Virus record (IMG/VR): IMGVR_UViG_3300020370_000002
Coordinates: 18,806 to 82,805 of that record
Direction: 5' to 3' (one strand)
Length of the DNA: 64,000 nucleotides
Origin: a virus
How positions within the stretch are numbered: the first letter of the stretch is position 1; the number at the start of each line of letters is the position of its first letter. Below the pieces are notes generated by a model that had not been told where the DNA came from, did no database searches, and saw only the letters and a list, made by a program, of their open reading frames with translations. Shown one piece after another: positions 1 through 64,000 of this stretch. Both the position numbers and the translations under genes were made by a program.

Positions 1-3000
1 CTGATTATGGTTCTAATACACAAGCTGATACAGAAAAATATGAGGGGGCAGGGTTTACTTTTAATCCTGGAGATGTTTTTCAGCCTGCACTTCCTGGCTT
101 GGGTGGAGTAGGGGTTTCTTCAGTGCCTATTAGTTTTCCTTCGGGCGCACTAGAAAAAAATAATGCAAAAGTTATAACAGCAAGCGGGTCACAAGCAGCT
201 CTAATAGATGAAGTAAAAATTCTAGTTACATACCCGAACGGCTTATATACTCAAGACGGTGGAAAGGATAAAAAATGGCCTTCAGGTGCAGCATACCATA
301 TTGAACTAGCTATAAATAGAGGGTCGGGTGATGTGTATGAAACCGTTAGAGGAAACGGTTCAAAAGGCGGTTTATCCTGTTTCACACATGGAGGAACTTA
401 TACTTCCGCTACAACTTTTGAATTTAGAATAAACTTAGAACAGTATCAACCTTTTCAAGCGTTCAAAATACGAATTACTAGAAAGACAATGCATGCTTTT
501 AATGATGGGCATGTTCAATGGCCTAGTCTTAATGAAGTGTTTGGAGGAAAACATAAAATTGTAGGAACTAGTCAAATTGCGGGAGTACAAGGATTAATCA
601 AAGAAAAATTAAATTATCCATACACCGCAATGGCAAATGTTTCTTTTAGCTCAAAATCTTTTCAATCCGTACCGTCCAGAACTTACGAGTGTCAAGGATT
701 AAAAATTAAAGTTCCCTCAAATTATGTGACTCGGCAAGAGAATGACGGTCTCAACGCACAGTATAACAGAAATGTAAGCACGGGTGCTCTTGTAGTAGAT
801 GGAAGTAACAATCCGCTGCCTCAATTTTGGGACGGCAATTTTAGAGATATAGATGTCTTTACAGATAATCCTGCTTGGATTTTTTATGATATACTTACGA
901 ATAATCGCTATGGTTTAGGAGAGTTTTTACGTTCTACTGATATTGATAAGTTTTCTCTATATAAAATTGCAAGATATTGTGATGAGCTAGTTCCCGATGG
1001 AAAAGGAGGGCAAGAACCTAGATTTACTGCAAACTTATATCTAACAAAAGCTACTGATGCTTTCAAAGTTATGAAAGATATAGCAACTATTTTTAGAGGT
1101 ATTCTTTACTGGTCTGATTCTAAATTTTTTGCAGTTATTGATGAGAAGAGAGAACCTATTTATACTTTTTCTAAGGCTAATGTTATTGATGGTCAGTTTA
1201 AATATGAGTCAACAGGAGACAAAACTCGAGCAAATCAAATAATTGTTACTTGGAATAACCCAGAGTCAGACTATAAGCTTGAACCTCTTCTAGTAGAAGA
1301 CAGAGAAAATCAAATAAAAACAGGAAAAATAGTTAGTAGTAAAGCTATGGCTTATGGTTGTACTTCCCAAGGCCAAGCAGTAAGATATGGTAGATGGAAA
1401 TTATGGACGGCTATAAATCAAACAGAAGTTTTATCCTTTGAAACCTCAATAAATGCAGGATTTCTTAGTCCGGGCGACATAGTAAATATTCATGATGAAG
1501 CAGATTTTAGGATGCCTTTTAGTGGTAGAATAAGAAGTTGTACTAATTCTGAGATTACCATAGATCGTTCTGTTGCATCAGATTTTGCAAACGGATTTAA
1601 TTATACTATTGCTGTGATAATTCCTAAAAGAACGATACTCTTGAACCAAGATAGAGCAGTTGTTAAAACATCGTCAGGAGATGTTACTCTAACAAGAGGA
1701 GACGAAGTTACAGAAGCACAAACAGAGAAAAGTGGAAGTGCGGTTACATTATTAAATGCTAGTCAAGATACCACCGATAAGAATATAGTAAGTGCGTTAG
1801 ATACTTCTGGAAACTCTATAGAATTGCAGTATGCAGAGTCTCAAATAGTTGAAGAAAGAACTTTAACAACAGGAAGTGCGACTACAAACGATGGAGTAGA
1901 TACAATTCCTATTTCTTCAGCTTTTTCTGAGACTCCTGCGGTGGGGGCCATTTGGGCAATAAAAGAAACCTCTACTTCTACGGCGGTAATAACAGAATCA
2001 TCCTATAAGCAATTCAAAATAATGACTATAGATGAAACTAGTAAAGGAAAGTATGGAATAGTAGCAGTTCAGTATGAGCCAGGAAAATTTGATGTTCTTG
2101 AAAATGATTTTACTTTAGATACTCCCGATCCTTTATATTCACCTGAAGGTGTTTCTGACGTACCTGCCCCCAAAAATATACGAATACTTAGAATGTCTTC
2201 GGCAGGAAAAGACGGAGAAGAGCTAGCTCTTGCTTGGGATCCCCCCGATCCTGTGGGTAGCTCTGGTGTATCTTCTAATTATGAACATTTATCCTATTTT
2301 GAAGTAACTCATAACTGTACTTCAAGTACTGGAAGACCTCCCACTTTTACTGTACCCGCAGAAAGAACTTCGGTAGGTTTTAATAATGTTCCTGACGGTC
2401 TATTTGCTGTTTTTCAAATTAGAACAGTCAGCGCTAAAGGAAGAAAATCAGAAGCAGCAGTAGCAAAAATACAAGTTGAAGATATATTTAGTGGCAACTT
2501 TCCTCGAACAGGCGGAATTATAAGAGGAGGATTTTCCTCAAATGATGTAATGATGATTGATTCTGGCTCTGAGAAAGGAACTGTAAAATTTACAAATACC
2601 TCTTTTGTGGCAGCGCCCTTCACAGATATAGAACTAGGAAAAAGAAATACAGAAGCAGATGCAAATACTTATTCTATATCTACAGCTCCTTTAGCAAACG
2701 CACAATGGCCTCAACAAAATTCTACGGGCGGTTCAGACTTGGGCTGGATATTCATGGATTTTAGTAAACTTGATGCTTCTAATCCAAACGCTGATGCACT
2801 TAAGCTAATACAATTAAAACAAGCGGGGGACTCAGAATATGGAGTAGAGTATTGGTATGATGGAACTAAATTTATAGCGGATTCGGATAGTATATGGACA
2901 GGTGTAGGAAATGTTGCAGTAACTCAAGGAGAGAGAAAAGTAACGGGTTCAGGATTTAACTCTAGCTTAAAAATACCTGATACTGTAAGAATTGGTACTT

Positions 3001-4976
3001 TTGGGGCAAAAGTTGCTTATGTAGAAAGCGATACCGTTGCATACCTAACACATGCGTATACAGGAAGTACAAGCGCAAGTATAGCTATGCATACACAGGA
3101 ACTTGATATAGATTATGATACAGATTTCTTAGTTTGTGCAGTTCACTACACCGCATCTGAGAATGATAGTGCAGGCCAGTCTGGAAAATATCGAATAAGT
3201 GGTAATGGTATGACTTTCTTAGAAATTACTCCAGACCTAAATGCAATAGGAAGATCTGTAGTTGTTAATTCTCCTGTCCCTTTCTTACAATACCAAGCAG
3301 ATAATACTCAAGTTACAACTTATGCTAATATTCAACTTACTATGGCTGCCGTTAATTTTGATGAGGCAGAGTTTAAAGTAACAGGTAGTGGTTTTAGTCA
3401 AGTAAACCAAAGTCAAGAAGGTGTTTTCACTACAGGTACAAATAATTCTCGTACAGTTACTGTCCATAACAGTAGTAGTGCTATAACTTACTCTGCAACT
3501 CCCATAGATTTTACAGTAACTGCAAGAGAAAAGTCTGATCCAGATAATACAAGCAAGCAAGTAACTTCTACTTTCTCTATAGGAAAAATAAGGGAGGGTA
3601 TACAAGGTAACTCGACAGCTCTGGTATATTTATATAAAAATAGTGAGGACGATCCTGGCTCAGTAGGAAACTCTTTTCCTACCGTTACAGTAGCACTCTC
3701 AGGTACGGGAGCAGGGACAATTACAGGAGTCTCTTCTGGCGTTATATCAGGGGCGGGACAAATTGGAAGCACGGGATGGTTTAAAACTCCACAAACTCCT
3801 AATACAAACGAAAAAATATGGGTAGTTGCAGCAACTGCAAACGGCTTAGGAACTACAGATACAATTCTTAATACTGAATGGACCTCTCCAGTACAATTCT
3901 CAGGAGCAGACGGAAACCCAGGACCTGGGGGTTTCAGTAGCGCAACAGTAGAAATATTTAAACTAAGCACTGTTGGCACTGGGTCAACAACTACACCAAA
4001 CCAAGCTTTAACTTATAAGTTTTCTGATGGAACTTTAAAAAATAGTTCAGGAGTTGCTCAGAATACTGCTGGCAATGTTACAGGTTTTAATGGCTGGAGA
4101 ACAGTTGCTCCAAATCCTGATAGCACTAATAAATATTTATATAAAAGAACTGCAGCAGCGATAGCAACAACTTTAGCTACTCCTGCTAATACTACCGCCA
4201 GTATAGCTACAAATGACTGGTCTGACGCTATTTTAATAGCTCAACTTGTAGAAGGAGGTCCAGGAGCTCCTGGTAAATTATCAATAACTGGTACTTTGTA
4301 CTATCAAACTGGAGTTGTGGCTGTGGGAGGAAGTTTTACTCCTCCTAGTGTCCCTAGTGGCAGTATAAATTTTAGATTTAGTGACAATAAGTTCCAAGAG
4401 GGAGGCTCCTTCTTAGACACTGTAGATGGTTGGGCACTTAAAACTCCAACTTTTGCACCTTTTAATGCTAGTGATGTTGCGCAAAAATGGTATGCTTGTA
4501 CTTTCTCAGCAGAAGAAAACGAATCTGAAGGAGACATAGCAAGTGGCAGTAATCTTACCTTTGTTAATGTTACAGAGGTACATTCGTTTGATGGTGTTGT
4601 TGCCTTTACAGATTTAGAAAATGCGGGAGGAAGTACAGTAATACAAGGAGAGTATATAAACACGGGACAAATCAAAAGAGGTAGCCCTGAAGCATCAGAG
4701 ATAGACGGTACTAATTTTGTAGGTAATGGTGAATTTGTTATTAACTTGTTAGATGGAACAATTAATACTCCTAAATTTAAAGTTAAAGGAAGTACGGGAG
4801 ACGCAGAGTTTAAGGGCTCCGTAAAAGGAGGCTCTTTTGAGGGTACAAACTCCTTGCTTACAAATGCAGGAGATAAAATTACGGTAGGAAATAATGTCAC
4901 CATAGACGGACAAAATCAACAGATTAAGATAACAGATGCATCTGGTAATACGCGCGTAGTATTAGGAAAATTATAG
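1..4976 (+). CDS. Central tail fibre / tail-tip J-like host specificity protein (5'-truncated)
   Basis: Frame is open from position 3. J-family motifs (TDNPAWIFYDILTNNRYGLG, YCDELVPDGKGGQEPRF, GCTSQGQAVRYGRW), FnIII-like segment, C-terminal DASGNTRVVLGKL. Confidence 0.9.
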   Translation, partial: DYGSNTQADTEKYEGAGFTFNPGDVFQPALPGLGGVGVSSVPISFPSGALEKNNAKVITASGSQAALIDEVKILVTYPNGLYTQDGGKDKKWPSGAAYHIELAINRGSGDVYETVRGNGSKGGLSCFTHGGTYTSATTFEFRINLEQYQPFQAFKIRITRKTMHAFNDGHVQWPSLNEVFGGKHKIVGTSQIAGVQGLIKEKLNYPYTAMANVSFSSKSFQSVPSRTYECQGLKIKVPSNYVTRQENDGLNAQYNRNVSTGALVVDGSNNPLPQFWDGNFRDIDVFTDNPAWIFYDILTNNRYGLGEFLRSTDIDKFSLYKIARYCDELVPDGKGGQEPRFTANLYLTKATDAFKVMKDIATIFRGILYWSDSKFFAVIDEKREPIYTFSKANVIDGQFKYESTGDKTRANQIIVTWNNPESDYKLEPLLVEDRENQIKTGKIVSSKAMAYGCTSQGQAVRYGRWKLWTAINQTEVLSFETSINAGFLSPGDIVNIHDEADFRMPFSGRIRSCTNSEITIDRSVASDFANGFNYTIAVIIPKRTILLNQDRAVVKTSSGDVTLTRGDEVTEAQTEKSGSAVTLLNASQDTTDKNIVSALDTSGNSIELQYAESQIVEERTLTTGSATTNDGVDTIPISSAFSETPAVGAIWAIKETSTSTAVITESSYKQFKIMTIDETSKGKYGIVAVQYEPGKFDVLENDFTLDTPDPLYSPEGVSDVPAPKNIRILRMSSAGKDGEELALAWDPPDPVGSSGVSSNYEHLSYFEVTHNCTSSTGRPPTFTVPAERTSVGFNNVPDGLFAVFQIRTVSAKGRKSEAAVAKIQVEDIFSGNFPRTGGIIRGGFSSNDVMMIDSGSEKGTVKFTNTSFVAAPFTDIELGKRNTEADANTYSISTAPLANAQWPQQNSTGGSDLGWIFMDFSKLDASNPNADALKLIQLKQAGDSEYGVEYWYDGTKFIADSDSIWTGVGNVAVTQGERKVTGSGFNSSLKIPDTVRIGTFGAKVAYVESDTVAYLTHAYTGSTSASIAMHTQELDIDYDTDFLVCAVHYTASENDSAGQSGKYRISGNGMTFLEITPDLNAIGRSVVVNSPVPFLQYQADNTQVTTYANIQLTMAAVNFDEAEFKVTGSGFSQVNQSQEGVFTTGTNNSRTVTVHNSSSAITYSATPIDFTVTAREKSDPDNTSKQVTSTFSIGKIREGIQGNSTALVYLYKNSEDDPGSVGNSFPTVTVALSGTGAGTITGVSSGVISGAGQIGSTGWFKTPQTPNTNEKIWVVAATANGLGTTDTILNTEWTSPVQFSGADGNPGPGGFSSATVEIFKLSTVGTGSTTTPNQALTYKFSDGTLKNSSGVAQNTAGNVTGFNGWRTVAPNPDSTNKYLYKRTAAAIATTLATPANTTASIATNDWSDAILIAQLVEGGPGAPGKLSITGTLYYQTGVVAVGGSFTPPSVPSGSINFRFSDNKFQEGGSFLDTVDGWALKTPTFAPFNASDVAQKWYACTFSAEENESEGDIASGSNLTFVNVTEVHSFDGVVAFTDLENAGGSTVIQGEYINTGQIKRGSPEASEIDGTNFVGNGEFVINLLDGTINTPKFKVKGSTGDAEFKGSVKGGSFEGTNSLLTNAGDKITVGNNVTIDGQNQQIKITDASGNTRVVLGKL

Positions 4977-4999
4977 CTCTTACCCTCAAAAAATAAACC

Positions 5000-5028
5000 T
5001 TGACTAAGGAGGTGGATTGTATTATAAT
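5000..5028 (+). promoter_or_regulatory. Sigma70-type promoter for the side-fibre cluster
   Basis: TTGACT-17-TATAAT with A-tract upstream. Confidence 0.8.
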
Positions 5029-5048
5029 TACACCATGGAGAAAAACTT

Positions 5049-5387
5049 ATGAGTGCAGGAACATATAACTTAGTAGTCGACCAAGGCTCTAGCTTTGCTC
5101 TTGACTTGGCAATTAAGCAAGCAGGATCAGCTTTAAACTTGACTAATTATACTGGTCGAGCACAGCTGCGTACGGCTCACTCTGCTTCTTCTGTTTCTGC
5201 TACTTTTACAGTTACTAAAACTAATGCAGCTCAAGGTACTTTAAAATTGGAGCTGTCAGCAACTCAAACTGCTAACTTACCTGCAGGACAATATGTATAT
5301 GATTTAGAAATTTTCACTTCAGGCGATGCTATTGTTAAAAGAATTTTGCAGGGAGACGTAACTATAACACCGGAAGTCACACGATGA
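5049..5387 (+). CDS. Tail collar / fibre attachment protein (T5 p132/LtfC- or BppU-like)
   Basis: GTYNLVVDQG...YVYDLEI...RILQGDVTITPEVT; follows the central fibre gene. Confidence 0.65.
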   Translation: MSAGTYNLVVDQGSSFALDLAIKQAGSALNLTNYTGRAQLRTAHSASSVSATFTVTKTNAAQGTLKLELSATQTANLPAGQYVYDLEIFTSGDAIVKRILQGDVTITPEVTR

Positions 5388-5794
5388 GTACTCAAACTAC
5401 CTTGGAGCTTACAGAAGAAGTTACAGAAGTTGCTGTAACTGGAGATACTATTAGTGTTACTATAACTGACGATATTACAGAAGTTCAAGCATATACATTA
5501 GCAATACCCATAGATACTCCGGGTCAGCTTGCTGCAGCAAACGTAACAGTAGTACCTTATAATACTATTACATCTAATACACTACAAAGTGCTTTAGAAG
5601 AGCTAGCGGATCAGAATTTTAGAGGCACAAGTACTCCTTCTTCGAATATACAAGAAGGGGATACGTGGTATGACACAGATGACGATCAATTTAAAGTCTA
5701 TAGAGAGACAAGTTCTGGGAACTTTGCATGGGTTCCTATAATGGTAGGAAACATCTCACCCGACTCAGACACAATAGACGCAGGATCCTACTAG
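5384..5794 (+). CDS. Virion structural protein (fibre adaptor)
   Basis: ATGA-coupled; EGDTWYDTD motif; C-terminal DAGSY. Confidence 0.55.
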   Translation: MSTQTTLELTEEVTEVAVTGDTISVTITDDITEVQAYTLAIPIDTPGQLAAANVTVVPYNTITSNTLQSALEELADQNFRGTSTPSSNIQEGDTWYDTDDDQFKVYRETSSGNFAWVPIMVGNISPDSDTIDAGSY

Positions 5795-5812
5795 GATATT
5801 TCGGAGTTTTAA

Positions 5813-6925
5813 ATGGCTCAAACAATGAAAATCAAAAGAAGTACCGGGACTGGCAAACCCACTTCGGTAGCACAGGGTGAGCTATTTTATGCGTACGGTA
5901 CAGGGGGTACTTACGGTAAACGACTCGCTATAGGCCATGTCAACGGCGGGGGCGATACTCCAGAGATTATCGGTGGTAAGTTCTTTACTGATTTACTCGA
6001 TGTTACAGCAGGAAATATAACTGCTAGTAAAGCCCTACTTCTAGATGCCAATTCTACTGTAGATGAATGGAAGATTAGAGCACAAGGACAGTTAAAACTT
6101 TTTGAAGCAACTGCAAATGGAAGCAATTATTTAGGTATAAAAGCTCCTGCAACAGTTAATAGTGATCTTACTTATACTCTTCCTGCAGAAGCAGTAAATG
6201 GTAGATTTTTACAAACAGACGGTTCGGGAGTTTTATCTTGGACTGCTGTTGCAACAACTATTCTTATAGGGGCAGATTCGGGTAGTAATGATACTGTAAA
6301 TCTTGGCGAAACTATTAACTTTACAGGAACAACCAATGAAATTGAAACCACGGTATCTAATAATGAAATAACAATAGGATTACCTGATAATGTTGTTATA
6401 GCGGGTAATCTAACAGTTAATGGTACAACTACTACTATTAATACAGCTACTCTTGATGTTGAAGACTCCTTAATTCAGTTAGCAAAAGCAAATACTTCTT
6501 CAGATAGTATAGATATTGGTCTTTATGGTATCTATGACACAGGAGGCACTGATAAATATTCAGGATTATTCAGAGATGCTTCTGATTCAGGAAAATGGAA
6601 ACTATTTAAAGACAATCAAGCCGCTCCTGCTGCAACAGTTAACCCTTCTGGAACAGGATATGCAGTAGCTACTCTTGTTGCCCACCTTGAAGACTCAAAT
6701 ATTACTGTTACAGGTGGATCAATTACAGGCATTACTGATCTTGCAGTAGCAGATGGAGGTACAGGACTTTCAGCAATTGCAAAAGGATCTATACTTGCAG
6801 CAAATTCAGCAAACGTACTCACAGCAGTAGATGGTGGAGGATCAACAGATAAAATGTTGTTATATACAGCATCTTCTGACACGATTTCATGGTCAAATAC
6901 TATAGACGGCGGAACTTATTCATAA
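5813..6925 (+). CDS. Tail fibre protein
   Basis: N-terminal KIKRSTG...GEL, LAVADGGTG, C-terminal IDGGTY typical of marine phage fibres. Confidence 0.7.
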   Translation: MAQTMKIKRSTGTGKPTSVAQGELFYAYGTGGTYGKRLAIGHVNGGGDTPEIIGGKFFTDLLDVTAGNITASKALLLDANSTVDEWKIRAQGQLKLFEATANGSNYLGIKAPATVNSDLTYTLPAEAVNGRFLQTDGSGVLSWTAVATTILIGADSGSNDTVNLGETINFTGTTNEIETTVSNNEITIGLPDNVVIAGNLTVNGTTTTINTATLDVEDSLIQLAKANTSSDSIDIGLYGIYDTGGTDKYSGLFRDASDSGKWKLFKDNQAAPAATVNPSGTGYAVATLVAHLEDSNITVTGGSITGITDLAVADGGTGLSAIAKGSILAANSANVLTAVDGGGSTDKMLLYTASSDTISWSNTIDGGTYS

Positions 6926-6937
6926 TAGGAGATAGCA

Positions 6938-8056
6938 ATGGCAATGGTAATTAAGCCAAAGCGGAAGTTTACTGCTGGTGCTCCTACAACGTCAGACATT
7001 GTAGAGGGTGAAATTGCAATTAACACCGCCGATAAGAAGTTATACGTTAGAGATAACTCTAATGCTATAATTGAAATCGGGGGTGCTGCTGGTACAACGG
7101 CAGAAATTACACAAAATAGTCATGGTTTTGTAGTTAAAGATGCTATCTATCATAATGGAAGTGCTTGGGCAAAGGCACAAGCAAACTCGGTAAATAGTTT
7201 AGCGCTTGGAATTGTTACTGAAAAAACTACTAATACATTTGTAGTTGCACAGTCGGGAAGGTTTACAATAAGCTCTCACAGTCTTATAGTTGGACAGTGG
7301 TACTACTTAAGCGCGTCTTCAGCAGGAGGGCTTGTTACTACAGAGCCAGTTATTTCTCAACCGATAGTGTATGTAGAAGATGCAAATACTATACAAATTT
7401 TTCAGTATCGTCCTACAAATTTACTGGTAAACGGTAGTTCAAGTATAATACCGGGCAATAACACAGTAACATCAGCAAAGATAGTAGATGGCACAATCGT
7501 AGCGGCAGATTTAGCAACAAATGCGATTACAACAGCAAAGATAACAGACTTAAATGTTACAACAGGCAAAATAGCGAATGATGCTATTACAGCTGCAAAA
7601 ATAGATAATGACGCAGTAGGAGCTGCAGCAATAGCTGATGACGCAGTAGGAGCTGACGCAATAGCTGATAACTCCGTAGATATTGCACGTTTAAATGTAA
7701 CTGATGGTTCGAATGGTCAGTTTTTAAAAACGAATGGTTCAGGTACTCTATCTTTCGCCTCAATAACTCCTGATAGTGGAAGACCCTACACAGACTGGGC
7801 AATAAAAACAGGCACGTATACGGCAGTTGACAAGGATCAACTTATAGCAAATAGCGGAAGTGCTTTTACTATTACACTTCCAGCAGGTTCGGCAGGAAAC
7901 ACAGTAATTATCTGTAATGCGGGAGCAGGAACTGTAACAATCGGAAGAAACGGGAGTCAAAAAATAAATAGTGCAGCAGAGGATGGTACTTTACCTCAGG
8001 GCAATAGCGTTCAACTTGTGTATGTAAGTGATCCTATTGGTTGGTTCGAGATTTAA
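6938..8056 (+). CDS. Tail fibre shaft/adaptor, module 1
   Basis: EGEIAINTADKKLY; (A/T)KIxxxA(V/I) repeats; C-terminal domain shared with 15371..15832. Confidence 0.75.
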   Translation: MAMVIKPKRKFTAGAPTTSDIVEGEIAINTADKKLYVRDNSNAIIEIGGAAGTTAEITQNSHGFVVKDAIYHNGSAWAKAQANSVNSLALGIVTEKTTNTFVVAQSGRFTISSHSLIVGQWYYLSASSAGGLVTTEPVISQPIVYVEDANTIQIFQYRPTNLLVNGSSSIIPGNNTVTSAKIVDGTIVAADLATNAITTAKITDLNVTTGKIANDAITAAKIDNDAVGAAAIADDAVGADAIADNSVDIARLNVTDGSNGQFLKTNGSGTLSFASITPDSGRPYTDWAIKTGTYTAVDKDQLIANSGSAFTITLPAGSAGNTVIICNAGAGTVTIGRNGSQKINSAAEDGTLPQGNSVQLVYVSDPIGWFEI

Positions 8057-8058
8057 TT

Positions 8059-9081
8059 ATGGCAGTATTAGGAGGAGCAGCAGCAGGGGGTGGTGGTCAA
8101 CTACCTACTATAAGTTTTATGACGTCTCAGGCCTGGACTCCTTCATATGACTTAACAGCTTATGTATATGTAATTGGTGGAGGAGGCGCTGGAGGCTCCA
8201 CTAATAATTCTGTAGGAGGCGCTTGTGGTGGAGGTGCAGGCGGATGCGCTGTAAGCAAGTTAGATCTTAAATCTGGTACAACTTATACGATTACAATCGG
8301 AGCAGGAGGAGCTGCTCAGTCTGCTTCAAACACTAATACAAATGGTAATAACGGAAACAATACCACTTTTGTGGATGGCTCTAGCGTTATATCCACAATG
8401 ACTGGAGGCTTAGGATATGGAGGAGTTACGAGACCCAGTAATGATAGTACACAGGCTGCTGGAGCTAATGGAGGAACTGCAAGTGGTGGTACTTTAGGTA
8501 ATTTTACAGGTGGAAAGGGCGCAGCAATAACAGCATCAGTAAATAGTGTGGCTTATATCATGGGTGGGGGAGGAGCTGTTGGACTTTGGGCAAATGGAAA
8601 TGATGCTCCTGATGCACTTAGCCATTATGGGTATACCGTACCAGGTGCTATGTTAAATGTAGAGAAAGGAGATCTTCCCGCAAATAAATATTATAATCGT
8701 ATGAACGAGGGAGGTGCAGACGATCACGAACTTAGTGGATACCCAACAATCGAAGCTTTTACGGGAATTCTTACTACGGAAGTTAGCTATGCCGACTACA
8801 TTTCGACGGCTGGCTCATATGCCGATTATGATCATACTTTTGAAAAAAGAACAGGAGCTCTGGATGCTAAAGGCCGAGGATTTACTCATAGCAGCAAAGT
8901 TTGGATGGGTATGTCTCCCCCTTTTCAAGGTGCTAATGGCTGGAGTGGTGCAAATGGTTATGGTCAAAGAGGTTGTGCAGGTTCTGGGGGAGGGGGCTCT
9001 TATGCTTACTCGAGCGCTACCTATGGTGGAGCAGGCGGAAACGGGCTTGTACTTATCTTTCCAATAAGTTTAGGAGCATAA
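8059..9081 (+). CDS. Glycine-rich receptor-binding fibre protein, module 1
   Basis: ATG at 8059; VIGGGGAGG / GAGG glycine-rich domain; followed by a chaperone gene. Confidence 0.65.
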   Translation: MAVLGGAAAGGGGQLPTISFMTSQAWTPSYDLTAYVYVIGGGGAGGSTNNSVGGACGGGAGGCAVSKLDLKSGTTYTITIGAGGAAQSASNTNTNGNNGNNTTFVDGSSVISTMTGGLGYGGVTRPSNDSTQAAGANGGTASGGTLGNFTGGKGAAITASVNSVAYIMGGGGAVGLWANGNDAPDALSHYGYTVPGAMLNVEKGDLPANKYYNRMNEGGADDHELSGYPTIEAFTGILTTEVSYADYISTAGSYADYDHTFEKRTGALDAKGRGFTHSSKVWMGMSPPFQGANGWSGANGYGQRGCAGSGGGGSYAYSSATYGGAGGNGLVLIFPISLGA

Positions 9082-9082
9082 T

Positions 9083-9397
9083 ATGCCAAACATTAAGATA
9101 ATAAAAGATGGAGTAAGTAATATTATAGTAGCTTCTATGTCTTTTGCGCAAAAAGCATACCCTACAAGTGCAGGATACTCCCATGAGAATCTTACACTAG
9201 AGCCGACAGAAGAAGAATTACTAAACGTTAGAAAAATTCATGCACGAGAGTGGAGAGATAATGAACTTTTAAAGACAGATTCTCTTTCGCTTCTTACAGA
9301 CCACCCAAAGAAAACAGAAATAGCTGCGTATCGAGTAAAATTAAGAGACTGGCCGAGTACATCAGACTTTCCTAATACTCGACCAGTAATGGAGTAA
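9083..9397 (+). CDS. Tail fibre assembly chaperone
   Basis: REWRDNELLKTD...YRVKLRDWP motif. Confidence 0.75.
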   Translation: MPNIKIIKDGVSNIIVASMSFAQKAYPTSAGYSHENLTLEPTEEELLNVRKIHAREWRDNELLKTDSLSLLTDHPKKTEIAAYRVKLRDWPSTSDFPNTRPVME

Positions 9398-9400
9398 CCT

Positions 9401-9730
9401 ATGTCATCATCGCCAGTAGCAGCAAGTATATCATCAATAACATTAAATGCAAGCACGAGTAATATTACAGAGTTTGTGTCTACCTCTAACCAGACTACCT
9501 ACTCAATTACTTATACTCCAAATGCAATACTTGTGTTTTTAAACGGAATACTACTAGATAATGGAGTGGATTATACAGCAACAAACGGTACTTCGATAGT
9601 TTTAACAAACGGAGCAGCAGCAGATGACGTTCTCACAGTAGATAAAGGAAACTATACTTTTACTGCTACATCAGTGGGGGCTCCCGCATCAGTAGACGAT
9701 GCCACAGCTCTGGCAATCGCATTGGGATAA
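9401..9730 (+). CDS. Virion structural protein (fibre adaptor)
   Basis: VFLNGILLD...DYTATNGT; C-terminal ATALAIALG. Confidence 0.6.
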   Translation: MSSSPVAASISSITLNASTSNITEFVSTSNQTTYSITYTPNAILVFLNGILLDNGVDYTATNGTSIVLTNGAAADDVLTVDKGNYTFTATSVGAPASVDDATALAIALG

Positions 9731-9733
9731 ATT

Positions 9734-10069
9734 ATGGCAAATACATTTAAAAACGCTTTTAAAGCAAATGTAAATCACTCAGGCTATGTTGATTTATATA
9801 CTGCTGGAAGCGGAGTAACTACGGTGGTTCTTGGTTTAGCACTTTGTAATAAAACAGCAAATGCTGTAGATGCTACTGTGCAGATACAAGATACAGCACC
9901 TTCAACTGCTAACTTTCAAGTTTTGGATACTGTAAGTATACCTCCAAGAACAACCCTTGAAGTGTTGGCGGGGCAGAAGTACATACTTGAAGCTACAGAT
10001 GTTTTACGAGTAAAATCGGGAACTGCATCCGCACTTGATGCAACACTCGGAATTATGGAGATAACCTAA
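9734..10069 (+). CDS. Virion structural protein
   Basis: MANTFK...LEATDVLRV...IMEIT family typical of marine phage fibre clusters. Confidence 0.6.
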   Translation: MANTFKNAFKANVNHSGYVDLYTAGSGVTTVVLGLALCNKTANAVDATVQIQDTAPSTANFQVLDTVSIPPRTTLEVLAGQKYILEATDVLRVKSGTASALDATLGIMEIT

Positions 10070-10350
10070 TGCCATTTATTGGAAGAACCCCTGACATAGG
10101 AGCAGTATCTGATAATAGTGTTACTTCGGCAAAGATTGTAAATGCTACTATTGTAGAAGCAGACTTAGCAGATGATGCAGTTACAGCCGCAAAAATAGCA
10201 AACAACGCAGTAGACATAGCAAGATTGAACGTATCTGATGGAACAAATGGACAGCTACTTAAAACAAACGGAAGTGGAACTTTATCTTTTACAGACCCTC
10301 CTTCTGGTGGAGCAAGCGCGGGTAAAGCCTTCTTTATGGGACAATTATAA
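10069..10350 (+). CDS. Short fibre shaft/adaptor, module 2
   Basis: MPFIG start; NSVTSAKIV...DIARLNVSDGTNGQLLKTNGSGTLSF, paralogous to 6938..8056. Confidence 0.65.
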   Translation: MPFIGRTPDIGAVSDNSVTSAKIVNATIVEADLADDAVTAAKIANNAVDIARLNVSDGTNGQLLKTNGSGTLSFTDPPSGGASAGKAFFMGQL

Positions 10351-10658
10351 TGGCAGTTAAAATATCAGGTGTAAACCTATCAGCAAATACAACAGCAAAC
10401 GTAGGACAGGCGGGTTCAAGTGGCGGTACATACACCGTCCATATTCTGAATCGAGGAACTACCTCTGCTCAAATACAACTAGGCGTGGGAGACTCTTCTG
10501 CGACTTTTGATACAAGTCAGAAGTTATTAGAATCCACACTAATAGGTATTAATGAAAGTATGAGTTTCTCTCCAGTTGTCTGTGGAGCATCGGATTATAT
10601 AATTGGCAGATCAACCGTGGCAAATGTGAACATGGTGATGATGGGGCATGACGAGTAA
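10350..10658 (+). CDS. Virion structural protein
   Basis: Coupled ORF in the fibre cluster; similar size and pattern to 9734..10069. Confidence 0.55.
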   Translation: MAVKISGVNLSANTTANVGQAGSSGGTYTVHILNRGTTSAQIQLGVGDSSATFDTSQKLLESTLIGINESMSFSPVVCGASDYIIGRSTVANVNMVMMGHDE

Positions 10659-11659
10659 TGGCTGGTTTAGTTTCAAATTCAACAGGTAAGAGTCGTACAA
10701 GAACGGAACTACCTATGTTTCCTCTTGCCGATACAACTCTATGGCCTTATTTTGGCTGCGACCAACCCGAGGGTGCTTATGCAAATTTACCAGGTTTTGC
10801 AGGCGGAACAGCAGGAAGATGTATTAGAATTCTTATGAACTCTAACACTTCTTTTGGAGCAACTCTGTATAACATAGACGGAACTGCCGCTACAGATGGT
10901 GTTTGGAACGGAGGCATGACAATAGCAGAAGCGGCTGGAAGTGCAAACGCTGACCATTTTGTTGGCGCATGTATGGATGCTACAGACCAAGTTTTGTATA
11001 TGCTATTTAATGATACAGGAACAAGTCCTGACACATTGTATTTTTCCAAGGTAAATGAAGCGGGAACTGTAACCGCCATTGGAAATGCTCAAGTTGCAAA
11101 CACATCATTTGATGGCTTTCGCCTGAACAATTCTTATATGGGTGCTTTGCATCGTAAAGGCGGAGACGGTTCTGGAGACTTTGCCGTATATTGGATGCAT
11201 ACCGCAGGAGGAAATGCTGCATATGGACTACCTTACCGTGGATCGGAAGTTACCATTGCAACAAGTAATGGGGCTCTAAGCTACGCAAATTTTATGCCGA
11301 CTACTTTTGGAAGTACAACTCCGACAGGCTACTATCCAAGGGTTGGGCCTACATCCAATAATATTGTAGGAAGCTTTGCTTCATCTTGGGGTGCTACAGG
11401 AAATGGTTCAGCGATTGGTGGAAATTATGGCAATATCTGGAACAGAGACAATGGAAAAGCAATAACTCATGCTCATATGGGACATCCGTATCACAATGGT
11501 GTACCGTGGGGCACTGGGTACGGTGTTATAACATTTAGGTGTAGAGGATACTATGTTTTCTCACAATATTATGCCACACAGTATGGACAAAAAATTTATA
11601 AAGAAGAAGACGTTCATACTTGGTTAGACGAAATGGCGGTGTATTATGGAATTTTATAA
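10658..11659 (+). CDS. Putative receptor-binding protein, module 2
   Basis: G/T/N/aromatic-rich, beta-rich; position in the fibre cluster. Confidence 0.5.
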   Translation: MAGLVSNSTGKSRTRTELPMFPLADTTLWPYFGCDQPEGAYANLPGFAGGTAGRCIRILMNSNTSFGATLYNIDGTAATDGVWNGGMTIAEAAGSANADHFVGACMDATDQVLYMLFNDTGTSPDTLYFSKVNEAGTVTAIGNAQVANTSFDGFRLNNSYMGALHRKGGDGSGDFAVYWMHTAGGNAAYGLPYRGSEVTIATSNGALSYANFMPTTFGSTTPTGYYPRVGPTSNNIVGSFASSWGATGNGSAIGGNYGNIWNRDNGKAITHAHMGHPYHNGVPWGTGYGVITFRCRGYYVFSQYYATQYGQKIYKEEDVHTWLDEMAVYYGIL

Positions 11660-11948
11660 ATTTGTAGAAGTCGAAAAAGCAGGAATGTTACATTTTCCTG
11701 CATCTGTTTGGTTGAATCTTTTAACAGAAACAGAAATGTGCGCCTTCTTTCGTAGCTCTACACAGATCATAGCTGATACAGCACTACTAATGAGTAACAG
11801 AAATTGGATTGTTAATACTGAAAGCTCAAGATTTGATGATGTGATGACTGCTTGTGTAGCAGAAAGTATTTTTACTGCTGAAAGAGTAGCAGAGTTTAAG
11901 CGTGGTGTGATACCAATAAGCCCAATGGAATATTTAGACGGAGTATAA
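11646..11948 (+). CDS. Hypothetical protein (possible fibre chaperone)
   Basis: Overlapping ORF after the putative RBP. Confidence 0.5.
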   Translation: MEFYKFVEVEKAGMLHFPASVWLNLLTETEMCAFFRSSTQIIADTALLMSNRNWIVNTESSRFDDVMTACVAESIFTAERVAEFKRGVIPISPMEYLDGV

Positions 11949-11951
11949 AAT

Positions 11952-12095
11952 ATGCCTTTTATAGGAGAACAACCAGCAGAAAGAGCAACATTAGGAGTTG
12001 TGGCAAGATCGGGCACAGTGACGATTGATTTATCTGTGCCTGGCACTATAACGGTCACGACCCGTTCAGGCACAGTAAGTGTAGGAGTAACATAA
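11952..12095 (+). CDS. 47-aa structural microprotein (not in ORF track)
   Basis: MPFIGEQPAERATLGVVARSGTVTIDLSVPGTITVTTRSGTVSVGVT; GGAG RBS; TAATG coupling to the next gene; same MPFIG start as 10069. Confidence 0.7.
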   Translation: MPFIGEQPAERATLGVVARSGTVTIDLSVPGTITVTTRSGTVSVGVT

Positions 12096-12811
12096 TGGCA
12101 GATAGATTTCCACTTGTAGTGGATTCATCAAATAACAACATAAAAGAAATTCCTTCTGGGGATAATCTTGATATCACTGGTTGTGGACTTATAACATCCT
12201 CAGGAAACAGTAATATAGGACTTACTCCCCATGGCACTGGAGTTGTTCGTATTGATGGCACAAGTGGCATTGATATGCAATCAGGCGAAATCTCAATTAA
12301 AAACAGCGGAACTGTATCAAACATCAAACTGTATTGTGAGCAAAGCAATGCTCACTACGTACAGTTACAGTCGCCTGCACACAGTGCGTATAGTGGAAAT
12401 GTTACTCTTACTTTGCCTTCTAAGACGGGTACTATAATAGGAGCAGATGCGAATAATGTTACAACTTTTTTAGGAGGAACTGCGGGCAAGACTACGGCAG
12501 TTTCTTCCTCTGGTGGTACTGCTACTTTTAATTTACAACTTGGGGATAGTTTTACAACTACTCTTACTGAGAATACTACATTTGCTTTTTCAAATCCTCC
12601 AGCTGGTACAGGGTTAGGAGCTTTTATAATAAAAGTAAAACAAGACGGCACTGGTGGTAGAACACTTGCATTTCCTGGAACAGTCGATTGGGCAGGTGGT
12701 TCAGCTCCTGATGTTTCAACAGGAGCAAATGATGTAGATATTTTCGTATTTGTAACTGTAGATGCAGGAACAATTTATTATGGAATTACAGCAGGACAGG
12801 ACTTAGGATAA
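12095..12811 (+). CDS. Fibre adaptor protein, module 3
   Basis: MADRFPLVVD start; QDGTGGRTLAFP..VDWAGG.APD C-terminal domain. Confidence 0.65.
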   Translation: MADRFPLVVDSSNNNIKEIPSGDNLDITGCGLITSSGNSNIGLTPHGTGVVRIDGTSGIDMQSGEISIKNSGTVSNIKLYCEQSNAHYVQLQSPAHSAYSGNVTLTLPSKTGTIIGADANNVTTFLGGTAGKTTAVSSSGGTATFNLQLGDSFTTTLTENTTFAFSNPPAGTGLGAFIIKVKQDGTGGRTLAFPGTVDWAGGSAPDVSTGANDVDIFVFVTVDAGTIYYGITAGQDLG

Positions 12812-14874
12812 TGACCTTACGAATACTAGCAGGAGGCGGAGGCGCGGCTGACCCAAGGGACGACGATTTTAACCTTGTAACTACGCTTCTTCAAGGAAAC
12901 GGGCCTAATGCAGGAACGAACGGTTTTTTTACAAATAGCTCTGGAGATAGCTATAGTATAAGTACATCAGGATCTATAAATCAGGGAAGAAGGAGCCCTT
13001 TTAGTGCACCTGCAGGATACTGGTCTACATTTTTTGATGGTGCGAGTGAATACTTTAAAGTAAATGCAACTAATGATTTTGCTTTTGGTACAGGTGCTTA
13101 TACTATTGAAATGTGGGTTTGGAAAACTAGCACAGGCTCGCAGTTTTTTTACGAAGGCAGAGATGGAGGAGATACAGGCAGAATTTTGTTATATGTCAAT
13201 AGCAATAATAAACTTGCTGCTCATATAGACGGTGGGACTGTAGGAACTATAGAGTCCTCAAGTGGTACTTTTCCTTTAAATCAATGGGTTCATATAGCTC
13301 TTACTAGAAACTCAACTTATGGTTATATGTATCAAAATGGAGCACAAGTTGCTACTTGGTCAGATTCTGTGAATGTTGTAAAACCAAGCTCTGATTTATA
13401 TGTAGGTAGGTACTATTCTGGGGGCAGTTATGACTTTAAAGGCTATATATCAAATCTTCGAGTTATAAAAGGAACTGCTTTATACACTTCTGCTTTTACT
13501 GCTCCAACAGCGCCTTTGACTGCGGTTACAAATACTAAACTACTTATGTGTACTAGTAATAGTATGTTGGAAGATAGAAGTGGAACAAATAAAGTAATTA
13601 GATCATATGGCGGACAAGAAGGTTATTCTTTTTCTCCTTTTGCTCGACCAGCAGCTACCGCTGCTTATGATGCTGCGGTACATGGAGGCTCCTATAGTTT
13701 TGATAGGAGTGTTCCTAACTACGCGCAGATGAACCACGCTAATTTTGCTATGGGCACAGGTAATTTTACGATTGAAGGCTGGGTTAGATTTACAAAACTT
13801 ACAGACCATGGTATATTTCATACCACACCGTCAGGTATTGGTAGCGTCAATACATCAAACCCCTCACTTGGAATATCTTCTAGTGGAAATTATTGGACTA
13901 TATACTCAGGGGTAGGACAAAAAATTTTTAGTGGTATTGATGCACCCATTATGTATACTTGGTATCATTTTGCACTCGTTAGAGGCACGTCAGATGGGGT
14001 GGATAATGCCTTAAGGCTTTATATAAATGGAGTAAGAGCAACTGATGGAAGCGGTGCTGATGGCTATGTTGATACAACAAACTATACAGCACAATATCTT
14101 ACGATAGGTGCATACTACTCGAGTACTTATGCACTTCATGGAGACTTAAGTAACTTCAGGGTTATAAAAGGGGACCAAATCTATGCTGCTAACTTTACTC
14201 CCCCGACCGCTCCTGTGACTAATACTGGAACAAACACAAGACTTTTACTACAGGGAACAAATGCAAAAATAGTCGATGGCTCAAGAAATTTCAATATTTT
14301 CCTGAATCAAAATACGCATTTAGATACTAGCATTAAAAAATTCGGTACTGCAAGTATTGAGATTAATGGTCATGCTGCGAACGAATTTTTAAAAGCTCCT
14401 CCACAAATGTTTTACGGAAATAACTACCTGCACAGAATTTTAGATATAGGTGTATTTACGGTTGAGTTTTGGGTATATGTAGACAGCTATCATGCTGCAT
14501 ATATGGATATTGTTGGAGTGTTTAATGGGTCGTCCTCAGGTTGGTTAATTTACCAAAATGGAAACAATCTTGAGGTTTATATGAATGGAAGCACAATGAT
14601 TACTGGAACCAGACCATCCGTTGATGCGTGGCATCATATTGCGATGACAAGGGACGGAACAACTCTAAGACTATTTGTAGATGGTAGTCTGCATGGAAGT
14701 GCTACCAACAATAGCACAGGTGTGTCGCAAACCAACAACCCTCTTCGAATTGGAGACACTGGAGGGGGTAGAAACTCTTTAGATGGATATATAGACGATT
14801 TTAGAATAACATATGGTAAAGCTAGGTACACTTCCAACTTTACAGCACCAACCGAAGAATTTTTAGCTATATAG
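12811..14874 (+). CDS. Fibre protein with three LamG/concanavalin A-like lectin domains
   Basis: Three repeats of (Y/F)T(I/V)ExW...WxH(I/F)AxxR...GY(I/L)xxxR(V/I)xxG...YxxxFTxPT. Confidence 0.85.
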   Translation: MTLRILAGGGGAADPRDDDFNLVTTLLQGNGPNAGTNGFFTNSSGDSYSISTSGSINQGRRSPFSAPAGYWSTFFDGASEYFKVNATNDFAFGTGAYTIEMWVWKTSTGSQFFYEGRDGGDTGRILLYVNSNNKLAAHIDGGTVGTIESSSGTFPLNQWVHIALTRNSTYGYMYQNGAQVATWSDSVNVVKPSSDLYVGRYYSGGSYDFKGYISNLRVIKGTALYTSAFTAPTAPLTAVTNTKLLMCTSNSMLEDRSGTNKVIRSYGGQEGYSFSPFARPAATAAYDAAVHGGSYSFDRSVPNYAQMNHANFAMGTGNFTIEGWVRFTKLTDHGIFHTTPSGIGSVNTSNPSLGISSSGNYWTIYSGVGQKIFSGIDAPIMYTWYHFALVRGTSDGVDNALRLYINGVRATDGSGADGYVDTTNYTAQYLTIGAYYSSTYALHGDLSNFRVIKGDQIYAANFTPPTAPVTNTGTNTRLLLQGTNAKIVDGSRNFNIFLNQNTHLDTSIKKFGTASIEINGHAANEFLKAPPQMFYGNNYLHRILDIGVFTVEFWVYVDSYHAAYMDIVGVFNGSSSGWLIYQNGNNLEVYMNGSTMITGTRPSVDAWHHIAMTRDGTTLRLFVDGSLHGSATNNSTGVSQTNNPLRIGDTGGGRNSLDGYIDDFRITYGKARYTSNFTAPTEEFLAI

Positions 14875-14884
14875 GAGATAAAAA

Positions 14885-15361
14885 ATGCAAATAGCAATAA
14901 TAAAAGATAATGCCGTAGAAACTATGGGGGAGCATAAAGAATTGTTTCCAAATGTTGGGTTTCCTGGTGGAGTACCTACAGAGTCTTGGATGGCAGAAAA
15001 CTCTGTTATGCCCGTTACTGAGTTTCGACCGTATAACGGACTTACTGAAAAAAGCACGCCTGTAGACCCTTACATAGAAAGTGGTGTGGTTTATTTACAC
15101 AAAATAGAGACGTTAGATGATAGCGAAAAAACTGCTGCACAGACAGCAAGAAACAATCGAATTGCAGAAGACAACAGAGCGTTTAGAGACCGATTACTTG
15201 CAGAGAGCGACTGGATGGCAAACAGTGATGTAACGATGACAGATGAGTGGAAAACATACAGGCAAGCACTTCGAGATATTACAAAGCATAGCAGTTGGCC
15301 TAATTTAAAACTAGGGGGCCCAGGAACAGAAGAGACTGACTGGCCCGTTCAACCTTCGTAG
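14885..15361 (+). CDS. Tail fibre assembly chaperone
   Basis: RDRLLAESDW...WKTYRQALRDIT...WP. Confidence 0.8.
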   Translation: MQIAIIKDNAVETMGEHKELFPNVGFPGGVPTESWMAENSVMPVTEFRPYNGLTEKSTPVDPYIESGVVYLHKIETLDDSEKTAAQTARNNRIAEDNRAFRDRLLAESDWMANSDVTMTDEWKTYRQALRDITKHSSWPNLKLGGPGTEETDWPVQPS

Positions 15362-15370
15362 GAGAGATAA

Positions 15371-15832
15371 ATGGCATTTTCAAAAGCACGTAGACTTGCA
15401 GACTTAATGTCAGCGGCATCTGCCTCAGTTCCTGCTTCAAAAAGAACGCTTGCAGATGATGCAGTTACGTCTGCAAAAATAGCAGACAATGCAATCATTA
15501 CAGCTTTGATAGCAGATGGTGCGATTACTGGTGCAAAACTTGCAGCAGGCGTTGGAGGCGGATATAATAGTTGGTCTGTAAAAACAGGAACTTATACAGC
15601 AGCGAGCAGAGACCAACTTATTGCCAATAGCGGTAGTGCTTTTACTATAACCTTGCCATCTTCTCCAAGTGCAGGAAACTCTGTAACTATACATAATGCA
15701 GGTGCGGGAACAGTTACAATAGGAAGAAATAGTTCAAACATAGAATCAACAGCAGATGATGGAGAACTGGAAACAGGAAAATCAACTCAATTAGTTTATA
15801 TTGACAGCACCATAGGTTGGAAGGAGGTATAA
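15371..15832 (+). CDS. Fibre shaft/adaptor, module 4
   Basis: SKARRLAD start; ADDAVTSAKIAD repeats; C-terminal domain paralogous to 6938..8056. Confidence 0.7.
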   Translation: MAFSKARRLADLMSAASASVPASKRTLADDAVTSAKIADNAIITALIADGAITGAKLAAGVGGGYNSWSVKTGTYTAASRDQLIANSGSAFTITLPSSPSAGNSVTIHNAGAGTVTIGRNSSNIESTADDGELETGKSTQLVYIDSTIGWKEV

Positions 15833-15833
15833 A

Positions 15834-17942
15834 ATGCCAGTTAAATTAGGTGGTTCAGGAGGCGGTGGCGGACAAGTCACAGAAATTTCTGCTACAGCAG
15901 ATGGCGCAATAGCTAATGGAGCACCCTGTATTCAAAGTGGAGATGGAAAGATTGCGACTCCCGTAGGAAATATTGCTGCTAACGCAATAGATGTTGGTTC
16001 AAATACATCTTCAAATAATAACTCCGCTTATTATGCGTTTTATAACGGAATTACTTTTGTTGATAGAGCCGCTGGTAGAGGGATTCTGTTAGGCAATCAA
16101 GGCGTGGGGTATAACTACCGTGCTACATGCAAATTATTCACGGTAAATACAAGCACAGGAGGAGGGACAGCAAGTGGCATGACTTCTACAAATTTTAGTT
16201 ACCCACAAGGCACTGGTGTAAACTATACGCAGTATCCAGTAGGAGCAATTTGGGATGCAGATACTGATTCATGGTTTGGTTGTTACCGTTTTAATTCCTC
16301 AGCTAGCTATGGACTAAATATGTTTAAACATAGAACTACAAATGGTACAACAAGTACAGCGGGTTACGGGCATACCTTTGGCACTACTAATTATTGGAAT
16401 CCGTATTCAAGTCAAAGCGTTGGATCAACTAGATTTATAGAAGCAAGAGGATTCAAATATGTAATCACTACTGGAAGCACTCAGGCTTATGGCAGAGACT
16501 CTTGTATGGTGCATGGGCCGTTTACGTGGACTTCAAATGCGCATGACGGAGGTGCGTTCGGTGCTCATGTTGTAGCAACAGATTACGTTGCGAATGGGTA
16601 TAACTATACCGCAGATGCAAGTTATGATTCCGCTAATGAACAAATCGTAGTAGTAACCGCGAATTATAACGCTGGTGCTCACAATCAAACTCTTTATGCT
16701 TTTGACGTAGCCGCTAATGGGACAGTAACGTATTCTCACTATCTTGCGAACGCTGGTGGAGCTGATGTTATAGGCCAAATTCGAGCAGTTGAGTGTGATA
16801 CAGCAGGCAATATAGTTTGGTCTGAATTAACTGCGAAAAAATTTTATGCTGCTTCAAACAACGGAAGTGCTTTTACAAAAGGCGGCTCTTTAGCATGGCC
16901 TGCTGGGGTTCATTCTCAGATAAGTATGCGATATAGTTCTACTTATAAAAATTTTGTTGCGAGTTTTTGTCCAGCCAATTTTTCGGCCCTCCCCCCTCCT
17001 AAACATATTATCTTTGCAGTAGGAGCTGGCAATTTTTCAGATAAGACTTTTACGTCAGCAGGCACTGGTTCTACTTATGGCACATACGGAAACTATGCAG
17101 GCTACCAGGACTATCCGACTAGCTCAGCAAAAATAGGCGGTAACTTCGCGGATACTACAGATACCTTTATTCAGTACAACTTCGGAAACGCAGATGGTAA
17201 CACCGTGTCGGAAGTAAATAGTAATAAAATTGCCACTAGCAATTTATTTACAGGTAATTATATAGGTTTAGCAAAAGCCGCTATATCTAATGGAGCATCT
17301 GGAACTTTAACAACAAAGGGTGCGATAAATGAATCTCAATCTGGACTTACTGCGGGTGCGAGATATGCGGTAACACCAACAGGCACGGTAAAAACAGAGT
17401 CTTCTTTAACTGACGCAGAGCAGCTATCAAGTGTTTTTCTTGGAACCGCTACTGCTACGAACGCTATTATCGTAGGGGATAGTTTAGTTGCAGTAGATTC
17501 GTCTGCTATTCATAACGATGTACCTAAGGGAGTAGCCACTAGCGGGAGTAGCACTCCTGCTGCTTATTCAACCGACGGTTGGACGAGTGTATTAAATAGG
17601 TTCGGTATAAATACTTCAAGCGTAACCGCAACAGGAACAAATACCATACTCAAAGTTACAGGTAGTGGTACAGTTTTATATTTTATCCTAGGTGGGCAAA
17701 GTCAACAATCAACAAGCGTAACAGTACATATTGATGGTGTACAGATTATAGAGTCAGGCACGATTACTACTGGAAATAGCTATCCTTATTGTCCTATTGG
17801 TGAATTTGGTGGAGTAAACAGCAATAAACACGGAAACTTCTCGCCTTCAACGGCTTTTAGTTTTAATAAAAGTTTTGAAGTAAAAAACAATGGTGGAACA
17901 GCTACAGCCTTTTATATAGGCTATAGAATAGTAGAGAACTAG
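15834..17942 (+). CDS. Putative receptor-binding fibre protein, module 4
   Basis: MPVKLGGSGGGGG start (cf. 8059); 702 aa beta-rich; followed by a chaperone gene. Confidence 0.65.
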   Translation: MPVKLGGSGGGGGQVTEISATADGAIANGAPCIQSGDGKIATPVGNIAANAIDVGSNTSSNNNSAYYAFYNGITFVDRAAGRGILLGNQGVGYNYRATCKLFTVNTSTGGGTASGMTSTNFSYPQGTGVNYTQYPVGAIWDADTDSWFGCYRFNSSASYGLNMFKHRTTNGTTSTAGYGHTFGTTNYWNPYSSQSVGSTRFIEARGFKYVITTGSTQAYGRDSCMVHGPFTWTSNAHDGGAFGAHVVATDYVANGYNYTADASYDSANEQIVVVTANYNAGAHNQTLYAFDVAANGTVTYSHYLANAGGADVIGQIRAVECDTAGNIVWSELTAKKFYAASNNGSAFTKGGSLAWPAGVHSQISMRYSSTYKNFVASFCPANFSALPPPKHIIFAVGAGNFSDKTFTSAGTGSTYGTYGNYAGYQDYPTSSAKIGGNFADTTDTFIQYNFGNADGNTVSEVNSNKIATSNLFTGNYIGLAKAAISNGASGTLTTKGAINESQSGLTAGARYAVTPTGTVKTESSLTDAEQLSSVFLGTATATNAIIVGDSLVAVDSSAIHNDVPKGVATSGSSTPAAYSTDGWTSVLNRFGINTSSVTATGTNTILKVTGSGTVLYFILGGQSQQSTSVTVHIDGVQIIESGTITTGNSYPYCPIGEFGGVNSNKHGNFSPSTAFSFNKSFEVKNNGGTATAFYIGYRIVEN

Positions 17943-17944
17943 AA

Positions 17945-18226
17945 ATGACAAAAATAAACTTAACAAATCCAGATAAAGACCCTGTTCATGGAGATGAGAT
18001 TTTAGAAACTCAAGGCGGTTTGAAGATATACTATACTCACGCTGAAGACTCACGTTCAAAAGAAGAGCAAGCGCGAGAGTGGCGAAATCAAGAGTTAGTA
18101 GATAGTGATTGGATCATGTCAGTTCCTGACCATCCACAGTTTGAAGCATATAAAACCTATCGTACTAAGTTAAGAGACTGGCCCGCTAGCGAGTCAGATT
18201 TTCCTGATACGAAACCAACATTATAG
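17945..18226 (+). CDS. Tail fibre assembly chaperone
   Basis: AREWRNQEL..SD...YRTKLRDWP; paralog of 9083..9397. Confidence 0.75.
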   Translation: MTKINLTNPDKDPVHGDEILETQGGLKIYYTHAEDSRSKEEQAREWRNQELVDSDWIMSVPDHPQFEAYKTYRTKLRDWPASESDFPDTKPTL

Positions 18227-18260
18227 GGCTGAGCCCAAGATTCCAAGGAGGGAATATAAT

Positions 18261-18941
18261 ATGAGAAAACTAGTGGCTATGGGGTTAATTGCCCTCAGCC
18301 TTGGGGCCTGTGCGAGTACGTCTACAGAGTATTACAATGCAGTAGAAAGAGCAGCTCTAGCGCAGGCAAAGGTACAAGAAGCAAGATATAACGCTCTAAG
18401 CAAAATTGCAGGACAAGGAGACGGGGCAGCAACTGCCGCGGTTATGGCTCTCGCTATGACAAATCAAACTCCTATAGTTCCTAAAGCCCAACAATCTGCA
18501 GCCCTACAATGGGCATCAGTCCTCTCGGGCCCAGTTTCGTCATTAGGAGCAATGTGGCTTTCAAATGATGCAACTAAATCAATGGCAAGATTCAATAGAG
18601 ACACTCAAATAGCAAACATAAGAGCAGACCAAACAAATACTACTCAACTATATGGTTTATTAGGTTCTAATTCTGATAATCTAACAAGTATGGGTTTGGG
18701 AGGCTTTAATGCGTTGAATACTTCTATGGAATATATGGATAATACCGATATTGTAATACCAGACTATTCTACTAACTTTGGTGATATTGACGATTACTTA
18801 CTAAAAATAATAGATAATTTAAATACTACTAATGGAGAAGATAATCAAATTTGGGTTCCAGGTGTTAACTGTGTAAGTGCTGGAAACGGTATAATTGGTG
18901 TCGGATCATCAGGAAGTGCGGTTCCTATTTGCCCACAATAA
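18261..18941 (+). CDS. Lipoprotein
   Basis: Signal peptide with lipobox LGAC; AAGGAGG RBS. Confidence 0.7.
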   Translation: MRKLVAMGLIALSLGACASTSTEYYNAVERAALAQAKVQEARYNALSKIAGQGDGAATAAVMALAMTNQTPIVPKAQQSAALQWASVLSGPVSSLGAMWLSNDATKSMARFNRDTQIANIRADQTNTTQLYGLLGSNSDNLTSMGLGGFNALNTSMEYMDNTDIVIPDYSTNFGDIDDYLLKIIDNLNTTNGEDNQIWVPGVNCVSAGNGIIGVGSSGSAVPICPQ

Positions 18942-18962
18942 AAAAGGGGCTATTCAGCCCCC
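18939..18962 (-). terminator. Intrinsic terminator at the convergence of late and early blocks
   Basis: Minus strand GGGGCT-GAAT-AGCCCC followed by a T tract. Confidence 0.75.
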
Positions 18963-19105
18963 TCTTCACTTACCATTTCAGGTTGCATTTGAGGTGCAGC
19001 CTGTTGTTGTATCTTTTGGATAAGTCCCATACTATGTTTAGCAGGTAGTTCCCCTAAACCTTGTAAGAGTACATTTACTTCTTCTACTTCTAATTCAAAT
19101 TTCAT
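18950..19105 (-). CDS. 51-aa hypothetical protein (not in ORF track)
   Basis: MKFELEVEEVNVLLQGLGELPAKHSMGLIQKIQQQAAPQ...; ATGA overlap with the nrdB stop. Confidence 0.7.
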   Translation of the reverse strand: MKFELEVEEVNVLLQGLGELPAKHSMGLIQKIQQQAAPQMQPEMVSEEGAE

Positions 19106-20061
19106 TTAAAAATGTCCTGCCAGTTTCCTGTTGTGCTTGCCCGAGAATACTCAGTTGCACGGTTCTCAAAGAAATTAGTGTGTTCAACACCGTTTAACAT
19201 ATAGTCTAACCATGGTAACGGGTTGTCTTCACTCCCAAATATTTTTTTCATTCCAAGACCTAAAAGTCTACGATCTGCAATATAACGAATATAATCTTTT
19301 ATTTCTGCTGCGGTAAGATTTGGCACTTCTGCGTTTTCAAAACACAAGTCAATAAAAGCATCTTCAAGCTCTACTGTACGCTCTGCAGCACAATAAATCT
19401 CATACTTTAGATCGTCTGTCCATAAGTCTGGGTTCTCCTTTATAAAAGTGCGAAAGAGCTGTGACATTCCTTCAACGTGCAATGTCTCATCTCGCACAGA
19501 CCATGTAACAATTTGACCCATGCCTTTCATAAGGTTATGTCGAGGAAAGTTCAACAAGATAGCAAAACTACTAAATAGCTGTACCCCCTCGGTGAAAGCT
19601 GAGTATATAGCCATCGTTTTTGCGATATCCATCTCAGTTTTCATACCAAAATTATTCAAGTGCTCATGTTTTGCTAACATTTCCTTGTGTTGGAAGAATT
19701 TTTGATATTCTTCATCACCAAATCCTAACGTTTCCAAGAGCAAAGAATATGCTTCCTGATGTACTGCCTCCATAGCTGCAAAAGCCGAAAGCATCATTCG
19801 TACTTCAGGTTGTTTGAATGTGGGCAAATAGTGTTTTGCGTACCCACAACAAACGTCTACATCTGCTTGAGTAAAAAACCTAAAGATTTGACTTATAAGT
19901 TTCTTACTTTCAGGTGTTAGTTTCTCTCTATAGTCACGCAAATCATCTGCAAGATTGACTTCATCTGGAAGCCAGTGCATATGTTGTTGTGTCTTATAAT
20001 GTTCAAAAGCCCAAGGGTAATTAAAGGGCTTGTAATAATTTCTTTCTGCCAATAAACTCAT
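19102..20061 (-). CDS. nrdB: Ribonucleotide reductase class Ia beta subunit
   Basis: FFTQADVDV, EAVHQEAYS, EGVQLFSSF, RDETLH, NFFENRATEY. Confidence 0.97.
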   Translation of the reverse strand: MSLLAERNYYKPFNYPWAFEHYKTQQHMHWLPDEVNLADDLRDYREKLTPESKKLISQIFRFFTQADVDVCCGYAKHYLPTFKQPEVRMMLSAFAAMEAVHQEAYSLLLETLGFGDEEYQKFFQHKEMLAKHEHLNNFGMKTEMDIAKTMAIYSAFTEGVQLFSSFAILLNFPRHNLMKGMGQIVTWSVRDETLHVEGMSQLFRTFIKENPDLWTDDLKYEIYCAAERTVELEDAFIDLCFENAEVPNLTAAEIKDYIRYIADRRLLGLGMKKIFGSEDNPLPWLDYMLNGVEHTNFFENRATEYSRASTTGNWQDIFK

Positions 20062-20070
20062 TTTATTTCT

Positions 20071-20232
20071 CTACCAGTGGTGTATCACTCCTGAAATTAT
20101 AAAGAAGCAAGTTATAAAATTTACTAATACAACTATACTTCTTATAATAGCCACTAAATCTGCTTCGTGGGAGTCCTCGGATGCTTTTTCTCCAAGAGAC
20201 ATTGCCCATAACTTCCATAGTCTAGCCCTCAC
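20071..20232 (-). CDS. Small membrane protein (start uncertain)
   Basis: LWAMSLGEKAS...ADLVAIIRS plus a TM helix; lies between nrdA and nrdB. Confidence 0.55.
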   Translation of the reverse strand: MRARLWKLWAMSLGEKASEDSHEADLVAIIRSIVVLVNFITCFFIISGVIHHW

Positions 20233-21991
20233 AGGCCAAACAGCCTTCGTCGTCCATACTCTCAAAGATATACTGTCGGAGAGCTTCATCAGATACTGTT
20301 TCGGCTCTCTTTATTGCTTCACTTCTTAAATAGTACAGAGTTTTTACTTTTTTCTTCCATGCCATCATATGAATAGCATGAAGTTCTTGTTTTGAAACAT
20401 TTGCAGGAAAGAAGATATTTAAAGACTGACTTTGACAAATTTCTTTTTGTCTGTCTGATGCCATTTCTATTATCCATCTCTGGTCTATTTCTACAGCGGT
20501 CTTAAAGACATCTCTAGTCCAATCATCCAAAAAATCAAGATGCTGAACAGAACCATTGTTTGTAATAATACTTTTCCATACTTCATCAGTATCTTCTCCT
20601 ATTTCTTGTAGTATGTGTTCAAGGTATTCATTCTTTAAAAGAGATGATCCCGATTTTGTTTTCTGCGTAAATGCATTAGCGCGGTATGGCTCGATACTAG
20701 GAGAAGTATTCCCACAGATAATAGAACTGCTAGCATTGGGAGCCACAGCCAAAAGATGAACATTTCGAACACCCTCGCCAATAGCATCAGGGGCTTCACC
20801 ACGCTCCACAGCCAAAGTTGTTGTAGCATTTACTGCCTCCGATTTTATATGTCTAAACATTCTTGCATTATGGCTTTTTGCGATTGCACTCTCAAAAGGC
20901 ACATTATGTCTTTGTAAGTAGGCATGGAAGCCCATTGCTCCCAGTCCAAGACTTCTTTCCATTTCAGCACTATATTTTGCTTTTGATAACGTGTCGGGTG
21001 CATTTTCCACAAAGTAAGAGATTACATTGTCTAGCATCCGTATAAGGTCTGGAATAAAGTTCTCATCATTCTTCCACTCGTCATACTCTTCAAGATTTAC
21101 ACTTGATAGACAGCATACTGCTGTTCTCTCTTCGTTTGTTGCAAGCGTAATCTCTGAGCACAAATTAGAGTGGTGAACCCGTAACCCCTGCTCTAACTGG
21201 TATAAGGGGAGAGCTTCTTGTACTGTATTCTTAAATACAATATACGGCTCACCAGTTTCTACTCTATTTTGTATTAGCTTTACCCATAATGTCTTTGCAG
21301 ACACGGTTTTAACAACTTTTTTTGTATGTGGGTCTATAAGATCCCATGAATCGTTAAAACCAGGCTCTCTTGTAGCCTGCTCAATTAGCCCCATAAACCT
21401 ATCGCTAAGGAGAACACCATGATGCAAATTAACAGACTTTCTATTAACATCGCCTCCTGTGGGCTTACGTACGTCCAAGAACTCTTCGATCTCAGGGTGA
21501 GATATATCCAAATACGCCGCATAACTTCCTCTCCTAGTTACTCCTTGTGAAAACGCCAACATTTCTGCGTCAACAACTTTCATGAATGGTATGACTCCTG
21601 TGCTCTCAGAGCCGTTAGATGTTTTTGAGCCTACAGAGCGAATAGCTGACCAAGAGCCACCAACGCCACCACCAACACTGGAAAGAAAAGCATTTTCTGT
21701 GTAGTGGCTCGTGATTCCCTCTCTGCTGTCCTCAACATAATTAAGAAAACAACTAATAGGCAAGCCGCGAGTTGTTCCGCCATTAGAGAGTATAGGAGTA
21801 GAAAACATAAACCAAAGTTTACTAGCATAATCATAGAGCCTCTGTGCATGCGCTTCATTATCTGAAAAAGCTTTTGCAGCTCGCGCAAAAGCATCCTGAG
21901 GAGATGTTTCTCCTTCGATTAAATATCTATCTTGTAGAGTTTTGTGACTAAACTCTGACAGATAGTTGTCTCTCTTGTAATCAATTAACAC
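20222..21991 (-). CDS. nrdA: Ribonucleotide reductase class Ia alpha subunit (no ATP cone apparent)
   Basis: PISCF, SNLCSEI, APNASSS, KTLYYLRS, C-terminal CLACEG. Confidence 0.97.
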   Translation of the reverse strand: MLIDYKRDNYLSEFSHKTLQDRYLIEGETSPQDAFARAAKAFSDNEAHAQRLYDYASKLWFMFSTPILSNGGTTRGLPISCFLNYVEDSREGITSHYTENAFLSSVGGGVGGSWSAIRSVGSKTSNGSESTGVIPFMKVVDAEMLAFSQGVTRRGSYAAYLDISHPEIEEFLDVRKPTGGDVNRKSVNLHHGVLLSDRFMGLIEQATREPGFNDSWDLIDPHTKKVVKTVSAKTLWVKLIQNRVETGEPYIVFKNTVQEALPLYQLEQGLRVHHSNLCSEITLATNEERTAVCCLSSVNLEEYDEWKNDENFIPDLIRMLDNVISYFVENAPDTLSKAKYSAEMERSLGLGAMGFHAYLQRHNVPFESAIAKSHNARMFRHIKSEAVNATTTLAVERGEAPDAIGEGVRNVHLLAVAPNASSSIICGNTSPSIEPYRANAFTQKTKSGSSLLKNEYLEHILQEIGEDTDEVWKSIITNNGSVQHLDFLDDWTRDVFKTAVEIDQRWIIEMASDRQKEICQSQSLNIFFPANVSKQELHAIHMMAWKKKVKTLYYLRSEAIKRAETVSDEALRQYIFESMDDEGCLACEG

Positions 21992-22809
21992 GCAATTTTC
22001 TCCTCAATCTCTGCAATGTTTTTATTTCCGATTGCATCGTCACAATATGACATTAAATCCATTAGCTCATAGTTTTGCAGTATTCGTTCCCCGCTTGCAT
22101 TAAGTTCTTGGATGTGCTTATATTTACTAGGTATAGGCATAGAGTCATAGATATTCATTGCATCACCATATGCAACAATTAAGTCTTTAGCTCTCTTTGG
22201 ACCAATACCTGTAATTCCTGGAACATTGTCTCCTTTATCTCCTGTGAGGCATTTTAGCGAGATATATTGCTCAGGACTTACTTCATAGTGGTCATACCAG
22301 TTTTGAATTCGTACCTCTTTTCGATTTACATATGAAAATCTGCTTACGCCTTCTTGTATTAGTAAGTCCCAGTCTCGGTCGCTTGATATAAGCCAGACTT
22401 CTCCAAAACCATACTTATCTTTGTTTTTTACTAAGTGTGCGGCAATATCATCTGCTTCTACTCCGTCAAAGCGTAGTAAAGGCAAAAATGCACCAAGCAT
22501 ATCAAGAGTGGCTTGGTACTCTTCGAAAAACTCTTCAAACGCAATTTTTTCTTCTTCCGTCTGAGTCGCATACTTGTCTTTTCTATTCTGTTTATAATCA
22601 GGAAGTATAGCTTTACGGTATGCTGAAGCGCCTCCGTCTGCTGTAAGTATTACGTCCTTACACTTATATGAATCTGCAAGACTATGTATGGTCTTTTCGT
22701 ACTCATATCTAAAATCTGTTCTGCCCTGATGTTTCCATCGGAACGCTAAGTTGAGGGCATCAACTATCATTGTTCCTTCTTTTTTCTGAGAATTAAAACT
22801 AAGTGCCAT
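21985..22809 (-). CDS. Flap endonuclease / 5'-3' exonuclease (T5 D15-like)
   Basis: IVDALNLAFR, YKQNR, GVEADD, SSDRDWD, GDKGDNVPGITGIGPKRA. Confidence 0.95.
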   Translation of the reverse strand: MALSFNSQKKEGTMIVDALNLAFRWKHQGRTDFRYEYEKTIHSLADSYKCKDVILTADGGASAYRKAILPDYKQNRKDKYATQTEEEKIAFEEFFEEYQATLDMLGAFLPLLRFDGVEADDIAAHLVKNKDKYGFGEVWLISSDRDWDLLIQEGVSRFSYVNRKEVRIQNWYDHYEVSPEQYISLKCLTGDKGDNVPGITGIGPKRAKDLIVAYGDAMNIYDSMPIPSKYKHIQELNASGERILQNYELMDLMSYCDDAIGNKNIAEIEEKIAC

Positions 22810-23242
22810 TTATAAATTCTACCTTTTCTTTTTGCAACCATTGTTCTGCAATACAGATATAGCAGTTTAAGTCGCTAATATAAATATAATTTGTATACTC
22901 TGGTTTATCTTCTGTGCCTACATATATCTTTGATCTATTATATTTGAAAAAGAGCAAAGGACGCTGTTTTCCTGCGATTGCCTGTACAGTTACTTTTTTC
23001 CACCATCGTATTAAATTATTTGTTTTTAACTGAGAAAGTATTTTATCTGTCAAAGGAGTTTCTGCATAGTTTTTTACTTCGATACAGAAATGATTCTTTT
23101 CATTTGGAACATATAAATCTCCTTTTAAATATTCCAAAGCTCCTGACATGGGTACTCGTTCAAACTGAAGATTTGTATATTCTCTTAGTAAGTCTCTTAC
23201 TAAATACTCTCCGCGAGCACCTTTTGCTCTGCTATCTACCAT
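22799..23242 (-). CDS. Holliday junction resolvase-like PD-(D/E)xK nuclease (T5 D14-like)
   Basis: SRAKGARGE, RVPMSGA, GDL, IEVKNY. Confidence 0.85.
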   Translation of the reverse strand: MVDSRAKGARGEYLVRDLLREYTNLQFERVPMSGALEYLKGDLYVPNEKNHFCIEVKNYAETPLTDKILSQLKTNNLIRWWKKVTVQAIAGKQRPLLFFKYNRSKIYVGTEDKPEYTNYIYISDLNCYICIAEQWLQKEKVEFINGT

Positions 23243-23490
23243 TCAGTTTTCTGCCATCTATCCTTGTATAGCTCGTCCTCAGGGTAGGCATAGCCTATCC
23301 CATTTAAGGCAGCTAGTTTATCTTTGTACTCGGCAATCTTTCCAAGTTCTTCTTCTATTGTTGCCATCGTATCAGGGTGTTCTGCCACACCTACTGGGTT
23401 TTTCATAAAAACCTGTGCATTGATTGTGTGTTTTGCAATCTGCCCTTCCAGATACTTTTCCATGTGTTCTTTTATAACATTATATGCCAT
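23236..23490 (-). CDS. Hypothetical protein
   Basis: NPVGVAEHPD...IEEEL motif; coupled ORF. Confidence 0.6.
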   Translation of the reverse strand: MAYNVIKEHMEKYLEGQIAKHTINAQVFMKNPVGVAEHPDTMATIEEELGKIAEYKDKLAALNGIGYAYPEDELYKDRWQKTEW

Positions 23491-23705
23491 TAAAACCTTC
23501 CCATTCTGTTTAGCATTCTTTGATACTCTAGCCTTATCTTTGCTTCGGCTTCGCTTCGTTCCATCAAGTAACATTCTCTTCTACCTCCGAAAGTTTCGCA
23601 TATCTCTATGTACTCTGTCGAGTTGAAGCTTGATGTTCCTTTTGTAGGAATTAATTTACCGCTAGTACAACCTGTTAATAATAATAAAATTAATAAGTGT
23701 CTCAT
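23490..23705 (-). CDS. Small lipoprotein
   Basis: Lipobox LTGC. Confidence 0.6.
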   Translation of the reverse strand: MRHLLILLLLTGCTSGKLIPTKGTSSFNSTEYIEICETFGGRRECYLMERSEAEAKIRLEYQRMLNRMGRF

Positions 23706-25495
23706 TCGAGTCTACTAATGTTCTCCCTTTTAACTACTTCTTTCTTTTCAAGAAGTGGGTGAGTCCAACCGTGTGAAACTATGTAAGTATTTAAATCTTC
23801 GCTAAGAAGAACCTCTACTAGCTTCTCACGCCCTGTATCATCTAATACTGCGATGACTTCATCTAAGAAAAGTATGTTAAGTCGAGACTTCGAGATGCTA
23901 CTCATTAGCTTTCGAATAGCAATCAACGTGGCAGTATTCACTCTTGCTAACTCTCCTGAAGAAAGTGCGAGAATATCTACTATTTTGCCATCATCTTCAA
24001 CCTGTACATTTAACTTATCATTAGATACTACAAATTCAAGAGTAAACCTTCCATCAGAAAGCTCTGCTAGATAGGTGTTCGCCAATTCTTCTAACTCTTT
24101 TACAAGATTTTCGATCTTATAGGCAAGAAGTCCGTTTGTACTAAAGGACTTTTTTAATATTTCAAGATTCGACAGCAGGGCTTCCTGTTTTATGAGAACG
24201 TCCTGAAATTCTGCCAGTTCTAAAAGAAAAGCATTTGTTTGTTCTTGAATTACTTGGATTCGAGTGTTGTGCTTTGTTCTTCTTTCATTTTCCTTTGCTG
24301 TGTTCTCCAGTTCGCTCTTTCGTTCAAGTAACTGCGCACGAACGCTTTGTAACCGACTATCGAGCTCTTCTTTATCCAAAAGAGCCGTAGGAAGATCCCG
24401 ATCAATACTCTGCCAAAGTTCCTTCCAATCGTTTTCCAACTTTTTTGTTTCGTCAAATCTTTTGTTGTCATTCTTAATTCGTCTAATTTCTTCTGTAATC
24501 CGTTCAATTTCTTTCTCCGCATCTATTGCTTTTCGTGTTTCCGCCGCTACAAGTGACTGTTTGAAGGTCGGATCTACCTCCTGTTCGCACGTAGGACATA
24601 TATCCCCTAATTTATTCAACTTTTCTACAAGTCGTTGAGACCCCGCTGCGACTTGAGAGTGCTCTCCCATTTTTGTCTGTAAAGAGTCATACGACTTTCT
24701 TTCAGTTACAGACGGGTTTTGTACTTCTTGTAAATTAATTTGACCTAATAAGGTTCTCAACTGATTATTTTTTGAGATTTTTTTATTTTTTTCCGAAATA
24801 TTTTCAATTTCTTTCGTAAGATATCGGAATTGCTTCTCATCTTCATCCGAAGAAATTGGTAAATCTAACATGGGAAGTATGTTAGTATCCCCTAATTTGT
24901 TATCTACTAACCATTTTTCTATCGTATCGAGCTTTGCTTGTACTCCGTTAATTTCCAAAGAAGCAACTCTAGCAGCCTCTTTAAAAATATCAAATAGCTG
25001 GACATAGTTTTCAAGGTGTAGCAAATCGATCAAAAACTTTTTTCTGTTTGTATCTGTAGCGGTTAGAAACTGTAAACTCGCATTTGTATTTTGATACACT
25101 AACTGAGAAAAAGTTTTGAAATCTACACCGATAGTATCTTGTATGGTTTTGTATGTGTTTGTAGCTGTATGACTGGAGATATCCTCTCCGTTCTTTTCAA
25201 GCTTTACTTTTACACTTGTCTTTCTATCAATACTAACTACATAAGTATCTTCGTCTTTAGTAAAAACTAATCGTATATTATAGCCTTTACCTATATATCT
25301 ATTTGGTATATCTGCTTTTTTGATTCCTTTGGAATTTTTGTTGTACAGCGCCTCCTCTATAATTAGAGGTATAGAGGATTTGCCAGTACCATTTGTTCCA
25401 ATGATTTGAGTTACAGTATTGTTATCAAGAAGTAACTCGTTGTTAGAACCATAGCTAAAGCAGTTATTCCACTGTAGCTGTTTTAGAGTAATCAT
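23702..25495 (-). CDS. SbcC/Rad50-like recombination ATPase (T5 D13-like)
   Basis: GTNGTGKSS, zinc hook CPTC, LSSGE, LFLDE. Confidence 0.95.
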   Translation of the reverse strand: MITLKQLQWNNCFSYGSNNELLLDNNTVTQIIGTNGTGKSSIPLIIEEALYNKNSKGIKKADIPNRYIGKGYNIRLVFTKDEDTYVVSIDRKTSVKVKLEKNGEDISSHTATNTYKTIQDTIGVDFKTFSQLVYQNTNASLQFLTATDTNRKKFLIDLLHLENYVQLFDIFKEAARVASLEINGVQAKLDTIEKWLVDNKLGDTNILPMLDLPISSDEDEKQFRYLTKEIENISEKNKKISKNNQLRTLLGQINLQEVQNPSVTERKSYDSLQTKMGEHSQVAAGSQRLVEKLNKLGDICPTCEQEVDPTFKQSLVAAETRKAIDAEKEIERITEEIRRIKNDNKRFDETKKLENDWKELWQSIDRDLPTALLDKEELDSRLQSVRAQLLERKSELENTAKENERRTKHNTRIQVIQEQTNAFLLELAEFQDVLIKQEALLSNLEILKKSFSTNGLLAYKIENLVKELEELANTYLAELSDGRFTLEFVVSNDKLNVQVEDDGKIVDILALSSGELARVNTATLIAIRKLMSSISKSRLNILFLDEVIAVLDDTGREKLVEVLLSEDLNTYIVSHGWTHPLLEKKEVVKRENISRLE

Positions 25496-26423
25496 TAAAT
25501 GTTCCTATTATACTAGATATTTTATCTTTAGGAAGCTCTAGTATGTATTCCAGATACTCTGCTAGTTCTTCTCCTACACTCATTTCTTTATCGAGAACAA
25601 GGGTTGCTTCCGTACTTCGTTTCACAACTTTCTTATCTAAAAGTTCTGAGTTTTTTACTTTCGAGAGGTCTTGTATATCGCCTTCCAACTCATAAATTGT
25701 GTGATGATAGTCGCTTGGAATCATCTCTTCAGCACTACTTACAGTCTTTCTCAGAAGCTGTGGTAAATAGAACTTATCCCACATCCAAGACCAATCTTTA
25801 TCATTTATAAGTAAATACCCTGTTTCTACCTCATTTCTATGAAATGAAGTAGTCATAGGACTTCCTGGGTATACAATATTTCTCTGAGTATTACTATGCG
25901 CATGTAAGTCTCCTGCAAAAACTACAGGAAACTCAGCTAAGCGATCTAAATCTACTTCTGGTTTTACATGGGGAGGAATCTCTCCCCGCACATGAGTAAA
26001 TAAAGGCATAGAAGTTTTAAATGTTTCTATACTGTCTTCTCGGTGTAAGTCCGCATAAGGAAGCACACTAAACCCTTTATCTGTATCCACATAAGAAAAA
26101 TCGACAACATGAATCAAAGGATTTATGTCTCTACTTACTTGCTTTAATTGAGTAAAGAAAGTTCTATTTTTCTTTGTGGCTTCGTGGTTTCCATCGTAGA
26201 TAAGAGTGGGGATGGTGACTCTTCGTATAAACGAAAAGTACAATTCTAACTCTTCCATAGTCGGAAGACGATCAAAGAGATCGCCTCCGATTATGTGCAT
26301 ATTGCATTGTTTTTCCTGTTCGCTGATTTGCTCGAAAAAAGACTCGTATCTTTTTTTCGCCCAAGCAACTGGGACATTCTTCTGCCCCAGTTTTATGTGC
26401 CAATCGGCTGTAAACAGTATCAC
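25464..26423 (-). CDS. SbcD/Mre11-like nuclease (T5 D12-like)
   Basis: ADWH, GGDLFD, GNHE, GDLH, YPGSP. Confidence 0.95.
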   Translation of the reverse strand: MILFTADWHIKLGQKNVPVAWAKKRYESFFEQISEQEKQCNMHIIGGDLFDRLPTMEELELYFSFIRRVTIPTLIYDGNHEATKKNRTFFTQLKQVSRDINPLIHVVDFSYVDTDKGFSVLPYADLHREDSIETFKTSMPLFTHVRGEIPPHVKPEVDLDRLAEFPVVFAGDLHAHSNTQRNIVYPGSPMTTSFHRNEVETGYLLINDKDWSWMWDKFYLPQLLRKTVSSAEEMIPSDYHHTIYELEGDIQDLSKVKNSELLDKKVVKRSTEATLVLDKEMSVGEELAEYLEYILELPKDKISSIIGTFNDYSKTATVE

Positions 26424-27046
26424 GCTACGTTAAACTCTGCTTCAAGGGTTTCGTCAATCTCAGAGACAGTCTCTTGGCGTATGCGGTCAAGAAGCTCTTT
26501 CTGAGCGTCAGGAGTAGGACGAGGCATCACGTCATCCATGGACTTTACATCCGCAGCAAGAGCCGCGTCAGAGTCCGAAAGTGCACTAGGCTTGCACTTT
26601 AGAGGTTGTAACTGGTATTCCACATTATAGGGAAGAGGACCAGTTTTAACTCTCTTAAATTTGATTTCCCATCCAGTCTCAGGATCGGTAGGATCGCCTA
26701 AATCCTCTGCGGCAGTTATGATTTGCTCCCACAGCTTCTTTTTTAGATTAACAACTTTTACTTCACCGTTGTCAATGCACTGAGTTGCATAGCTCCAACC
26801 ACACTTGAGGTCGGGGTAGTATTCACGAACCCAATCCTTCTCTTTGTTGTTGAACGCTTCTGCATTGCGATCAAAAGACAGACACTCCAAAGGAATGTTC
26901 TTGTCGTTTTCGCCTTTGACCCAGTACACATAGCGAGCAAGAATGTCGCCTACGAGACGAAAAGAGTTGTCACCGTCTTTGTACTGAAATGTGCTGATAG
27001 AGGTTTTTTGAGCAGATCCCTTCTGCTGATTAAATGATATTGCCAT
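26420..27046 (-). CDS. Putative ssDNA-binding protein (T5 D11-like)
   Basis: RLVGDILARYVYW, GDPTDPETGW, NVEYQL; acidic C-terminus; T5 synteny. Confidence 0.8.
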   Translation of the reverse strand: MAISFNQQKGSAQKTSISTFQYKDGDNSFRLVGDILARYVYWVKGENDKNIPLECLSFDRNAEAFNNKEKDWVREYYPDLKCGWSYATQCIDNGEVKVVNLKKKLWEQIITAAEDLGDPTDPETGWEIKFKRVKTGPLPYNVEYQLQPLKCKPSALSDSDAALAADVKSMDDVMPRPTPDAQKELLDRIRQETVSEIDETLEAEFNVA

Positions 27047-27047
27047 T

Positions 27048-27449
27048 TTAATGTATCTCCATTGGGGCTTCTTCGTATAGAAAGTGAAGTTGATCACTAT
27101 CTACATAAAGTAGTCTAGGGTTGTCTAAAAATATAAAAGGATCTATTGTTAAATGCAATAAATCCAATGAAAGTTTGCCGTGTGCAGCATACTCGGCGTA
27201 TGAACGTGCACTGGCCATTGCTACGTAAATACAGATGTCTTTGTATGAATACTGATACGCATTATACAATAAAACATCTGGGTGTAGTAGAAAGGAGTCA
27301 CCACGGAAATCAATATGAGAATATTTATATATTTTATCATACTGGTTTACTGGTAGTTCTTTTTCTACTAACATTTTTAAAACTCGCAAGACCTCGGAAG
27401 TATTTCCTCTGCAAGTTTCATAAATCTTTTTCCAATCGTAGAATAACAT
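27048..27449 (-). CDS. Conserved T5-like hypothetical protein
   Basis: Position between D10 and D11 as in T5. Confidence 0.6.
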   Translation of the reverse strand: MLFYDWKKIYETCRGNTSEVLRVLKMLVEKELPVNQYDKIYKYSHIDFRGDSFLLHPDVLLYNAYQYSYKDICIYVAMASARSYAEYAAHGKLSLDLLHLTIDPFIFLDNPRLLYVDSDQLHFLYEEAPMEIH

Positions 27450-27478
27450 ATTATATCAAAAATTATAACTCATGTCAA
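27450..27478 (-). promoter_or_regulatory. Sigma70-type promoter
   Basis: TTGACA-17-TATAAT. Confidence 0.8.
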
Positions 27479-27489
27479 GTATTATTTTT

Positions 27490-28773
27490 TTAAAGTTCCT
27501 GTATCTGGTAACCCTGTTTCATATAGTATCCCATCCTGTTGGAAGCCTGCCTGCGTGCAGTATTCCCTTTCAAGTGTACGTCTATAACGAGAGGGTCTTT
27601 CTTATCTTTCTTCTGTCTTATCACTCTGCCGATTAACTGAGTGAGTAGAGGCTCGTTATTCACTGGCGTACCTAAAATGAGGCAACTCAAGTCGTCTAGT
27701 GAGATGCCTTCTGAGAAAATAGCTTGTGTACCGAATAAAATATCTGCTTTTCCGTTTGAAATCTTAGACATGAGTGTTTTTCTCTCCTCATGCGGCACCT
27801 CACCCGTAACACAAACAGCTCTATCACCTGCCAGTTCGGCGCAGACCTGCAAAAAATGCACACGATCACTTACTACGAGCACTTTGTGCCCTTTCTTTGC
27901 GTAAAATGCGGCTAAAAGTGCAATGCTGTGCAGATATTCTTCATTGTAGGCTAAGTTTGTTACTTTATTTGCCCAAGGAATGTTACTTCCGTCCATAAAT
28001 CGTACTTCCGAGCGGTATACAAGTATGCTCGGAGTCATATAGTTTTCTTTTGGAGGTTTGATTACTTTTTGTCCAAAGTAATCACGAAATACTACGTGTT
28101 TGCCATCTTTTCTTTCTATAGTGCCCGATAGGCCGATCTTATATCTTGCATAATTTGAGTCTATGACTTTAGAAAACGTTGGAGACGAGACATGATGCAT
28201 TTCGTCCAAGATGACGGTTCCAAATTCTCGACGTATATCTGGAATGCGACGGTACAGACTTTGAGTGTTCCCAATAACCACAGGACTGTCAATGTCCATT
28301 TTACCACTTCCAATAATACCTGCTGTAATTCCATATACTTTTTCTACCTCTGCCGCCCACTGGTTTCTTAGTGGAACTGTGTGTACAACTATAAGTGTTT
28401 TCTGCCCTAGTTTGCCAGCTATTGCAAGACCTGTAAAAGTCTTTCCCCAACTGACCCAAGCGTTTATTATACAGTTGTCATCAACTTCGTCAAAAGCATC
28501 CTTTTGGCTTGGTCGTAACTCAAACTTAAAGTCAGGAAAGTCGACTGGCTTTGTTATACGCTTATTGACTATTTCGTAGTCATCTGGGATTAGATCCATT
28601 CGTCCAATCGGAATACTAACTAAGTTACTCTTAATACGTGCCATATTCTTAATAACTATAGGCGGATCTTTCCGATTGAACGAAGGAATCGTATATGTCA
28701 GTTCTTTGCTTAAAATGTCTTTATATTTATCTGTTACTTCAAGATAAATACGGTTACTGACTACTGCTTTCAT
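27490..28773 (-). CDS. Superfamily 2 helicase (T5 D10-like)
   Basis: SWGKT, DEMHH, GLSGT, QLIGRVIR. Confidence 0.93.
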   Translation of the reverse strand: MKAVVSNRIYLEVTDKYKDILSKELTYTIPSFNRKDPPIVIKNMARIKSNLVSIPIGRMDLIPDDYEIVNKRITKPVDFPDFKFELRPSQKDAFDEVDDNCIINAWVSWGKTFTGLAIAGKLGQKTLIVVHTVPLRNQWAAEVEKVYGITAGIIGSGKMDIDSPVVIGNTQSLYRRIPDIRREFGTVILDEMHHVSSPTFSKVIDSNYARYKIGLSGTIERKDGKHVVFRDYFGQKVIKPPKENYMTPSILVYRSEVRFMDGSNIPWANKVTNLAYNEEYLHSIALLAAFYAKKGHKVLVVSDRVHFLQVCAELAGDRAVCVTGEVPHEERKTLMSKISNGKADILFGTQAIFSEGISLDDLSCLILGTPVNNEPLLTQLIGRVIRQKKDKKDPLVIDVHLKGNTARRQASNRMGYYMKQGYQIQEL

Positions 28774-29423
28774 GCGTACTCTTTTGCTATAATATACTCT
28801 TTTACAAAACCGCTTCGTACAATATCCTCTACCCCAAACTCTATAAAATCAAATCGATTCATAGAAGCTAGAATCTCAAAAAACTCCTTCATTCCGTTCT
28901 GTTTTAGATCGGATTGTGAGAAGTCTCCGCAGAATATCACTCTACAGTTTTCCCCGACTCTTGTTATGATAGAGTCTAATTCATGAAAACTCATATTTTG
29001 ACACTCATCTATAAGTATAACTGCATCTCTGAGTGTGATACCTCTTATGTAAGAAGTAGTCATAAAATGCACTAATCTTTTAGTTTTAAGTATCTGGTAT
29101 GCGTCTCCTCTTGCAAACAAATCAATAGATATGTCATAGTAAGGCTCTTCATACACTGAGCTTTTTTCTTTTTCAGTTCCTGGTAGAAAACCAATATCCC
29201 TAGTAGGAACTGCACTTCGTATGATTACTAACTTTTCATACTGATTTTTTGTCATATCGTCAAATGCAAGATAACATGATATGAAAGTCTTTCCCGTGCC
29301 TGCACACCCATGCAGAACTAAATTTTTATCACTTTCAAAAGCAACTAATTGATTACGGGTCAAAGGTTCTATCTCTGCTAGTTCTAAACCAGAACCATTC
29401 AGAGTTTTACTACGTTTAGCCAT
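28770..29423 (-). CDS. phoH: PhoH-like ATPase
   Basis: GCAGTGKT, IGFLPG, RGITL, IDECQN, TRVGE, GDFSQSD, IVRS. Confidence 0.95.
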   Translation of the reverse strand: MAKRSKTLNGSGLELAEIEPLTRNQLVAFESDKNLVLHGCAGTGKTFISCYLAFDDMTKNQYEKLVIIRSAVPTRDIGFLPGTEKEKSSVYEEPYYDISIDLFARGDAYQILKTKRLVHFMTTSYIRGITLRDAVILIDECQNMSFHELDSIITRVGENCRVIFCGDFSQSDLKQNGMKEFFEILASMNRFDFIEFGVEDIVRSGFVKEYIIAKEYA

Positions 29424-29426
29424 AGT

Positions 29427-29921
29427 TTATATTTTCCTGCGAGTATCCTTGAGTTTTTCTTCAGAATACTCATATAGCAGCCAAGGTATATCGTTTAGAT
29501 GTAAAATACCTGCCCAAGTTCTTCCGTCCTCTGGAGGTCTCGGAATCGTAAACGGAAAGTTTATTCCTTTGACCCATAAAATTGAGGCGACCTCTTTTCT
29601 CTCAACCTTTCTGATTTTGTAATACTTAAGTTTACACATCAAGGTCTTGTCATAGATAAAAGGATCGCCTTTTGAGTCAATAAAATTTTTTCCCGCTTGT
29701 TTTATTATGCCGATATGGCTGATAAGAGCGTTTCGCAGAGGAAACAGATTCTTAAAAGGAGTCTGTAGTCTGCGAATACCCAAAGTTTGCCCAGGCATAT
29801 TCTTATCGTCTAGTAACTGATCGTCTAAGAATAGCAGTCCGTCAGAATAACTCCAGTTGCTTCCAGTAATCTTGAAAACTGGGAAAGTTACGCTTTGAAC
29901 GTCCCTGTATGTAACTATCAA
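29427..29921 (-). CDS. Conserved T5-like hypothetical protein
   Basis: LDDKNMPG.TLGIRRLQ; in T5 this gene lies downstream of pol. Confidence 0.65.
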   Translation of the reverse strand: MIVTYRDVQSVTFPVFKITGSNWSYSDGLLFLDDQLLDDKNMPGQTLGIRRLQTPFKNLFPLRNALISHIGIIKQAGKNFIDSKGDPFIYDKTLMCKLKYYKIRKVERKEVASILWVKGINFPFTIPRPPEDGRTWAGILHLNDIPWLLYEYSEEKLKDTRRKI

Positions 29922-30069
29922 CTACTTCTCCATATGGGGCATAGTATTTTATTTTTATATCTGTTGCTCCCTCTCTTTCTAGCATCTGGCAGTATTCGTA
30001 CCTGCCGAGGGGAGATTTAACTTTGGCTTTGTACTTCTTGCCGTCGTAGTTCCATGCTGCTTTGTACAA
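29842..30069 (-). CDS. Hypothetical protein
   Basis: TTG start with AAGGAG RBS. Confidence 0.5.
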   Translation of the reverse strand: MYKAAWNYDGKKYKAKVKSPLGRYEYCQMLEREGATDIKIKYYAPYGEVVDSYIQGRSKRNFPSFQDYWKQLELF

Positions 30070-30081
30070 CTTTTTCTCCTT

Positions 30082-30390
30082 TTAAATGGTGAAGCTAACG
30101 CCACACCCGCACGCATCCTGTACATTAGGATTGTTTATTGTAAGCGAAGAACCTATGAGTTCTTCATGATAGTCTACTGTGCTTCCATGTACTGCCGTTA
30201 GGGCAGCTTCACCAACAACCACTAGATCATCTACTAATGTAAAGGTTAGTGGGAGTTCATCACAGTAGTCCCAAGTATATTCAAAACCCGCACAGCCACT
30301 AGGCTTCAGGTCTAAGAGTATATACTTCTTATTCTTCTCAATACGTTTACTGTTAAGATACTTCTTGGCACTCGCAGTTATGGTTAACAT
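30082..30390 (-). CDS. iscA: A-type Fe-S carrier (IscA/HesB/ErpA family)
   Basis: SGCAGFEY, NPN...ACGCGVSF. Confidence 0.92.
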   Translation of the reverse strand: MLTITASAKKYLNSKRIEKNKKYILLDLKPSGCAGFEYTWDYCDELPLTFTLVDDLVVVGEAALTAVHGSTVDYHEELIGSSLTINNPNVQDACGCGVSFTI

Positions 30391-30763
30391 TTTTACCCTT
30401 GTAATCCTCTATTGCAGCTTTTATTGCGTCTTCAGCTAAGACACTACAGTGGATCTTGACTGGGGGCAAGGAAAGTTCGTCCGCAATTTCGGTGTTCTTG
30501 ATTTGAAGAGCTGTATCAAGGCTTCGTCCCTTAACCCACTCGGTAAGGAGAGAGCTTGAAGCAATGGCGGATCCACATCCGTAAGTTTTAAACTTAGCAT
30601 CTTCAATGATGTTTTCATTATTGACTCGTATTTGTAGTCGCATAACATCCCCGCAAGCAGGTGCACCAACCATCCCCGTACCCACGGAGTCGTCTCCTTC
30701 GTCAAGTCGCCCAACGTTTCTTGGTCGTTCATAGTGTTCTAATACCTTATCAGAGTATGCCAT
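30353..30763 (-). CDS. iscU: Fe-S scaffold protein IscU
   Basis: MAYSDKVLEHYERPRNVG, GAPACGDVM, FKTYGCGSAIASSS, LPPVKIHCSVLAEDA. Confidence 0.97.
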   Translation of the reverse strand: MAYSDKVLEHYERPRNVGRLDEGDDSVGTGMVGAPACGDVMRLQIRVNNENIIEDAKFKTYGCGSAIASSSLLTEWVKGRSLDTALQIKNTEIADELSLPPVKIHCSVLAEDAIKAAIEDYKGKNVNHNCECQEVS

Positions 30764-33029
30764 ATTGCTTCTCAAATTTGCCCATTGAATAGTCGTCTCC
30801 GATTTCGAAGTCGCACCCAACTGGAGCGCCAGGAATAATAATTCCTCTGTCTTTCTGTATACAATACTTAAGTTTTTCTGAGTACACTTCTATCTCGTCG
30901 TCTGGAACTTCTGCAAGAATAGAATCGTGTACAAGTGCAAAGATACGGGCTTTCATCTTGCTTGCCTGTATATCATCATGCATATCTATAGCCCCAAGCA
31001 GGTTAATATCAGAAGCAGTAGACTGGACCAAAAAGTTAAGACCAGAACGAATGCTGTGACTTTTGATACCTGCGTCCGAAGATTTGACATTTGGTAATCT
31101 CCTTTTTCTACCAAAGAAACTGTATACAAACCCATTTTGTTCAATGAATCTGTGGTTGTCGTTTATCCACTTCTTAAGCGCATGAAACGATTCAAAGTAG
31201 TCATCAATAACTTCTTTTGCTTCTTGCTGACTAAAGTATTTGCCAGAGTCTTTGGTAACTTGCTCACTAATCTTCTTTGGGCCTGCACCATACATGATGC
31301 CGAATGTAACTGCTTTTGCAGCCTGTCTTTGTGTTGTGTATAGTTCTGCTACTTCTTCTACTTCACACGGTAGACGAAATACTGTCTTCGCAATACTACT
31401 GTGAAAGTTTCCGCCTGAACGAAATACTTCCATAAGTGCTTTGTCTTTGGCAAGAACTGCGGCAACATAAACCTCTGCCGTAGTCAAGTCCATTGCAACA
31501 ATCTTATGTCCTTCCGCCGCTTTGATACATCCTTTTACAGCAGGGTTATCCCGAGGAAGCTGTTGCATATTAAGCTTACCACTAGAACTGAGCCTACCGC
31601 TAGTAGTACCATGAAGGTTGAACGATGTGCGCAATCTGCTATCTCTATCCAGTTGCGGTATGATTTTGTCCAGATAAGTATTTTTAATTTTGGATCGTTG
31701 ACGTATGTCAAGGATAAGTCGTGGAATTTCCGACTGGGATCCAAGTTCTTGCAATACCTCTGCATCCGTAGAGTGAGCTCCTGTTCCTGTCTTTTTGCCA
31801 GTTGGTTGCAGATCAAGATAGTCAAAAAGAAGGGAACGTAGCTGGACAGTAGAATTAGGATTAAAATCTTTTCCATTGTACTTTTCCCACTTGTTTATTA
31901 TAGGGTTCTTGTATAGCCCAGTAACGGCAGTATCAATATCGTCCTGCATAAGCTCCTGAGCTGCGTATAATCTTTTCTTGTCGAAAGGAACACCGTTGTC
32001 CTGTGCATCAATCAGAAAGCGTGTGCCAGGAATGAGTATGTTATCGTATACCCACTTGAGTTTGGGGTTCTCTTTAATCTTCTTAAACTTGTCGTAAAGA
32101 AGATAAGTACATAGAGCATCCATTGCTGCATATGTTTTCATTATATCAAAGGGAATAGACCCCCACTGGAAGTCTCCTTTCAGGATGCCGTTTTCTTTTC
32201 TGTAGTTATCCATCCACTCATACATTGGCTTCTCATAGTCGCCATATGGAGTAAATCGAATAGATAACTGCTTCAGGCCATGCCCTCCGGGATTCTCGTC
32301 TATGAGATAGTGGAGCAGCATGGTGTCTTCTATTCTTGGGAACTCAAAGTTGAAGTGGTACTCAAAGAATGCAACGTCAAACTTTGCGTTATGAAATACT
32401 ACTCGCTTTTTGCTGAAGAGCGTTTGAAGAAGCTCTTCAGTCTCTTCATCAAAGCAGTCTGTTGAGATATATGCTCCGCGTTTGCCGTCGTAAGAAAGTG
32501 ATATCCCCAGAATGTGCCCGTCCCTAGGATAGAGCCCAGTCGTCTCGGAATCCAGAGCAATAAATGTACCAGAATCTGCGATTGCTTCTCGTAAAAACGT
32601 GTTACACTCTTTTGTATCTTGTATGCCAAATGCGATTGACTCATCTATTATCACCTCTTCTATCTCACCATTTATATACTTAATGATGCTTTCTTTTGAA
32701 TCTTCCCATGTCTTACGTGCTTCTGGCTTGAAGGTAAGCATGGCTGGGTTTATTACTGGCAAGAATTTATCTTCTACTTTCTTACCAGAATATTCTGTTA
32801 CTGAATTTATCTTTGTGAAGTATTTCAACGCATCACTCCCAACTAGAACAATCCAGTCATATAAGTCTGCGTTAAAGGTTATATCACAATCTCTCTTCAA
32901 TACTTTCTTTATAGTAGGATCAGAACAAAGCTGATACTGGTCGAACTCGAAAGCTCCACCAAACGCTTTGTTAAAGTCTGTTCTACTAGGTTTAGTTTCT
33001 ACTAGAGCAACTTTAGCTGGTAACTTCAT
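30750..33029 (-). CDS. Family A DNA polymerase with 3'-5' exonuclease (T5-like)
   Basis: DSETTG, HNAKFD, TSGRLSS, DLTTAE, RQAAKAVTFGIMYG, VHDS. Confidence 0.97.
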   Translation of the reverse strand: MKLPAKVALVETKPSRTDFNKAFGGAFEFDQYQLCSDPTIKKVLKRDCDITFNADLYDWIVLVGSDALKYFTKINSVTEYSGKKVEDKFLPVINPAMLTFKPEARKTWEDSKESIIKYINGEIEEVIIDESIAFGIQDTKECNTFLREAIADSGTFIALDSETTGLYPRDGHILGISLSYDGKRGAYISTDCFDEETEELLQTLFSKKRVVFHNAKFDVAFFEYHFNFEFPRIEDTMLLHYLIDENPGGHGLKQLSIRFTPYGDYEKPMYEWMDNYRKENGILKGDFQWGSIPFDIMKTYAAMDALCTYLLYDKFKKIKENPKLKWVYDNILIPGTRFLIDAQDNGVPFDKKRLYAAQELMQDDIDTAVTGLYKNPIINKWEKYNGKDFNPNSTVQLRSLLFDYLDLQPTGKKTGTGAHSTDAEVLQELGSQSEIPRLILDIRQRSKIKNTYLDKIIPQLDRDSRLRTSFNLHGTTSGRLSSSGKLNMQQLPRDNPAVKGCIKAAEGHKIVAMDLTTAEVYVAAVLAKDKALMEVFRSGGNFHSSIAKTVFRLPCEVEEVAELYTTQRQAAKAVTFGIMYGAGPKKISEQVTKDSGKYFSQQEAKEVIDDYFESFHALKKWINDNHRFIEQNGFVYSFFGRKRRLPNVKSSDAGIKSHSIRSGLNFLVQSTASDINLLGAIDMHDDIQASKMKARIFALVHDSILAEVPDDEIEVYSEKLKYCIQKDRGIIIPGAPVGCDFEIGDDYSMGKFEKQYGIL

Positions 33030-33849
33030 ATAATTTTTCCTTTAACTTATCTACTTGAAGTTGACTGAGAGCACCAGGGTCTGTGTTTTTGATATGCACA
33101 TTCCTAGCTACGAGACCAACTTTCTCACACTCAGTCTTTAGTTTTTCTGCGGCACTTTGTCCCGCATCGTCTCCATCAAAAAAGATGTCCACGTACTCTG
33201 CTCCTTGTACTCGGAGCATTGATAATTTTGCTTCATTGTAATTATTAGTTCCAAAGCAGCACACAGCATTTGTCAATCCCTTATCATGAAGGTTTATCAT
33301 GTCAAAAATGCCCTCAACTAGGATAGCGGAACCCTGTATAAAATCCACTATCGGGAAGAACGGAAGTTTTGCGCCTGGAGGAGTAAATTTATATTTTGGC
33401 CTCCCGTCTGCTGTGTGCCGCCCTTGGAACGCAACTATACGCCCTGCAATGTCTCGTATAGGAAATACTATTCTTCCTACATAGTCAGAGTCAGAGTGCT
33501 GAAACGCCTCAAACTTTCTATAGGTTTCTGGACGAATATCTCTCCAGTTTCCTACATATGGTAAACTATTTTGGGGAAAGGACAAGCCAACACTTTCAGA
33601 CCTCTTTTGTATAAGTTTCTTCTTGAAAAGTTCGCGCTGCTGTTGTAATTGATTTGCCCTTTCTCCAAAATGATTAAATAAACTTCCCTTGTAACCACAA
33701 GAAAAGCAGTTGAATATCCCAGTAATCTGGTCAATTCTCATGCTTGGGTTTCTATCTTCATGCTCAGGATTTAGACAACGAACAAGAAAGTCGCTACCTT
33801 TCGGCATGAAGTATATATTTTTACTTGTTAGTAATGTTTCTACATTCAC
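33013..33849 (-). CDS. DNA primase (zinc finger + TOPRIM)
   Basis: CLNPEHED..PS, CFSCG, VEGIFD, FDGDDAG. Confidence 0.93.
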   Translation of the reverse strand: MNVETLLTSKNIYFMPKGSDFLVRCLNPEHEDRNPSMRIDQITGIFNCFSCGYKGSLFNHFGERANQLQQQRELFKKKLIQKRSESVGLSFPQNSLPYVGNWRDIRPETYRKFEAFQHSDSDYVGRIVFPIRDIAGRIVAFQGRHTADGRPKYKFTPPGAKLPFFPIVDFIQGSAILVEGIFDMINLHDKGLTNAVCCFGTNNYNEAKLSMLRVQGAEYVDIFFDGDDAGQSAAEKLKTECEKVGLVARNVHIKNTDPGALSQLQVDKLKEKLYEVTS

Positions 33850-34145
33850 TAAGGTCTGTTATCCCATCTGTAAAATTTCTTTTCTGGGTAGCTCCAAAAC
33901 CACCCTTTGTACTTTTGCTCCTCTTGAGGAGTAGTGCTTTCTACATATCGTTCCGCTTCTGCAGCAAACTCAGGACTCTGAGTAAGAGGAGGTTTAGGTT
34001 TCGGGTACTTACTTTCATCCTCCCCGTTACGGCCTCTCTCACGGTTTCCATCTGCATTAAGTTCTGTTAAGTCTTGTTGTGTAAATTTAAAATCAGGTGC
34101 TAATCCCAAAACGCTGTCTCCTGTGGTACCATCCTTGGTGTACAA
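33849..34145 (-). CDS. Hypothetical protein (start uncertain)
   Basis: C-terminal YKGWFWSYPEKKFYRWD. Confidence 0.5.
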   Translation of the reverse strand: MYTKDGTTGDSVLGLAPDFKFTQQDLTELNADGNRERGRNGEDESKYPKPKPPLTQSPEFAAEAERYVESTTPQEEQKYKGWFWSYPEKKFYRWDNRP

Positions 34146-34309
34146 TATGCTGTTATTTTAGCTTGAAACCCTCGATACGATTTTCCGTACCTACCTCGTT
34201 CTATTCTCTCCGAAAAATAATTACATCTATTGATATTACGAAAGTACATATTTGCAGTAGGCTCAGGTTCTCCATCTACAATTACTACTAATAAAAAAGC
34301 CATTAACAA
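34100..34309 (-). CDS. Hypothetical protein
   Basis: YFRNINRCNYF...TAYCTP. Confidence 0.55.
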   Translation of the reverse strand: MLMAFLLVVIVDGEPEPTANMYFRNINRCNYFSERIERGRYGKSYRGFQAKITAYCTPRMVPQETAFWD

Positions 34310-34311
34310 GT

Positions 34312-34385
34312 TGGCATACCCCCAGGGACTCGAACCCCGACTAACAGTTTTGGAGACTGTCGTGCTACCATTACACTAGGGATAT
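34312..34385 (-). tRNA. tRNA-Trp (CCA), 3' CCA encoded
   Basis: ATATCCC TAGTGTAATGGTAGCAC G ACAGT CTCCAAA ACTGT TAGT CGGGGTTCGAGTCCCTG GGGGTAT G CCA. Confidence 0.93.
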
Positions 34386-34390
34386 TCATA

Positions 34391-34678
34391 TTACTTTCCA
34401 ATATCCTCAATGCTATCTTTACTAATTACTTGGTATGCGCCTTTGTTGTAAGCAGGTGCAATCGTGTACCCCTCAGAAGCCTGCACCTTCCAATCGTCAC
34501 GAGGACGAGGTTTGTAAGGTGTAAGCGGAGCGGAAGGGTAGTCGGGTGTCTCACGACGAACAGGCTCATTATTTGCATGAAGCTGCATATATTGTACCCT
34601 ACGCTTGTTTGTATATAATGATTTGTTTGGTCTCTTTCTACCACTAGGTGAATATCTCATACTGCCTCTTACAATCAT
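34391..34678 (-). CDS. Hypothetical protein
   Basis: YTIAPAYNKGAYQVI motif common in aquatic phages. Confidence 0.7.
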   Translation of the reverse strand: MIVRGSMRYSPSGRKRPNKSLYTNKRRVQYMQLHANNEPVRRETPDYPSAPLTPYKPRPRDDWKVQASEGYTIAPAYNKGAYQVISKDSIEDIGK

Positions 34679-34702
34679 AAAGCCTCCACATTTTGAATAT
34701 AT

Positions 34703-34731
34703 ATTATACTAAAAATAGATGCAAATGTCAA
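34703..34731 (-). promoter_or_regulatory. Sigma70-type promoter
   Basis: TTGACA-17-TATAAT. Confidence 0.85.
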
Positions 34732-34739
34732 GAACTATT

Positions 34740-36092
34740 TTAGATGTCGTCTATATCTTCACCAGTTTTTTGGTCATTATCCTCTCTTTCTGTCGGAGTC
34801 AGAGCGGTATCTGGACCAATCTTGAGTGTCTCCCAATCCATGTAAGAAGAAAAATCACGCATAGCGGCAGCTCGCATTTTTACACACTTGAAGGTAATAC
34901 AATTATCTTCCTGTGACCAAGTTTCAAGACTATACGCAGCATCTGCTGCATCTAGTATTCCCTTGGCAAAACGAGCCTCACCGCTAGCGTCAGTTTGGTA
35001 TGGTGAGAACACGGGGGTTTCGAATTCTTGTGCCATACTCTTGAGTGCTTTACTAACTTCGATCTGCTCTGTCCAGTCATACTGTCCTCCACGAGAAGGC
35101 ATACTGGATCTTTTTACTTGATTGATGTAGTCAACGATAATCACGCCAACGTCCATCTTACTTTTTATTTTCTTATCAAGTTCAGATCGTATCTTAGAAA
35201 TAGTCAAGCTAGGGTCATAAATTACATCTAACTGTTGAGTCGGGAGAAGCTCACAGCTAGTCTTTAACTTATCATGAAACTTCTCAAAGTCTCGATGTTC
35301 TCGATACTCTGCTAGTCTCTCTTGACTATCACTGTATCTTGCAGCCCACCAACCAGCTACTTGCTCCCACTCAGGAATACTAAGATTCTTAGTTCGTAGG
35401 CGAGAGAAGGGTATGCCTGTTGCAATCGAACAACACCGTTGCAGTATTGCACGACTATCCATTTCAATGGTGAAATATAAGGCAGACTTGCCAGAAGCAT
35501 AGACTGAGTTAGCTATGTTAGCACAAGTGATAGATTTCCCTGCCCCGCGACGGCCTCCGACAAGAATCAAGTCTCGGGGGGAGAACGTGATATCTTGGTC
35601 ATACTCCGTATTTAGACCGAGGGGCAGGTACTTTCCAAGTTCTTCATCTGGTTCAAACAAGGGAATACGTTGCATACTCTCTTGGGGTTCTTGAAGCTCT
35701 ACTTTTTCTTCGATATCAAGAACTATTTGATGTAGATGATTTACAGACTCTTCCGCATCCTCAAAGGATATGGAGTTGTCAACATAATCCTCAAGAGATT
35801 TGAGTATCTCTTTTTGAGTAAACTCATTCTTGAGGTACTGCAGAAGCATGAAAGGCTCAGCTTCTACATCAATGGCATCTATTGCAAAGAGCAATTCTTT
35901 GGTAGATGTATCACGGATCTCGAACTTAAGATCCTCAAGGGTGGGGAGTCGATGAAACTTCTCACAGTGTTTATCTATCTCTGTAAAGAGACGATGGTAT
36001 GCTGTAGGCAAATATGCTTTGCGCGTAGAAGACCAAGACTCAAAATCTTGCAGGTCTAAAACTTGCTTCAAGTAAGCACTTGCTATGTTCAA
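34740..36092 (-). CDS. DnaB-like replicative helicase (T5 D6-like)
   Basis: GGRRGAGKS, FTIEM, IVDYIN, ARFAKGILDAAD. Confidence 0.93.
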   Translation of the reverse strand: MNIASAYLKQVLDLQDFESWSSTRKAYLPTAYHRLFTEIDKHCEKFHRLPTLEDLKFEIRDTSTKELLFAIDAIDVEAEPFMLLQYLKNEFTQKEILKSLEDYVDNSISFEDAEESVNHLHQIVLDIEEKVELQEPQESMQRIPLFEPDEELGKYLPLGLNTEYDQDITFSPRDLILVGGRRGAGKSITCANIANSVYASGKSALYFTIEMDSRAILQRCCSIATGIPFSRLRTKNLSIPEWEQVAGWWAARYSDSQERLAEYREHRDFEKFHDKLKTSCELLPTQQLDVIYDPSLTISKIRSELDKKIKSKMDVGVIIVDYINQVKRSSMPSRGGQYDWTEQIEVSKALKSMAQEFETPVFSPYQTDASGEARFAKGILDAADAAYSLETWSQEDNCITFKCVKMRAAAMRDFSSYMDWETLKIGPDTALTPTEREDNDQKTGEDIDDI

Positions 36093-36103
36093 CGATTCCC
36101 CCG

Positions 36104-36142
36104 AAAAGAGTACAGCCGCAACGACCCCTCATCACGGCTGTA
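36104..36142 (-). terminator. Stem-loop between D5 and the helicase gene (terminator, attenuator or processing site)
   Basis: Minus strand TACAGCCGTGATGA-GGGG-TCGTTGCGGCTGTA followed by CTCTTTT. Confidence 0.55.
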
Positions 36143-36158
36143 GAATTAACACTAAAAT

Positions 36159-36890
36159 TTAGCTAGCGGCAGCTTTTTCTTTTTTAGCCGCACCATCATA
36201 ATCAGACGCTGTTAATCCTCTTCGGGTCAACATAGTCTTTACACCACGTGCAGTTTTACCAATCGACTCTGCGATTGCTTCAACTGTCATGTCAGATACA
36301 TCACCTAACTCTGCTAAAGGATCGCTTTTTGCAGAACCTTTGGTGTGTTCCTGACGGGGAATAGCGTCAATATCGCCAGAACGAAGTAGGCTGAGAGCCT
36401 TTCCTCGTACACTGTTTACACTACGATCAAGAGCTTCTGCAATCGCTTCTACGAAAGCACCATCATTTACCATAGAAATAAAGGTAGCCTCTTCATCTGG
36501 TGAGTAGGTTCTAACAGTCTCCACTTTGGGAGCTGGCTTAACATGGGCAGTAAGTTCCATTGAAAGAATCTTACCTTGAATAGACTTAGCACTAAATGCT
36601 CCGCCTTCAAAGTTCTCTGCAATCTGAGCATAGGTATACTCACCGCTATTGTCAGAAACAAAAGCTGCAAGAGTAGCTTCTTGACTTTCAGAAAAAGCAC
36701 GAGTGCTCTTTGCAGAAGCAAGTTCTACTTCGTAACCCATTTTCCTCAGTTTGCTAGAAACTGACCGTGTAGTAGTCTCAAGCTGATCTGCTGCTTCTGC
36801 AACAGTATCTTGAGATACTGGGGATTCATCACCGACAAAATTAGTGAGCTCGTCGGTACGCTCGTCTGTCCACTTAGGCAATGTTGCCAT
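36159..36890 (-). CDS. DNA-binding protein (T5 D5-like)
   Basis: Repeated HTH units (RSVSSKLRKMG, KSIQGKILS, SVRGKALS, RGVKTMLTRRG); synteny. Confidence 0.85.
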   Translation of the reverse strand: MATLPKWTDERTDELTNFVGDESPVSQDTVAEAADQLETTTRSVSSKLRKMGYEVELASAKSTRAFSESQEATLAAFVSDNSGEYTYAQIAENFEGGAFSAKSIQGKILSMELTAHVKPAPKVETVRTYSPDEEATFISMVNDGAFVEAIAEALDRSVNSVRGKALSLLRSGDIDAIPRQEHTKGSAKSDPLAELGDVSDMTVEAIAESIGKTARGVKTMLTRRGLTASDYDGAAKKEKAAAS

Positions 36891-36893
36891 AGT

Positions 36894-37649
36894 TTAGTCT
36901 CCTATCAATTCTTTTAGACTTGTAATTATTGTTATGCCCCGTTCTTGGGCTTGTTTTGTTTTAGCAGACTCTATTCCTGACTCATTAATTAAGAATATTA
37001 CATCCTTAGCCATGGTTGTTTTCACCATATATCCTGCATAGGATAAGGCTTTTGTAGCTTCTGCTTTTGTTTTGAAACTTGAAAGTTTACCACTAATACA
37101 TACTGCACCTTTCGTTTCTTTTGCAATTCTAGGTCTTTCAAACTCCCAATCAAATGGGAGGAGCTGTTTTAGCCCATCTTGAAACTCACCATAGTACCAG
37201 CTAAGTAAACTTTCTGTTGCTTTCGGCCCAAGACCTGCGGCTTTACATTTGTCCTCATCAAGGTCAAAGAGACTTTTGATTTTGCTGGACAATTTTGTTG
37301 CAGCAGTCTTTCCGATCAACGGAATACTAAATGCAGGTAATACATCATTCATACTAGCTTTTCTTGAATGATTTATTTCTCTTAAAAGTTTTATAGCTAG
37401 CTTTTCAGAGGAAAGACCATCTCTCATATCTACATATGACAAAGAATATATCTTTGGAAAAGAGGTAATACCTAGTCTCTCGATGCTCTTTGGGCCAAGC
37501 CCTTTAATCTTTAGTGCTCTTGCAAAATGCTCAATTCGTTTCTGAAGTTGAGCAGGACACAAGCTGTGTGTGCAATAAAGCAAATCGTTTTTCCACTCAA
37601 GTGGTGATCCACAAGAGGGGCAAACTTCAGGAGCTACTATCGCTTGCAT
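36894..37649 (-). CDS. NAD-dependent DNA ligase, subunit B (Zn-HhH-BRCT)
   Basis: CPSCGS...C...C, KGLGPKS, BRCT-like C-terminus. Confidence 0.9.
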   Translation of the reverse strand: MQAIVAPEVCPSCGSPLEWKNDLLYCTHSLCPAQLQKRIEHFARALKIKGLGPKSIERLGITSFPKIYSLSYVDMRDGLSSEKLAIKLLREINHSRKASMNDVLPAFSIPLIGKTAATKLSSKIKSLFDLDEDKCKAAGLGPKATESLLSWYYGEFQDGLKQLLPFDWEFERPRIAKETKGAVCISGKLSSFKTKAEATKALSYAGYMVKTTMAKDVIFLINESGIESAKTKQAQERGITIITSLKELIGD

Positions 37650-37675
37650 AAAGATTCCTCTGAAAATGAAAGTAT

Positions 37676-37704
37676 ATTATACGAAAATTTAGGTTTCATG
37701 TCAA
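37676..37704 (-). promoter_or_regulatory. Sigma70-type promoter between the ligase halves
   Basis: TTGACA-17-TATAAT. Confidence 0.85.
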
Positions 37705-37707
37705 GAA

Positions 37708-38661
37708 TTATTTTTCCTCAACTCGTCGGACAATACGCGGGATGATTTCACCACTTCGTATGACCTCGACGTGACAACCAATTTCAAGACCTAACTCCTC
37801 AATATGAGCCATATTATGTAAGGTTGCTCTTGATACAAGAGCATCCCCAATCATAACAGGGCCAAGTATTGCTACTGGTGTAACAACACCTGACTTACCT
37901 GTCTGCCACTCAACATCGCTTAGATAGGTTATTACCCCCTCTTTTTGCTCTTTGAAGGCAAGAGAGCCTCTTGGATGGTGGGAAGTAAATCCCTGATCCA
38001 TCCAATAAGTTGTATCGTCTAGTCGGAATACTCTTCCGTCTTGAGGATACAGGGATGCATCAATAGAGTAAACTGTGCCAATTCCAAAAGACTCAACCAT
38101 CTGTAGAACATCTACCCAAGAGTCTATAAAGTAAGGTCGCATATCATACGCTACAAACCTAAGCTCGTTTCTACGACTCATGAAATCTCTTTCTAGTTTT
38201 AGATTGAGAGACCCCGCAGCGTAATTACGAGCATTAGGAATACTAATAGGGGCGACAACTTCTCCATCAATCTGTACTTCTTTTTTGAAGTTGATCTTGG
38301 CTGGTACAAGATATTTTATCTTGTTAGTAATATCAATACCTATCTTACCATTGCCTCGTGTTAAGGCACGGTAAAACTCGCCATCTCGATACATGACAGA
38401 TACTGCCGCCCCGTCTAGTTTAGGAGTGCAAGTTACTAACTGTCCTTCATGCTTTACTCTAAGCCAGTTTTCTAGCTCATCATTATCAAATGTTTTCTGT
38501 AGTGAGTACATTTGATACTTATGATGTACTCCAGACTCGGGGGTATATCCGATACCCTCAAGTCCGTCGTATAAAGCGTCCCACTCAGTGTCAGTCAAAG
38601 GACTGTTACCACCTTCGTAGTATTTCTTTGCTATTGAATTTTTGTTAGTATTATCACTCAT
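37708..38661 (-). CDS. NAD-dependent DNA ligase, subunit A (adenylation + OB)
   Basis: PKLDG, TRGNG, RNYAAGSL, RATLHN, RSGEIIP. Confidence 0.93.
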   Translation of the reverse strand: MSDNTNKNSIAKKYYEGGNSPLTDTEWDALYDGLEGIGYTPESGVHHKYQMYSLQKTFDNDELENWLRVKHEGQLVTCTPKLDGAAVSVMYRDGEFYRALTRGNGKIGIDITNKIKYLVPAKINFKKEVQIDGEVVAPISIPNARNYAAGSLNLKLERDFMSRRNELRFVAYDMRPYFIDSWVDVLQMVESFGIGTVYSIDASLYPQDGRVFRLDDTTYWMDQGFTSHHPRGSLAFKEQKEGVITYLSDVEWQTGKSGVVTPVAILGPVMIGDALVSRATLHNMAHIEELGLEIGCHVEVIRSGEIIPRIVRRVEEK

Positions 38662-38669
38662 ATGTATAT

Positions 38670-38698
38670 ATTATACTAGAAAATGAATAAAGTGTCAA
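38670..38698 (-). promoter_or_regulatory. Sigma70-type promoter
   Basis: TTGACA-17-TATAAT. Confidence 0.85.
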
Positions 38699-38701
38699 GA
38701 A

Positions 38702-39019
38702 TTATTTTGGGTTATCGTGCTTGTATAAATTATCTACGAGGTCTTGGAAGTTCTCCTCAATTATCTCGCGCGACTCTGCTAGAGACAGAATCTCTGTGAG
38801 GGCGCGAAATAACTCTCTGGAGTTATTGAAGTCAATAGGCATTGCTATACCTTCGGGTGTAGGTTTCCATTCTTCAAAAAAATCCATGTAATACTTACGC
38901 AAGTGAAGATATTCAACCCCTTTGAAAGTATTTACAGAAACTCGTACCTGTACTTGTTTTTCTTCATCATAGTGTATTATATGCTCGTATAAAGGAGCTG
39001 GCTCATGAATTTGTATCAT
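38702..39019 (-). CDS. PC4-like ssDNA-binding protein
   Basis: VNTFKGVEYLHLRKYY...WKPTPEGI. Confidence 0.8.
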   Translation of the reverse strand: MIQIHEPAPLYEHIIHYDEEKQVQVRVSVNTFKGVEYLHLRKYYMDFFEEWKPTPEGIAMPIDFNNSRELFRALTEILSLAESREIIEENFQDLVDNLYKHDNPK

Positions 39020-39282
39020 GAGTCGTTCTTCAATACAGAAGCAAGAGGGACTACACTCGTTACATTCTTAGGTTTTAATAAGCGATAAGAATCCGTGTCC
39101 CAACAAAACAATAGTAGGGTTTCAGTAGATTCTCTCGCTCGGTTTTTCTTGTCTCGAATGTACTTTGTACTAAAGTCCAACGTGCATACATTGTACTTTA
39201 GTTTTTTTGAGTTCTCACTACGATATGTAATGATCGCATCACCATACTCATCAACAAGTTTGGCTAGTTCGTCCTTCTTCAC
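39016..39282 (-). CDS. Conserved T5-like small protein (SH3/Sm-like)
   Basis: YNVCTLDF, FCWDTDSYR; synteny. Confidence 0.65.
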   Translation of the reverse strand: MKKDELAKLVDEYGDAIITYRSENSKKLKYNVCTLDFSTKYIRDKKNRARESTETLLLFCWDTDSYRLLKPKNVTSVVPLASVLKNDS

Positions 39283-39335
39283 GGTGTTCCTTAGTTAGGT
39301 AGGTAAAATCTTTTACTGTCCTATACTGAAGAAAC

Positions 39336-39364
39336 AAAAAAGACCTCGGGGATCTCACCCGAGG
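39336..39364 (-). terminator. Intrinsic terminator after D3
   Basis: CCTCGGG-TGAGATC-CCCGAGG followed by TCTTTTTT. Confidence 0.8.
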
Positions 39365-39369
39365 GAGTA

Positions 39370-39765
39370 CTAGTCGGCCAATAAGCCTGTGAAATACTGA
39401 GCTGCTTTGCCAGTTAACTTAGATATAATATCTTCGTCTACTGCTAAGCCTTTGTCTGTGATAGCTGCGGTGAGGGCATCTTGTGCTGCCTGCTTAGATA
39501 CGCGTGTACCACCTGAGGAAGTCCCACCACCATTCCCCGTAGCGGGAGTCTTTTTTACATAGACACCTGCTTTGGTTAGAATCATACGAACCCCGTTAGG
39601 GCTTTCGTTTAATTCATCTGCAATTTCTTTTACAATTTCCATTGAAGTCTCAGGAGTTGGATCCTGTGCTTCATACATCTCTACGGCTTGCGCCTTCTTG
39701 TCGTCGTCCCACGCCATTCTGCGTTTTCCTCGTTGTTGTTGTTGAAAATAAAATCGGTCGCCCAT
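39370..39765 (-). CDS. DNA-binding protein (T5 D3-like)
   Basis: SPNGVRMILTKAGVYVKK, KLTGKAAQYF; alternative start at 39717. Confidence 0.8.
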   Translation of the reverse strand: MGDRFYFQQQQRGKRRMAWDDDKKAQAVEMYEAQDPTPETSMEIVKEIADELNESPNGVRMILTKAGVYVKKTPATGNGGGTSSGGTRVSKQAAQDALTAAITDKGLAVDEDIISKLTGKAAQYFTGLLAD

Positions 39766-39790
39766 TTGGTTTCCTCATTTTTGAAATACT

Positions 39791-39819
39791 ATTATATCTC
39801 GATTTAACATTTGTGTCAA
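39791..39819 (-). promoter_or_regulatory. Sigma70-type promoter
   Basis: TTGACA-17-TATAAT. Confidence 0.85.
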
Positions 39820-39838
39820 GAACTTTTTTTGCTCTCCA

Positions 39839-40492
39839 CTAAATTTTTTCGATATCAATGCCATGCTCTTCCAAGTGAGTTAATTTACCTAGGTCACAGG
39901 CTAGTGCTGCTCCATGAAAACCTCCCACCCTTAAAGTTTCAGTTTCTTCCAGTATGTATATCTCATAGCACTTACATCCATACTTGTCTATGTAATACTG
40001 AGGGTTGGGGCTTTCTTTTTGTACTATGGCAGGAGCATGATAGAAAGCAGACCATACTTTTTCATTTGGAATGAACTCATCAGATACACATTGATCTGGT
40101 AAGAATGCGTATCCTTTTCGTTCTTCTACAAGCGCTGGTCGCGTTGGTACTCCAACTCGATTAAGTATAGCTTTTACAAACCCCGTAGAGCGGTACATAC
40201 CTTGAGATATTTCGGATATAGACTGCCCATCGAGATAAGAAGTTATAGCTTCTTTTATCTCTAAAGCACTTGCTGGCTTACCTTTTAACTGAGCTTTTCT
40301 CTTCGCTCTAAAGTTTTGTTTGTCTTGAAAATCTTGTATTATATTATTAAGTCTTGTAGTATTGTACGAGATGTTGAGTATCTCACACGCCTCCTTTTTA
40401 GTTATCGGTTTATCCGAACTCAAAAGGGTTATCACGTGTTGTATATTTTCCTGAGTCAACTTCTCGTGTTCTTTCTTCTTCACCCTTGCCAA
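39839..40492 (-). CDS. DNA-binding protein (T5 D2-like)
   Basis: TKKEACEILNISYNTTRL; synteny. Confidence 0.8.
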   Translation of the reverse strand: MARVKKKEHEKLTQENIQHVITLLSSDKPITKKEACEILNISYNTTRLNNIIQDFQDKQNFRAKRKAQLKGKPASALEIKEAITSYLDGQSISEISQGMYRSTGFVKAILNRVGVPTRPALVEERKGYAFLPDQCVSDEFIPNEKVWSAFYHAPAIVQKESPNPQYYIDKYGCKCYEIYILEETETLRVGGFHGAALACDLGKLTHLEEHGIDIEKI

Positions 40493-40778
40493 GTAATTCA
40501 TCCTCCAATTTAAATAATAAACAACACATCGCATGGGCTAGATGCGATAGTCCAGTTTCTTCGTCTAACTGCTCTCCGTCCATGTGGGCAAAGATATGTC
40601 TTAGTGCAGCGCTTGTATATCTATTTTGTAGATCATCTACTTTACGCCAGTTTTCGGCATCATACTTCTCTGCTCCGTATGTTAATACTTTTCCTACTTC
40701 TAATATAGACTTTGGAGGAAGTAAGTATAGCTTTGGTTTTTCACTATCAAACTTTCTACCTTGTGATTCTTTGTTCAT
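40410..40778 (-). CDS. dATP/dGTP diphosphohydrolase domain protein (DUF5664-like)
   Basis: KFDSEKP...VLTYGAEKY..ENW...AALRH...DEETGLSHLAHA. Confidence 0.85.
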   Translation of the reverse strand: MNKESQGRKFDSEKPKLYLLPPKSILEVGKVLTYGAEKYDAENWRKVDDLQNRYTSAALRHIFAHMDGEQLDEETGLSHLAHAMCCLLFKLEDELLGKGEEERTREVDSGKYTTRDNPFEFG

Positions 40779-41325
40779 AATCTGCTTCCTGTTCGTTCCA
40801 CCAAGGAGGCTTCTCTCGATACTTCCAAGAAGCAAACGTTGCTTTGTCTTTGTGATAAAATCTACGGTATGCGTCTATGGCGTCTGATCCTTTAAGTTCA
40901 TCTGGCATAGCTTGTGCAAATGGAGTAAGTCCCAGTGGTGGTGTTCGTATGCTGGGGAGCTTGAGTATAACATCATGCACTGATTTATGGCTTTTTCCGT
41001 ATCTGTAAGTGTACTCTTCGTCCAATGCGAGGGCGTAGCAAAACAACCACTCATAGTTATCGAGGCTACTCCTAGCCCATATCGTGCAGGGGTGGTTATG
41101 CATTGTAGGAAGGTACGGGAAGTCTCTTGGTTCATTTGTTTTTTTCTCCCGTAAAAGGGCGAGTTCTTCTTTTGTAAGTTTTCGAGGAACAAAACCCAAG
41201 TATTTATCTACCCAATGATTTGTGCACAGCATTTGAGCTGCCTCAAGAGGCATTTTGACTATATGCTTGTCAACGTGGTACTCTGCACACTTGTCATGGT
41301 TTTCGTCAAGTATAAAAATATTCAT
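40756..41325 (-). CDS. Pyrimidine-dimer glycosylase-like (DenV superfamily) protein
   Basis: MNIFILD, DKHIVKMPLEAAQML, HNHPCTIW, YRYGKSH, FAQAMPD. Confidence 0.75.
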   Translation of the reverse strand: MNIFILDENHDKCAEYHVDKHIVKMPLEAAQMLCTNHWVDKYLGFVPRKLTKEELALLREKKTNEPRDFPYLPTMHNHPCTIWARSSLDNYEWLFCYALALDEEYTYRYGKSHKSVHDVILKLPSIRTPPLGLTPFAQAMPDELKGSDAIDAYRRFYHKDKATFASWKYREKPPWWNEQEADYEQRITR

Positions 41326-41331
41326 GCAACT

Positions 41332-41360
41332 ATTATACTAATAAATGTATATAATGTCAA
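41332..41360 (-). promoter_or_regulatory. Sigma70-type promoter, leaderless start
   Basis: TTGACA-17-TATAAT-6 nt-ATG (41325). Confidence 0.85.
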
Positions 41361-41503
41361 GATTTTTTTCGACTTTTGGCCCTCATTGCTTCTACATCAA
41401 ATTCTTTTTGCCACGGCCAATATCCTGTTGCTTTTTTATCTCCATACGCTGCTCCCAATAGTAATACTACTGGTAGACTAAGTATTAATAGAATGAAGGT
41501 CAT
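41357..41503 (-). CDS. 48-aa membrane protein (not in ORF track)
   Basis: MTFILLILSLPVVLLLGAAYGDKKATGYWPWQK... Confidence 0.5.
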   Translation of the reverse strand: MTFILLILSLPVVLLLGAAYGDKKATGYWPWQKEFDVEAMRAKSRKKS

Positions 41504-42161
41504 CTACTGCTTTCCTTACGCTTGGGAAGTGGTCACCAATTATACTCCAACATCGATCTGCTATGTCAGCGTGCTCTTGCTGAGTTCCATTAGCTCTACG
41601 AAGCTCACAATAGTGAATCCAACTACGAAGTGTTCCTGCCATATATAAAGTAGTACCGCTCATTCCTTCTGGAAGAAGTGCTCTTGCTTGTTCCTTTGCA
41701 ATGCCGTCCTCTAAAGCTTCCTCATATGCTTTTCTTGTTAAGTGCAAGACGTTCTGCTGAGCCATAGAGAAACGTTCATTTATTCTACGGTGGCATTGAT
41801 TTTTATAGTCCATAGAAATACTATTTTGTCTATTTTTCTCATCCTGAAGTCTTGCTTCTCTTATTTCAAAAACATTAGTCACAGCGTATCTCTGGCTAAA
41901 CTCTTGAAAAGAGAAGCTTCGATGACGTACTATCTGGTGGGAGATATCTCGTGTTGTCTGTATTTCCATGGTAATGGATACCATTTCAAACGGACTCCAG
42001 TGACCATGTTTGATTAAGTACTTCAACAGTCCTGGAGCTGTTTTATTATTGTTTTGATTTTCAGGGTTACTTACTCTTGCACAGTAAGCTATAAATTCAT
42101 CCGCCGTATTACATCCTGTACTTGCACTCGGCTTGCTTAGAGCTACTAAAGCTACATTCAT
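41478..42161 (-). CDS. thyX: Flavin-dependent thymidylate synthase
   Basis: GHWSPFE, RHRSFSFQEFSQRY, EQARALLP. Confidence 0.96.
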   Translation of the reverse strand: MNVALVALSKPSASTGCNTADEFIAYCARVSNPENQNNNKTAPGLLKYLIKHGHWSPFEMVSITMEIQTTRDISHQIVRHRSFSFQEFSQRYAVTNVFEIREARLQDEKNRQNSISMDYKNQCHRRINERFSMAQQNVLHLTRKAYEEALEDGIAKEQARALLPEGMSGTTLYMAGTLRSWIHYCELRRANGTQQEHADIADRCWSIIGDHFPSVRKAVDDLHSINT

Positions 42162-42607
42162 TAAACATTTTCCAATCTAGTCATTAATCTTTCTGCTCGT
42201 TGTGTTACTTGCTTGTACCAACGGGAGTCCCTCCCTTCAACAGCAGCCCTTTTCCAGTCTTCTGCCCATAAGGCTTTATTCATATTCTTAAATTTGGACA
42301 GTCTGGGTCTGCCCATGTTAAACATCATATTGACCAGGATCTGCTGGACTTCGTCGGGGAAGCTTCTAAAAGTCCCTTCTCCGTATAGAGTACAACACTC
42401 TCTGATGGCAATGTTAAGGTCTCTAGCGAAACACGTCCTGACTCGTTCTTCAGTAACTGGTGTTCCAGTCGGCCTTCCGAATTCCTCGTCACTTTCGACG
42501 ATAAGATGACCGACGCCAAAGGTTGGATAGCCGAGGTGGTCATTGTAGATTCCATATACTACTCCTTCATCAATCTTGAGTTGCTCGTAAACTGCTTCTC
42601 TATTCAC
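42161..42607 (-). CDS. Endolysin, T4-lysozyme-like (GH24)
   Basis: DEG...Y.DHLGYPTFGVGHL, NMMFNMG, DSRWYKQV..RA. Confidence 0.9.
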   Translation of the reverse strand: MNREAVYEQLKIDEGVVYGIYNDHLGYPTFGVGHLIVESDEEFGRPTGTPVTEERVRTCFARDLNIAIRECCTLYGEGTFRSFPDEVQQILVNMMFNMGRPRLSKFKNMNKALWAEDWKRAAVEGRDSRWYKQVTQRAERLMTRLENV

Positions 42608-42780
42608 ATCATTTTCCCACTAGGATCAAGTAAGTGGCGTTTAATCCACCCTTCGATCTGCTTTTTTTGTTTCTCTACTTCTTCTGCTTGAGACATTACT
42701 TTTGCCTCAAGGTCATCAATTCTTTTTTCTTGAAAGCGAAGTCTGTCGCTCTGCATCTCTATTTCGTACTGACCTTTCAT
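42604..42780 (-). CDS. Small coiled-coil protein
   Basis: Coupled ORF. Confidence 0.5.
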   Translation of the reverse strand: MKGQYEIEMQSDRLRFQEKRIDDLEAKVMSQAEEVEKQKKQIEGWIKRHLLDPSGKMM

Positions 42781-43031
42781 TATGCTACCCTTACTAAATC
42801 CCAATTCATTGGTTCATGTGATTTAATTTCAACCACGTTCTTATCAATATCTATAAATTTTATAATGTTAGGTTTCAAACTAATTATCTCTCTAACATTA
42901 TAAAACTTTGGTGTACGCATATACATAGCTTTTCCATCTTCATCTATGCCTGTTACACTTCCAAAGTATATGGTTAACTTGTACTCTTGGTAAAATAAAC
43001 TTTTCCACCAAGCTATAATTTTATCAATCAT
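42780..43031 (-). CDS. Hypothetical protein
   Basis: Coupled ORF starting MIDKIIAWWK. Confidence 0.55.
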   Translation of the reverse strand: MIDKIIAWWKSLFYQEYKLTIYFGSVTGIDEDGKAMYMRTPKFYNVREIISLKPNIIKFIDIDKNVVEIKSHEPMNWDLVRVA

Positions 43032-43431
43032 TTTTCTCAAGCCATTCCTCTGCTTCATCGGCAGCATTTGTAGCTTTTCTATAGTACAATATAATTTCTT
43101 TTTGTTGCCGTATATACCTACGAATCTCTTGTAAATTATATGCCATGTTCTCATAGCCTTTTGGAGTAAGAGCCATTACTACAAAATCTCCACCCAATAG
43201 ACCCTCTACTTTTGCTACTGACTCTTCCCAGTTATCCTTTGTGATTACAAACCATGCTACATCCTCTAAGCCTATCTCATTAGGTAAAGGAGGTTGGTAT
43301 ATATCAACTTTAACTTCTTCCGTGATTACTTTTACAGGGGGAGGTGGTGTAAAGTCTACTTTCGGTAATACACTACATCCACTACTTAACGCTATCGTAA
43401 ACGCGCTCACTAGCACTATCGTCGGCTTCAT
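43024..43431 (-). CDS. Outer-membrane spanin-like lipoprotein (Rz1-like)
   Basis: Lipobox SSGC; Pro-rich; YENMAYNLQEIRRYI; overlaps the i-spanin gene. Confidence 0.7.
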   Translation of the reverse strand: MKPTIVLVSAFTIALSSGCSVLPKVDFTPPPPVKVITEEVKVDIYQPPLPNEIGLEDVAWFVITKDNWEESVAKVEGLLGGDFVVMALTPKGYENMAYNLQEIRRYIRQQKEIILYYRKATNAADEAEEWLEKND

Positions 43432-43834
43432 CTAATTCCCTACTATCTGCTTCCACTTGTCGGAACACATCTTTTGTGCCCTTATTTATCCGTGGTTCAA
43501 TAAGTCCTGGCTTTCTACGAGCCAGATTTGTTAAATTGTGTTTTTTAAAAATACTTAAGTATTGCTGTTTTTCAGCTTCTAATTTACTATTCTTATTTGT
43601 TAGGTCTGCAAACGCTTGAGCCTGCTGCTTCATTTGTTTCTCTAACTTACGAATAGTGCTTTCGTTAGTCTGTGCTGCGGTTTGAAGAGCCACATTTTGT
43701 TGTGTTGCTGCTGCAATCTCCATTTGTTGTTCGGTGATGCGGTTATCCTTCGCATTGATTTGTATTTTGTGATAAGCAAAACCAGCACCACCTACAACTA
43801 GGATGATTGGAAGCATTTTTATCATTCCAAACAT
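43382..43834 (-). CDS. Inner-membrane spanin-like protein (Rz-like)
   Basis: N-terminal TM plus coiled coil, KPGLIEPRIN. Confidence 0.7.
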   Translation of the reverse strand: MFGMIKMLPIILVVGGAGFAYHKIQINAKDNRITEQQMEIAAATQQNVALQTAAQTNESTIRKLEKQMKQQAQAFADLTNKNSKLEAEKQQYLSIFKKHNLTNLARRKPGLIEPRINKGTKDVFRQVEADSRELDEADDSASERVYDSVK

Positions 43835-43850
43835 ACTATTTACCTTTTAC

Positions 43851-44129
43851 TTACAATTCTGTAAGTGTTCTAACGCCTGATTGTCGATTCAGCTCGCAGA
43901 GTATTTTCTGGTTGCCTTCGGGAAAGTATACCATAAACTGCATCTGGAATCCCGCTCCTCGATCTTTTATTTTTTTCAAAAGATAACGCGAAGCTCCGAC
44001 ATATTCTGATTTTACTTCTTGTTTACACAGATTAAATGCTTTATTTTTATCTATTGCTTTGGCATTTACAGGTAGTGCGACTAGTAGGGCTAGGGTTCCT
44101 ATTCCTATTAAGGATAGAACTCGTTTCAT
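43851..44129 (-). CDS. Secreted small protein
   Basis: Signal peptide (VNA-KA), two Cys, AAGGAG RBS. Confidence 0.6.
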   Translation of the reverse strand: MKRVLSLIGIGTLALLVALPVNAKAIDKNKAFNLCKQEVKSEYVGASRYLLKKIKDRGAGFQMQFMVYFPEGNQKILCELNRQSGVRTLTEL

Positions 44130-44206
44130 ACTTCTTTTCTCCTTTTATCTTGGCATCGTTGCCAGTTTTGCTACTTTCATTTGCCCAATAAAAATAGCGG
44201 TATGAG

Positions 44207-44368
44207 TCAGAGAGGTACCTCGTCTTCGTCAACGTCAAGATGACCGTTGTCAACGAGGTAGTCTACGGCATGTTGGATTCCGACTCTGCGTCCAACATAC
44301 CAGCAATGTGCTCCACACCCTATTAAACATAGGGAAAACACGACGAAAGCTGCTATCGTAGTTTCCAA
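44207..44368 (-). CDS. 53-aa membrane protein (not in ORF track)
   Basis: AAGGAG + TTG; METTIAAFVVFSLCLIGCGAHCWYVGRRVGIQHAVDYLVDNGHLDVDEDEVPL. Confidence 0.65.
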   Translation of the reverse strand: METTIAAFVVFSLCLIGCGAHCWYVGRRVGIQHAVDYLVDNGHLDVDEDEVPL

Positions 44369-44408
44369 TTTACTCTCCTTTTGAATTTATAATTTTCAGA
44401 ATGTAGAT

Positions 44409-44437
44409 ATTATACTTCATATGACATAAAATGTCAA
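44409..44437 (-). promoter_or_regulatory. Sigma70-type promoter (lysis/thyX operon)
   Basis: TTGACA-17-TATAAT. Confidence 0.85.
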
Positions 44438-44472
44438 GAAAAATTTTTAGAATGTACTTTAAAAAATAATTC

Positions 44473-44501
44473 TTGACATTCGTACTTGTTTTGTGTATAA
44501 T
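44473..44501 (+). promoter_or_regulatory. Divergent sigma70-type promoter, leaderless start
   Basis: TTGACA-17-TATAAT-6 nt-ATG (44508). Confidence 0.85.
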
Positions 44502-44507
44502 ATCACA

Positions 44508-44693
44508 ATGAGAAAATATATAAAAAGACCTTGGAGCAAGGAAGAAAGGACAGTATTATCACAGTATTACTACTTAAAATCTATAGAAGAAATACAACTA
44601 CTACTTCCTGAACGCACTCCAAATGCAATAAGAAAGCAAGTTTTATACTTAAGAAAACGAGGATGGCGATTTAAGCGTGAAAGTAAAGGTTAG
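44508..44693 (+). CDS. Small Myb/SANT-like HTH protein
   Basis: PWSKEE..VL..YY....IEEI...LPERT.NAIRKQ. Confidence 0.65.
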   Translation: MRKYIKRPWSKEERTVLSQYYYLKSIEEIQLLLPERTPNAIRKQVLYLRKRGWRFKRESKG

Positions 44694-44886
44694 AAACAAT
44701 AACATAGAAAATGCAATACGTGTTTTCAAAAAGAAGTGTAGCGAGGTAATATTTGAATACCGAGAAAAAGAATACTACGAAAAGCCCAGTGCAAAACGAC
44801 ACAGAGCTAAGCAGTCTGCTAAAGCAAGAGAACAACGAAGACAGCGAAAAGATGAGATTCTCACCAGAGGAAATAGAAAATTCTAA
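44677..44886 (+). CDS. rpsU: Ribosomal protein bS21
   Basis: V.VRNNNIENAIRVFKKK...REKEYYEKPSAKR. Confidence 0.9.
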   Translation: MKVKVRNNNIENAIRVFKKKCSEVIFEYREKEYYEKPSAKRHRAKQSAKAREQRRQRKDEILTRGNRKF

Positions 44887-45142
44887 AAGAATATTTAAGT
44901 CTGCTACTCCGAAATACACGGTTGATTGGTACGTTAAGTGGGCTTCTTCAATCATTCTTATTTGTGCAATATCTATCCGATCAGCGCAAATAAGCCCTTT
45001 TATTGACCTCGTACTGTCTTTTATAGGTATGATAGGTTGGACTTATGTGAGTTTAGTATGGAAGGACAGAGCGTTAATACTAGTGAACGGAATAGCAATG
45101 GTACTATTAGGAACAGGACTACTGCGTCATTTCGCGGGATGA
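44852..45142 (+). CDS. Membrane protein
   Basis: DWYVKWASS...WKDRALILVN; three TM segments. Confidence 0.65.
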   Translation: MRFSPEEIENSKRIFKSATPKYTVDWYVKWASSIILICAISIRSAQISPFIDLVLSFIGMIGWTYVSLVWKDRALILVNGIAMVLLGTGLLRHFAG

Positions 45143-45315
45143 AAAATTTATTTAAACGTCAGAAGAACTGGAAAGACCCAGACCCTGACGAGGTCTCCAT
45201 TGATAACGCCTACAAGACGCGTTGGATATGGTATCACACAATTTTAGCACTAGAGCTACTGATGGTAAATATACTACTCGTAGCGATATTAATAGTGTTA
45301 GCAGTTAAACTTTAG
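45139..45315 (+). CDS. Small membrane protein
   Basis: NAYKTRWIWYHTILALEL plus a TM segment. Confidence 0.6.
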   Translation: MKNLFKRQKNWKDPDPDEVSIDNAYKTRWIWYHTILALELLMVNILLVAILIVLAVKL

Positions 45316-45323
45316 GAGGTATT

Positions 45324-45731
45324 ATGGCAGCTTTTGGAAGCACTAATTTTGAATTAGTTGGAGACTTTATGGAATCAATGGATCAAGACATTCATCTTGA
45401 TCCTGAGTTTCCAGAGGAGCATATTCAAAGGCTTCGAATAAATTTAATAGAAGAAGAACTTGATGAGCTTCAGTTGGCTGTGGACAATCAAGATATGGTT
45501 GAAGTCGCAGACGCACTTACTGATCTTCTGTACGTTGTGTACGGAGCAGGTCATGCGTTCGGAATCGACTTAGATGAATGTTTCTGCGAAGTACACCGAA
45601 GCAATCTGAGTAAACTTGGTCCTGATTTTAAGCCAATAAAAAGGGAAGATGGTAAGGTTCTCAAACCTGACACATACTCCCCTCCAAATCTTAAAATGGT
45701 ACTATTTCAGGACGACTGCTACTCTGAGTAG
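45324..45731 (+). CDS. MazG-like / PRA-PH nucleotide pyrophosphohydrolase
   Basis: LIEEELDEL, EVADALTDLLYV, EVHRSNLSK, REDGKVLK. Confidence 0.88.
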   Translation: MAAFGSTNFELVGDFMESMDQDIHLDPEFPEEHIQRLRINLIEEELDELQLAVDNQDMVEVADALTDLLYVVYGAGHAFGIDLDECFCEVHRSNLSKLGPDFKPIKREDGKVLKPDTYSPPNLKMVLFQDDCYSE

Positions 45732-46165
45732 AAATGGTGATCGCCGATTGTCGTTTTATGACTATATGCGTCAGCCCAGTACGGATCTACATTCTTTGCA
45801 TGATACCAATATACGTTATCATCTAATACTGGTGAATCTTTTTTCTTTAACCTTACATATGCAATCATAGTACATAGGTTAAATACTGCTTTTGTTCTTG
45901 GAGTATCGGATTTGCCGTCGCAATACCAGCTAAATTGACAAATCCATTTTCCTCCTGTATTCTTTCGTTGCTTTACTACTTCACAAACTGTACTTGGCCA
46001 CCTCGAATCTCTTACCCGATTCAAAGTTACGTCTGCTACCGCGTACATACCTTGTATCGACTGGTTTCGAGCTTCCCAATAGATGTTTTCTGCTAGACAT
46101 TTTACTTCGTCCGCCATTAAAGAACCACTTGCCATCAATAGAATGGCTACTACTATTCCTTTCAT
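45719..46165 (-). CDS. SleB-like cell wall hydrolase with signal peptide
   Basis: CLAENIYWEARNQ, V.LNRV, CEVVKQ, CQFSWYCDGKSD, IGDHHFY. Confidence 0.9.
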   Translation of the reverse strand: MKGIVVAILLMASGSLMADEVKCLAENIYWEARNQSIQGMYAVADVTLNRVRDSRWPSTVCEVVKQRKNTGGKWICQFSWYCDGKSDTPRTKAVFNLCTMIAYVRLKKKDSPVLDDNVYWYHAKNVDPYWADAYSHKTTIGDHHFYSE

Positions 46166-46349
46166 ATTGGAACTCCATTATCATCTTAGCCTCTGGCTTT
46201 TGCTGCAATGTGTTCTGCTTCTGTTACACGAGGCGAGTTGGGCTTTCTCTTCGCACGATAACTTCCGTGTGAAACTGTCTTTCTTCCGTTTCTGCGCATC
46301 TTGATGAGTGTTGCTCTACTCCAGCTTTTATCTACTACTTGTTTTGACA

Positions 46350-46547
46350 TTAAAATGCCTCCGATTGTTTGAATGATGTTGTTACTTGCTCTTTCTTCTT
46401 TCTTTCTAACAGCCAGTTGTAAACACTATCTGGCATGTCCATTGTACTTCTACATAGAGCCATTGCTTCTATCCACTTTAGACCATCTTGTTGCATACCA
46501 CCAACAATAATCATCCAGTCGAACTGTTCATTAGTAATCATATCCAC
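46350..46547 (-). CDS. Hypothetical protein
   Basis: AGGAG RBS with GTG/ATG start. Confidence 0.5.
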   Translation of the reverse strand: MDMITNEQFDWMIIVGGMQQDGLKWIEAMALCRSTMDMPDSVYNWLLERKKKEQVTTSFKQSEAF

Positions 46548-46555
46548 TTTGTCTC

Positions 46556-46894
46556 CTAACAGTAATAAGGTCGTTCTTCGGGGAAGGCTTTTGCAGGATG
46601 ATCTTCGATTCTTGCTCTCAGATTTGATCGTCCCCATACTCCGCCTACCATTAAAAAGTTGTCATCTCCGTTACCTTCTGGATCTACACCATCGTGCTCT
46701 CCATAACCCATCGAGTACTCACCTTTCATCTTTTGGAAGCGTTTGTTTAGTGCTTCCTGTCTTTCTTGCATTCTCTTGAGGTCTCGATTCAAAAACTTCT
46801 CTGACTCTACTGGAGTTCCAACTGTATACCACCAACCACCTTCTTCTGAGCCGCCATACGCTTGCCCTATTTCATAAATGTTTAGATATTTCAT
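46556..46894 (-). CDS. Hypothetical protein
   Basis: YGGSEEGGWWY motif; C-terminal RPYYC. Confidence 0.65.
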   Translation of the reverse strand: MKYLNIYEIGQAYGGSEEGGWWYTVGTPVESEKFLNRDLKRMQERQEALNKRFQKMKGEYSMGYGEHDGVDPEGNGDDNFLMVGGVWGRSNLRARIEDHPAKAFPEERPYYC

Positions 46895-47028
46895 GTGTAC
46901 TTTCCCTTATGTTTTCGATAACCACGCTTTCCTCTTTTCTTTCGGTCTACCTCTTTTCTACCGCGAAAGGGGCTGTCCTTATCAAAAAGAATAAAGTGGT
47001 ATGTTGTTCTGTGTCTTTTATTTTTCAT
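46891..47028 (-). CDS. 45-aa basic protein, ArfA-like candidate (not in ORF track)
   Basis: MKNKRHRTTYHFILFDKDSPFRGRKEVDRKKRGKRGYRKHKGKYT; leaderless from the promoter at 47036-47064; ATGA coupling to the next gene. Confidence 0.6.
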   Translation of the reverse strand: MKNKRHRTTYHFILFDKDSPFRGRKEVDRKKRGKRGYRKHKGKYT

Positions 47029-47035
47029 ACGAAGT

Positions 47036-47064
47036 ATTATACTCGCAAACACTCCGTATGTCAA
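47036..47064 (-). promoter_or_regulatory. Sigma70-type promoter, leaderless start
   Basis: TTGACA-17-TATAAT-7 nt-ATG. Confidence 0.85.
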
Positions 47065-47067
47065 GAA

Positions 47068-47670
47068 TTATTTTTTCGCAACTCTAATTATTGTCTTGAG
47101 GGCTGACTTGATTCCCTTCTTTTTGTTGTTGTAATCAAGAACGTGCCATTCACTATCTACTACTCGTTCCTTGAGAAGCGTCATGCTATCGTAGTACGAC
47201 AGTGCATTTTCGTCATTCTCTGAGAACTTCCAGTAGGTGAGAGGAGAGTTTTTTCTGTTGTCTATTCTAGCTCTCTGCTCTTCCTCTGTGATGGACAGCC
47301 ATAGCTTGATAATCTTCACGTCTTGGAAGGATTCCCACATCTTGTAGCCTTGCAAAAACTCTCTGTACTGATCTTCTGTGCACCAGTTGTTGAGTCTCTG
47401 AACCATAGCTCGTGAGTACCAAGACCTGTCATAGAATACGATCTGACCTTTTGCTGGCATCTTTGTTTGCCAATGACCTAGCCAGTTCTCCATAGTTTGT
47501 TTACTTGGCTTTGTTGAAGGGACAACAGAGTACCATGCAGGGGATAAGTATTGGGTCAAAGCTCTAATCGTACTTGACTTTCCAGCCGTGTCTCTGCCTT
47601 CTAATACTACTGCAATGCCTTTGTTGTTGTTTGCTGCGATCTGATTTAGTTTTGCTAATAATTTTTTCAT
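47068..47670 (-). CDS. ppk2: Polyphosphate kinase 2
   Basis: EGRDTAGKSS, FYDRSWY, KLWLSI..EEQ..R, PLTYWK.S..D. Confidence 0.92.
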   Translation of the reverse strand: MKKLLAKLNQIAANNNKGIAVVLEGRDTAGKSSTIRALTQYLSPAWYSVVPSTKPSKQTMENWLGHWQTKMPAKGQIVFYDRSWYSRAMVQRLNNWCTEDQYREFLQGYKMWESFQDVKIIKLWLSITEEEQRARIDNRKNSPLTYWKFSENDENALSYYDSMTLLKERVVDSEWHVLDYNNKKKGIKSALKTIIRVAKK

Positions 47671-47676
47671 GTTTGT

Positions 47677-47705
47677 ATTATCTCACCATTTAGCGAGAAT
47701 GTCAA
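47677..47705 (-). promoter_or_regulatory. Sigma70-type promoter, leaderless start
   Basis: TTGACA-17-GATAAT-6 nt-ATG. Confidence 0.8.
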
Positions 47706-47802
47706 GCGTTATTTTCCATTTACTACAAGAAATATAAAACTTTTTTTCGTTTGCTGAAGCGTGTCCAGAACTATAAGTTTACTACATAGGCAAAAAAATT
47801 AT

Positions 47803-47831
47803 TTGACGTATGCCAAAAAGTGTGATAAAAT
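47803..47831 (+). promoter_or_regulatory. Sigma70-type promoter facing an ORF-free structured region
   Basis: TTGACG-17-TAAAAT with the same A-tract context as the other promoters. Confidence 0.7.
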
Positions 47832-47837
47832 ATATGA

Positions 47838-48250
47838 AAAATCGTAAGATGATTTGATCAATCGACTGTTTTTACAAACCTATGGTGATGAAAATATCTT
47901 GAAATATGTATGCGATTGGAGTGGAATCGGAATTAAGGGAGATTCCATCTCCAAACCCATAAAATTATTGAAGTGATATTGAATCGCCTACATACAAGCA
48001 ATCGTCAATTCGATTGTAATGATTTTCGATCACTTACTTATGACTTCGTAAATTACGATAACCCAATACGGGTTTTTAACCTACTAACGATGTAAGTGGA
48101 AATTCGCCTTAATTTTGCCAAAGTCGCGATGGGTCAAAAGAGATAAAGGACTTTGTGTAATTTTAAGGGATTATTCTTAGGCGATCAACCATCCGATAAG
48201 AATGAAAGGTATAGAGCATACACAGCAGATCGTTACTGCATAGATAAAAA
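47838..48250 (+). ncRNA. Candidate ~400-nt structured ncRNA (unknown family)
   Basis: No ORF of 60 aa or more on either strand; own promoter; many nested inverted repeats. Confidence 0.55.
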
Positions 48251-48256
48251 TTTTTT

Positions 48257-48493
48257 TCAAAGTTCCAAGTCCTGATACTTTTCGTACACTTGTTCTCGTT
48301 TTCGGTCTACTACTCCCATATCGAGGGCACCTTTTCGTCTTAGGATATCAATAATTGCAAGGACGTCCCCGATCTCTTCTTCTAATTGTTGATTTTCGAC
48401 CCCGTGGCGACCCCGCTTCAACACTTTACTACATGCTCTCACAACTTCGCCACATTCTTCCATTAGTTTCACGTACAGATTAAACCTATCCAA
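48257..48493 (-). CDS. MazG-like nucleotide pyrophosphohydrolase
   Basis: LMEECGEVVRACSK...LEEEIGDVLA. Confidence 0.8.
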   Translation of the reverse strand: MDRFNLYVKLMEECGEVVRACSKVLKRGRHGVENQQLEEEIGDVLAIIDILRRKGALDMGVVDRKREQVYEKYQDLEL

Positions 48494-48572
48494 AAACTCC
48501 TCCCGCAGATAGCATTAAGACCGCAAGGATTGCCAACCCCGCTGCGACCATTAATTGTTCATAATCTTTCAT
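48486..48572 (-). CDS. 28-aa membrane peptide
   Basis: MKDYEQLMVAAGLAILAVLMLSAGGVFG; overlaps both neighbours. Confidence 0.45.
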   Translation of the reverse strand: MKDYEQLMVAAGLAILAVLMLSAGGVFG

Positions 48573-48883
48573 ATAAGTTCCTTAATTGAGGTTTCTAGCT
48601 TCTTTAGTGTTGCTTTCGGTGCTTTCTCCAAACCCAGTAGACTCTCCACTTCAATTCCAAGATCATCAGCGATATTTGAAACGATCTCCACTTTTGTAAC
48701 AGGTAGTTCTCCAGTCTTGGTCTTGTAGATTTCACGTCTGTATACTCCTTCTCTTGATAGCTTGCCGATTATTGACTTAATACTCTTACTCAGCTCTTTA
48801 GCTAAAGCTTCTACTGTTTCCCTATTCGGGTTGTTTTGATAGGCTTCAACTATGTGTTTTGTCTGTTCCTCATTGTAGTTCAT
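48569..48883 (-). CDS. T5 A2-like DNA-binding protein, copy 1
   Basis: NY..E......Y...PNRETV..LA......SII.KL...GVY...K..IV..I...LG.....L.KA. Confidence 0.65.
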   Translation of the reverse strand: MNYNEEQTKHIVEAYQNNPNRETVEALAKELSKSIKSIIGKLSREGVYRREIYKTKTGELPVTKVEIVSNIADDLGIEVESLLGLEKAPKATLKKLETSIKELI

Positions 48884-49280
48884 CCATTTTACCTTTCAAA
48901 AATTTTGTTAATGTATCCATAAACTGCTGAACTTCAGCCATTGGATTCTCACTCTTCTTGGCTAATTCTTCAGCAGGAGGCGCTTTATCTAGGGCTATAG
49001 AGATATCTCCCGTATCTCCATCACAGGTGGTTATTACTTGAGTACAGTATTCTAACATTCCTGCGGGGATATTTTCTGCCCCAATCGCAGCCGCATATTG
49101 CATTACAAGATCGTCATATCTAACCTGTAACTCTCCACATTCTTTTTCTAGCTCACGAGAAGCCACAAAGAGTTTTGTTAAATTTTCAAATCTATCTGTA
49201 ATCTGCGCTTGCAAATTATTTATTTCTGCTGCAATAGTTTCAACTTTCCTTTCGATTGGAAACTGTACTACATTGCTCAT
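48870..49280 (-). CDS. Coiled-coil hypothetical protein
   Basis: SNVVQFP start; coupled ORF. Confidence 0.6.
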   Translation of the reverse strand: MSNVVQFPIERKVETIAAEINNLQAQITDRFENLTKLFVASRELEKECGELQVRYDDLVMQYAAAIGAENIPAGMLEYCTQVITTCDGDTGDISIALDKAPPAEELAKKSENPMAEVQQFMDTLTKFLKGKMDELQ

Positions 49281-49425
49281 CTACTTCTCCCTGTATTTCT
49301 TTTACCCACATAGGTATAAATTTCCTGTCAGGATCTCTACTTAAGATCGGACAGGGTATAAACTCTGACTCTTTTCTATTAAAAACGGAGTCACGCACAA
49401 ATGGGTGCTTCGGTTTTCTTAACAT
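49240..49425 (-). CDS. Hypothetical protein
   Basis: First ORF after the promoter at 49457-49485. Confidence 0.4.
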   Translation of the reverse strand: MLRKPKHPFVRDSVFNRKESEFIPCPILSRDPDRKFIPMWVKEIQGEVDEQCSTVSNRKES

Positions 49426-49456
49426 AAAATTCTCACTTAAAATTTTGAATGTGTAT

Positions 49457-49485
49457 ATTATCTCACGAAATAGCACTTATGTCAA
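49457..49485 (-). promoter_or_regulatory. Sigma70-type promoter
   Basis: TTGACA-17-GATAAT. Confidence 0.8.
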
Positions 49486-49506
49486 GAACTATTTTCGTTC
49501 AGGCAT

Positions 49507-49540
49507 AAAAAAACCGCCGTTAGAGTGCACCAACGGCGGC
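49507..49540 (-). terminator. Intrinsic terminator
   Basis: GCCGCCGTT-GGTGCACTCT-AACGGCGGT followed by TTTTTT. Confidence 0.9.
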
Positions 49541-49858
49541 TGGGAGTGGTTTAAGTTATGTAGCTACTAGAGCCGTCCCGAGGCGTAAGCTCGACCATAA
49601 TTCTCTGGGGGTGTGGTACGAATCCCACCTGACACATTCCGTTCCGTCTGTCAGGCAACGCACCACAACTAGGAATACATGCACTCAGAGCTGTGGCTTT
49701 ATGGTGGGGGCTGCGGCGAGGCACCAGTTTTACCGCGATCTTTACTGTCTTATCACACTATCTAGCTGGGCATGACCCAAGAAGTATTGCGTCCCTGACT
49801 TCCCCCATAAACTGGAGGTCGATTGATTTGCGAGAGGTCGACCAACTCTCGGGTGCGT
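49507..49858 (-). ncRNA. Candidate ~350-nt pseudoknotted ncRNA (unknown family)
   Basis: GC-richer non-coding stretch between an A2-like stop codon and a terminator; H-type pseudoknot, long-range helix and several hairpins. Confidence 0.65.
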
Positions 49859-50176
49859 TTAGGATACTGCGTCAAGCAGAGTCTGTAGATCACCAAAGCC
49901 AGCTTTGTTTAGGCTGACAAACTCGACACCAAGTTTGGCTTCGATGTCGGCTACCAAATCAGCTTTTCTCACCTGAGGTGGACGCTTGGTAGGCTTAGGC
50001 TGGGCAACGTATACACCCAGAGCGGAGAGCTTAGCGATAACGCTTCGCTCGGTTTTCCCAAACTGAGCTGCAAGTGCATTGACAGTCTCACGGTTGGGGG
50101 ATTCCTCGTAAGAAGCTATCATAGTGTCGATAACGTCCTGAGGGTAATTACTTGATTTAACAGCAGTCATAGTCAT
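49859..50176 (-). CDS. T5 A2-like DNA-binding protein, copy 2
   Basis: PNRETVNALA...RSVIAKLSALGVY...RKADLVADIE..LG....SLNKA. Confidence 0.7.
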   Translation of the reverse strand: MTMTAVKSSNYPQDVIDTMIASYEESPNRETVNALAAQFGKTERSVIAKLSALGVYVAQPKPTKRPPQVRKADLVADIEAKLGVEFVSLNKAGFGDLQTLLDAVS

Positions 50177-50231
50177 ACTATTTGTTCCTCCGAATAATTT
50201 TTTTAATGTTTCTCTCAATTTCATAATACAT

Positions 50232-50260
50232 ATTATATTAGAATTTACCATTTGAGTCAA
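50232..50260 (-). promoter_or_regulatory. Sigma70-type promoter
   Basis: TTGACT-17-TATAAT. Confidence 0.8.
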
Positions 50261-50672
50261 GAACTTTTTTCCATTTCCTCATCATTTTTTTCTCCGCTTT
50301 TCGTGCTTCGACTTCCCACGGAGCAGTCCAATAGTCAGCACGCTTGTACTCTTTTCCTTTGAACTTGTCAACTTTTGTACCCATCTCTAGCTCTCCTCTT
50401 GCGAATTGCTTCACATGAGTCATTTCGTGAAAGATGGTTCTTATCATGCGGTAATCGTTGAATCGGCTATTGATACGAATTTCATAGCCCCATTCGTGCA
50501 TCCAAGAATCCCCGTAATAGTTATCCTTGAACTTCGTTAGTATAAGTTTTACTGGGTAATCCGCACACTCGTCTTGCAACTTATAATGTTTTATTGCAAA
50601 GTCTAGTGCTTTTACCGCAAGTTGCTGCCTTTCCCAAGTCCACCAACCTTTTTTGATTTTTATCTTATACAT
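50238..50672 (-). CDS. Zincin-like metallopeptidase
   Basis: TIFHEMTHVKQF...PWEVEA. Confidence 0.8.
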   Translation of the reverse strand: MYKIKIKKGWWTWERQQLAVKALDFAIKHYKLQDECADYPVKLILTKFKDNYYGDSWMHEWGYEIRINSRFNDYRMIRTIFHEMTHVKQFARGELEMGTKVDKFKGKEYKRADYWTAPWEVEARKAEKKMMRKWKKVLDSNGKF

Positions 50673-50695
50673 AGATTTCCTTAATTTATGGATAT

Positions 50696-50724
50696 ATTAT
50701 ACCAGCAATTACATCCATTGTCAA
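50696..50724 (-). promoter_or_regulatory. Sigma70-type promoter
   Basis: TTGACA-17-TATAAT. Confidence 0.8.
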
Positions 50725-50885
50725 ATGATTTTGCCCCTATTCGTGAAAAAAACATCAGCGAATTCCGGGGGGCCGCGCGCGGGGTCGGAAAGTCAAGTGT
50801 TTTTTGTGTAATTTGTGCAAATTTTGTGTAATTTTTGTCCCCGTTGCGGAGACTTGTGTAATTATAAAAAATTTGGTGCATTCGT

Positions 50886-51097
50886 GCAAAAAAGACTTGA
50901 CATGCGCACCCGTTGCGCGTATACTGGCGCCGGGCGGGTACTTAAAATCGTCGTCGTACTACTACTGGCGCAGGAGACTTGCTTAATTTGCATTAATTTG
51001 CACCATACCCGCAAAAAAGACTTGACTTTTGTACTCATCGGCCGCATACTGGCGCAAGCAACACCTTATACAGTCGTCGTCGTACTACTACTGGCGC
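50886..51097 (+). repeat. Two ~125-bp direct-repeat units, each a promoter plus a 24-bp motif
   Basis: GCAAAAAAGACTTGAC at 50886 and 51011; TTGAC(A/T)-17-(T/C)ATACT; TCGTCGTCGTACTACTACTGGCGC at 50948 and 51074; TACTGGCGC four times. Confidence 0.85.
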
Positions 51098-51141
51098 CCC
51101 CGCGCCAAAAATCTCAATAAATCAAGATTTTTTTCGCGGAA

Positions 51142-51157
51142 TGTTTCACGTGAAACC
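51142..51157. promoter_or_regulatory. parS-like ParB binding site
   Basis: TGTTTCACGTGAAACC, 15/16 match to the consensus TGTTTCACGTGAAACA. Confidence 0.65.
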
Positions 51158-51271
51158 ATTGTGAAGCGCAAGGGCTATGCAATAGCCAACGCTGGAGAAT
51201 ATCGCGGCAAGTGCCAGAGTGAGCAATCCCCAATATATAGAAATTGCGAGAGCAGAGATAAGATTTTTCAT
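51146..51271 (-). CDS. 41-aa membrane peptide
   Basis: MKNLISALAISIYWGLLTLALAAIFSSVGYCIALALHNGFT; ATGA-coupled. Confidence 0.6.
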   Translation of the reverse strand: MKNLISALAISIYWGLLTLALAAIFSSVGYCIALALHNGFT

Positions 51272-51375
51272 AGTGTATTATTCCAAAGGTAATAAATTGC
51301 AGTTGCCCATATAGCAACGTCAGTAATAATCGAATAAATGAAATATCCGAGAGCCATAATTTTTGCTAGTTTCAT
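51268..51375 (-). CDS. 35-aa membrane peptide
   Basis: MKLAKIMALGYFIYSIITDVAIWATAIYYLWNNTL; ATGA-coupled; paralog of 53112..53222. Confidence 0.65.
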   Translation of the reverse strand: MKLAKIMALGYFIYSIITDVAIWATAIYYLWNNTL

Positions 51376-52034
51376 TGTCCCGCCTCCAAAACGGTTTTTC
51401 GTGTAGTATTTTTTAGTAGTGAGGCAAGAATCATTGCCTCGTAATCTCGCGCATCTTCGAGCGCGGTGTGGGGTTCGTCCGCTAGTGCGTTGTACGCATC
51501 ACGCGCGACATATTTTGCCATAGTGTCGGCAGTCATAGAAACGCGAGTTCGTTTTGCAGTCCAGAGGTTGCGCTCTTCGCACCATGCGACATATTCGGCA
51601 GTCGTGCCAATCATATTTTTTGCCGCTTTCATTAGGCAAAATTTCTGCGAAAATACGCCAAGGTCGATTCCAGTATTTCGGCATTTGCCAAAATCGAAAG
51701 CGATATTGTAGGCAGTCAAAACAGGCTTGTATTGTCCTAAGATTCGAGCGAGCCAAATATTGACCAGTGTAGGCGAGCAAATAGAGCGTTGCCCATTGTC
51801 TAGCAAATCCTCGTAATGCTTGAGCCTACGCGCTCGCGTTTGCTTAGAAAAGAAAGCGTCAGCGGGTGCGCCTTTGACAGCGAATAAAGGCAGTTTGCCG
51901 AAATGCCCATTTAGCAGAACCGCGAATTGCTCAATAATTGCGCCTTTGCGATCCATGATAACCGCGCCAAAATCTGCGACCGTTTGTTGTTGGGTTGTCT
52001 CGGTATCGACAATCAAGTAATAGTGTTTATTCAT
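51372..52034 (-). CDS. DEDDh 3'-5' exonuclease
   Basis: IVDTETT, AYNIAFD, HTALEDA. Confidence 0.85.
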   Translation of the reverse strand: MNKHYYLIVDTETTQQQTVADFGAVIMDRKGAIIEQFAVLLNGHFGKLPLFAVKGAPADAFFSKQTRARRLKHYEDLLDNGQRSICSPTLVNIWLARILGQYKPVLTAYNIAFDFGKCRNTGIDLGVFSQKFCLMKAAKNMIGTTAEYVAWCEERNLWTAKRTRVSMTADTMAKYVARDAYNALADEPHTALEDARDYEAMILASLLKNTTRKTVLEAGQ

Positions 52035-52035
52035 T

Positions 52036-52506
52036 TTATGCGTTCCTCGCGTTGTATGAAATAGGATTATAAACCCGAATACCCATAGATTGCAAGGCAT
52101 TTCGGACGTTTTCGGAATCATCAAACATAAAAGCATTATAGCGCATCCATGCCAGAGAAACCCCAAGATCACGCGCACATTGGCGAATCATGGATTGTTT
52201 GAGAATACCATCGGCAATAGTCGAGCCAATAGGCCGCGAGTATATAAACCGATAGCGTAGATTAGACCGCACCAGAAACGCAAGGTCTGCGTCACCAATA
52301 ACGCGAGCCGTCATAATGACAACATCATGCCGCGATTGGTCAATGGTTCGCCATGAATCCGCGAGAGGCAGAAGCGAATCTCTCGCGATTTTTTCGGGCG
52401 TGTTGTTGTCGATCCATGCCGACAGGTTGAGCGTACCATCTGCCAGAGTATTCTGCCTATGGCTTGAGTCGATGGTAGTCCCATCTAGATCAAAAATAAA
52501 GAGCAT
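52036..52506 (-). CDS. HAD-family phosphatase (PNKP-like; possible functional analogue of T5 dmp)
   Basis: FDLDGT, MTAR, K, MFDD. Confidence 0.85.
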   Translation of the reverse strand: MLFIFDLDGTTIDSSHRQNTLADGTLNLSAWIDNNTPEKIARDSLLPLADSWRTIDQSRHDVVIMTARVIGDADLAFLVRSNLRYRFIYSRPIGSTIADGILKQSMIRQCARDLGVSLAWMRYNAFMFDDSENVRNALQSMGIRVYNPISYNARNA

Positions 52507-52711
52507 AAAAATATCCTATAATGCCGAGTGAATTTAATATGATTAAGTTGTAGAGCTTACCAGAGGTTGCTTGTATAGTCAACAGCGCAAGCCCAACAAT
52601 CGCAAGAAATTTTCCTGCATTATAATCAATGATAAAGGGAGCCAAGCCCATGCAGATCGTACCGATCCACGCGAGCCATTCAACCAAAGCCTGACGGCTT
52701 TGAGCATCCAT
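52490..52711 (-). CDS. Small multi-pass membrane protein
   Basis: Three hydrophobic segments; coupled ORF. Confidence 0.65.
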   Translation of the reverse strand: MDAQSRQALVEWLAWIGTICMGLAPFIIDYNAGKFLAIVGLALLTIQATSGKLYNLIILNSLGIIGYFYALYF

Positions 52712-53001
52712 TATTGGATGCTCATTAGAAGGGCTGAGAGAGAGCGCATTGATGCGCCTTCTAGACCTTCAAGGCTTTCACCTTGCAAAGCCTTTTCGAT
52801 GGCTTGCACCATCTCGGCTTTGGTTGAGCGTGAGGCTTTCGCCTTTGGCTCTGCTTTTTTGTAAAGCCCAAGCATAACGGCTTTTGAAATGACAGAACGG
52901 ACGGGAAGCCCGAATTCTGCCGCGAGATCATCAGCGACAGAGCGCGTGATGGGTGAGCGATCGTCCATAATGGCGATCATTTTAGTAGTGTAGTTTGACA
53001 T
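52711..53001 (-). CDS. T5 A2-like DNA-binding protein, copy 3
   Basis: AAGGAGG RBS; SNY...LAAEFG...RSVISK...GLY.K...TKAEMVQAIE..L....LEGLEGA. Confidence 0.7.
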   Translation of the reverse strand: MSNYTTKMIAIMDDRSPITRSVADDLAAEFGLPVRSVISKAVMLGLYKKAEPKAKASRSTKAEMVQAIEKALQGESLEGLEGASMRSLSALLMSIQ

Positions 53002-53043
53002 ATGAGCCTCCTTAGGCGTGTCGGTTAATTTTAATATGCAAGC

Positions 53044-53072
53044 ATTATCGCACATTTTTGCGAAAAAGTCAA
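53044..53072 (-). promoter_or_regulatory. Pre-early-like promoter
   Basis: TTGACT-17-GATAAT. Confidence 0.75.
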
Positions 53073-53111
53073 GCATTATTTTATATTTCTTTTGCATATA
53101 TTTCTTGCCCC

Positions 53112-53222
53112 TTAGAAGAAAATGATATAAACGATTCCGCCTATGACGATCATGTCAGCGGTGATAGAATAAATCATGTAAGCCCTGAAGGCGAATTTTG
53201 CTAGTTGTTTTTTGATTTTCAT
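53112..53222 (-). CDS. 36-aa membrane peptide
   Basis: MKIKKQLAKFAFRAYMIYSITADMIVIGGIVYIIFF; leaderless from the promoter at 53230-53258. Confidence 0.65.
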   Translation of the reverse strand: MKIKKQLAKFAFRAYMIYSITADMIVIGGIVYIIFF

Positions 53223-53229
53223 AAGGTGA

Positions 53230-53258
53230 ATTTTACAGGAGTCTTTCGCAAATGTCAA
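53230..53258 (-). promoter_or_regulatory. Pre-early-like promoter, leaderless start
   Basis: TTGACA-17-TAAAAT-7 nt-ATG. Confidence 0.75.
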
Positions 53259-53295
53259 TGGTAATAATGCACATTCCATTATATTTCCATTATTT

Positions 53296-53314
53296 AATGA
53301 GAATGATTCTCATT
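53296..53314. promoter_or_regulatory. Fur-box-like 9-1-9 palindrome
   Basis: AATGAGAAT-G-ATTCTCATT, perfect inverted repeat. Confidence 0.65.
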
Positions 53315-53316
53315 TG

Positions 53317-53368
53317 GCGGGGGCGGTTAAGAGACGCACCATCTTGGTGCGCGGCGTCGCTCCCCCGC
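53317..53368. repeat. GC-rich nested inverted repeat (possible genome-end/packaging signal)
   Basis: GCGGGGG...CGCACC-ATCTT-GGTGCG...CCCCCGC. Confidence 0.55.
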
Positions 53369-53413
53369 ACGTACAACTTTGGGTTTTTTCGGCAACTGAC
53401 TTAAAAAAATTTC

Positions 53414-53442
53414 TTGACATTGTATGTCATTTTTAGTATAAT
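53414..53442 (+). promoter_or_regulatory. Sigma70-type promoter, leaderless start
   Basis: TTGACA-17-TATAAT-6 nt-ATG. Confidence 0.85.
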
Positions 53443-53448
53443 TTTTTC

Positions 53449-54963
53449 ATGAGTACTTATAGATACGATTTTACCATAGCTAATGCTCCTCCTGGTCAGT
53501 CTGGGCAATATCCTCTAGCAACACAGAGCACTGTTTTCATGCCAGAGACTAGTATATTTTTTCAGCATGGTGATACGATTCAGGCAAAGCATACACACCC
53601 AACAGGTTTAAACATAAACTATACTGGCCCTGATGTACATGGGGCAAATCCAGATCCTACAGTTAAGACTTCCTTAGCTTCAGGAGAGACAAGAACTTTA
53701 ACATGGAGTGGGACCTTTCAAGATGAGGCTACTCCGCCTAATACTGTAGATTTTAACGATGACTATTTTACACAATGGTTTTTCTTTGCAAATGATGGCA
53801 CAGATAATATATACTCTCAAAAAATAGTTTATAGAAGGGTAAAAATTACATCCTTTACGACTTCTGCAACAACAGTTGAGCCTGGGGAGTCAATAACTTT
53901 TGGTGTCGGAGGCCTCACAGGATTCCCTGATGCTAGTGGTGCTAATGGAAATCGTTTATATATTAGTATATTTCCAGCAGGAGCCGCTTCTTTAGTAGGA
54001 ACTAATTATATAAGCTGGAATAATTCTAATAATCAACTTGGAAGGGTTACCACGTCAGATACTTTTCCGGTATTACAAACCTCAGGCACAGCAGGTAATC
54101 TACCTGATGGAACTTATAATGCTTATATAACTCATTATGGAGGAGAAACAGCCCTAAACGGTAGTTTAACTGTAGGTAACAGATTTTTTGGATCAGAAAG
54201 AAGACTTAGAAACAACAGTGGGGTTATTTTTACAAAGTCATTTACAGTAGCTACCCCCACTAATACAACTCCCACTAATTTTAGCTTAGGAGCAGATATA
54301 GAGAACTCTGCACTAAATGCAACATGGAATCTAGGACAAGTTACAGTAGCAGGTATGGATGCAGGAGTTAGTACTAGTATTTCTGTTTCTGGACAAGGAG
54401 CGCCCCGATTTTCTATAAATGGAGGATCGTACAATAATGCAACAGTAACAAATTTAACAGTCTCTAATGGAGATACAGTTGATATGCAGATGGATGCTTC
54501 TGGAGAGTTTAATACCCCGCATACAGCAACTTTAAATATTGGAGGTGTAGAAGACTCTATGGTTGTTACAACTATAATAGATCCTGGAACAGGAGGAGGA
54601 GGTTCAGGAAGCGGTACTGGAACCGGAGACTTTGGTTTAATAGTTAAAAATGCTGCCACTCCTCCTGCTATTATATTTGGACCAGGTATAAGATCAAGTC
54701 ATCTACTAGGTAGCAATACATTCGTAATAGCAGCTAACTCATCAATTGATGTAGGCCCCTTCGAAGGTTTTACAGGCACAAATATATCGACTTGCGGATT
54801 TTTTCTTGTGGCTGTTAACGCCAACAATGTTTTTATAGGCTATCAAATAGTAGTAACTAGGGGGCTGGGCAACACAATTAACGGTATAGATGTAGGAAAG
54901 GTGCGTATTAGTAACTCTTCAAGCCACCAAGTTGAAGGTCGCTACTACGCGGTGAGATATTAA
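53449..54963 (+). CDS. Putative tail-tip receptor-binding protein (T5 pb5 position)
   Basis: Beta-rich Ig-like segments, Gly linker, C-terminal FGL.V.N domain; lies next to terS. Confidence 0.55.
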   Translation: MSTYRYDFTIANAPPGQSGQYPLATQSTVFMPETSIFFQHGDTIQAKHTHPTGLNINYTGPDVHGANPDPTVKTSLASGETRTLTWSGTFQDEATPPNTVDFNDDYFTQWFFFANDGTDNIYSQKIVYRRVKITSFTTSATTVEPGESITFGVGGLTGFPDASGANGNRLYISIFPAGAASLVGTNYISWNNSNNQLGRVTTSDTFPVLQTSGTAGNLPDGTYNAYITHYGGETALNGSLTVGNRFFGSERRLRNNSGVIFTKSFTVATPTNTTPTNFSLGADIENSALNATWNLGQVTVAGMDAGVSTSISVSGQGAPRFSINGGSYNNATVTNLTVSNGDTVDMQMDASGEFNTPHTATLNIGGVEDSMVVTTIIDPGTGGGGSGSGTGTGDFGLIVKNAATPPAIIFGPGIRSSHLLGSNTFVIAANSSIDVGPFEGFTGTNISTCGFFLVAVNANNVFIGYQIVVTRGLGNTINGIDVGKVRISNSSSHQVEGRYYAVRY

Positions 54964-55680
54964 ATGAGTACATATGGACTACAAGTATTTGGAGAGGGGG
55001 TGGCAGCTTTTCAAATTGATTCAAATACCACAGATACACAGCATTTGCCCATAACCCATTCAGCCACAGGAACCTCTGTAGGAGCGGGACTTACTAATGC
55101 TCAAAAAGCAGCGATTTACCAGCCTGGAGACATTATAATGGCAAGGCCTGTTTCGGGTTCAGGAAGTCTGTGTATAAGTGATGATGCTTACCCGAATTTT
55201 TCTCAAAATGCCGACTATAAAATACTTTCTCCAGCAGCGGGTGCTCCCACCAATGTAAACAGTTCGACTCATGGTCTTACTGTTTTTAACAACCCTAGTA
55301 CAGCTGCTGACGGAAGTGTTATTCCTTCTAAAAAAATATTTGATTCAAGAAGTTTTACTAACTCTATCCCTTTTAATCAGATTTATGGAAAACTTAGTTT
55401 TGATGGAGGACCACAAAGTGCTGGAGCTCTAATTGCAACAAACAACATTGTTTTAGCCTCAACCACACAAGCAAAGTATGATAAGACATATACCGTTATG
55501 AACGGCGGTTACTTTGTAGAAGGCTTTCCCACTGTAATTCACGGATTCTATTTTGATGATGCAAATAACAGAATACTTTATCACAGTGTTATAACTTTTG
55601 CTTTGCCTTGGTACCCTTACCCAGTAATAAACAACCCCATAAAAAACTATGGCGACGTAATGATAGGAGAATTAGTATGA
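54964..55680 (+). CDS. Tail-tip associated protein
   Basis: YGLQVF...FQIDS and HGLTVFN...IFDS duplicated motif typical of proteins encoded after J. Confidence 0.6.
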   Translation: MSTYGLQVFGEGVAAFQIDSNTTDTQHLPITHSATGTSVGAGLTNAQKAAIYQPGDIIMARPVSGSGSLCISDDAYPNFSQNADYKILSPAAGAPTNVNSSTHGLTVFNNPSTAADGSVIPSKKIFDSRSFTNSIPFNQIYGKLSFDGGPQSAGALIATNNIVLASTTQAKYDKTYTVMNGGYFVEGFPTVIHGFYFDDANNRILYHSVITFALPWYPYPVINNPIKNYGDVMIGELV

Positions 55681-56135
55681 CAGTTTATGGTATAGCATAC
55701 GTAGACGCAGAGGGTCACATAGACTCTTTTTATATACCTGGCCCCACGGGTTATCCTGAAGAAGGAACCTCCGAGGCTGACAACACAAAAACAATCGTTC
55801 ATGTAACAGACGAAGTTACAGATATGTCAAGCTTTGTAAAATATAAATATTACAAAGATGGTATATGGAAAAGCCGTACAGGACCTCCCGCAGATTATTA
55901 TAACTGGAAAGATGAAGCTTGGGTTCTTGACTCTACGGAACTCTTTTTGCAACTAAGAAAGGAAAGAGATTTAAGACTTTACCAATGTGATTGGACACAG
56001 CTAGATGACTCTAAACTCAGCATGACAAAGAAGGGGGAGTGGGCAGAGTATAGACAAGCTCTTCGTGAAGTTCCACAAACTAATGGCGACGCAAAGTTAT
56101 TAAGCGAGGTAGTTTGGCCAGATAAACCATCATAG
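55677..56135 (+). CDS. Tail fibre assembly chaperone
   Basis: LRKERDLRLYQCDWTQL.D...W..YRQALREVP...WPDKP. Confidence 0.8.
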   Translation: MTVYGIAYVDAEGHIDSFYIPGPTGYPEEGTSEADNTKTIVHVTDEVTDMSSFVKYKYYKDGIWKSRTGPPADYYNWKDEAWVLDSTELFLQLRKERDLRLYQCDWTQLDDSKLSMTKKGEWAEYRQALREVPQTNGDAKLLSEVVWPDKPS

Positions 56136-56146
56136 AAAAATAATTC

Positions 56147-56175
56147 TTGACATTTAATCCCCTTTTGAGTATAAT
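56147..56175 (+). promoter_or_regulatory. Sigma70-type promoter, leaderless start
   Basis: TTGACA-17-TATAAT-6 nt-ATG. Confidence 0.85.
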
Positions 56176-56181
56176 TTCCCC

Positions 56182-56643
56182 ATGGCTAAAGAAGTAACAA
56201 CAATTTCTCCGGAAGGACTTGAAGTAGCAAACTCGTATCTCACTCTTGGGAATATTCGGGGTGTTTGCGAGCAGCTGCAAGTTGACGAAAAGAAGGTTGT
56301 TGATATATTAAATAAACGAGAAGTAAAGAAGTACATTGATACTGTTTACCTCGACACGGGGTATAGAAACAAAAATAACATTGGCTCTTTACTAGATGAG
56401 ATGATACAATCAAAGCTCGATGAAGCACAGGAAAGCGGTGTGTACTCCAGCAAAGACTTAGCTGACTTACTACAAATGGCTCACAAAATGCGAATGGATG
56501 AAATCAAAGCTCAAGCAGACCTTGAGAAAGCATCCGCTTCCAACATCAAGAATCAGACGAATGTTCAGATAAATGATGGTGTACCGTTCGGTCAGGGTAA
56601 CTACGGCAAGCTAATGGATAAACTACTCAATGGAACAGCCTGA
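56182..56643 (+). CDS. terS: Terminase small subunit (T5-like)
   Basis: ISPEGLEVANSYL, DTGYRN, KLDEA; upstream of terL. Confidence 0.75.
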   Translation: MAKEVTTISPEGLEVANSYLTLGNIRGVCEQLQVDEKKVVDILNKREVKKYIDTVYLDTGYRNKNNIGSLLDEMIQSKLDEAQESGVYSSKDLADLLQMAHKMRMDEIKAQADLEKASASNIKNQTNVQINDGVPFGQGNYGKLMDKLLNGTA

Positions 56644-56830
56644 TTTGAATGAAATATACACAAAGTTTGCCGCTCACGAAGTTCAGTGTGAAGAGCGATG
56701 GAAAACTATTTTTGCCCGTCTTGAGCGTATGGACGCAAAGATGGACAGACTACAAAATATGCTCATGGGAGCAACTGGAACCGTAATTTTATTTTTAGGA
56801 GGAATTATTATAACGCTACTTAACTCGTAG
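56630..56830 (+). CDS. Coiled-coil + TM small protein
   Basis: HEVQCEERW...; C-terminal TM. Confidence 0.6.
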   Translation: MEQPDLNEIYTKFAAHEVQCEERWKTIFARLERMDAKMDRLQNMLMGATGTVILFLGGIIITLLNS

Positions 56831-56859
56831 CCGACGCTGCAAAGCGTAGAGATAATGAT

Positions 56860-57303
56860 GTGGAACCAATCACAGCCGCAGTGGCGGCTTTGGGTGCGCT
56901 AAAACAGGGTGTAAAAGTCGGTAAAGAGTTACACGATATGGCCGCAGATATAGGCAAACTCTGGGGCGGAATAGATGCAGCCAGGGGAGCGCACACCAAA
57001 AAGAAGAAAGGTCAGATACTCTCTGTAGAAGAGGAAGCATTACAAACTTTTGCAGCAAAACGAAAAGCAGATGAAATTGAGAAGGAACTTCGAGAGTTTA
57101 TCATCTATACTTTGGGTGGAGCAGCCTGGTCTCAGTTAATTGAAATCCGAGGGCAAGTAAGAAAACAGCGAGCTGAAGCGGCCCTCGCGGAACAACGAAA
57201 ACGACGAAAAGCCGTTGAAGGTACACTTATTACAGCCACAGTTATATTTTGTGGATTTGCTATATACTGGATGGGCTACGTAGTTATAAACAAGGGGTTT
57301 TAA
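56860..57303 (+). CDS. Helical protein with C-terminal TM
   Basis: MEPITAA start; architecture shared with 57331..57783. Confidence 0.6.
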   Translation: MEPITAAVAALGALKQGVKVGKELHDMAADIGKLWGGIDAARGAHTKKKKGQILSVEEEALQTFAAKRKADEIEKELREFIIYTLGGAAWSQLIEIRGQVRKQRAEAALAEQRKRRKAVEGTLITATVIFCGFAIYWMGYVVINKGF

Positions 57304-57330
57304 TGCAAGGTTCTGTTTGGGAGAACGCTA

Positions 57331-57783
57331 GTGATTGGGGAGGTCGCAGCAGTTTTAAGTGCCCTCAAGGCACTGAACGACGGTATTCAGACTATAAAGC
57401 AGTCCGCGGGAAACGCAGGTGATTTACAATCACTTATTGGTAGATACGCAGGCGCTTCAGAAAAGTATAGGGATGTAGAAAAAGCAAGAACAGGGCGAAT
57501 GAGCTACAAAGAAGCTCTCGCCATGGAAAGTGCCAAGAGACAACTATTAAACTTTGATAGACAATTAAAAGACATATGCTTGATGCAGGGTCAAGGTGAC
57601 CTGTATAATTCAATAAAGACTCGAATGGAAGAGTCACGGATAGCCCACGAAAAAGAACTTGTACGTCTTCGAGCAAGACGCAGAGAAATAAAGAAGTATA
57701 TAAGCTGGGCAAGTATGGGCATACTTTGTTGGGTTTTTTCAATGGCAATGGTTTGGCTGATAATAGCCATATGGGAAGCATAA
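57331..57783 (+). CDS. Helical protein with C-terminal TM
   Basis: MIGEVAA start; basic patch before the TM. Confidence 0.6.
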   Translation: MIGEVAAVLSALKALNDGIQTIKQSAGNAGDLQSLIGRYAGASEKYRDVEKARTGRMSYKEALAMESAKRQLLNFDRQLKDICLMQGQGDLYNSIKTRMEESRIAHEKELVRLRARRREIKKYISWASMGILCWVFSMAMVWLIIAIWEA

Positions 57784-58074
57784 ATGCCGGCAACAAAATT
57801 AAATGAAACAACAGAACTTGCAATCCCACTTAAAAACCTCATAGGTTTAGTGGCGTTCACAGCAATATCTGTCTGGGGGTATACGTCAATCACAGAGCGA
57901 ATAACCTTTCTGGAACATGATGTAGACCTAATAAAAGAAGACGTAAAAGAAAACGAAGAGTGGATTGATACCTTTACTCCTCCTCCAGAAGTACGAGATA
58001 CGGTAAATAGAGTGAGAGAGCTAGAGTTACAAATCAAAGAGCTGAAGGTTAAACTTCAGGAAAGGGAGTATTGA
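57784..58074 (+). CDS. TM + coiled-coil protein
   Basis: IPLKNLIGLV...WGY..ITERI. Confidence 0.6.
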   Translation: MPATKLNETTELAIPLKNLIGLVAFTAISVWGYTSITERITFLEHDVDLIKEDVKENEEWIDTFTPPPEVRDTVNRVRELELQIKELKVKLQEREY

Positions 58075-58075
58075 T

Positions 58076-58138
58076 ATGTGTATTATTTGTGGATGTAGTC
58101 CGTGTGTATGTGGAGGTTTCAAATGCCAAAAGGTGTAG
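58076..58138 (+). CDS. 20-aa Cys-rich peptide
   Basis: GGGAG RBS; MCIICGCSPCVCGGFKCQKV. Confidence 0.35.
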   Translation: MCIICGCSPCVCGGFKCQKV

Positions 58139-58194
58139 GATATCCTAAAAAGAAGAAGAAGCGTGGTAAGAAAAGGAAAAAGCCGTCTTACTAA
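58123..58194 (+). CDS. 23-aa highly basic peptide
   Basis: GGAGG RBS; MPKGVGYPKKKKKRGKKRKKPSY. Confidence 0.55.
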   Translation: MPKGVGYPKKKKKRGKKRKKPSY

Positions 58195-58414
58195 ACTTTT
58201 AAAACGTTTTGACAAAATGATGAAAAGCGGGTTACTTACAAAAGTGACCAAGAAGGTGAGCAAAGGCATGAGGAAAACATACCGAGGAAAAAGAGCACCG
58301 AAAGGCTACCACTTTATGCCTGGCGGCAGACTAATGAAAGACTCTGCCCATAAGAGGAAGAAGCGTGGCGGTAAGAAGAAAACGAAAACCCGCAAGAAAA
58401 AGCGGGGGTACTAA
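58163..58414 (+). CDS. Basic small protein (start may be 58268)
   Basis: APKGYHFMPGGRLMK motif; K/R-rich. Confidence 0.55.
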   Translation: MVRKGKSRLTKLLKRFDKMMKSGLLTKVTKKVSKGMRKTYRGKRAPKGYHFMPGGRLMKDSAHKRKKRGGKKKTKTRKKKRGY

Positions 58415-58682
58415 GCGCAAAGCAAAGCCATTAAGTGCAAGCGTTAAGAAAACTCTTCAAGCAAAAGCAAAAAGAAGTAAGCGTTATACTTATGGACAAC
58501 TAGCACGCGTTTACAGAAGAGGACAGGGAGCGTATCTTAGCTCTGGCTCCCGTCCAGGTGTGTCAATGTCACAGTGGGCATTTGGTCGTGTAAACTCTTT
58601 TATGAGAGGCGGGCACTCACAGGACAACGACATAAAGAGAAAGAGACGTGGCACGAAAACGAAGAAGCGTACCAAAAGATAA
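58365..58682 (+). CDS. Basic small protein
   Basis: VYRRGQGAYLSSGSRPG...QWAFGRVNSF. Confidence 0.7.
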   Translation: MAVRRKRKPARKSGGTKRKAKPLSASVKKTLQAKAKRSKRYTYGQLARVYRRGQGAYLSSGSRPGVSMSQWAFGRVNSFMRGGHSQDNDIKRKRRGTKTKKRTKR

Positions 58683-58887
58683 AAAGACCAGAGTACCTAA
58701 AAAGTATTTAGGAGGCACCAAGGGTTCTAAAAGGTCACAGCTTGCCGCAGTTCTTAAAAGAATTTCAGCATTATATAAAGCGGGAAAGACTGTCCCAAGA
58801 TCGCTAATCAAGCAACGAATAGCGTTAGGAAAGGCGAATGGCACACGCAAAAAGAGGAAAAAGTCTGCTAAAAAGAGCAGGCGTTAG
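58648..58887 (+). CDS. Basic small protein
   Basis: KDKKTRVPKKYL; K/R-rich. Confidence 0.6.
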   Translation: MARKRRSVPKDKKTRVPKKYLGGTKGSKRSQLAAVLKRISALYKAGKTVPRSLIKQRIALGKANGTRKKRKKSAKKSRR

Positions 58888-59134
58888 AGGCTACAATAAG
58901 CCTAAGCGCACGCCTCGACACCCGAAGAAGTCGCACATTGTGGTAGCAAGAGTAGGGCATAAAGTAAAGACTATTCGTTTTGGTCAGCAAGGTGCTAAAA
59001 CCGCAGGTAAGCCAAAGAAAGGCGAGAGCCAAGCGATGAAAAGAAAAAGAGCCTCATTTAAAGCTCGGCACAGAAAGAATATTGCAAGAGGTAAAATGAG
59101 CGCGGCCTACTGGGCCAACAAAGTGAAATGGTAA
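58838..59134 (+). CDS. Basic small protein
   Basis: NKPKRTP.HPKKSH.V...IRFGQQG...SFKARH...SAAYWANKVKW. Confidence 0.75.
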   Translation: MAHAKRGKSLLKRAGVRGYNKPKRTPRHPKKSHIVVARVGHKVKTIRFGQQGAKTAGKPKKGESQAMKRKRASFKARHRKNIARGKMSAAYWANKVKW

Positions 59135-59135
59135 T

Positions 59136-59188
59136 CTCGTTCATCCTTTAAGGACGGAAGTAAGGAGCACTTAGCCTGAAGGAACGCC
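59136..59188 (+). promoter_or_regulatory. Glutamine riboswitch (glnA motif / glutamine-I class)
   Basis: CGTTCA-TCCT TTA AGGA-CGGAAGTA-AGG...CCT-GAAG-GAACG: P1 CGTTC/GAACG, P2, E-loop and P3. Confidence 0.8.
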
Positions 59189-59213
59189 AGACACGGCTAA
59201 AAGGAGAGATACT

Positions 59214-59267
59214 ATGAAAGAAGTAACTTTAGTCTATCGTGGTGTTACATACACTAAAAAGGTATAG
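59214..59267 (+). CDS. 17-aa YRG peptide (DUF4278/downstream-peptide-like)
   Basis: AAGGAG RBS; MKEVTLVYRGVTYTKKV. Confidence 0.75.
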   Translation: MKEVTLVYRGVTYTKKV

Positions 59268-59280
59268 GGAGAGGTAAAAT

Positions 59281-59871
59281 ATGGATATACTTTTAGAACT
59301 TGCAACAACTTTTTGGCAATGGAGCGTAGTAATCGTTCTAATTTTAATTGGTTTTATAATCAGTTGGTTTGACGGCCAAGGAGAAGAACGTGTAGGTTTT
59401 AAAATGCCCTTTGGTATGCCCGTATTACAACCTATACCAATAGAAACAAAAGACAAAGGGTTTTGGAAAGGGATTCTTCTGTGGCTTCTTGGTAAAAGAC
59501 AGTGGGAGGTCGCAGAAGACTTCTGGTTTAAACTAGACGGAGAAACCTACATGATTCCCGCAGGATTTCAGTTTGACGGGGCTTCTGTACCAAAGTTTCT
59601 TGCTACCTTTCTTTCGCCTGTAGGAGTTTTACTTATGGGTGGTTTAGTACATGATTATGGGTACAAGTACGCAACTTTAATGAGAGATGACGGTACTAAT
59701 ATTGGTTATAGAGACCAAGCGTACATGGACAGACTTTTTCGAGATATATGCATCGAAGTAAACGGGTTTAAATTTTTAAACTATCTTGCCTACTGGTCAC
59801 TTCGCCTTGTTGGCTTTGTGGCTTGGAACGGGCACAAAAAGAGAGGTACGCATACTGAGGAGAGCGCATGA
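59281..59871 (+). CDS. DUF1353-like protein with N-terminal TM
   Basis: IPAGFQFDGASVP, GLVHDYGY, D.LFR. Confidence 0.8.
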   Translation: MDILLELATTFWQWSVVIVLILIGFIISWFDGQGEERVGFKMPFGMPVLQPIPIETKDKGFWKGILLWLLGKRQWEVAEDFWFKLDGETYMIPAGFQFDGASVPKFLATFLSPVGVLLMGGLVHDYGYKYATLMRDDGTNIGYRDQAYMDRLFRDICIEVNGFKFLNYLAYWSLRLVGFVAWNGHKKRGTHTEESA

Positions 59872-60101
59872 GTGAAGAAGGTAAGAATAAATACCAGAAG
59901 TGGATTGATTTAGCAGAAGCTGTAGATAGCTGGAGAATATTTCCACGAGCATTTTTAAGCGTGTATATCTTTCTTCTCTACTACAGCACAATGTGGTTTA
60001 TGGCCTTAGAAGCACCAAGCCTTGAACAGTCGGGCCTTATATCAATTATCGTGGGTGCGGGTGCTGCATGGTTCGGATTATATACAGGAAGTAAAAAGTA
60101 A
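59868..60101 (+). CDS. Two-TM membrane protein (holin candidate)
   Basis: DSWRIFPR...WFM.L..P..EQSGL...GAGAAWFGLY. Confidence 0.6.
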   Translation: MSEEGKNKYQKWIDLAEAVDSWRIFPRAFLSVYIFLLYYSTMWFMALEAPSLEQSGLISIIVGAGAAWFGLYTGSKK

Positions 60102-60110
60102 GAGGCCACT

Positions 60111-61415
60111 ATGGCAATAGAGATTAGTCGAGCGGATATTATTTCGCAAGAGCTATTAGAGTTACAATCTGAGACAAGGTTTCTCAAATTACCAGTAGAT
60201 CCCTACTTGGAGCTACTCGGCATAACGCCCCTTGCTAGTCAAGTGGCGATCATAAATGCGATTAATAATCCGAAATACCGTTTTGTATGTGCGGCTGTTT
60301 CGAGAAGGCAGGGTAAAACCTACATCGCAAACATAATCGGGCAGCTAGTTTCGCTAGTTCCCAACTCAAACATACTCATAATGTCCCCCAACTATGCCTT
60401 GTCTCAGATTTCTTTTGATCTTCAAAGAAATCTGATAAAGCACTTTGATTTAGAAGTTGCGAAAGACAATGCAAAAGATAAGGTAATAGAACTAACAAAT
60501 GGATCCACAATTCGAATGGGAAGTGTTAATCAGGTTGATAGCTGTGTTGGTCGTAGCTACGACCTTATCATCTTCGATGAGGCTGCTTTGGCCGATGGCA
60601 GGGATGCTTTTAACGTAGCCCTACGCCCCACGCTGGATAAAGACAATTCAAAAGCAATCTTTATAAGTACCCCCAGAGGAAAAAACAACTGGTTTTCAGA
60701 CTTTTTCTACAGAGGCTTTTCAGATGAATTTAAAGAATGGGCGTCTATTCGAGCTACTTATAAGGATAATCCTCGCATGTCTGAGACGGATATTGCGGAA
60801 GCTCGAAAATCTATGTCCGAGGCTGAGTTTCGACAAGAGTATGAAGCAGATTTCAACACATACGAAGGACAAATTTGGAACTTTAATCACGAAGAATGTA
60901 TTGGAAACTTCGACGAGATTGACACCTCAAAGATGGATGTCTTTGCGGGCTTGGATGTCGGTTACCGAGACCCTACGGCCTTTTGTGTAATTGGCTATGA
61001 CTGGGATGAAGAAAAGTTTTACTTACTGGATGAGTACTTAGATGCCGAACAAACAACAGAAACTCACGCAAAAGAAATTCAAGCACGAATTGATAAATGG
61101 GGTATTGACTATATTTATATCGATTCTGCTGCGCAGCAAACACGATTTGACTTCGCACAAAACTATGACATATCTACTATTAACGCAAAGAAGTCCGTTC
61201 TCGATGGAATCGCGCAGGTAGCTGGAATAGTAGATAATGATAAATTACTTGTTGAACAGACTTGTAAAGAATCCCTCTCTGCGTTAGATCAGTACCAGTG
61301 GGACCCCAATCCCAACCTAATGAAAGAGAAACCGAAACACAACTATGCATCGCACATGGCGGACGCGTTAAGGTATGCATTATACTCATTTGAGACTTCG
61401 GCAATAAGTTTTTAG
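60111..61415 (+). CDS. terL: Terminase large subunit
   Basis: SRRQGKT, IFDEAA, ISTPRG, FRQEYEA, GLDVG, HMADALRYA. Confidence 0.96.
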   Translation: MAIEISRADIISQELLELQSETRFLKLPVDPYLELLGITPLASQVAIINAINNPKYRFVCAAVSRRQGKTYIANIIGQLVSLVPNSNILIMSPNYALSQISFDLQRNLIKHFDLEVAKDNAKDKVIELTNGSTIRMGSVNQVDSCVGRSYDLIIFDEAALADGRDAFNVALRPTLDKDNSKAIFISTPRGKNNWFSDFFYRGFSDEFKEWASIRATYKDNPRMSETDIAEARKSMSEAEFRQEYEADFNTYEGQIWNFNHEECIGNFDEIDTSKMDVFAGLDVGYRDPTAFCVIGYDWDEEKFYLLDEYLDAEQTTETHAKEIQARIDKWGIDYIYIDSAAQQTRFDFAQNYDISTINAKKSVLDGIAQVAGIVDNDKLLVEQTCKESLSALDQYQWDPNPNLMKEKPKHNYASHMADALRYALYSFETSAISF

Positions 61416-61437
61416 GATACCTGGTCAAAAATAATAT

Positions 61438-61466
61438 TTGACATGATACCCCAAACTAGGTATAAT
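61438..61466 (+). promoter_or_regulatory. Sigma70-type promoter for head genes
   Basis: TTGACA-17-TATAAT. Confidence 0.85.
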
Positions 61467-61500
61467 TCTATCATTGAAAAATTAGAAATCCAAGAACCTA

Positions 61501-61866
61501 ATGGTCACACTTAAACGAGATATAGTAAAATATATTCGAGACAAAGCGAAGAATAAGTACGATAAAGGTTCGGAGTGCTACATTTGTGGAGCAACAGAGA
61601 AACTTGACTTTCACCACTATTACACGTTAGCGCCCCTAGTACATAAATGGGTTCGGGAAAATGACTTAAATCCTATGTACGTTCTTGCTTTCAGAGAAGA
61701 CTTTATAGAGGACCACCACGACGAATTATACGTACATGCGGTTACTCTATGTCATACGCACCATAGACAATTACATAAAGTATACGGACGAGACCCAGGC
61801 CTTGGAACAGCAAACAAGCAGAAGCGCTGGGTAGAGATACAAAGAGAAAAACATGGCATGGTATGA
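61501..61866 (+). CDS. HNH nicking endonuclease (T5-like)
   Basis: CYICG...DFHH...TLC..HH..LH; lies between terL and portal as in T5. Confidence 0.85.
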   Translation: MVTLKRDIVKYIRDKAKNKYDKGSECYICGATEKLDFHHYYTLAPLVHKWVRENDLNPMYVLAFREDFIEDHHDELYVHAVTLCHTHHRQLHKVYGRDPGLGTANKQKRWVEIQREKHGMV

Positions 61867-63064
61867 CAGATTCTTAGGCAGGGAAGACGAGGAAAAAGCT
61901 AATCCCGCACAGTCGCTATTAGGAGGGACTTCCGAGAGTACTCGAGAGCCTACTATAAGCTATGAGCGACAATACGAAGAATTAGAAATTGTCAACCGTG
62001 CAGTTAATATGATTGTTGATGACGCTGCAGAAATTCCTTCTACAATATTAGGCTCTAGGCGTCAAACAGGAATTATAAAAAACATAAAAAGAGCAAAAGT
62101 TAATCAGCTCTTAAATGTAGAACCAAACTTATTTCAAGATATAAATACATTTAAGCGTAACTTAATAACGGACTTTATACTAGATGGAAATATTTTTATA
62201 TACTACGATGGAGCACATTTGTACCATCTTCCTTCAAGTAAAATGTCTATTGAAGCAAGCGAAAGCACCTATGTAGAAAAATATACTTTCTCTCAGTCTA
62301 TAGACTATAGCCCAAAAGAAATCATTCATATAAAAGAAAATTCTTTTTATTCTATTTACAGAGGAGTACCTAGACTTAGTCCAGCCTTGAGAACTATGCA
62401 GTTAATTGGCTCAATGAGAAAGTTTCAAGATAATTTCTTTAAAAACGGTGCAGTTCCAGGATTAGTTTTAAAAAGCCCTAATACTCTTTCTGAAAAGATC
62501 AAAGAGAGAATGATACAATCATGGAGTGTAAGGTATAGGCCCGAAGGCGGAGGAAGGCGCCCTTTAATTTTAGATGGCGGCATTGAAGTTGATTCTCTTT
62601 CTAATACTAACTTCAAGGATTTGGACTTTCAGAATTCAATATCAGAAAATGAAAAAATTATACTTAAAGCTCTTGGCGTACCACCCATATTACTTGATTC
62701 AGGTAATAATGCAAATATAAGACCAAACTTAAGATTGTACTATTTAGAGACGATACTCCCAATAGTGCGAAAAATAAACTTTGGGTTTGAAAGATTTTTT
62801 GGGTTTGAAATTAAAGAAGATATTACAGATATCCCCGCTTTACAGCCAGAGTTAAGAGACCAATCAGCGTATTATACCTCCCTAGTAAACGGTGGTATAA
62901 TAACTATAAACGAAGCAAGAGAGCAGCTAGGTTTTGAACCTATTGCTGGTCAAGACGAAGTAAGAGTTCCTGCAAATATAGCAGGGAGTGCAGCAAACCC
63001 AGACGAAGGGGGAAGGCCTGCCGAATCAGAAGAAACTATAACCGAAGATGGAGAGGAAGAATAA
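61853..63064 (+). CDS. Portal protein (HK97 family)
   Basis: PNLFQ, LDGN, IIHIK, FFKNGAVPG, LGVPP, INEARE.LG. Confidence 0.95.
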   Translation: MAWYDRFLGREDEEKANPAQSLLGGTSESTREPTISYERQYEELEIVNRAVNMIVDDAAEIPSTILGSRRQTGIIKNIKRAKVNQLLNVEPNLFQDINTFKRNLITDFILDGNIFIYYDGAHLYHLPSSKMSIEASESTYVEKYTFSQSIDYSPKEIIHIKENSFYSIYRGVPRLSPALRTMQLIGSMRKFQDNFFKNGAVPGLVLKSPNTLSEKIKERMIQSWSVRYRPEGGGRRPLILDGGIEVDSLSNTNFKDLDFQNSISENEKIILKALGVPPILLDSGNNANIRPNLRLYYLETILPIVRKINFGFERFFGFEIKEDITDIPALQPELRDQSAYYTSLVNGGIITINEAREQLGFEPIAGQDEVRVPANIAGSAANPDEGGRPAESEETITEDGEEE

Positions 63065-63376
63065 ATGGCGGGATCGTCAGTACAAAAGAAAAAAATGGCA
63101 GTTACAATGGCCATGTATTTCGCAGAGAATGGTTATCTTCCAACTCCAAAAGAATTCTCGAACGACCCCATTAGACCACCAGAAATAAAAATATCAACTA
63201 TACGAAAAATATTTGGTTCTTGGTCGATAATGGAGAAATATACGAGATCATTTTGTCCCGACATTATGCGTGGACTTACTAATGTAAAGCCTAAAATAAT
63301 CGATCCTTTAAAGGAGCTAAACAAGGCACAGACCGCAGAAGCGGAAAAAGAGGGGGCAAATGGAAAAAGTATTTAA
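63065..63376 (+). CDS. Hypothetical protein
   Basis: IRKIFGSWS motif; lies between portal and protease. Confidence 0.55.
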   Translation: MAGSSVQKKKMAVTMAMYFAENGYLPTPKEFSNDPIRPPEIKISTIRKIFGSWSIMEKYTRSFCPDIMRGLTNVKPKIIDPLKELNKAQTAEAEKEGANGKSI

Positions 63377-64000
63377 TCTCACCTCTACTTTTAAGTCTCA
63401 TACTGAAGAAGATGGTAGTGTTATGATTCGAGGTATGGCTAGTACCAATGACTTTGATCGCGCGGGCGATTCAATTTCAACTGATGCTTGGACTAAAGGT
63501 GGATTAAACAATTTTGAAAAGAACCCTATTATTCTTTTCAATCATGATTACAACAGACCTATTGGTAGAGCTACTGGTTTAAAAACTACTGCCAATGGAC
63601 TGGAGCTGACTGCTAAGATAAGCAAAGCAGCAAAAGATGTTGTAGATTTAGTTAAAGACGGTGTTCTTGGGGCCTTTTCTGTTGGTTTCCGAGTCAAGGA
63701 CGCTGATTATATCGAGGAAACCGACGGTTTAAAGATAAAGGACGCTGAGTTGTTTGAGGTATCGGTAGTATCTGTACCATGTAATCAATCAGCTACTTTT
63801 TCACTGGCGAAGTCTTTTGACTCCATGGCGGAGTACGAAGAGTTCAAAAAAACTTTCACTAATAGTGACGGGGCGCAAGTCCAAAAGGAGATAACAATGT
63901 CTGAAGAGACAACTCAACCCGTTGACTTGGAAGCTTTTGCTAAAAAAGTAGCTGAGGAAACTGCTGCTAAGATAGCCATGAAGCAAGCCGAGCAAAAAGC
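63360..64000 (+). CDS. HK97-type prohead protease fused in frame to a scaffold/capsid region (3'-truncated)
   Basis: DRAGD, LFNHD..RPIG, AFSVGF, LFEVSVVSVPCN; no stop before the window end; internal AAGGAG + ATG at 63897. Confidence 0.9.
   Translation, partial: MEKVFNLTSTFKSHTEEDGSVMIRGMASTNDFDRAGDSISTDAWTKGGLNNFEKNPIILFNHDYNRPIGRATGLKTTANGLELTAKISKAAKDVVDLVKDGVLGAFSVGFRVKDADYIEETDGLKIKDAELFEVSVVSVPCNQSATFSLAKSFDSMAEYEEFKKTFTNSDGAQVQKEITMSEETTQPVDLEAFAKKVAEETAAKIAMKQAEQK

Follow-up and report, generated by a model that had tools for sequence, protein, structure and literature searches.

Comparative evidence for a modular structured RNA behind an A2-like gene of uncultured marine phages

The species 1 and 2 RNAs of phage T4 are small, stable, structured RNAs encoded inside its tRNA cluster. 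GOLLD and ROOL are large phage-associated structured RNAs found near tRNA genes. Marine phages also encode two-piece tmRNAs (Rfam RF04321 and RF01850). The accessible text of PMC9004378 describes an OM43 phage, Melnitz, whose two-piece tmRNA has a glutamine riboswitch as its 3' part. T-loop platforms, such as those of the RNase P specificity domain and the T-box stem I, dock tRNA elbows, according to the available part of PMC4810234. On a larger scale, the accessible part of Fremin et al. 2023 (PMC10690425) reports 10,006 unnamed structured RNAs predicted in viral contigs.

The RNA described here lies in a 64-kb (64,000 nucleotide) stretch of viral DNA, called the window. The viral record from which it comes has 82.8 kb, carries terminal repeats and is rated complete. 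As an initial annotation of this DNA had proposed, the region runs on the minus strand from just after the stop codon of an A2-like gene (TAA, 49861-49859) to a strong terminator with a 12-bp stem (49541-49512), and all the sequence words quoted in that annotation were found at their minus-strand places. Segment 49512-49858 (minus strand) is the 3' untranslated part of the gene's transcription unit; about 347 nt between the stop codon and the terminator end hold no credible ORF. Comparison with relatives indicates that this segment is a genuine modular structured non-coding RNA of ~350 nt, consisting of three modules, M1, M2a and M3. Since the promoter and terminator flank the gene and the RNA, the unit is read as promoter, 105-codon gene, structured RNA and terminator.

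50232-50260, minus strand: sigma-70-type promoter (TTGACT, 17 nt, TATAAT; 11 of 12 consensus matches) driving the A2-like gene and the RNA
49859-50176, minus strand: A2-like small gene, 105 aa, from the ORF list
49817-49851, minus strand: M1, an H-type pseudoknot, from compensatory variants behind the stop codons of related A2-like genes
49697-49814, minus strand: M2a, a conserved three-way-junction domain of 118 nt, from covariance model R1 and alignment A1
49545-49700, minus strand: M3, the 3' module, from BLASTN identity and compensatory changes
49512-49541, minus strand: intrinsic terminator with a GC-rich stem, a 6-nt loop and a T run, from a terminator scan

A consensus scan found no other strong minus-strand promoter between 50260-50232 and the RNA. 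Past the terminator, a consensus promoter at 49485-49457 (minus strand) serves the next gene. The A2-like protein matched PHROG 1725, "DNA binding protein", weakly (E 3.6e-5, PHROG scan) and no Pfam family, and it has 282 relatives among metagenome contigs. For the neighbouring proteins Pfam and PHROGs gave no informative family.

Twenty public sequencing runs contain the stretch, six of them RNA libraries, and four RNA runs from three studies were compared with 49300-50300. One RNA-library contig of 556 nt, 100% identical to the window, spans 49545-50100 and crosses the A2-like stop codon; a second, from the same sample, spans 49582-50087. The other two studies gave pieces inside 49575-50048. 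They also gave contigs from relatives, in which either M2a alone is shared or an alternative middle module is present. The contigs end at 49545-49584, just short of the terminator. Cover below 49545 or above 50100 was absent from the four runs, and missing cover carries no weight. Such contigs fix neither the strand nor the ends of the RNA nor its transcription, DNA carry-over being possible.

The fold of M2a was derived from a structure-blind MAFFT alignment of 33 sequences (A1), combined with RNAalifold and explicit pair counts. In the window its elements are as follows.

49802-49806 with 49706-49710, minus strand: helix P1 (A1)
49797-49799 with 49747-49749, minus strand: helix P1a, GUC/GAC (A1)
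49754-49791, minus strand: variable arm P2
49733-49736 with 49713-49716, minus strand: helix P3 (A1)
49728-49732, minus strand: T-loop-like UAAAA
49793-49795 with 49719-49721, minus strand: tertiary helix, GGG/CCU (A1)

Covariation among homologues, a check suggested in the initial annotation, was found. In A1, 98.1% of 594 cells are paired and both-sided (compensatory) changes occur in 13 of the 18 pairs. The observed values were reached by 0 of 500 shuffles, and sliding the partners by 1-3 columns left 27-50% paired. The window M2a shows all five elements of the family: P1, P1a, the internal loop, P3 with its URAAA, and the tertiary helix. P1 is 4 to 10 bp long among the members and in most of them closes the 5' end of the RNA; the previously proposed helix UUUAUGG/CCAUAAA is real and with GGGGG/CCCCC makes up P1. 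P1a is a nested 3-bp helix, GYC/GRC, whose middle pair is C-G in 23 sequences and U-A in 10. Together with an internal loop, AGGGA/AUAA, and the variable hairpin P2, it forms one arm. P2 has three modelled basal pairs, of which C24-G79 is invariant and the next two are compensated, and a length-variable apical part; the proposed hairpin UGGG/CCCA is its tip, replaced by UAGG/CCUA in one relative (L003).

The junction AGUAAAGAU lies between P2 and P3. P3 consists of 4 bp, all of them (4/4) compensatory, and is capped by a T-loop-like URAAA followed by the junction AG; most members have a second UAAAG in the junction adjoining P3. In the tertiary helix, G-R-G of the internal loop pairs with C-Y-Y of the P3 loop. 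This helix also covaries: GGG goes with CCY and GAG with CUY, the middle pair being G-C in 28 sequences and A-U in 5. At one tertiary position there are 13 G-U pairs, which would be A-C on the opposite strand, and this fixes the transcribed strand. About 30 junction positions are invariant or near-invariant, a list that is inflated because selection of the first members required an exact 16-mer. Of a second pseudoknot postulated earlier, GCGG/CCGC stands as P3, and its other half, UGGUG/CACCA, finds no support, being absent from L248 and most members. The postulated hairpin GAAGU/ACUUC finds none either, GAAG(Y) being junction plus P1a and ACUUC lying in the variable arm and missing from L248. 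The P1a and tertiary contacts had been missed. The structural and family claims for M2a are held with high confidence.

The helices of the other two modules are listed below.

49846-49851 with 49831-49836, minus strand: M1 stem 1
49838-49843 with 49817-49822, minus strand: M1 stem 2
49689-49696 with 49663-49670, minus strand: M3 hairpin H1, compensated in relatives
49649-49655 with 49628-49634, minus strand: M3 hairpin H2, compensated in relatives

M1 always begins 4-19 nt past the stop codon and has an A-rich third loop, CAAAUCAA. Its pseudoknot had been recognized in the initial annotation as CGAGAG/CUCUCG with GGUCGA/UCGACC. It comes in three sequence types: GGUCGA/UCGACC; GGCCGU/ACGGCC or AGCCGU/ACGGCU; and GGGGAC/GUCCCC or GGGGC/GCCCC. 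An alignment of 17 sequences, drawn from the first two types, has stem 2 paired at 98% and compensatory changes in 3 of its 6 pairs, for example to GGCCGU/ACGGCC. Stem 1 comes out at 85%, an effect of the 2-column offset between the two types in the alignment. Stop-codon read-through or frameshifting driven by M1 was considered and rejected, as the spacer length and the post-stop frame vary among close relatives.

M3 retains 69-75% identity in L255 and L248, where the terminator stem is also compensated. The H2 loop (49635-49648, minus strand) is a conserved 14-nt sequence, GACGGAACGGAAUG, whose motif (GACGGAACNGAAWG) is exact in 10 related loci, some of which have an otherwise different 3' module. 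A search of the window for seed targets of this loop gave 4 matches with up to 3 mismatches vs 2.8 expected, one of the four being the site itself, and so yielded no target. The conserved 3' part of M3 contains CAGAGAAUUAUGGUCGAGCUUA, and the remaining predicted helices never vary among the relatives compared. The proposed pairings CCACAGCU/AGUUGUGG and CCUGACA/UGUCAGG are compensated in relatives. Two others found no support: GAGC/GCUC is broken in L236, and for the long-range helix ACGCACC/GGUGCGU, relatives with 5' UCACC or GGAACC keep GGUGCGU unchanged.

Loci for comparison were gathered through the A2-like protein, 43 from viral contigs and 80 kept out of the 282 from metagenome contigs. 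BLASTN of the 361-nt region against the A2-like loci gave a mosaic pattern: query positions 1-53 (M1) are common to many relatives, 43-158 (M2a) to a second set and 158-360 (M3 and the terminator) to a third. In L236, L237, L238, L240, L241, L250 and L254, M1 is 93-100% and M3 87-96% identical, and M2a is replaced by a different element of 75-160 nt; model R1 finds no domain in these loci at E up to 1. Conversely, in L244, L247, L249, L253 and L258 M2a is kept (92-96%) but the pseudoknot and the 3' module are different ones. Homology spans the full length in L248 (75% identity) and L255 (69%), and L235 has both middle elements. In L102, the slot after the A2-like gene is taken by a complete permuted tmRNA (tag ANDDVYQLAA), with the M2a domain directly after it. 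Other relatives have in this slot a tRNA-Tyr, or a tRNA-His and a tRNA-Asp. Such a cassette-like swap of M2a with a second module and with tRNAs, the flanks on both sides being identical, suggests an as yet undescribed toolbox of RNA modules.

The family was defined by sequence searches. In the 64-kb window, model R1 has a single match, 49697-49814 (minus strand), over the full model, with 85.1 bits and an E value of 1.3e-19. Two motifs common to the window, L002, L003 and L004 seeded an exact-pattern scan of viral contigs, which gave 37 distinct true members, 33 of which make up A1, plus many chance matches inside genes. A looser pattern scan of the viral contigs gave 70 stretches, 44 of them model-positive and 26 chance or coding matches. 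Of the metagenome loci 19/80 are R1-positive, including divergent members at 27-60 bits; the divergent members have no AGUAAAGAU linker, yet keep GAUAAGGC, GGUAAAAG and GCCYAA. Five related large records, of 72-101 kb, have exactly one copy each.

Among 185,579 prokaryote genomes, a scan for the exact pattern alone gave 0 matches. BLASTN of 50,697 phage records with the window region and two domain members gave no true match, the sole matches being 43-nt chance matches in T4-like baseplate genes, and TBLASTN with two neighbouring proteins gave no cultured relatives. Four 12-mers of the motif are absent from the relevant literature (6 unrelated primer matches were found). The M2a motif is also absent from the 6 searchable supplementary files of PMC10690425, and it may still be among the 10,006 candidates of that work.

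In an Rfam 15 gathering scan of the window (4227 families), a tRNA-Trp and a glutamine riboswitch (59136-59190) were the only matches. With E up to 10, region 49400-49950 gave two sub-threshold chance matches, STnc560 (15 bits vs a threshold of 55) and Prion_pknot (14 bits vs 39), and no tRNA-clan match. Rfam matched only the neighbouring tRNAs and tmRNAs in 47 related loci (17 + 20 + 10), including the 20 long-form loci, scanned at E up to 1. The Rfam models of RNase P, T-box, SRP, 6S, GOLLD, ROOL and the self-cleaving ribozymes had no match near threshold. ARAGORN called a tRNA-Trp at 34312-34385 alone in the window, with no tmRNA in it and neither a tmRNA nor a tRNA over the region, and made no call over M2a in 40 loci scanned. 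Thus the initial annotation's "novel phage ncRNA" is borne out: the RNA is structured and conserved, occurs in RNA libraries, and is matched neither by Rfam nor by ARAGORN. The searches indicate that M2a belongs to an RNA family, single-copy in uncultured marine phages, that lies outside all catalogued families; so far, the family is confined to uncultured marine phages with 70-100 kb genomes.

RNase P RNA had been suggested by GGAAGUCAGGGAC and ACAGUAAAG, which are reminiscent of conserved RNase P RNA regions. It was dropped, as there is no model match and AAGUC pairs locally with GAC, not with a distal strand. An interdigitated double T-loop was also considered and was weakened by two divergent members (L262 and L276) without the second UAAAG.

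M2a occurs in three settings in relatives: with a strong promoter right before it, behind a permuted tmRNA, or beside tRNAs. The 48 oriented matches in viral contigs contain 43 distinct domain sequences, for which the contexts were counted as given below; the promoter and terminator finders of the script are crude and many terminators were missed.

30 of 43: sigma-70-type promoter starting 33-56 nt ahead of the R1 match, placing the transcript start a few bases before P1
14 of 43: permuted tmRNA (ARAGORN) within 1.5 kb
9 of 43: tRNA nearby
26 of 43: first downstream RBS-bearing ORF encodes a conserved ~100-136-aa protein, M..(I/V)(I/L/V).F(P)
4 of 43: small membrane-protein ORF 9-18 nt after the domain
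2 of 43: short form, with a terminator at +39/+40 nt after the domain

The window has a counterpart of the conserved M..(I/V)(I/L/V).F(P) protein at 48870-49280. The small membrane-protein genes right after the domain fit a cis-acting leader and go against a trans role. The short forms carry a new promoter after the terminator, and the 3' arm of this terminator could alternatively pair with the P1 3' strand. In most members, 200-600 nt of further non-coding RNA follow M2a. The long forms are multi-domain RNAs of 400-700 nt with their own promoter and terminator, adjoining tRNA or tmRNA genes. Close junctions with tRNAs are also seen: in L118 a tRNA-Met begins a few bases past M2a, and in L246 a tRNA-Tyr with encoded CCA is inserted between M1 and M2a, ending a few bases before M2a.

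What might such modules do? Because relatives carry tRNAs, a permuted tmRNA or another module in the corresponding slot, the modules may be read as products of the tRNA type, and because M2a has its own consensus promoter in most relatives, sometimes with an immediate terminator, they may be read as separate RNAs. In the proposed mechanism, the modules would be separate stable RNAs or domains, made as tRNAs are made. M2a would be an abundant early RNA that is freed from a precursor of the tRNA type and acts in trans, binding some factor, of host or phage, that belongs to the machinery of tRNAs and translation. The message upstream would have its end shielded by M1. The trans reading rests on the promoter and terminator that short forms and other members have of their own and on the lack of a common downstream gene. 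A trans-acting binding role of M2a is the likeliest of the roles considered, though a tentative proposal, given somewhat less than an even chance. Taken as a whole, structure and family together with this role, the explanation is put, as a compromise, at evenly balanced.

As the main rival, M2a might be the aptamer of an undescribed riboswitch that, on binding a putative small molecule, controls a small downstream gene, a further RNA domain or a terminator in cis. The build is aptamer-like: the fold is conserved and covarying, with highly conserved junctions, varying helices and a loop-to-internal-loop tertiary helix. T-loops in other riboswitches hold planar ligands. M2a stands immediately after the transcription start in the 30 promoter-proximal members, four members have a small RBS-bearing ORF within 9-18 nt, and the two short forms offer a terminator arm that could switch its pairing to P1. 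There is also a precedent in the marine phage glutamine riboswitch that forms the 3' part of a two-piece tmRNA gene (accessible text of PMC9004378), and the window's own phage has a glutamine riboswitch at another place. However, a constant leader position before a functionally coherent set of genes, with an expression platform, was not found among the 43 sequences: an ORF comes directly after the domain in four, and in the others non-coding RNA, a tRNA or a terminator does. No downstream gene is common to the members. In the window, M2a is followed by 184 nt of conserved non-coding M3 before the terminator, and close relatives swap M2a for another module while the flanks are kept. Read-through control of the short forms would have little target because a new promoter comes next. 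A riboswitch is thus considered unlikely.

A further possibility is that the modules work in cis and do no more than protect ends or assist processing. On this view, M1 would shield the A2-like message from 3' exonucleases, and the RNA that comes after would have its 5' end tucked into P1 of M2a, out of reach of 5'-end-dependent decay. M2a might even self-cleave and so separate neighbouring RNAs. The start of M1 at 4-19 nt behind the stop codon in all three sequence types is as expected for such elements. So is the pairing of the first transcribed bases of promoter-proximal members into an extended P1. M2a also lies beside RNAs that need exact ends (the tRNA-Tyr of L246, the tRNA-Met of L118 and the tmRNA coding piece of L102), and a polynucleotide kinase homologue at 52036-52506 could conceivably repair ribozyme-made ends. 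Yet a simple hairpin would suffice for end protection, whereas the near-invariant junction positions and the tertiary helix of M2a point to a specific binding or catalytic site. As for processing, no self-cleaving ribozyme family of Rfam matched at E up to 1-10, and most members begin at a promoter, so that no 5' cleavage is needed. Protection or processing is accordingly improbable as the sole role.

The initial annotation had also offered a degenerate tmRNA-like decoy, in which the RNA would be a decayed tmRNA or would mimic part of one. This suspicion touches something real, in that L102 has a complete permuted tmRNA at this very position after its A2-like gene, and one lies within 1.5 kb in 14/43. 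Like tmRNA pseudoknots, that of M1 is of the H type and has an A-rich third loop, although this feature alone does not define the family. The topology of M2a may resemble the three-helix tRNA-like domain of tmRNA, with an end-closing helix, a GG strand paired with the loop of the T-loop hairpin, and an ACCA after P1 (49702-49705, minus strand). But the window RNA lacks an acceptor stem, a T arm, a piece ending in CCA and a tag frame, and ARAGORN, Rfam at E up to 10 and the two tmRNA models all speak against it. In the whole 82.8-kb genome RF01850 has no match and RF04321 only 8 bits, outside the window, where the tmRNA models reach 98-117 bits on relatives. Nor was a tRNA-like cloverleaf or minihelix with a 3' NCCA found: ACC(A) after P1 is missing in L004, L047, L055, L057, L133, L248 and L255, and the length of P1 is not constant. 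Of five large genomes with the domain, two also have a permuted tmRNA; the other three lack one, as does the window's complete genome. The M2a domain is independent of tmRNA. Its coexistence with a complete tmRNA in L102 and in these two genomes means that M2a is not the remnant of a tmRNA that it replaced. The tmRNA-remnant reading is largely refuted by these tests and is very unlikely.

The helices could also have arisen by chance, the region being no more than a lengthy 3' untranslated spacer or a small gene that went unrecognised. In favour of this, the single sequence folds with unremarkable energy (z = -1.6 on the minus strand vs -0.4 on the plus strand), so that the case rests on comparison, and ORFs of 42-57 aa can be drawn on paper. 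The comparative data nevertheless refute it: the covariation is far above controls, conservation extends across dozens of otherwise diverged contigs, RNA contig cover ends at the terminator, and the frame-breaking 1- and 2-nt indels between close relatives, with the free length variation of P2, indicate that the region is not coding. Whatever likelihood these readings leave belongs to something else.

New RNA folds this conserved, pseudoknotted and backed by covariation are rare, and in the past such folds were mostly riboswitches, ribozymes or parts of ribonucleoproteins. M2a is embedded in the tRNA/tmRNA locus, a part of phage genomes that matters for translation takeover and for escape from tRNA-targeting defences. 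M2a might be a new compact class of RNA receptor, used by lytic marine phages, that docks tRNA-shaped RNAs or their enzymes, or a riboswitch aptamer of unknown class; this broader idea is held loosely, as a rather doubtful possibility. If it is a receptor, M2a would be a T-loop platform for docking, used by the phage as a decoy or guide in the host tRNA/tmRNA machinery, for example against tRNA-cleaving defence nucleases. If it is an aptamer, it would be a cassette that phages place ahead of large non-coding RNAs, of tRNAs and of genes linked to tmRNA. On that view, the long forms, with their 400-700 nt, would make up a new class of large phage RNA of several domains, in which M2a serves as sensor or anchor. 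For biochemistry, the outcome offers a covariance model, exact coordinates and natural variants.

Like GOLLD and ROOL, the long forms of the family are large, multi-domain, equipped with their own promoter and terminator, and near tRNA or tmRNA genes; unlike them, the 20 long-form loci scanned match no Rfam family apart from the neighbouring tRNAs and tmRNAs, and the window version has only ~350 nt. The T4 species 1 and 2 RNAs share with M2a an unassigned function and co-transcription with tRNAs, from which they are presumably freed by tRNA-processing enzymes; the likeness is one of description, and BLAST against the phage records gave no true match. With the T-loop modules described in the available part of PMC4810234, M2a shares a P3 cap, GG-URAAA-G, of the T-loop-type pentanucleotide, a second UAAAG in most members and a family life among tRNA genes. 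It differs in having no match to the RNase P or T-box models, and L262 and L276 do without the second UAAAG. The apparent likeness of M2a to tRNA-docking T-loop platforms is a lead.

The two-piece tmRNAs of marine phages are similar in the slot that they share in L102, in lying beside the domain in 14/43, in being rich in pseudoknots and in being co-transcribed with tRNAs; the window RNA is different in having none of the tRNA-like parts or the tag frame. In Melnitz, as far as the accessible text of PMC9004378 goes, the glutamine riboswitch is unlike M2a in sequence and fold, and the Rfam glutamine model misses the M2a region. However, there too a compact aptamer-like domain lies directly 3' of a permuted tmRNA, as M2a does in L102. 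Within the accessible text, this tmRNA-riboswitch is the nearest published arrangement.

The slot directly behind the small A2-like gene is filled in relatives by tRNA-Tyr, or by tRNA-His and tRNA-Asp together. The tRNA-type occupants of the slot, in the coordinates of each related locus, are:

L246, 974-1057
L263, 1114-1197
L270, 1203-1286
L267, 1866-2024
L272, 1867-1942

The slot thus serves generally for the expression of tRNA-type RNAs. The same locus also carries further long, promoter-driven non-coding RNAs, which lie 100-900 nt behind the A2-like gene in L010-L017 and L019. These contain a repeated AGUAGUAAAUC and a conserved GAUUGAGCCGUAGAU...AUCUCGGGAGCGGAAUGCUC, and have no match to Rfam or to R1, the covariance model of the M2a family.

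Comparison of the related loci showed that a second structured module, M2b, can substitute for the conserved three-way-junction domain (M2a). It lies between the H-type pseudoknot behind the A2-like gene (M1) and the 3' module before the terminator (M3), with both flanks identical, in L236, L237, L238, L240, L241, L250, L254 and also L235 (for example L238:1283-1352). M2b is closed by a 7 bp helix, GAUCCAG/CUGGAUC, which in L240 reads AAUCCAG/CUGGAUU, and encloses a variable hairpin together with a conserved element, GGGGCGUGCAUCGCAUUGAAAAGAACGCGUAAGUCGAG. ACCA or ACCU follows 3' of M2b in some loci. Rfam and ARAGORN gave no match to M2b.

The A2-like gene itself is one of three small paralogous genes of A2-like or D5-like DNA-binding type that lie in the window within 4.5 kb, with weak matches to PHROG 1725 and 323:

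48569-48883, minus strand
49859-50176, minus strand
52711-53004, minus strand

Two gaps were also noted in the window. An ORF-poor gap of ~700 nt without a convincing gene (50673-51371) contains the direct repeats GCGCCAGUAGUAGUACGACGACGA and GUCAAGUCUUUUUUGC at 50860-51110 on the minus strand, with a consensus promoter at 50724-50696 downstream of the repeat stretch. The other, ~590 nt at 47671-48256, has no ORF of at least 55 aa on either strand and is flanked by genes of pyrophosphohydrolase-like and kinase-like type.

In other relatives the domain is part of longer RNAs. A conserved ~26-nt loop, ACGAAAAUURCUAnnAAUUGYUAYGG, is enclosed by a hairpin with covarying stems, which is found within the long RNAs of L047, L064, L066, L083 and L088 and just 5' of the domain in L071, L018 and L020. 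A 3' hairpin, GUGRAAGGUAGGnnnGUAnnCAC, is common to the long forms. Together with the 5' domain, the two hairpins may define a multi-domain phage RNA of 400-700 nt. In L088 and L101 the variable arm of the domain, P2, carries an insert in which a 17-nt unit, CAGUUUUGUACUUGAUA, stands in 3 or 4 tandem copies.

One segment is shared with a tmRNA. The ~125-nt intervening segment of the permuted tmRNA of L102, AAGGUCAGCUGCACG...GGUUCAUGGGCAUGACAAAGAACUCUAAGUCCCAGC (L102:1008-1130, minus strand), is found again at L018:3520-3650 and L020:3520-3640. No tRNA-like piece was detected at the segment in L018 and L020, where it lies directly 3' of a divergent copy of the domain.

Follow-up and report, generated by a model that had tools for sequence, protein, structure and literature searches.

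A candidate pre-early module with parS- and Fur-box-type sites in a marine T5-like phage lacking a recognisable A1

Introduction

The terminal repeat of phage T5 (NC_005859, LTR 1-10219) harbors dmp, A1, A2 and the injection stop signal, and repeats of this type span 8-13 kb. According to the accessible part of a preprint, A1 is essential in T5, occurs in 227/227 Demerecviridae and is a hallmark of the family (10.64898/2026.04.02.716235). Regarding the arrest of injection, the available portion of another preprint presents Davison's model, where membrane-associated host DnaA acts at the DnaA boxes of the iss (10.1101/866236), and this host-factor stop model for T5 predates the present proposal. 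Davison's model and the present proposal alike place a host origin-region DNA-binding protein on a conserved, repeat-rich non-coding inner end of the DNA that enters first, and both are proposals only; Davison's model relies on DnaA boxes, whereas the sites discussed here are a parS (for ParB) and a Fur-type palindrome, and that same portion of the preprint contains 0 mentions of Fur or ParB.

The window analysed here, a stretch of 64,000 nucleotides, belongs to the 77.9-kb genome of a marine T5-like phage, a relative of T5 that is common in the ocean. Its early-region gene order is collinear with that of T5 (D2, D3, ligA/B, D5, DnaB, primase, pol), and its terL is ~50% identical to the best Demerecviridae match. 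As an attempt at the host, MAG bins with related contigs were considered, and these carry the names of unrelated taxa.

Position and composition of the segment

A sequence-only reading had singled out a ~2.6-kb segment rich in GC and CG as a small terminal repeat transferred in a first step, bracketed by binding sites for host proteins. The compositional part of this description is well founded, as GC and CpG both reach their highest level in the genome at 50.6-53.4 kb of the window: GC in 50740-53400 is 0.451, a value reached by 0.06% of genome stretches of the same length, and the CpG frequency of 0.068 is the genome maximum, with a genome mean of 0.030 (sd 0.008). In addition, all of the elements listed in that reading were recovered at or near the places it gave them (Table 1). 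The segment lies between the RBP/terS block and the early genes, exactly the map position of the T5 terminal repeat, and it abuts the RBP-terS-terL block, as had been described: first comes an RBP candidate of 504 aa, then a PF16778 tail-fibre chaperone, then terS and terL.

Table 1. Features of the segment and its borders, in window coordinates (strand "." where none applies)
Feature	Position	Strand	Remarks
Candidate collapsed terminal repeat	50603-53283	.	exact-match contigs at ~2x flank depth; edges uncertain by a few hundred bases
GC-rich palindrome, early-gene end of array	50765-50788	.	kept in relatives
Two tandem units of ~125 nt, each with A-tract, -35 and -10	50848-51055	+	repeat family 83 nt, 72% identity, spacing 125
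Promoter-like P1, TTGACA-17-TATACT	50897-50925	+	11/12; toward parS, antisense to genes
CTGGCGC x4, two pairs 41-42 nt apart	50924-51097	+	all plus-strand copies of the window
Promoter-like P2, TTGACT-17-CATACT	51022-51050	+	9/12; toward parS; kept in relatives
AT-rich inverted repeat, T-runs on both strands (bidirectional terminator-like)	51100-51139	.	15-nt arms, 87% complementary
parS-type 16-mer	51142-51157	.	15/16 vs consensus TGTTNCACGTGAAACA (as we take it to be); early-gene side
41-aa hydrophobic ORF	51146-51271	-	no PHROG or Pfam match
35-aa hydrophobic ORF	51268-51375	-	35-aa ORF 46% identical in G002
DEDDh-motif 3'-5' exonuclease, 221 aa	51372-52037	-	phrog_20187 E 1.9e-8; phrog_192 E 5.1e-6
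HAD phosphatase, T5 Dmp family, 156 aa	52036-52506	-	phrog_415 E 2.5e-15; BLASTP vs T5 Dmp 9e-10
73-aa hydrophobic ORF	52490-52711	-	between A2-like and HAD genes; kept in relatives
A2/D3-family protein (putative DNA-binding), 96 aa from MSNYTTK	52711-53001	-	phrog_1725 E 1.6e-5
Promoter-like site before A2-like gene	53044-53072	-	TTGACT-17-GATAAT, with TG
36-aa hydrophobic ORF (55 aa from upstream ATG)	53112-53222	-	start ~7 nt past its own -10; arrangement kept in relatives
Promoter-like site of operon	53230-53258	-	TTGACA-17-TAAAAT; kept in relatives
Fur-box-type perfect 9-1-9 palindrome AATGAGAATGATTCTCATT	53296-53314	.	RBP/terS side
Nested GC hairpin	~53317-53368	.	kept in relatives; T-run 53383-53389 after
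Consensus promoter of RBP candidate	53414-53442	+	12/12
504-aa receptor-binding-protein candidate	53449-54963	+	position and hypervariability only

Gene content and the absence of A1

All genes of the segment are on the minus strand, and the announced gene set of a HAD phosphatase, a DEDDh exonuclease and four small membrane proteins was found. The phosphatase falls in the same PHROG as T5 Dmp, so that the segment is predicted to encode a Dmp-family (5'-deoxyribonucleotidase-type) gene, and the motifs DxE, NxxFD and Hx4D are legible in the translation of the exonuclease. Each of the four small hydrophobic ORFs (36/55, 73, 35 and 41 aa) has at least one 19-residue stretch with a Kyte-Doolittle value of at least 1.6, and T5.005 occupies in T5 the position equivalent to that of the 73-aa ORF.

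The protein that had been called A2-like matches phrog_1725, the family that holds both T5 A2 and D3, and this much of the claim can be kept; its likeness to A2 itself is weak. By hhalign, a probability of 66.6% (E 5e-5) was obtained against the A2 alignment and of 55.7% against D3, BLASTP against T5 A2 was not significant (E 0.43), and the same weak likeness is common to two further paralogues (48569-48883 and 49859-50260). Another gene considered as A2, at 39370-39765, was rejected, as its strong phrog_1725 match (E 1.8e-29) identifies it as the D3 orthologue.

No recognisable A1 had been expected, and none was found. The profile phrog_1745 matched nothing among the scanned ORFs or in the genome, a genome search in which the control genomes were silent as well; with three A1 proteins as queries, tblastn reached no better than E 0.74, and the HMM built from these three matched nothing at E <=10. 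A1 was not found in the relatives G002 and G003 either. A hallmark of the Demerecviridae is thus missing from the marine phage and, because of this, a second-step transfer of the T5 style may not exist here.

Likeness to the T5 repeat

Besides the map position, the segment shares with the T5 repeat a Dmp-family gene, a putative A2-family gene with a small membrane protein alongside, strong sigma-70 consensus promoters and, at the inner end, a stretch of conserved non-coding DNA rich in repeats. Both are CpG-rich parts of CpG-poor genomes, the 9 highest in CpG of the 83 3-kb windows examined in T5 all being inside its repeat. Moreover, they have in common the 13-mer AATGAGAATCATT. Contained here in the Fur-like palindrome, this 13-mer forms clusters where T5 (4 copies), My1 (2) and PG07 (7) have their injection-stop regions. 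There are also differences: the segment is of ~2.7 kb only, its operon is inverted relative to T5, and it has a canonical parS, a site found in none of five Demerecviridae genomes. Neither A1 nor the paired DnaA boxes of a T5-type repeat were found, as TTWTNCACA is absent from 49200-53500, with 5 copies in the whole genome.

The explanation that we prefer, with the chances for and against about equal, is that the segment is a pre-early (first-step-transfer-type) module of an A1-less marine T5-like siphophage, and probably also a short terminal direct repeat of ~2.7 kb that the assembly has reduced to a single copy.

Terminal repeat or early-gene island

Read depth was taken as the mean per contig in strain-mixed metagenomes, from four runs (X1, X3, X4 and X15) of four studies, with 32 of 945 pieces listed. 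Among the pieces listed, X1 gives 35.9 for 50603-52068 and 38.7 for 52039-53283, against 20.4-22.2 (45214-48637), 20.7 (53265-57518) and 19.1 (61365-63395) in the flanks; the segment and flank values are 15.3 vs 5.5-7.1 in X3, 25-30.3 vs 12.8-13.7 in X4 and ~22 vs 11.5-11.6 in X15. The segment thus stands at ~1.7-2.8x the flanking single-copy contigs in 4/4 runs among the pieces listed from these strain-mixed samples. A collapsed terminal repeat would yield such a ~2x depth, a signal confounded by the strain mixtures: X1 holds a second strain, of depth ~23, which alone could double the depth if identical over 2.7 kb. At the left edge, depth is 20.7 at 49560-49611 and ~30 at 49943-50511 among the pieces listed, which puts the border somewhere between 49.6 and ~50.8 kb.

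An alternative, possible but doubtful in our view, is that we are dealing with a plain island of early genes where the early and late regions meet, a hot spot of recombination in which cassettes are exchanged, rather than with a terminal repeat, and that co-occurring strains supply the extra depth. The Fur box would then serve the iron response of the small-membrane-protein/A2-like operon or of the RBP operon, and parS would recruit host ParB (thereby SMC) after entry, or titrate it. In keeping with this, the exonuclease is a variable cassette, present in L123-125, L034, L038 and G003 and not in the 9 closest relatives, and it swaps with tmk, which has moved here to 47068-47670. Variant contigs and loose ends occur at 52031 and 53254-53321 among the pieces listed, contig breaks cluster at boundaries between variable and conserved DNA, and the divergent promoter region resembles the oad/llp intergenic region of T5, which is outside the T5 repeat. 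Moreover, the summed depth of the HAD region exceeds 2x in X3, X4 and X15, amounting to 4-6x baseline among the pieces listed, and therefore some sharing among strains takes place.

Against an island, the strain-specific exonuclease cassette is itself at ~2x baseline in 4/4 runs, while the block from terL to portal, which is conserved best, is at baseline (both among the pieces listed). As the segment proteins are less conserved (58-85% identical, vs 84-97% for terS/terL), strain sharing should favour terS/terL instead. The CpG signature and the 13-mer further link the segment to the T5 repeat. The terminal-repeat status proposed in the sequence-only reading thus finds partial support in map position, CpG, 13-mer and depth, the last of these being the part that strain mixtures weaken.

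The parS-type site and the inner-end array

As had been reported, one end of the segment carries a repeat/promoter array and parS. The array consists of two tandem units with two plus-strand promoter-like sites of sigma-70 type, an architecture kept in 11/11 aligned loci, where the equivalents of P1 read TTGACA-17-TATAAT. A GGCGC-N4-GCGCC inverted repeat precedes the AT-rich terminator-like repeat, and each of the 11 aligned loci has an equivalent hairpin after parS. The contigs of IMG/VR that underlie L018/L044 and L024 stop at or just beyond the GC-rich palindrome at the early-gene end. As a side observation and a lead only, CTGGCGC, which has one minus-strand copy elsewhere in the window, fits the consensus for nicks given in the T5 record, NPu|GCGCN.

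The parS consensus is presumably the 16-bp palindrome TGTTNCACGTGAAACA, and the 16-mer of the segment fits canonical parS, making it a candidate host-ParB site. Its inner GTTTCACGTGAAAC (51143-51156) is the sole copy in the genome, against a chance expectation of 0.0003 exact copies. The 41-aa ORF has its stop codon, a TGA, within parS, and the gene upstream varies by strain, yet this TGA always terminates it. Among HAD-based relatives whose contigs reach far enough, parS is found in 7/10, being missing from L038, L050 and L053; it is present in 3/3 exonuclease-bearing relatives, one with one mismatch, and as a single copy per record in 5/5 long relatives. Like the chromosomal parS of ParB-CTP systems, it is a 16-bp palindrome, consensus-identical in most relatives and present once per phage genome; unlike it, it is carried by a lytic-type genome without a ParA or ParB gene, where it marks the 3' end of an early operon and adjoins a terminator and a promoter array. 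Phage-plasmids such as P1 and N15 encode their own ParB; here, no ParB_N domain was found in the phage, in a search whose control was positive in 11/14 genomes.

The Fur-like palindrome and the RBP side

The Fur-like palindrome and GC hairpin described for the RBP/terS end are likewise in place. With the core TGAGAAT-N-ATTCTCA, the palindrome meets the Fur-box pattern (7-1-7 / 9-1-9, TGAnAAT-N-ATTnTCA type) and is a putative site, agreeing at 13/15 positions with what we take to be the Fur consensus, TGATAATNATTATCA. Its minus-strand reading AATGAGAATCATTCTCATT is one base off the Acinetobacter Fur site AATGAGAATCATTTTCATT of A1S_2581/2582 in the accessible part of PMC3055841, and it resembles the Caulobacter Fur site TTTGAGAATGGTTCTCAAT of CC_0156 in that of PMC2724300. 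Although its pattern is that of proteobacterial Fur boxes, it overlaps no mapped promoter and adjoins the GC hairpin or, elsewhere, parS: its centre (53305) is ~82 nt upstream of the inferred start of the operon promoter and ~109 nt from the -35 of the RBP promoter. No FUR-family domain was found in the phage, with control genomes positive.

At the hairpin, contigs begin in IMG/VR (L042, L065) and in Logan (X3, X4 and X15, all at 53362). The RBP candidate beyond it has no family match in PHROG or Pfam and shows 26-34% identity to its counterparts in relatives that have 92-97% identity in terS; it is followed by the chaperone, and T5 oad is at the same place.

The bracketing of the segment by the two sites holds for this genome, where they are at opposite ends, but it is not conserved, as the palindrome stands beside parS in many relatives. 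A survey of relatives for co-occurring sites, proposed earlier, found both sites retained among relatives: parS and the inverted repeat/array occur together in 45 IMG/VR contigs, and the palindrome is within 75 nt of parS in 10/45 of these loci. It is missing in 9/17 relatives examined, including the close L017 and L022-L024.

Host or phage proteins at the palindromes

It is also conceivable, though in our judgement rather improbable, that phage proteins bind the palindromes: the Fur-like one would be an operator of an A2/D3 paralogue or a TerS packaging-start site next to terS, and the 'parS' would merely resemble a host centromere. The arrangement in relatives suits this, as up to four palindromes are found directly upstream of terS in L032, while in L116, L053 and L028 the palindrome separates the A2-like gene from terS. 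In addition, the genome has three A2/D3-family paralogues besides D3 and D5-like regulators, and a palindrome without an overlapping promoter is consistent with such binders. However, the 13-mer is near-identical across phages with barely alignable A2 and terL only 50% identical, so a conserved host protein fits better than a fast-evolving phage one, and the closeness to listed Fur sites noted above points the same way. As for parS, its left half, which was not used in the search, completes 16/16 in 37/45 contigs and 15/16 in the other 8/45, and its variation is confined to two positions, also degenerate in the consensus we assume.

Lastly, that the physical terminal repeat is the exact 4911-bp direct repeat at the contig ends (59090-64000: riboswitch, DUF1353 gene, terL, portal), for which IMG/VR classes the record under direct terminal repeats, is hardly credible, and it was rejected as an assembly artefact, since it cuts ORFs at both edges and its interior is single-copy (19.1 at 61365-63395 vs a baseline of 20.7 in X1, among the pieces listed), with edges at contig-end hot spots (of 80 terL-bearing contigs, 13 stop at 63710-64022 and 5 start at 58873-59019), a coincidence in unrelated assemblies that is consistent with one conserved graph edge serving twice, at either end of a circular path.

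Proposed mode of entry and implications

For the preferred explanation, a pre-early module that is probably also a terminal repeat, the order of events may be suggested from the T5 scheme. Because the map is collinear with T5, the RBP-gene end, with its palindrome and hairpin, would enter first. Host sigma-70 RNA polymerase would next transcribe the minus-strand operon from its consensus promoters, giving the small membrane proteins, the A2-family protein and the Dmp-type dNMP phosphatase, joined in this strain by the DEDDh exonuclease; these products might jointly degrade host DNA to nucleosides, the role of A1 and Dmp in T5. Any pause of transfer would fall at the inner end, where parS, the bidirectional terminator, the GGCGC-N4-GCGCC repeat and two or three parS-facing promoters may take the place of the T5 injection-stop region. 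The likely binders of the sites would be host ParB and host Fur, as the phage encodes neither.

A more general proposal, which we offer as a long shot, is that in T5-like phages abundant host proteins that bind specific DNA sequences are the trans-acting parts of two-step entry: Fur-box repeats would form the conserved injection-stop core from T5 to the marine clade, and in the A1-less clade a single canonical parS with host ParB-CTP clamps, beside a Fur site and inward promoters, would act as a nucleoprotein block or ratchet by which DNA transfer is halted or paced. If true, the long-unexplained injection stop signal of T5 would be a Fur-dependent element, and in the marine clade a ParB-dependent one too.

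Genome organization and distribution of the phage

The window corresponds to bases 18806-82805 of the IMG/VR record, which has 82,805 bp; its ends carry an exact 4911-bp repeat, so that the unique genome comprises 77,894 bp. As seen by PHROG scans of 64 ORFs, the early region is collinear with that of T5, in the order D2 helicase, D3, regulator, split NAD ligase, D5, DnaB, primase, polymerase, SbcCD and RNR. These early genes lie between 53.3 and 19 kb on the minus strand, and the late genes (RBP candidate, chaperone, terS, terL, portal, head and tail) are located on the plus strand. When followed from its RBP end, the circle passes through the segment, the early genes and then tail, head, portal, terL, terS and RBP, returning to the segment. 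The linear map of T5 has the same gene order, its terminal repeat being at the position occupied here by the segment.

TerL is about 50% identical to those of T5-like Vibrio phages and of Pectobacterium phage My1, no isolate being closer, and no near-identical DNA turned up when the phage collection was screened. The terL relatives are encoded on at least 598 IMG/VR stretches, and 20 runs from nine studies contain at least half of the sampled words of 47000-56900, the counts of relatives containing near-duplicates such as the locus pairs L019/L020 and L016/L018. Marine data sets thus contain this clade very frequently. Regarding the host, 13 related contigs were found in MAG bins named Parcubacteria, Gammaproteobacteria, Saccharibacteria, Pelagibacter, Flavobacteriaceae and others; as these names are mutually inconsistent, they were treated as binning noise and not as a host assignment.

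The RBP candidate (504 aa) and the protein following it (238 aa) form a hypervariable, putative host-recognition cassette, at whose edges contigs frequently break; among the related loci L016-L024 both proteins are 24-34% identical, terS being 92-97% identical there. A glutamine riboswitch is located between terS and terL, whose gap is of 3.5 kb in the window compared to about 20 kb in G003, a long relative of 95.8 kb (L172-L176).

Coordinates of the features in the window and in the compared genomes
Genome	Position	Feature
Window	39370-39765	A2/D3 PHROG member, D3 orthologue
Window	47068-47670	Thymidylate-kinase-like gene
Window	48569-48883	A2/D3 PHROG member, weak paralogue
Window	49290-49860	Untranslated stretch, about 52% GC
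Window	49505-49862	GC-rich untranslated part taken for folding
Window	49541-49512	Terminator, minus strand
Window	49859-50260	A2/D3 PHROG member, weak paralogue
Window	50238-50672	M78-like peptidase gene (144 aa), start codon at 50672
Window	50848-51055	Array
Window	51142-51157	parS
Window	51146-52037	Swapped cassette upstream of parS
Window	52711-53001	A2/D3 PHROG member, weak paralogue (96-aa protein)
Window	53222-53258	-10 hexamer and start of the first operon ORF
Window	53296-53314	Fur-box-type palindrome
Window	53449-56135	RBP candidate and next protein
Window	59090-64000	End repeat (equal to contig 1-4911)
Window	59136-59190	Glutamine riboswitch RF01739, 50.8 bits
G003	4765-25379	terS-terL gap
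T5	233 nt from left end	Fur 15-mer, exact
T5	9658	Fur 15-mer, one mismatch
T5	9140-10149	Annotated injection stop signal
T5	9587, 9610, 9656	13-mer, exact
T5	9697	13-mer, one mismatch
My1	12257, 12286	13-mer, exact, inverted
PG07	109668-110122	Seven 13-mer copies

Composition and genes of the segment

All the elements that the sequence-only reading had listed for the segment were found. The segment has the most extreme GC content of the genome as well as its highest CpG level, its CpG observed/expected ratio being 1.35-1.5 compared to 0.35-0.6 in the adjoining late genes. The HAD protein falls into the same PHROG as T5 Dmp. The protein of 96 aa had been described as A2-like; its membership in the PHROG containing T5 A2 and D3 stands, but is weak, and hhalign with a 12-sequence alignment of it gave a probability of 66.6% against three A2 proteins and of 55.7% against three D3 proteins. 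A search of isolates for this protein by tblastn gave no match. Both T5 and Vibrio phage D399 possess one copy of A2 and, as its paralogue, D3; here, another protein, the strong match to this PHROG, is 49% identical to T5 D3 and is located at D3's map position, and taking it as the D3 counterpart leaves the 96-aa protein as the best, albeit weak, candidate for A2. In total, the genome encodes four members of this PHROG, compared to two each in T5 and D399, the three weak paralogues being clustered in 48.5-53 kb.

The absence of A1, also part of the earlier description, was borne out, as the PHROG of T5 A1 has no member here, the best tblastn match has an E-value of 0.74 and an HMM of three A1 proteins gave no match; A1 was not found in the two 95-kb relatives either. 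According to a 2026 preprint (10.64898/2026.04.02.716235), A1 and A2 are the sole essential pre-early genes of T5 and A1 is found in 227 of 227 Demerecviridae, which places the present clade outside that hallmark. The DEDDh exonuclease does not act as a fixed, clade-wide replacement of A1, its gene being missing from the nine closest relatives and recurring in more distant ones; compared with PDB sequences, it gave chance matches only (E 0.65). In the window and in relatives alike, only about 7 nt lie between the -10 hexamer and the start of the first operon ORF, and at this distance the mRNA appears to be leaderless.

The parS site and the adjoining array

The 14-mer core of parS is exact and occurs once in the genome, compared to a chance expectation of about 0.0003 exact copies and 0.004 copies of any consensus variant; the scoring used a 16-mer that we take to be the consensus. 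Among relatives, parS is found at the same place in seven of the ten HAD-based loci that reach at least 1400 nt past the HAD gene, being missing from L038, L050 and L053, and also in the three exonuclease-based loci, exactly in two and with one mismatch in the third. Moreover, an IMG/VR pattern search fixing only the right half of parS and the downstream inverted repeat matched 45 contigs, in which the left half, left free, yields 16/16 positions in 37 and 15/16 in eight. The site is single in five of five long relatives. No ParB_N domain was found in the phage. In contrast to this canonical site of the marine clade, five Demerecviridae genomes contain no parS at zero mismatches, with few one-mismatch matches, outside the pre-early regions.

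The gene upstream of parS is thymidylate-kinase-like in most relatives, whereas the exonuclease and two tiny ORFs occupy this place in the window. In either arrangement the ORF ends at a TGA within parS; as the upstream gene varies and yet always stops there, parS is part of the conserved downstream non-coding block and not of the gene. This cassette swap was observed by comparison with L016-L024 and the long relatives G002 and G003; the window strain keeps its thymidylate-kinase-like gene 4 kb away, and G003 has both a kinase-like gene and the exonuclease.

About 400 nt separate parS from the consensus promoter in front of the M78-like peptidase gene, which comes next, and the architecture of this stretch is fixed in 11 of 11 aligned loci. 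The array unit, present two or three times and with a GC palindrome at the end, consists of a terminator-like hairpin, TTTTGGCGCG-N-GGGCGCCAGT, some 25 nt of variable, purine-rich sequence and a reverse-complemented A-tract/-35/-10 promoter. Due to this orientation, the array promoters are predicted to fire back toward parS, stopping at the hairpin. The non-coding block is more conserved than the adjoining proteins, as are the T5 repeat regions relative to their neighbouring proteins according to Davison's preprint (10.1101/866236). The array holds all four CTGGCGC copies that the window has on its plus strand; they agree with the consensus for nicks given in the T5 record, which serves as a lead only. 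The array region contains no DnaA boxes. Regarding a small-RNA reading, the unit centres are too divergent for a covariation alignment, and no Rfam match at E <=1 was obtained over 49200-53450.

The peptidase gene, the first past the array, encodes a HExxH motif with weak M78/DUF6782 metallopeptidase matches, and its perfect TTGACA-17-TATAAT promoter is kept in relatives. Downstream of the second A2/D3-family paralogue lies an untranslated stretch ending in a strong terminator followed by a consensus promoter, with several strain variants and joints in public runs; its GC-rich part is predicted to fold no more stably than shuffled sequences (z -1.48) and has no Rfam match. The contig ends of G003 overlap by 184 nt (99.5%) within the array.

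Fur-type sites in the clade and in T5-like phages

On the RBP side of the segment, AATGAGAATGATTCTCATT forms a perfect 9-1-9 palindrome. Its minus-strand reading is one base off an Acinetobacter Fur site listed in PMC3055841, and resembles the Caulobacter Fur sites built on TGAGAAT-N-ATTCTCA in PMC2724300. Of 17 related loci, eight have a copy with up to two mismatches upstream of the A2-like gene and nine lack it, four close relatives having other repeats in its place, and L032 carries four copies directly upstream of terS. Ten of the 45 parS loci have a copy within 75 nt of parS and three have one 1.83 kb upstream, within flanks of 2 kb that the spacing of the window (2.1 kb) would escape. 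Thus, the proposal that parS and the Fur box mark opposite ends of the segment is correct for the window, but the palindrome changes position in distant relatives. L016 and L018 have a further Fur-like copy, which was not counted, as it falls within a small hydrophobic ORF and is non-palindromic in L023.

A 15-mer that we take to be the Fur 7-1-7 box consensus matches T5 exclusively in its terminal repeat, once exactly and once with one mismatch, and the reversed-pattern control gave 0 matches. The four T5 copies of the 13-mer AATGAGAATCATT are found within 125 bp, inside the injection stop signal and at a distance of 40-160 nt to the major nick of the annotation. Similarly, the two copies of My1 are located within its 12,854-bp repeat, about 570-600 nt from the inner edge, and those of Vibrio phage PG07 (up to one mismatch) in an untranslated stretch past the pre-early ORFs; EPS7 and D399 have one one-mismatch copy each, compared to 0-1 matches per genome for the reversed pattern. 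As the 13-mer is nearly constant while the A2 proteins hardly align, we infer from the sequences that the site is more likely to be bound by a conserved host protein than by one of the phage. The terms Fur and ParB do not occur in Davison's preprint on the T5 region (10.1101/866236), and no paper connecting T5 pre-early DNA with Fur was found within the limited literature searched.

The segment as a possible terminal repeat

Copy number was approached through the mean k-mer depth of contigs, the form in which all 24 runs are represented, with 32 of 945 pieces listed. Among the listed pieces, segment contigs have 1.7-1.9 times the depth of both sides and of terL-portal in the public run X1, 2.2-2.8 times in X3, 1.8-2.4 times in X4 and 1.9 times in X15, and the strain-specific exonuclease cassette has a depth excess in four of four runs. 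Strain mixture is a confounder of this excess, as the samples mix strains, the summed depth of the HAD region reaching 4-6 times the baseline in three runs, and a further strain is present in X1 at similar abundance; summed depths were left out of the copy-number estimate. Independently of depth, the T5 terminal repeat has the same CpG-rich signature as the segment, being the CpG-richest part of that genome (top nine of 83 three-kb windows sampled outside T5 72-98 kb), with observed/expected ratios of 1.1-1.47 compared to 0.91 or less elsewhere. We lean slightly towards the segment being the terminal repeat, with its right edge near 53.3 kb and its left edge between 49.6 and about 50.8 kb.

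Contig ends were rejected as evidence for physical termini, since a terminally redundant genome yields no graph branch, and their hot spots fall at joints of variable and conserved DNA or coincide with repeats and hairpins rich in GC. The 4911-bp end repeat as the physical repeat was dismissed, as it cuts ORFs at both edges and has an interior at single-copy depth. In addition, contigs of unrelated assemblies frequently terminate at its edges (right ends in 13 of 80, left ends in 5 of 80), which fits the conserved riboswitch-terL-portal block acting as one graph edge; the end repeat is thus regarded as an assembly artefact of circular closure.

Proposed mode of action and meaning

Starting from the observed families, sites, site conservation, position, composition and depth excess, DNA entry would most likely proceed as follows. 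The RBP-side end would enter first, by analogy with the dmp end of T5, and the host polymerase would transcribe the operon inward. Then, the Dmp-type phosphatase and the exonuclease, or other cassette genes, would process host nucleotides according to their predicted activities. The parS/array block is a candidate counterpart of the T5 injection-stop region, putatively bound by host ParB, with Fur possibly binding alongside or at the other end. Transfer may pause at this block, although the lack of A1 makes such a pause less certain.

The mechanism by which T5 transfer is arrested at 8% of the genome has been open for decades, and to our knowledge DnaA boxes are the sole host-factor proposal for this stop to date. 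The near-consensus Fur-box 13-mer is a concrete candidate for the T5 stop signal, recurring in an abundant uncultured marine clade together with a canonical parS. This clade comprises lytic-type phages with a host-type centromere site and without their own ParB, a combination for which no earlier report was found in the literature searched. Provided that the repeat of 2.7 kb exists, these phages would represent a minimal natural, A1-free version of the T5 pre-early programme.

Follow-up and report, generated by a model that had tools for sequence, protein, structure and literature searches.

Results

Gene content of the terS–terL interval

The locus lies in a window of 64,000 nucleotides, the whole stretch of viral DNA that was analysed, belonging to a phage genome of ~77.9 kb with a GC content of 39.9%; the genes, the aptamer and the promoter-like site are on the + strand. 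An initial annotation had placed a glutamine-responsive switch in the packaging operon, and the flanking genes agree with this location, with terS (terminase small subunit, 153 aa, 56182–56643; phrog_3802, E 1e-38) upstream and terL (terminase large subunit, 60111–61415; Terminase_6N and Terminase_6C) downstream. Immediately ahead of the switch is an ORF for a 98-aa Lys/Arg-rich protein (58838–59134; phrog_7595, E 2.5e-39; no Pfam match), whose TAA stop at 59132–59134 ends 1 nt 5′ of the aptamer match and which also precedes the switch in those related contigs that were inspected. On the other side, a 17-codon ORF encoding a YRG peptide (59214–59267; MKEVTLVYRGVTYTKKV plus stop) is followed by a DUF1353 gene (196 aa, 59281–59871; PF07087, 44.5 bits; phrog_1158), which has its own GGAG-type Shine-Dalgarno (SD) sequence inside the 13-nt gap behind the peptide stop, and by a 77-aa ORF (59868–60101; phrog_10198, of unknown function; no Pfam match). 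A promoter-like TTGACA-17-TATAAT site with 12/12 consensus matches lies just upstream of terS (56147–56175) and could be where the transcript carrying the switch begins; the same consensus scan found 12 promoter-like sites versus 9.6 expected in shuffles.

From position 59090, inside the 98-aa ORF, to position 64000 the window is identical to the opposite terminus of the genome record (4,911 bp, 0 mismatches). Because the second switch copy in the record comes from this terminal assembly duplication, we rejected it as biological and count one switch per phage.

The aptamer is of the glutamine-I class

Scanning the window with cmscan against 4227 Rfam families revealed a match to RF01739 (glutamine-I, glnA) at 59136–59190, scoring 50.8 bits (gathering threshold, 35). 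The match spans model positions 1–53 of 53, the full model, and every consensus position is intact. The E-value was 3.3e-8 for the whole window and 3.1e-9 for a 6-kb region. Between 56000 and 62000, this was the sole Rfam match at E ≤ 1, and glutamine-II (RF01704) gave none at that threshold. The letters accommodate a predicted three-stem fold comprising P1 (CGTTC 59138–59142 with GAACG 59182–59186), P1a (TCCT 59144–59147 with AGGA 59151–59154) and P2 (AGG 59163–59165 with CCT 59175–59177), with the segment CGGAAGTA (59155–59162) between P1a and P2 and GAAG (59178–59181) preceding the 3′ strand of P1. The helices, ribosome-binding site, ORF and upstream stop described in the initial annotation are all present, and the Infernal result upholds its proposal of a phage-borne glutamine-I aptamer.

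An identical fold (P1, P1a, P2) was predicted for 20 aptamers that precede YRG peptides, with compensatory changes on both sides in 6 of the 12 pairs of the stems. P1 and the junctions ACGGAAGUA and GAAGGAACGC are invariant in these 20 sequences, an invariance that is built in since the search pattern fixed P1 and the junctions. Judged by sequence and predicted fold, the switch is a real glutamine-I aptamer, and glutamine would be its ligand.

A single-repeat peptide related to DUF4278

The micro-ORF behind the aptamer encodes one [LIV]YRGV.Y unit, whereas DUF4278 family members, including those that match PF14105, carry 2–3 repeats. Residues Y8, R9, G10 and Y13 are invariant in 7/7 short peptides. 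The claim that a YRG peptide follows the glutamine switch is sustained by the conservation of this micro-ORF and by its relation to DUF4278. Assignment to DUF4278 itself, also part of the initial annotation, stood with respect to the repeat unit and to profile alignment, in which hhalign related the 17-aa family to viral DUF4278 peptides with 90.8% probability (E 1.2e-6, 11 columns). It did not extend to a profile HMM match: searching the entire phage genome in six frames with PF14105 returned nothing at E ≤ 10, which leaves the peptide below the curated cut-off of 25.3 bits, a null that is hard to interpret for 17 residues against a 57-position model. Longer viral YRG peptides match PF14105 in 10/10 cases, four of them above the cut-off.

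The peptide is genetically linked to a glutamine aptamer, as are DUF4278 genes, which follow glnA aptamers in 25/28 cyanobacterial genomes as reported in the accessible text of PMC6212724. A literature search for DUF4278 together with phage yielded nothing beyond a host gene.

Conservation of the aptamer–peptide pair

A pattern search for relatives in IMG/VR gave 13 contigs, one of which was a chance match. All 12 true relatives carry the aptamer and a 16–17-aa ORF at the same place, so the pair is syntenic in related phages (12/12). Across 13 aligned lineage sequences, 8 of the variant states in the peptide are synonymous and 4 are conservative. The gene 3′ of the cassette is DUF1353 in ten relatives and an unrelated 122-aa ORF, 33 nt away, in two (L007 and L019). 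The cassette also recurs in the unrelated phages L051 and L056, where an 18-aa version of the peptide retains M-EV.L.YRG..YKK with different arginine codons (CGA, AGA). In L056 it consists of a promoter-like site (776–804), aptamer (817–865), ORF (887–943) and terminator (954–969), and a terminator likewise stands behind the cassette of L051 (6096–6113).

Among the matches listed, 111 of 115 evaluable viral aptamers, after clustering, are followed within 10–45 nt by an ATG-initiated ORF of 16–65 aa, versus 19/113 on the antisense control side. We use this clustered count in place of a loose Y[RK]G screen (41/134) that was contaminated by chance hits (e.g. L037, L047, L080, L096 and L117). The survey suggests that almost every glutamine switch in phages drives a micro-ORF. 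Besides the window, 14 viral contigs had the single-repeat form, versus 0/120 bacterial loci, again among the matches listed.

Comparison with GenBank phages by blastn gave no match for 59100–59300, and for 58000–62000 only short pieces of neighbouring genes at 67–76% identity. Contigs of three RNA libraries from two studies span the aptamer and peptide, which is not proof of transcription; the parts of 58300–60300 left uncovered by these contigs are uninformative.

Predicted expression platform and switching direction

The 27-nt linker between aptamer and ORF (59187–59213) is a candidate expression platform according to thermodynamic models, and contains the SD sequence AAGGAG (59201–59206), 7 nt 5′ of the ATG at 59214. 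The initial annotation had suggested that TTAGCC (59171–59176), inside the aptamer, pairs with GGCTAA (59195–59200) beside the SD. The two are indeed exact complements, but a perfect 6-nt complement between aptamer and linker turns up in 13% of 5000 linker shuffles, and most relatives retain only 5 bp of the pairing, with the register shifted; we therefore rejected it as evidence for a platform. A second candidate, ATCTC/GAGAT, is present in the minimum-energy fold but is nested with P1 and not exclusive of it, is absent in L008 and was also at chance level, both candidate 6-bp pairings arising in ~13% of shuffles.

Predicted leader folds vary between close relatives. In the thermodynamic models, candidate partners of the SD and spacer lie at 59130–59149, in the sequence flanking the aptamer on its 5′ side and in the 5′ strands of P1 and P1a. 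Enforcing P1 raised the modelled probability of an unpaired SD from 0.40–0.50 to 0.69–0.80 in five of six lineage members tested; it made no difference in L027 or L056, and in L051 the SD became less accessible (0.51 to 0.40). Across 88 viral leaders, the same constraint increased ribosome-binding site accessibility in 54, decreased it in two and left 32 unchanged, a rise that is partly built in because the forced helix removes potential SD partners by construction; for that reason the survey is not counted as independent support. Overall, the models favour ON logic in 5/6 lineage members, with no single pairing conserved or above chance. By analogy with the tested leaders of Synechocystis gifB and Prochlorococcus, whose ON direction is taken from the accessible portions of PMC6212724 and PMC6316151, the riboswitch should be an ON switch.

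Phage affiliation and probable host

The phage terL product shares 50% identity with that of Vibrio phage PG07 (Demerecviridae) and its kin, and the DNA polymerase shares 45% with those of Aeromonas and Vibrio phages with genomes of 112–117 kb. These hallmark proteins, at 45–50% identity to Demerecviridae phages, are found in a much smaller genome (~77.9 kb). On sequence grounds the phage is distantly T5-like and related to Demerecviridae, which does not imply family membership, and the T5-like label of the initial annotation holds in this distant sense.

IscU of the phage shares 83% identity with that of Luminiphilus and 75–77% with those of streamlined Porticoccaceae, with no match in Crocosphaera. 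The IscU search named Luminiphilus alone and candidate genomes gave 31–77% identity, and naming a host from IscU and genome comparisons provides hints only. RF01739 occurs in 2/151 genomes sampled from the order of a Porticoccaceae MAG and in 5/121 sampled from its family. The host is probably a marine gammaproteobacterium, and the non-cyanobacterial host suggested at the outset is plausible.

Discussion

A probable glutamine-responsive cassette with the peptide as its proposed product

We consider it likely that the cassette is a functional type-I glutamine riboswitch controlling translation initiation of the 17-residue YRG peptide, with the peptide itself as the regulated product. The cassette, located between the two terminase genes of an uncultured ~77.9-kb marine phage, would be carried on a long transcript running rightward. 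When glutamine is scarce, the aptamer's 5′ half, together with the flank preceding it, would be available to pair with the SD/spacer region, and glutamine binding would lock P1 and P1a and thereby free the ribosome-binding site. The cassette may be a portable unit of host origin that serves as a readout of nitrogen status. The peptide as product is supported by the terminators behind the L051 and L056 cassettes, by the changing downstream gene and by the prevalence of micro-ORFs behind viral aptamers.

A broader proposal, which we advance tentatively and regard as rather doubtful, is that 16–18-residue single-repeat YRG peptides are phage-specific minimal effectors, gated by glutamine and directed at a target other than glutamine synthetase that is common to marine Gammaproteobacteria and cyanobacteria, and that phage glutamine riboswitches drive at least five families of host-mimicking micro-proteins. 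If so, a single RNA sensor would let ocean phages read host nitrogen status.

Alternative roles of the micro-ORF

The spacing of the cassette could also suit a micro-ORF that serves mainly as a leader, whose glutamine-dependent translation passes ribosomes on or protects the mRNA, gating DUF1353, the 77-aa gene and terL, with the peptide sequence secondary. Between the micro-ORF stop and the DUF1353 start there are 13 nt in the window; in ten relatives the distance is 10 nt and the stop overlaps the next SD-like AGGAA, so that coupling to DUF1353 is possible in 11/13 lineage sequences. No + strand terminator-like site falls between 59190 and 59281, the nearest (59320–59340) being within the DUF1353 ORF. 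Such gating is weakened because DUF1353 has its own SD, because 2/12 relatives (L007 and L019) have a different, more distant downstream gene, and because the terminators in two unrelated phages leave nothing downstream to gate. Retention of the YRG core through codon changes, across unrelated phages and cellular genomes, also speaks against a secondary role for the peptide, and we judge a primarily leader function unlikely.

The initial annotation had further envisaged a peptide that modulates glutamine synthetase. In Synechocystis, gifB, encoding IF17, is under a glutamine riboswitch, and DUF4278 is part of IF17 (PMC6212724, accessible text), from which one might suppose that the phage peptide is an IF17-like inactivator of host glutamine synthetase, produced at high glutamine. 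This did not hold up, and we regard it as very improbable. As far as the available sections of PMC6316151 and PMC6212724 describe it, DUF4278 is the N-terminal moiety of IF17 and is disposable for function, the enzyme-binding residues are in the C-terminal IF7-like part, and short Prochlorococcus DUF4278 proteins lack an IF7-like part; dispensability for inhibition is stated in PMC6316151. The window ORF stops after 17 residues, with one YRG unit and no C-terminal IF7-like region. Moreover, the same sections present inhibition of glutamine synthetase by inactivating factors as unique to cyanobacteria, whereas phage relatives and IscU point to Gammaproteobacteria, and the phage genome has no glutamine synthetase gene.

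The least credible alternative is recent capture of the cassette as a passenger without function, whose RNA may fold as an aptamer and plays no part in infection: the lineage has diverged by only ~9%, so conservation within it is weak evidence on its own, but each consensus position of the aptamer is intact, the cassette persists in every relative although both neighbours vary, peptide variation is mostly synonymous, and equivalent cassettes recur in unrelated phages.

Comparison with known systems

The probable translational control of the peptide by glutamine recalls the gifB leader of Synechocystis sp. PCC 6803, as described in the accessible text of PMC6212724. Both belong to the RF01739 family with all consensus junction nucleotides, both are 5′ leaders directly ahead of an ORF opening with a [LIV]YRG..Y unit, and control of gifB is probably translational and ON, which by analogy may apply to the phage switch. 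IF17, the gifB product, has ~150 residues and a C-terminal part that binds glutamine synthetase, whereas the phage product has 17 residues and one YRG unit. Unlike gifB, the phage switch is set in a polycistronic block, 1 nt past the previous stop, and its host is probably non-cyanobacterial.

Very short, motif-bearing ORFs also follow the Downstream-peptide/glutamine-II aptamers (RF01704) of marine Synechococcus and Prochlorococcus. In the accessible portions of PMC2864571 and PMC6212724 these ORFs are ‘typically 17 to 100 amino acids’ long, with a conserved motif and unknown function, and are cellular genes of picocyanobacteria; by comparison, the window aptamer scores as RF01739.

Phage glutamine riboswitches are already known. 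They have been reported in OM43 phage Melnitz, Pelagibacter phage Mosig and pelagimyophages (PMC9004378, accessible text) and in T4-like cyanophages (PMC9964418, accessible text). Like the window phage, these are marine phages with a glnA-type aptamer, and they include phages of heterotrophs whose host is without the switch. The published examples are myophages; the Melnitz switch is assigned to a tmRNA gene, with no micro-peptide described there in the available sections of PMC9004378. What is new here is an example in a T5-like phage, with the switch lying between the terminase genes and followed by a clear ORF of 17 codons for a 17-residue peptide.

Cellular counterparts of the cassette, recognised by sequence, exist in cyanobacteria and in marine Gammaproteobacteria. 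Genomes of SAR86 and streamlined Porticoccaceae contain tandem glutamine riboswitch loci with 3×YRG peptides that score 30.2 and 22.8 bits, respectively, for PF14105. The aptamer class and YRG family are shared with the phage, and the GC contents are similar (36–38% versus 39.9%). The cellular loci have two tandem aptamers, a ~60-nt leader and a 56–60-aa peptide with three repeats, whereas the phage locus has a single aptamer, a leader of 27 nt and a single-repeat peptide. Our survey suggests that SAR86, SAR116 and SAR11-type genomes commonly carry the aptamer, a point that the literature, in its accessible portions, mentions only in passing.

Overall, the pairing of a glutamine riboswitch with a YRG peptide, known from cyanobacteria and the myophages that infect them, is now seen in a lineage of T5-like siphophages whose hosts are probably marine Gammaproteobacteria. 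At 17 residues, the peptide represents the DUF4278 unit in its smallest natural form and is, because it is small enough for synthesis, a handy probe for DUF4278/IF17-like binding partners.

A glutamine-I aptamer and a 17-residue micro-ORF

RF01739, the Rfam 15 family of the glutamine riboswitch (glnA leader), matched the + strand at 59136-59190 in a covariance-model scan that spanned the full window. The score was 50.8 bits (gathering score, 35) and the E value 3.3e-8, with model positions 1-53 of 53 aligned, which bears out the glutamine-I assignment of the initial annotation. Sequence inspection likewise recovered all of the features originally listed, each in its place on the + strand: helix P1 (CGTTC 59138-59142 with GAACG 59182-59186), P1a (TCCT 59144-59147 with AGGA 59151-59154), the aptamer segment CGGAAGTA (59155-59162), P2 (AGG 59163-59165 with CCT 59175-59177), GAAG (59178-59181) and a Shine-Dalgarno (SD) sequence, AAGGAG (59201-59206), 7 nt upstream of the ATG at 59214 that opens a micro-ORF of 17 residues (59214-59267). 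The micro-ORF is absent from our ORF list because the listing floor was 20 aa. A permissive Rfam scan of 56000-62000 returned RF01739 alone at E<=1, with no RF01704, and the aptamer is therefore single, neither tandem nor nested. The riboswitch and the micro-ORF, together termed the cassette, are real and were correctly recognised. One RNA-library contig (run X16, depth 3.9) has C where the window has T at 59177, the final base of P2. Opposite A 59163 this would give an A-C mismatch, though at that depth the difference may be an error.

Gene neighbourhood, phage type and host

The IMG/VR record comprises 82,805 bp (the window being bases 18806-82805), and what it gives as a 'direct terminal repeat' is 4,911 bp duplicated with 0 mismatches, bases 77895-82805 repeating bases 1-4911. 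This corresponds to window positions 59090-64000, and features within that range appear twice in the record. The copy starts at 59090, inside a 98-aa ORF (58838-59134). It looks more like an artefact of assembly or circular permutation than a T5-style terminal repeat, on which reading the record's two RF01739 sites are one locus in a genome of about 77,894 bp that has 39.9% GC and a single tRNA-Trp.

All genes flanking the switch are oriented rightward. The terS gene (56182-56640, +; phrog_3802, E 1e-38) directly follows a promoter-like TTGACA-17-TATAAT (56147-56175, +; 12/12 sigma-70 consensus), and eight small + strand ORFs, several very basic, separate it from the switch, including a DUF5824 ORF (58365-58679) and the 98-aa ORF, which matches phrog_7595 over 58838-59131 and ends in TAA at 59132-59134. 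Downstream on the same strand lie a DUF1353 gene (59281-59868), a 77-aa protein with no assigned function, terL (60111-61412), an HNH-like ORF (61501-61866) directly preceded by a second 12/12 promoter-like TTGACA-17-TATAAT (61438-61466, +), and the portal gene. It is fair to place the cassette within the packaging operon. Between 59190 and the DUF1353 start at 59281 there is no terminator-like site on the + strand, and the nearest (59320-59340) falls within the DUF1353 ORF. The + strand stretch 58163-59134 holds four overlapping, very lysine/arginine-rich ORFs of 79-105 aa, one of them the DUF5824 ORF, and pieces of it share 67-73% DNA identity with genes of Roseobacter phages CRP-1, CRP-603 and CRP-345 and Pelagibacter phage HTVC202P.

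In TerL the phage shares 50% identity with Vibrio phage PG07 (Demerecviridae according to its record) and its kin, and in DNA polymerase 45% with Aeromonas and Vibrio phages of 112-117 kb. The phage is thus T5-like, as first proposed, in a distant sense and without a cultured close relative.

Adjoining the DNA polymerase gene are genes for an IscA-like protein (102 aa) and IscU (together 30082-30820, -), the latter at 30353-30817 (-) and assigned to PF01592 via the precomputed domains of its homologues. Phage IscU is 83-85% identical to cellular-length homologues, among which Luminiphilus sp. (83%) alone bears an organism name, and 93-95% identical to metagenome copies, with 75-77% identity to four switch-bearing streamlined Porticoccaceae, 61% to a SAR86 genome, 34% to a Pelagibacteraceae genome and 31% to a SAR116 genome. 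No IscU match was found in Crocosphaera watsonii, the incomplete Porticoccaceae MAG G001 or a further genome, G057. A cyanobacterial host is unlikely, in line with the initial annotation and with the missing Crocosphaera match. Because of the IscU identities, core genes resembling those of Demerecviridae and strong SD sites, a marine gammaproteobacterial host is likely.

Conservation of the cassette

A 19-base lineage-specific string matched 13 contigs, comprising 12 true relatives and one chance match (L248), which was rejected. The aptamer, an AGGAG site and an ORF of 16-17 codons occupy the same place in 12/12 relatives, so that the motif-peptide pair is kept throughout. An alignment of 13 cassettes showed 91% mean column identity, and variation within the micro-ORF amounted to 8 synonymous variant states, four conservative replacements (K2R, V4I, T12K and K16R) and one in-frame codon loss. 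The cassette stays constant while its neighbours change: DUF1353 follows after a 10-nt gap in 10 relatives, and in two (L007 1019-1387; L019, oriented, 8675-9043) an unrelated 122-aa ORF follows after 33 nt, replacing DUF1353 and the 77-aa gene. One relative, L013, has an additional small hydrophobic ORF (5124-5325) that separates the aptamer from the 98-aa gene.

The initial annotation had offered gating of downstream genes as one role for the switch, a reading that is unsupported. In two unrelated phage contigs, L051 and L056, compensatory changes preserve the P1a and P2 stems of the aptamer in full, and each aptamer is followed by an 18-aa peptide (M-EV.L.YRG..YKK) whose arginine codon is CGA or AGA. 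The L056 unit is flanked by a promoter-like site (776-804) and a terminator (954-969), and L051 has a terminator 3' of its cassette (6096-6113). Mainly because of these stand-alone cassettes, we take the peptide, not a downstream gene, as the regulated product.

Predicted switching mechanism and RNA-library coverage

Control is expected to be translational, as no terminator was found 3' of the aptamer and 15 nt separate P1 from the SD downstream. In the minimum-energy leader fold, GGAGAGAUACUAU (59203-59215) is paired with the 5' flank together with the 5' strands of P1 and P1a (about 59128-59142), at -22.8 kcal/mol free versus -13.6 with P1 enforced. In the folding model, enforcing P1 made the SD more accessible in 5/6 lineage members (mean unpaired probability 0.69-0.80, up from 0.40-0.50), left SD accessibility unchanged in L027 and L056 and lowered it in L051. 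This 5'-flank/SD pairing arose in 13% of shuffles, as did TTAGCC/GGCTAA, the expression platform first proposed, which is thus no better than chance. The TTAGCC/GGCTAA pair shifts register to AGCCU/AGGCU in the majority of relatives, and a small hairpin within the linker (GCC 59186-59188 with GGC 59195-59197) contests the same bases. Since neither candidate pairing exceeds chance, the direction of switching is taken from analogy with tested leaders, by which glutamine would turn the switch ON. The aptamer starts 1 nt past the upstream stop codon, so a ribosome terminating there would mask the 5' flank, and aptamer folding may depend on upstream translation as well.

The switch stretch is present in marine metagenome runs of several studies other than its probable source, and in two studies RNA libraries (three in all) yielded contigs spanning aptamer and peptide. 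The X16 contig covers 58981-59209 at 99% or more, that of run X15 covers 59051-59245 before running on as an L007-type variant, and that of X17 covers 59056-59271 with 13 differences. These contigs hint at expression, DNA carry-over being possible.

The peptide as a single-repeat DUF4278 relative

PF14105 (DUF4278) had no match in the phage genome at E<=10. Longer peptides after viral aptamers consist of two or three [LIV]YRGV.[YW] units, and 10/10 of those tested matched PF14105, four above the 25.3-bit cut-off and the others at E 1.6e-3 to 7.6e-5. When profiles of the short family (7 sequences) and of 7 longer peptides were aligned, the probability was 90.8% and the E value 1.2e-6 over 11 YRG-centred columns. 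Taken together, these results make the 17-mer a single-repeat DUF4278 relative below the Pfam threshold; the proposed kinship stands, and formal membership does not. For Downstream-peptide ORFs, a passage of PMC2864571 gives a length of 'typically 17 to 100 amino acids'.

The suggestion that the peptide modulates glutamine synthetase is unsupported: the phage genome has no glutamine synthetase gene, and the portions consulted of the literature on IF17, the Synechocystis glutamine synthetase inactivating factor, undercut inhibition by a bare YRG unit. They describe the N-terminal DUF4278 moiety of IF17 as dispensable, with enzyme binding assigned to its C-terminal IF7-like part (PMC6316151, PMC6212724).

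Distribution in viruses and cells

A gapped aptamer-core pattern matched at least 120 IMG/VR contigs, and the 120 listed held 132 aptamer instances. Leaving out 11 aptamers that come first in a tandem pair and 6 that lie at contig ends gave 115 evaluable ones. Among these listed matches, an ATG ORF of 16-65 aa (median 38) lay 10-45 nt past the aptamer in 111/115, versus 19/113 on the antisense control side. The peptides formed clusters of 43, 34 (28 with YRG), 13, 8 and 7 plus 6 singletons, hence at least five families among the matches listed, the largest (43) being basic, W/C-containing, about 30 aa long and not of YRG type. These matches suggest that driving a micro-ORF is the rule for glutamine switches of phages, of which the cassette is one case.

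The same pattern, run on one genome per prokaryote species, matched at least 120 loci. Tallied by hand from record titles, the 120 listed comprised 51 cyanobacterial, 67 proteobacterial and 2 without a taxon name; the proteobacterial matches listed include 19 SAR86, 26 uncultured Alphaproteobacteria, SAR116, Pelagibacteraceae, Porticoccaceae, uncultured Gammaproteobacteria and others. A YRG peptide followed the aptamer in 29 cyanobacterial, 2 proteobacterial (L176, Porticoccaceae; L205, SAR86) and 1 unnamed of these listed loci, and the 16-18-aa single-repeat form was not found among the 120. By eye, several viral non-YRG families resemble peptides after aptamers in Pelagibacteraceae, SAR86 and a betaproteobacterial MAG.

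RF01739 occurred in 2/151 genomes sampled from the order of the Porticoccaceae MAG L176 and in 5/121 from its family, these five all being small (1.3-1.9 Mb) and 4/5 having tandem aptamers. In the four Porticoccaceae genomes whose loci (36-38% GC) were examined, a YRG peptide of 59-60 aa with three repeats comes after the tandem aptamers. Streamlined Porticoccaceae (L251, L255, L256 and L257) and SAR86 (L205) share tandem aptamers, a ~60-nt hairpin-containing leader and a three-repeat YRG peptide of 56-60 aa, scoring 30.2 bits (SAR86) and 22.8 bits (Porticoccaceae) against PF14105. Such loci are the cellular gammaproteobacterial counterpart of the phage cassette.

Comparison with known glutamine riboswitches

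The main value of the cassette is as a minimal, synthesisable way into the function of YRG micro-proteins and as an example of the suggested micro-ORF rule. In the portions of the literature consulted, the motif is described as cyanobacterial plus 'marine metagenome', with a passing mention of RF01739 in SAR86 (PMC12379486); glnA aptamers lie upstream of DUF4278 genes in 25/28 cyanobacterial genomes (PMC6212724), and both aptamer classes function as glutamine riboswitches, with the switch increasing expression under nitrogen excess (PMC6212724, PMC6316151). No paper in the literature searched links a phage switch to a DUF4278-type peptide; DUF4278 appeared there together with phage only in work on a host gene. 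Phage glutamine riboswitches are themselves known, in the sections consulted, from OM43 phage Melnitz, Pelagibacter phage Mosig and pelagimyophage genomes (linked there to a tmRNA gene; PMC9004378), and from T4-like cyanophages (PMC9964418). The present case stands out by its type of phage and probable class of host, by having one plain aptamer, and by a minimal peptide with a single repeat.
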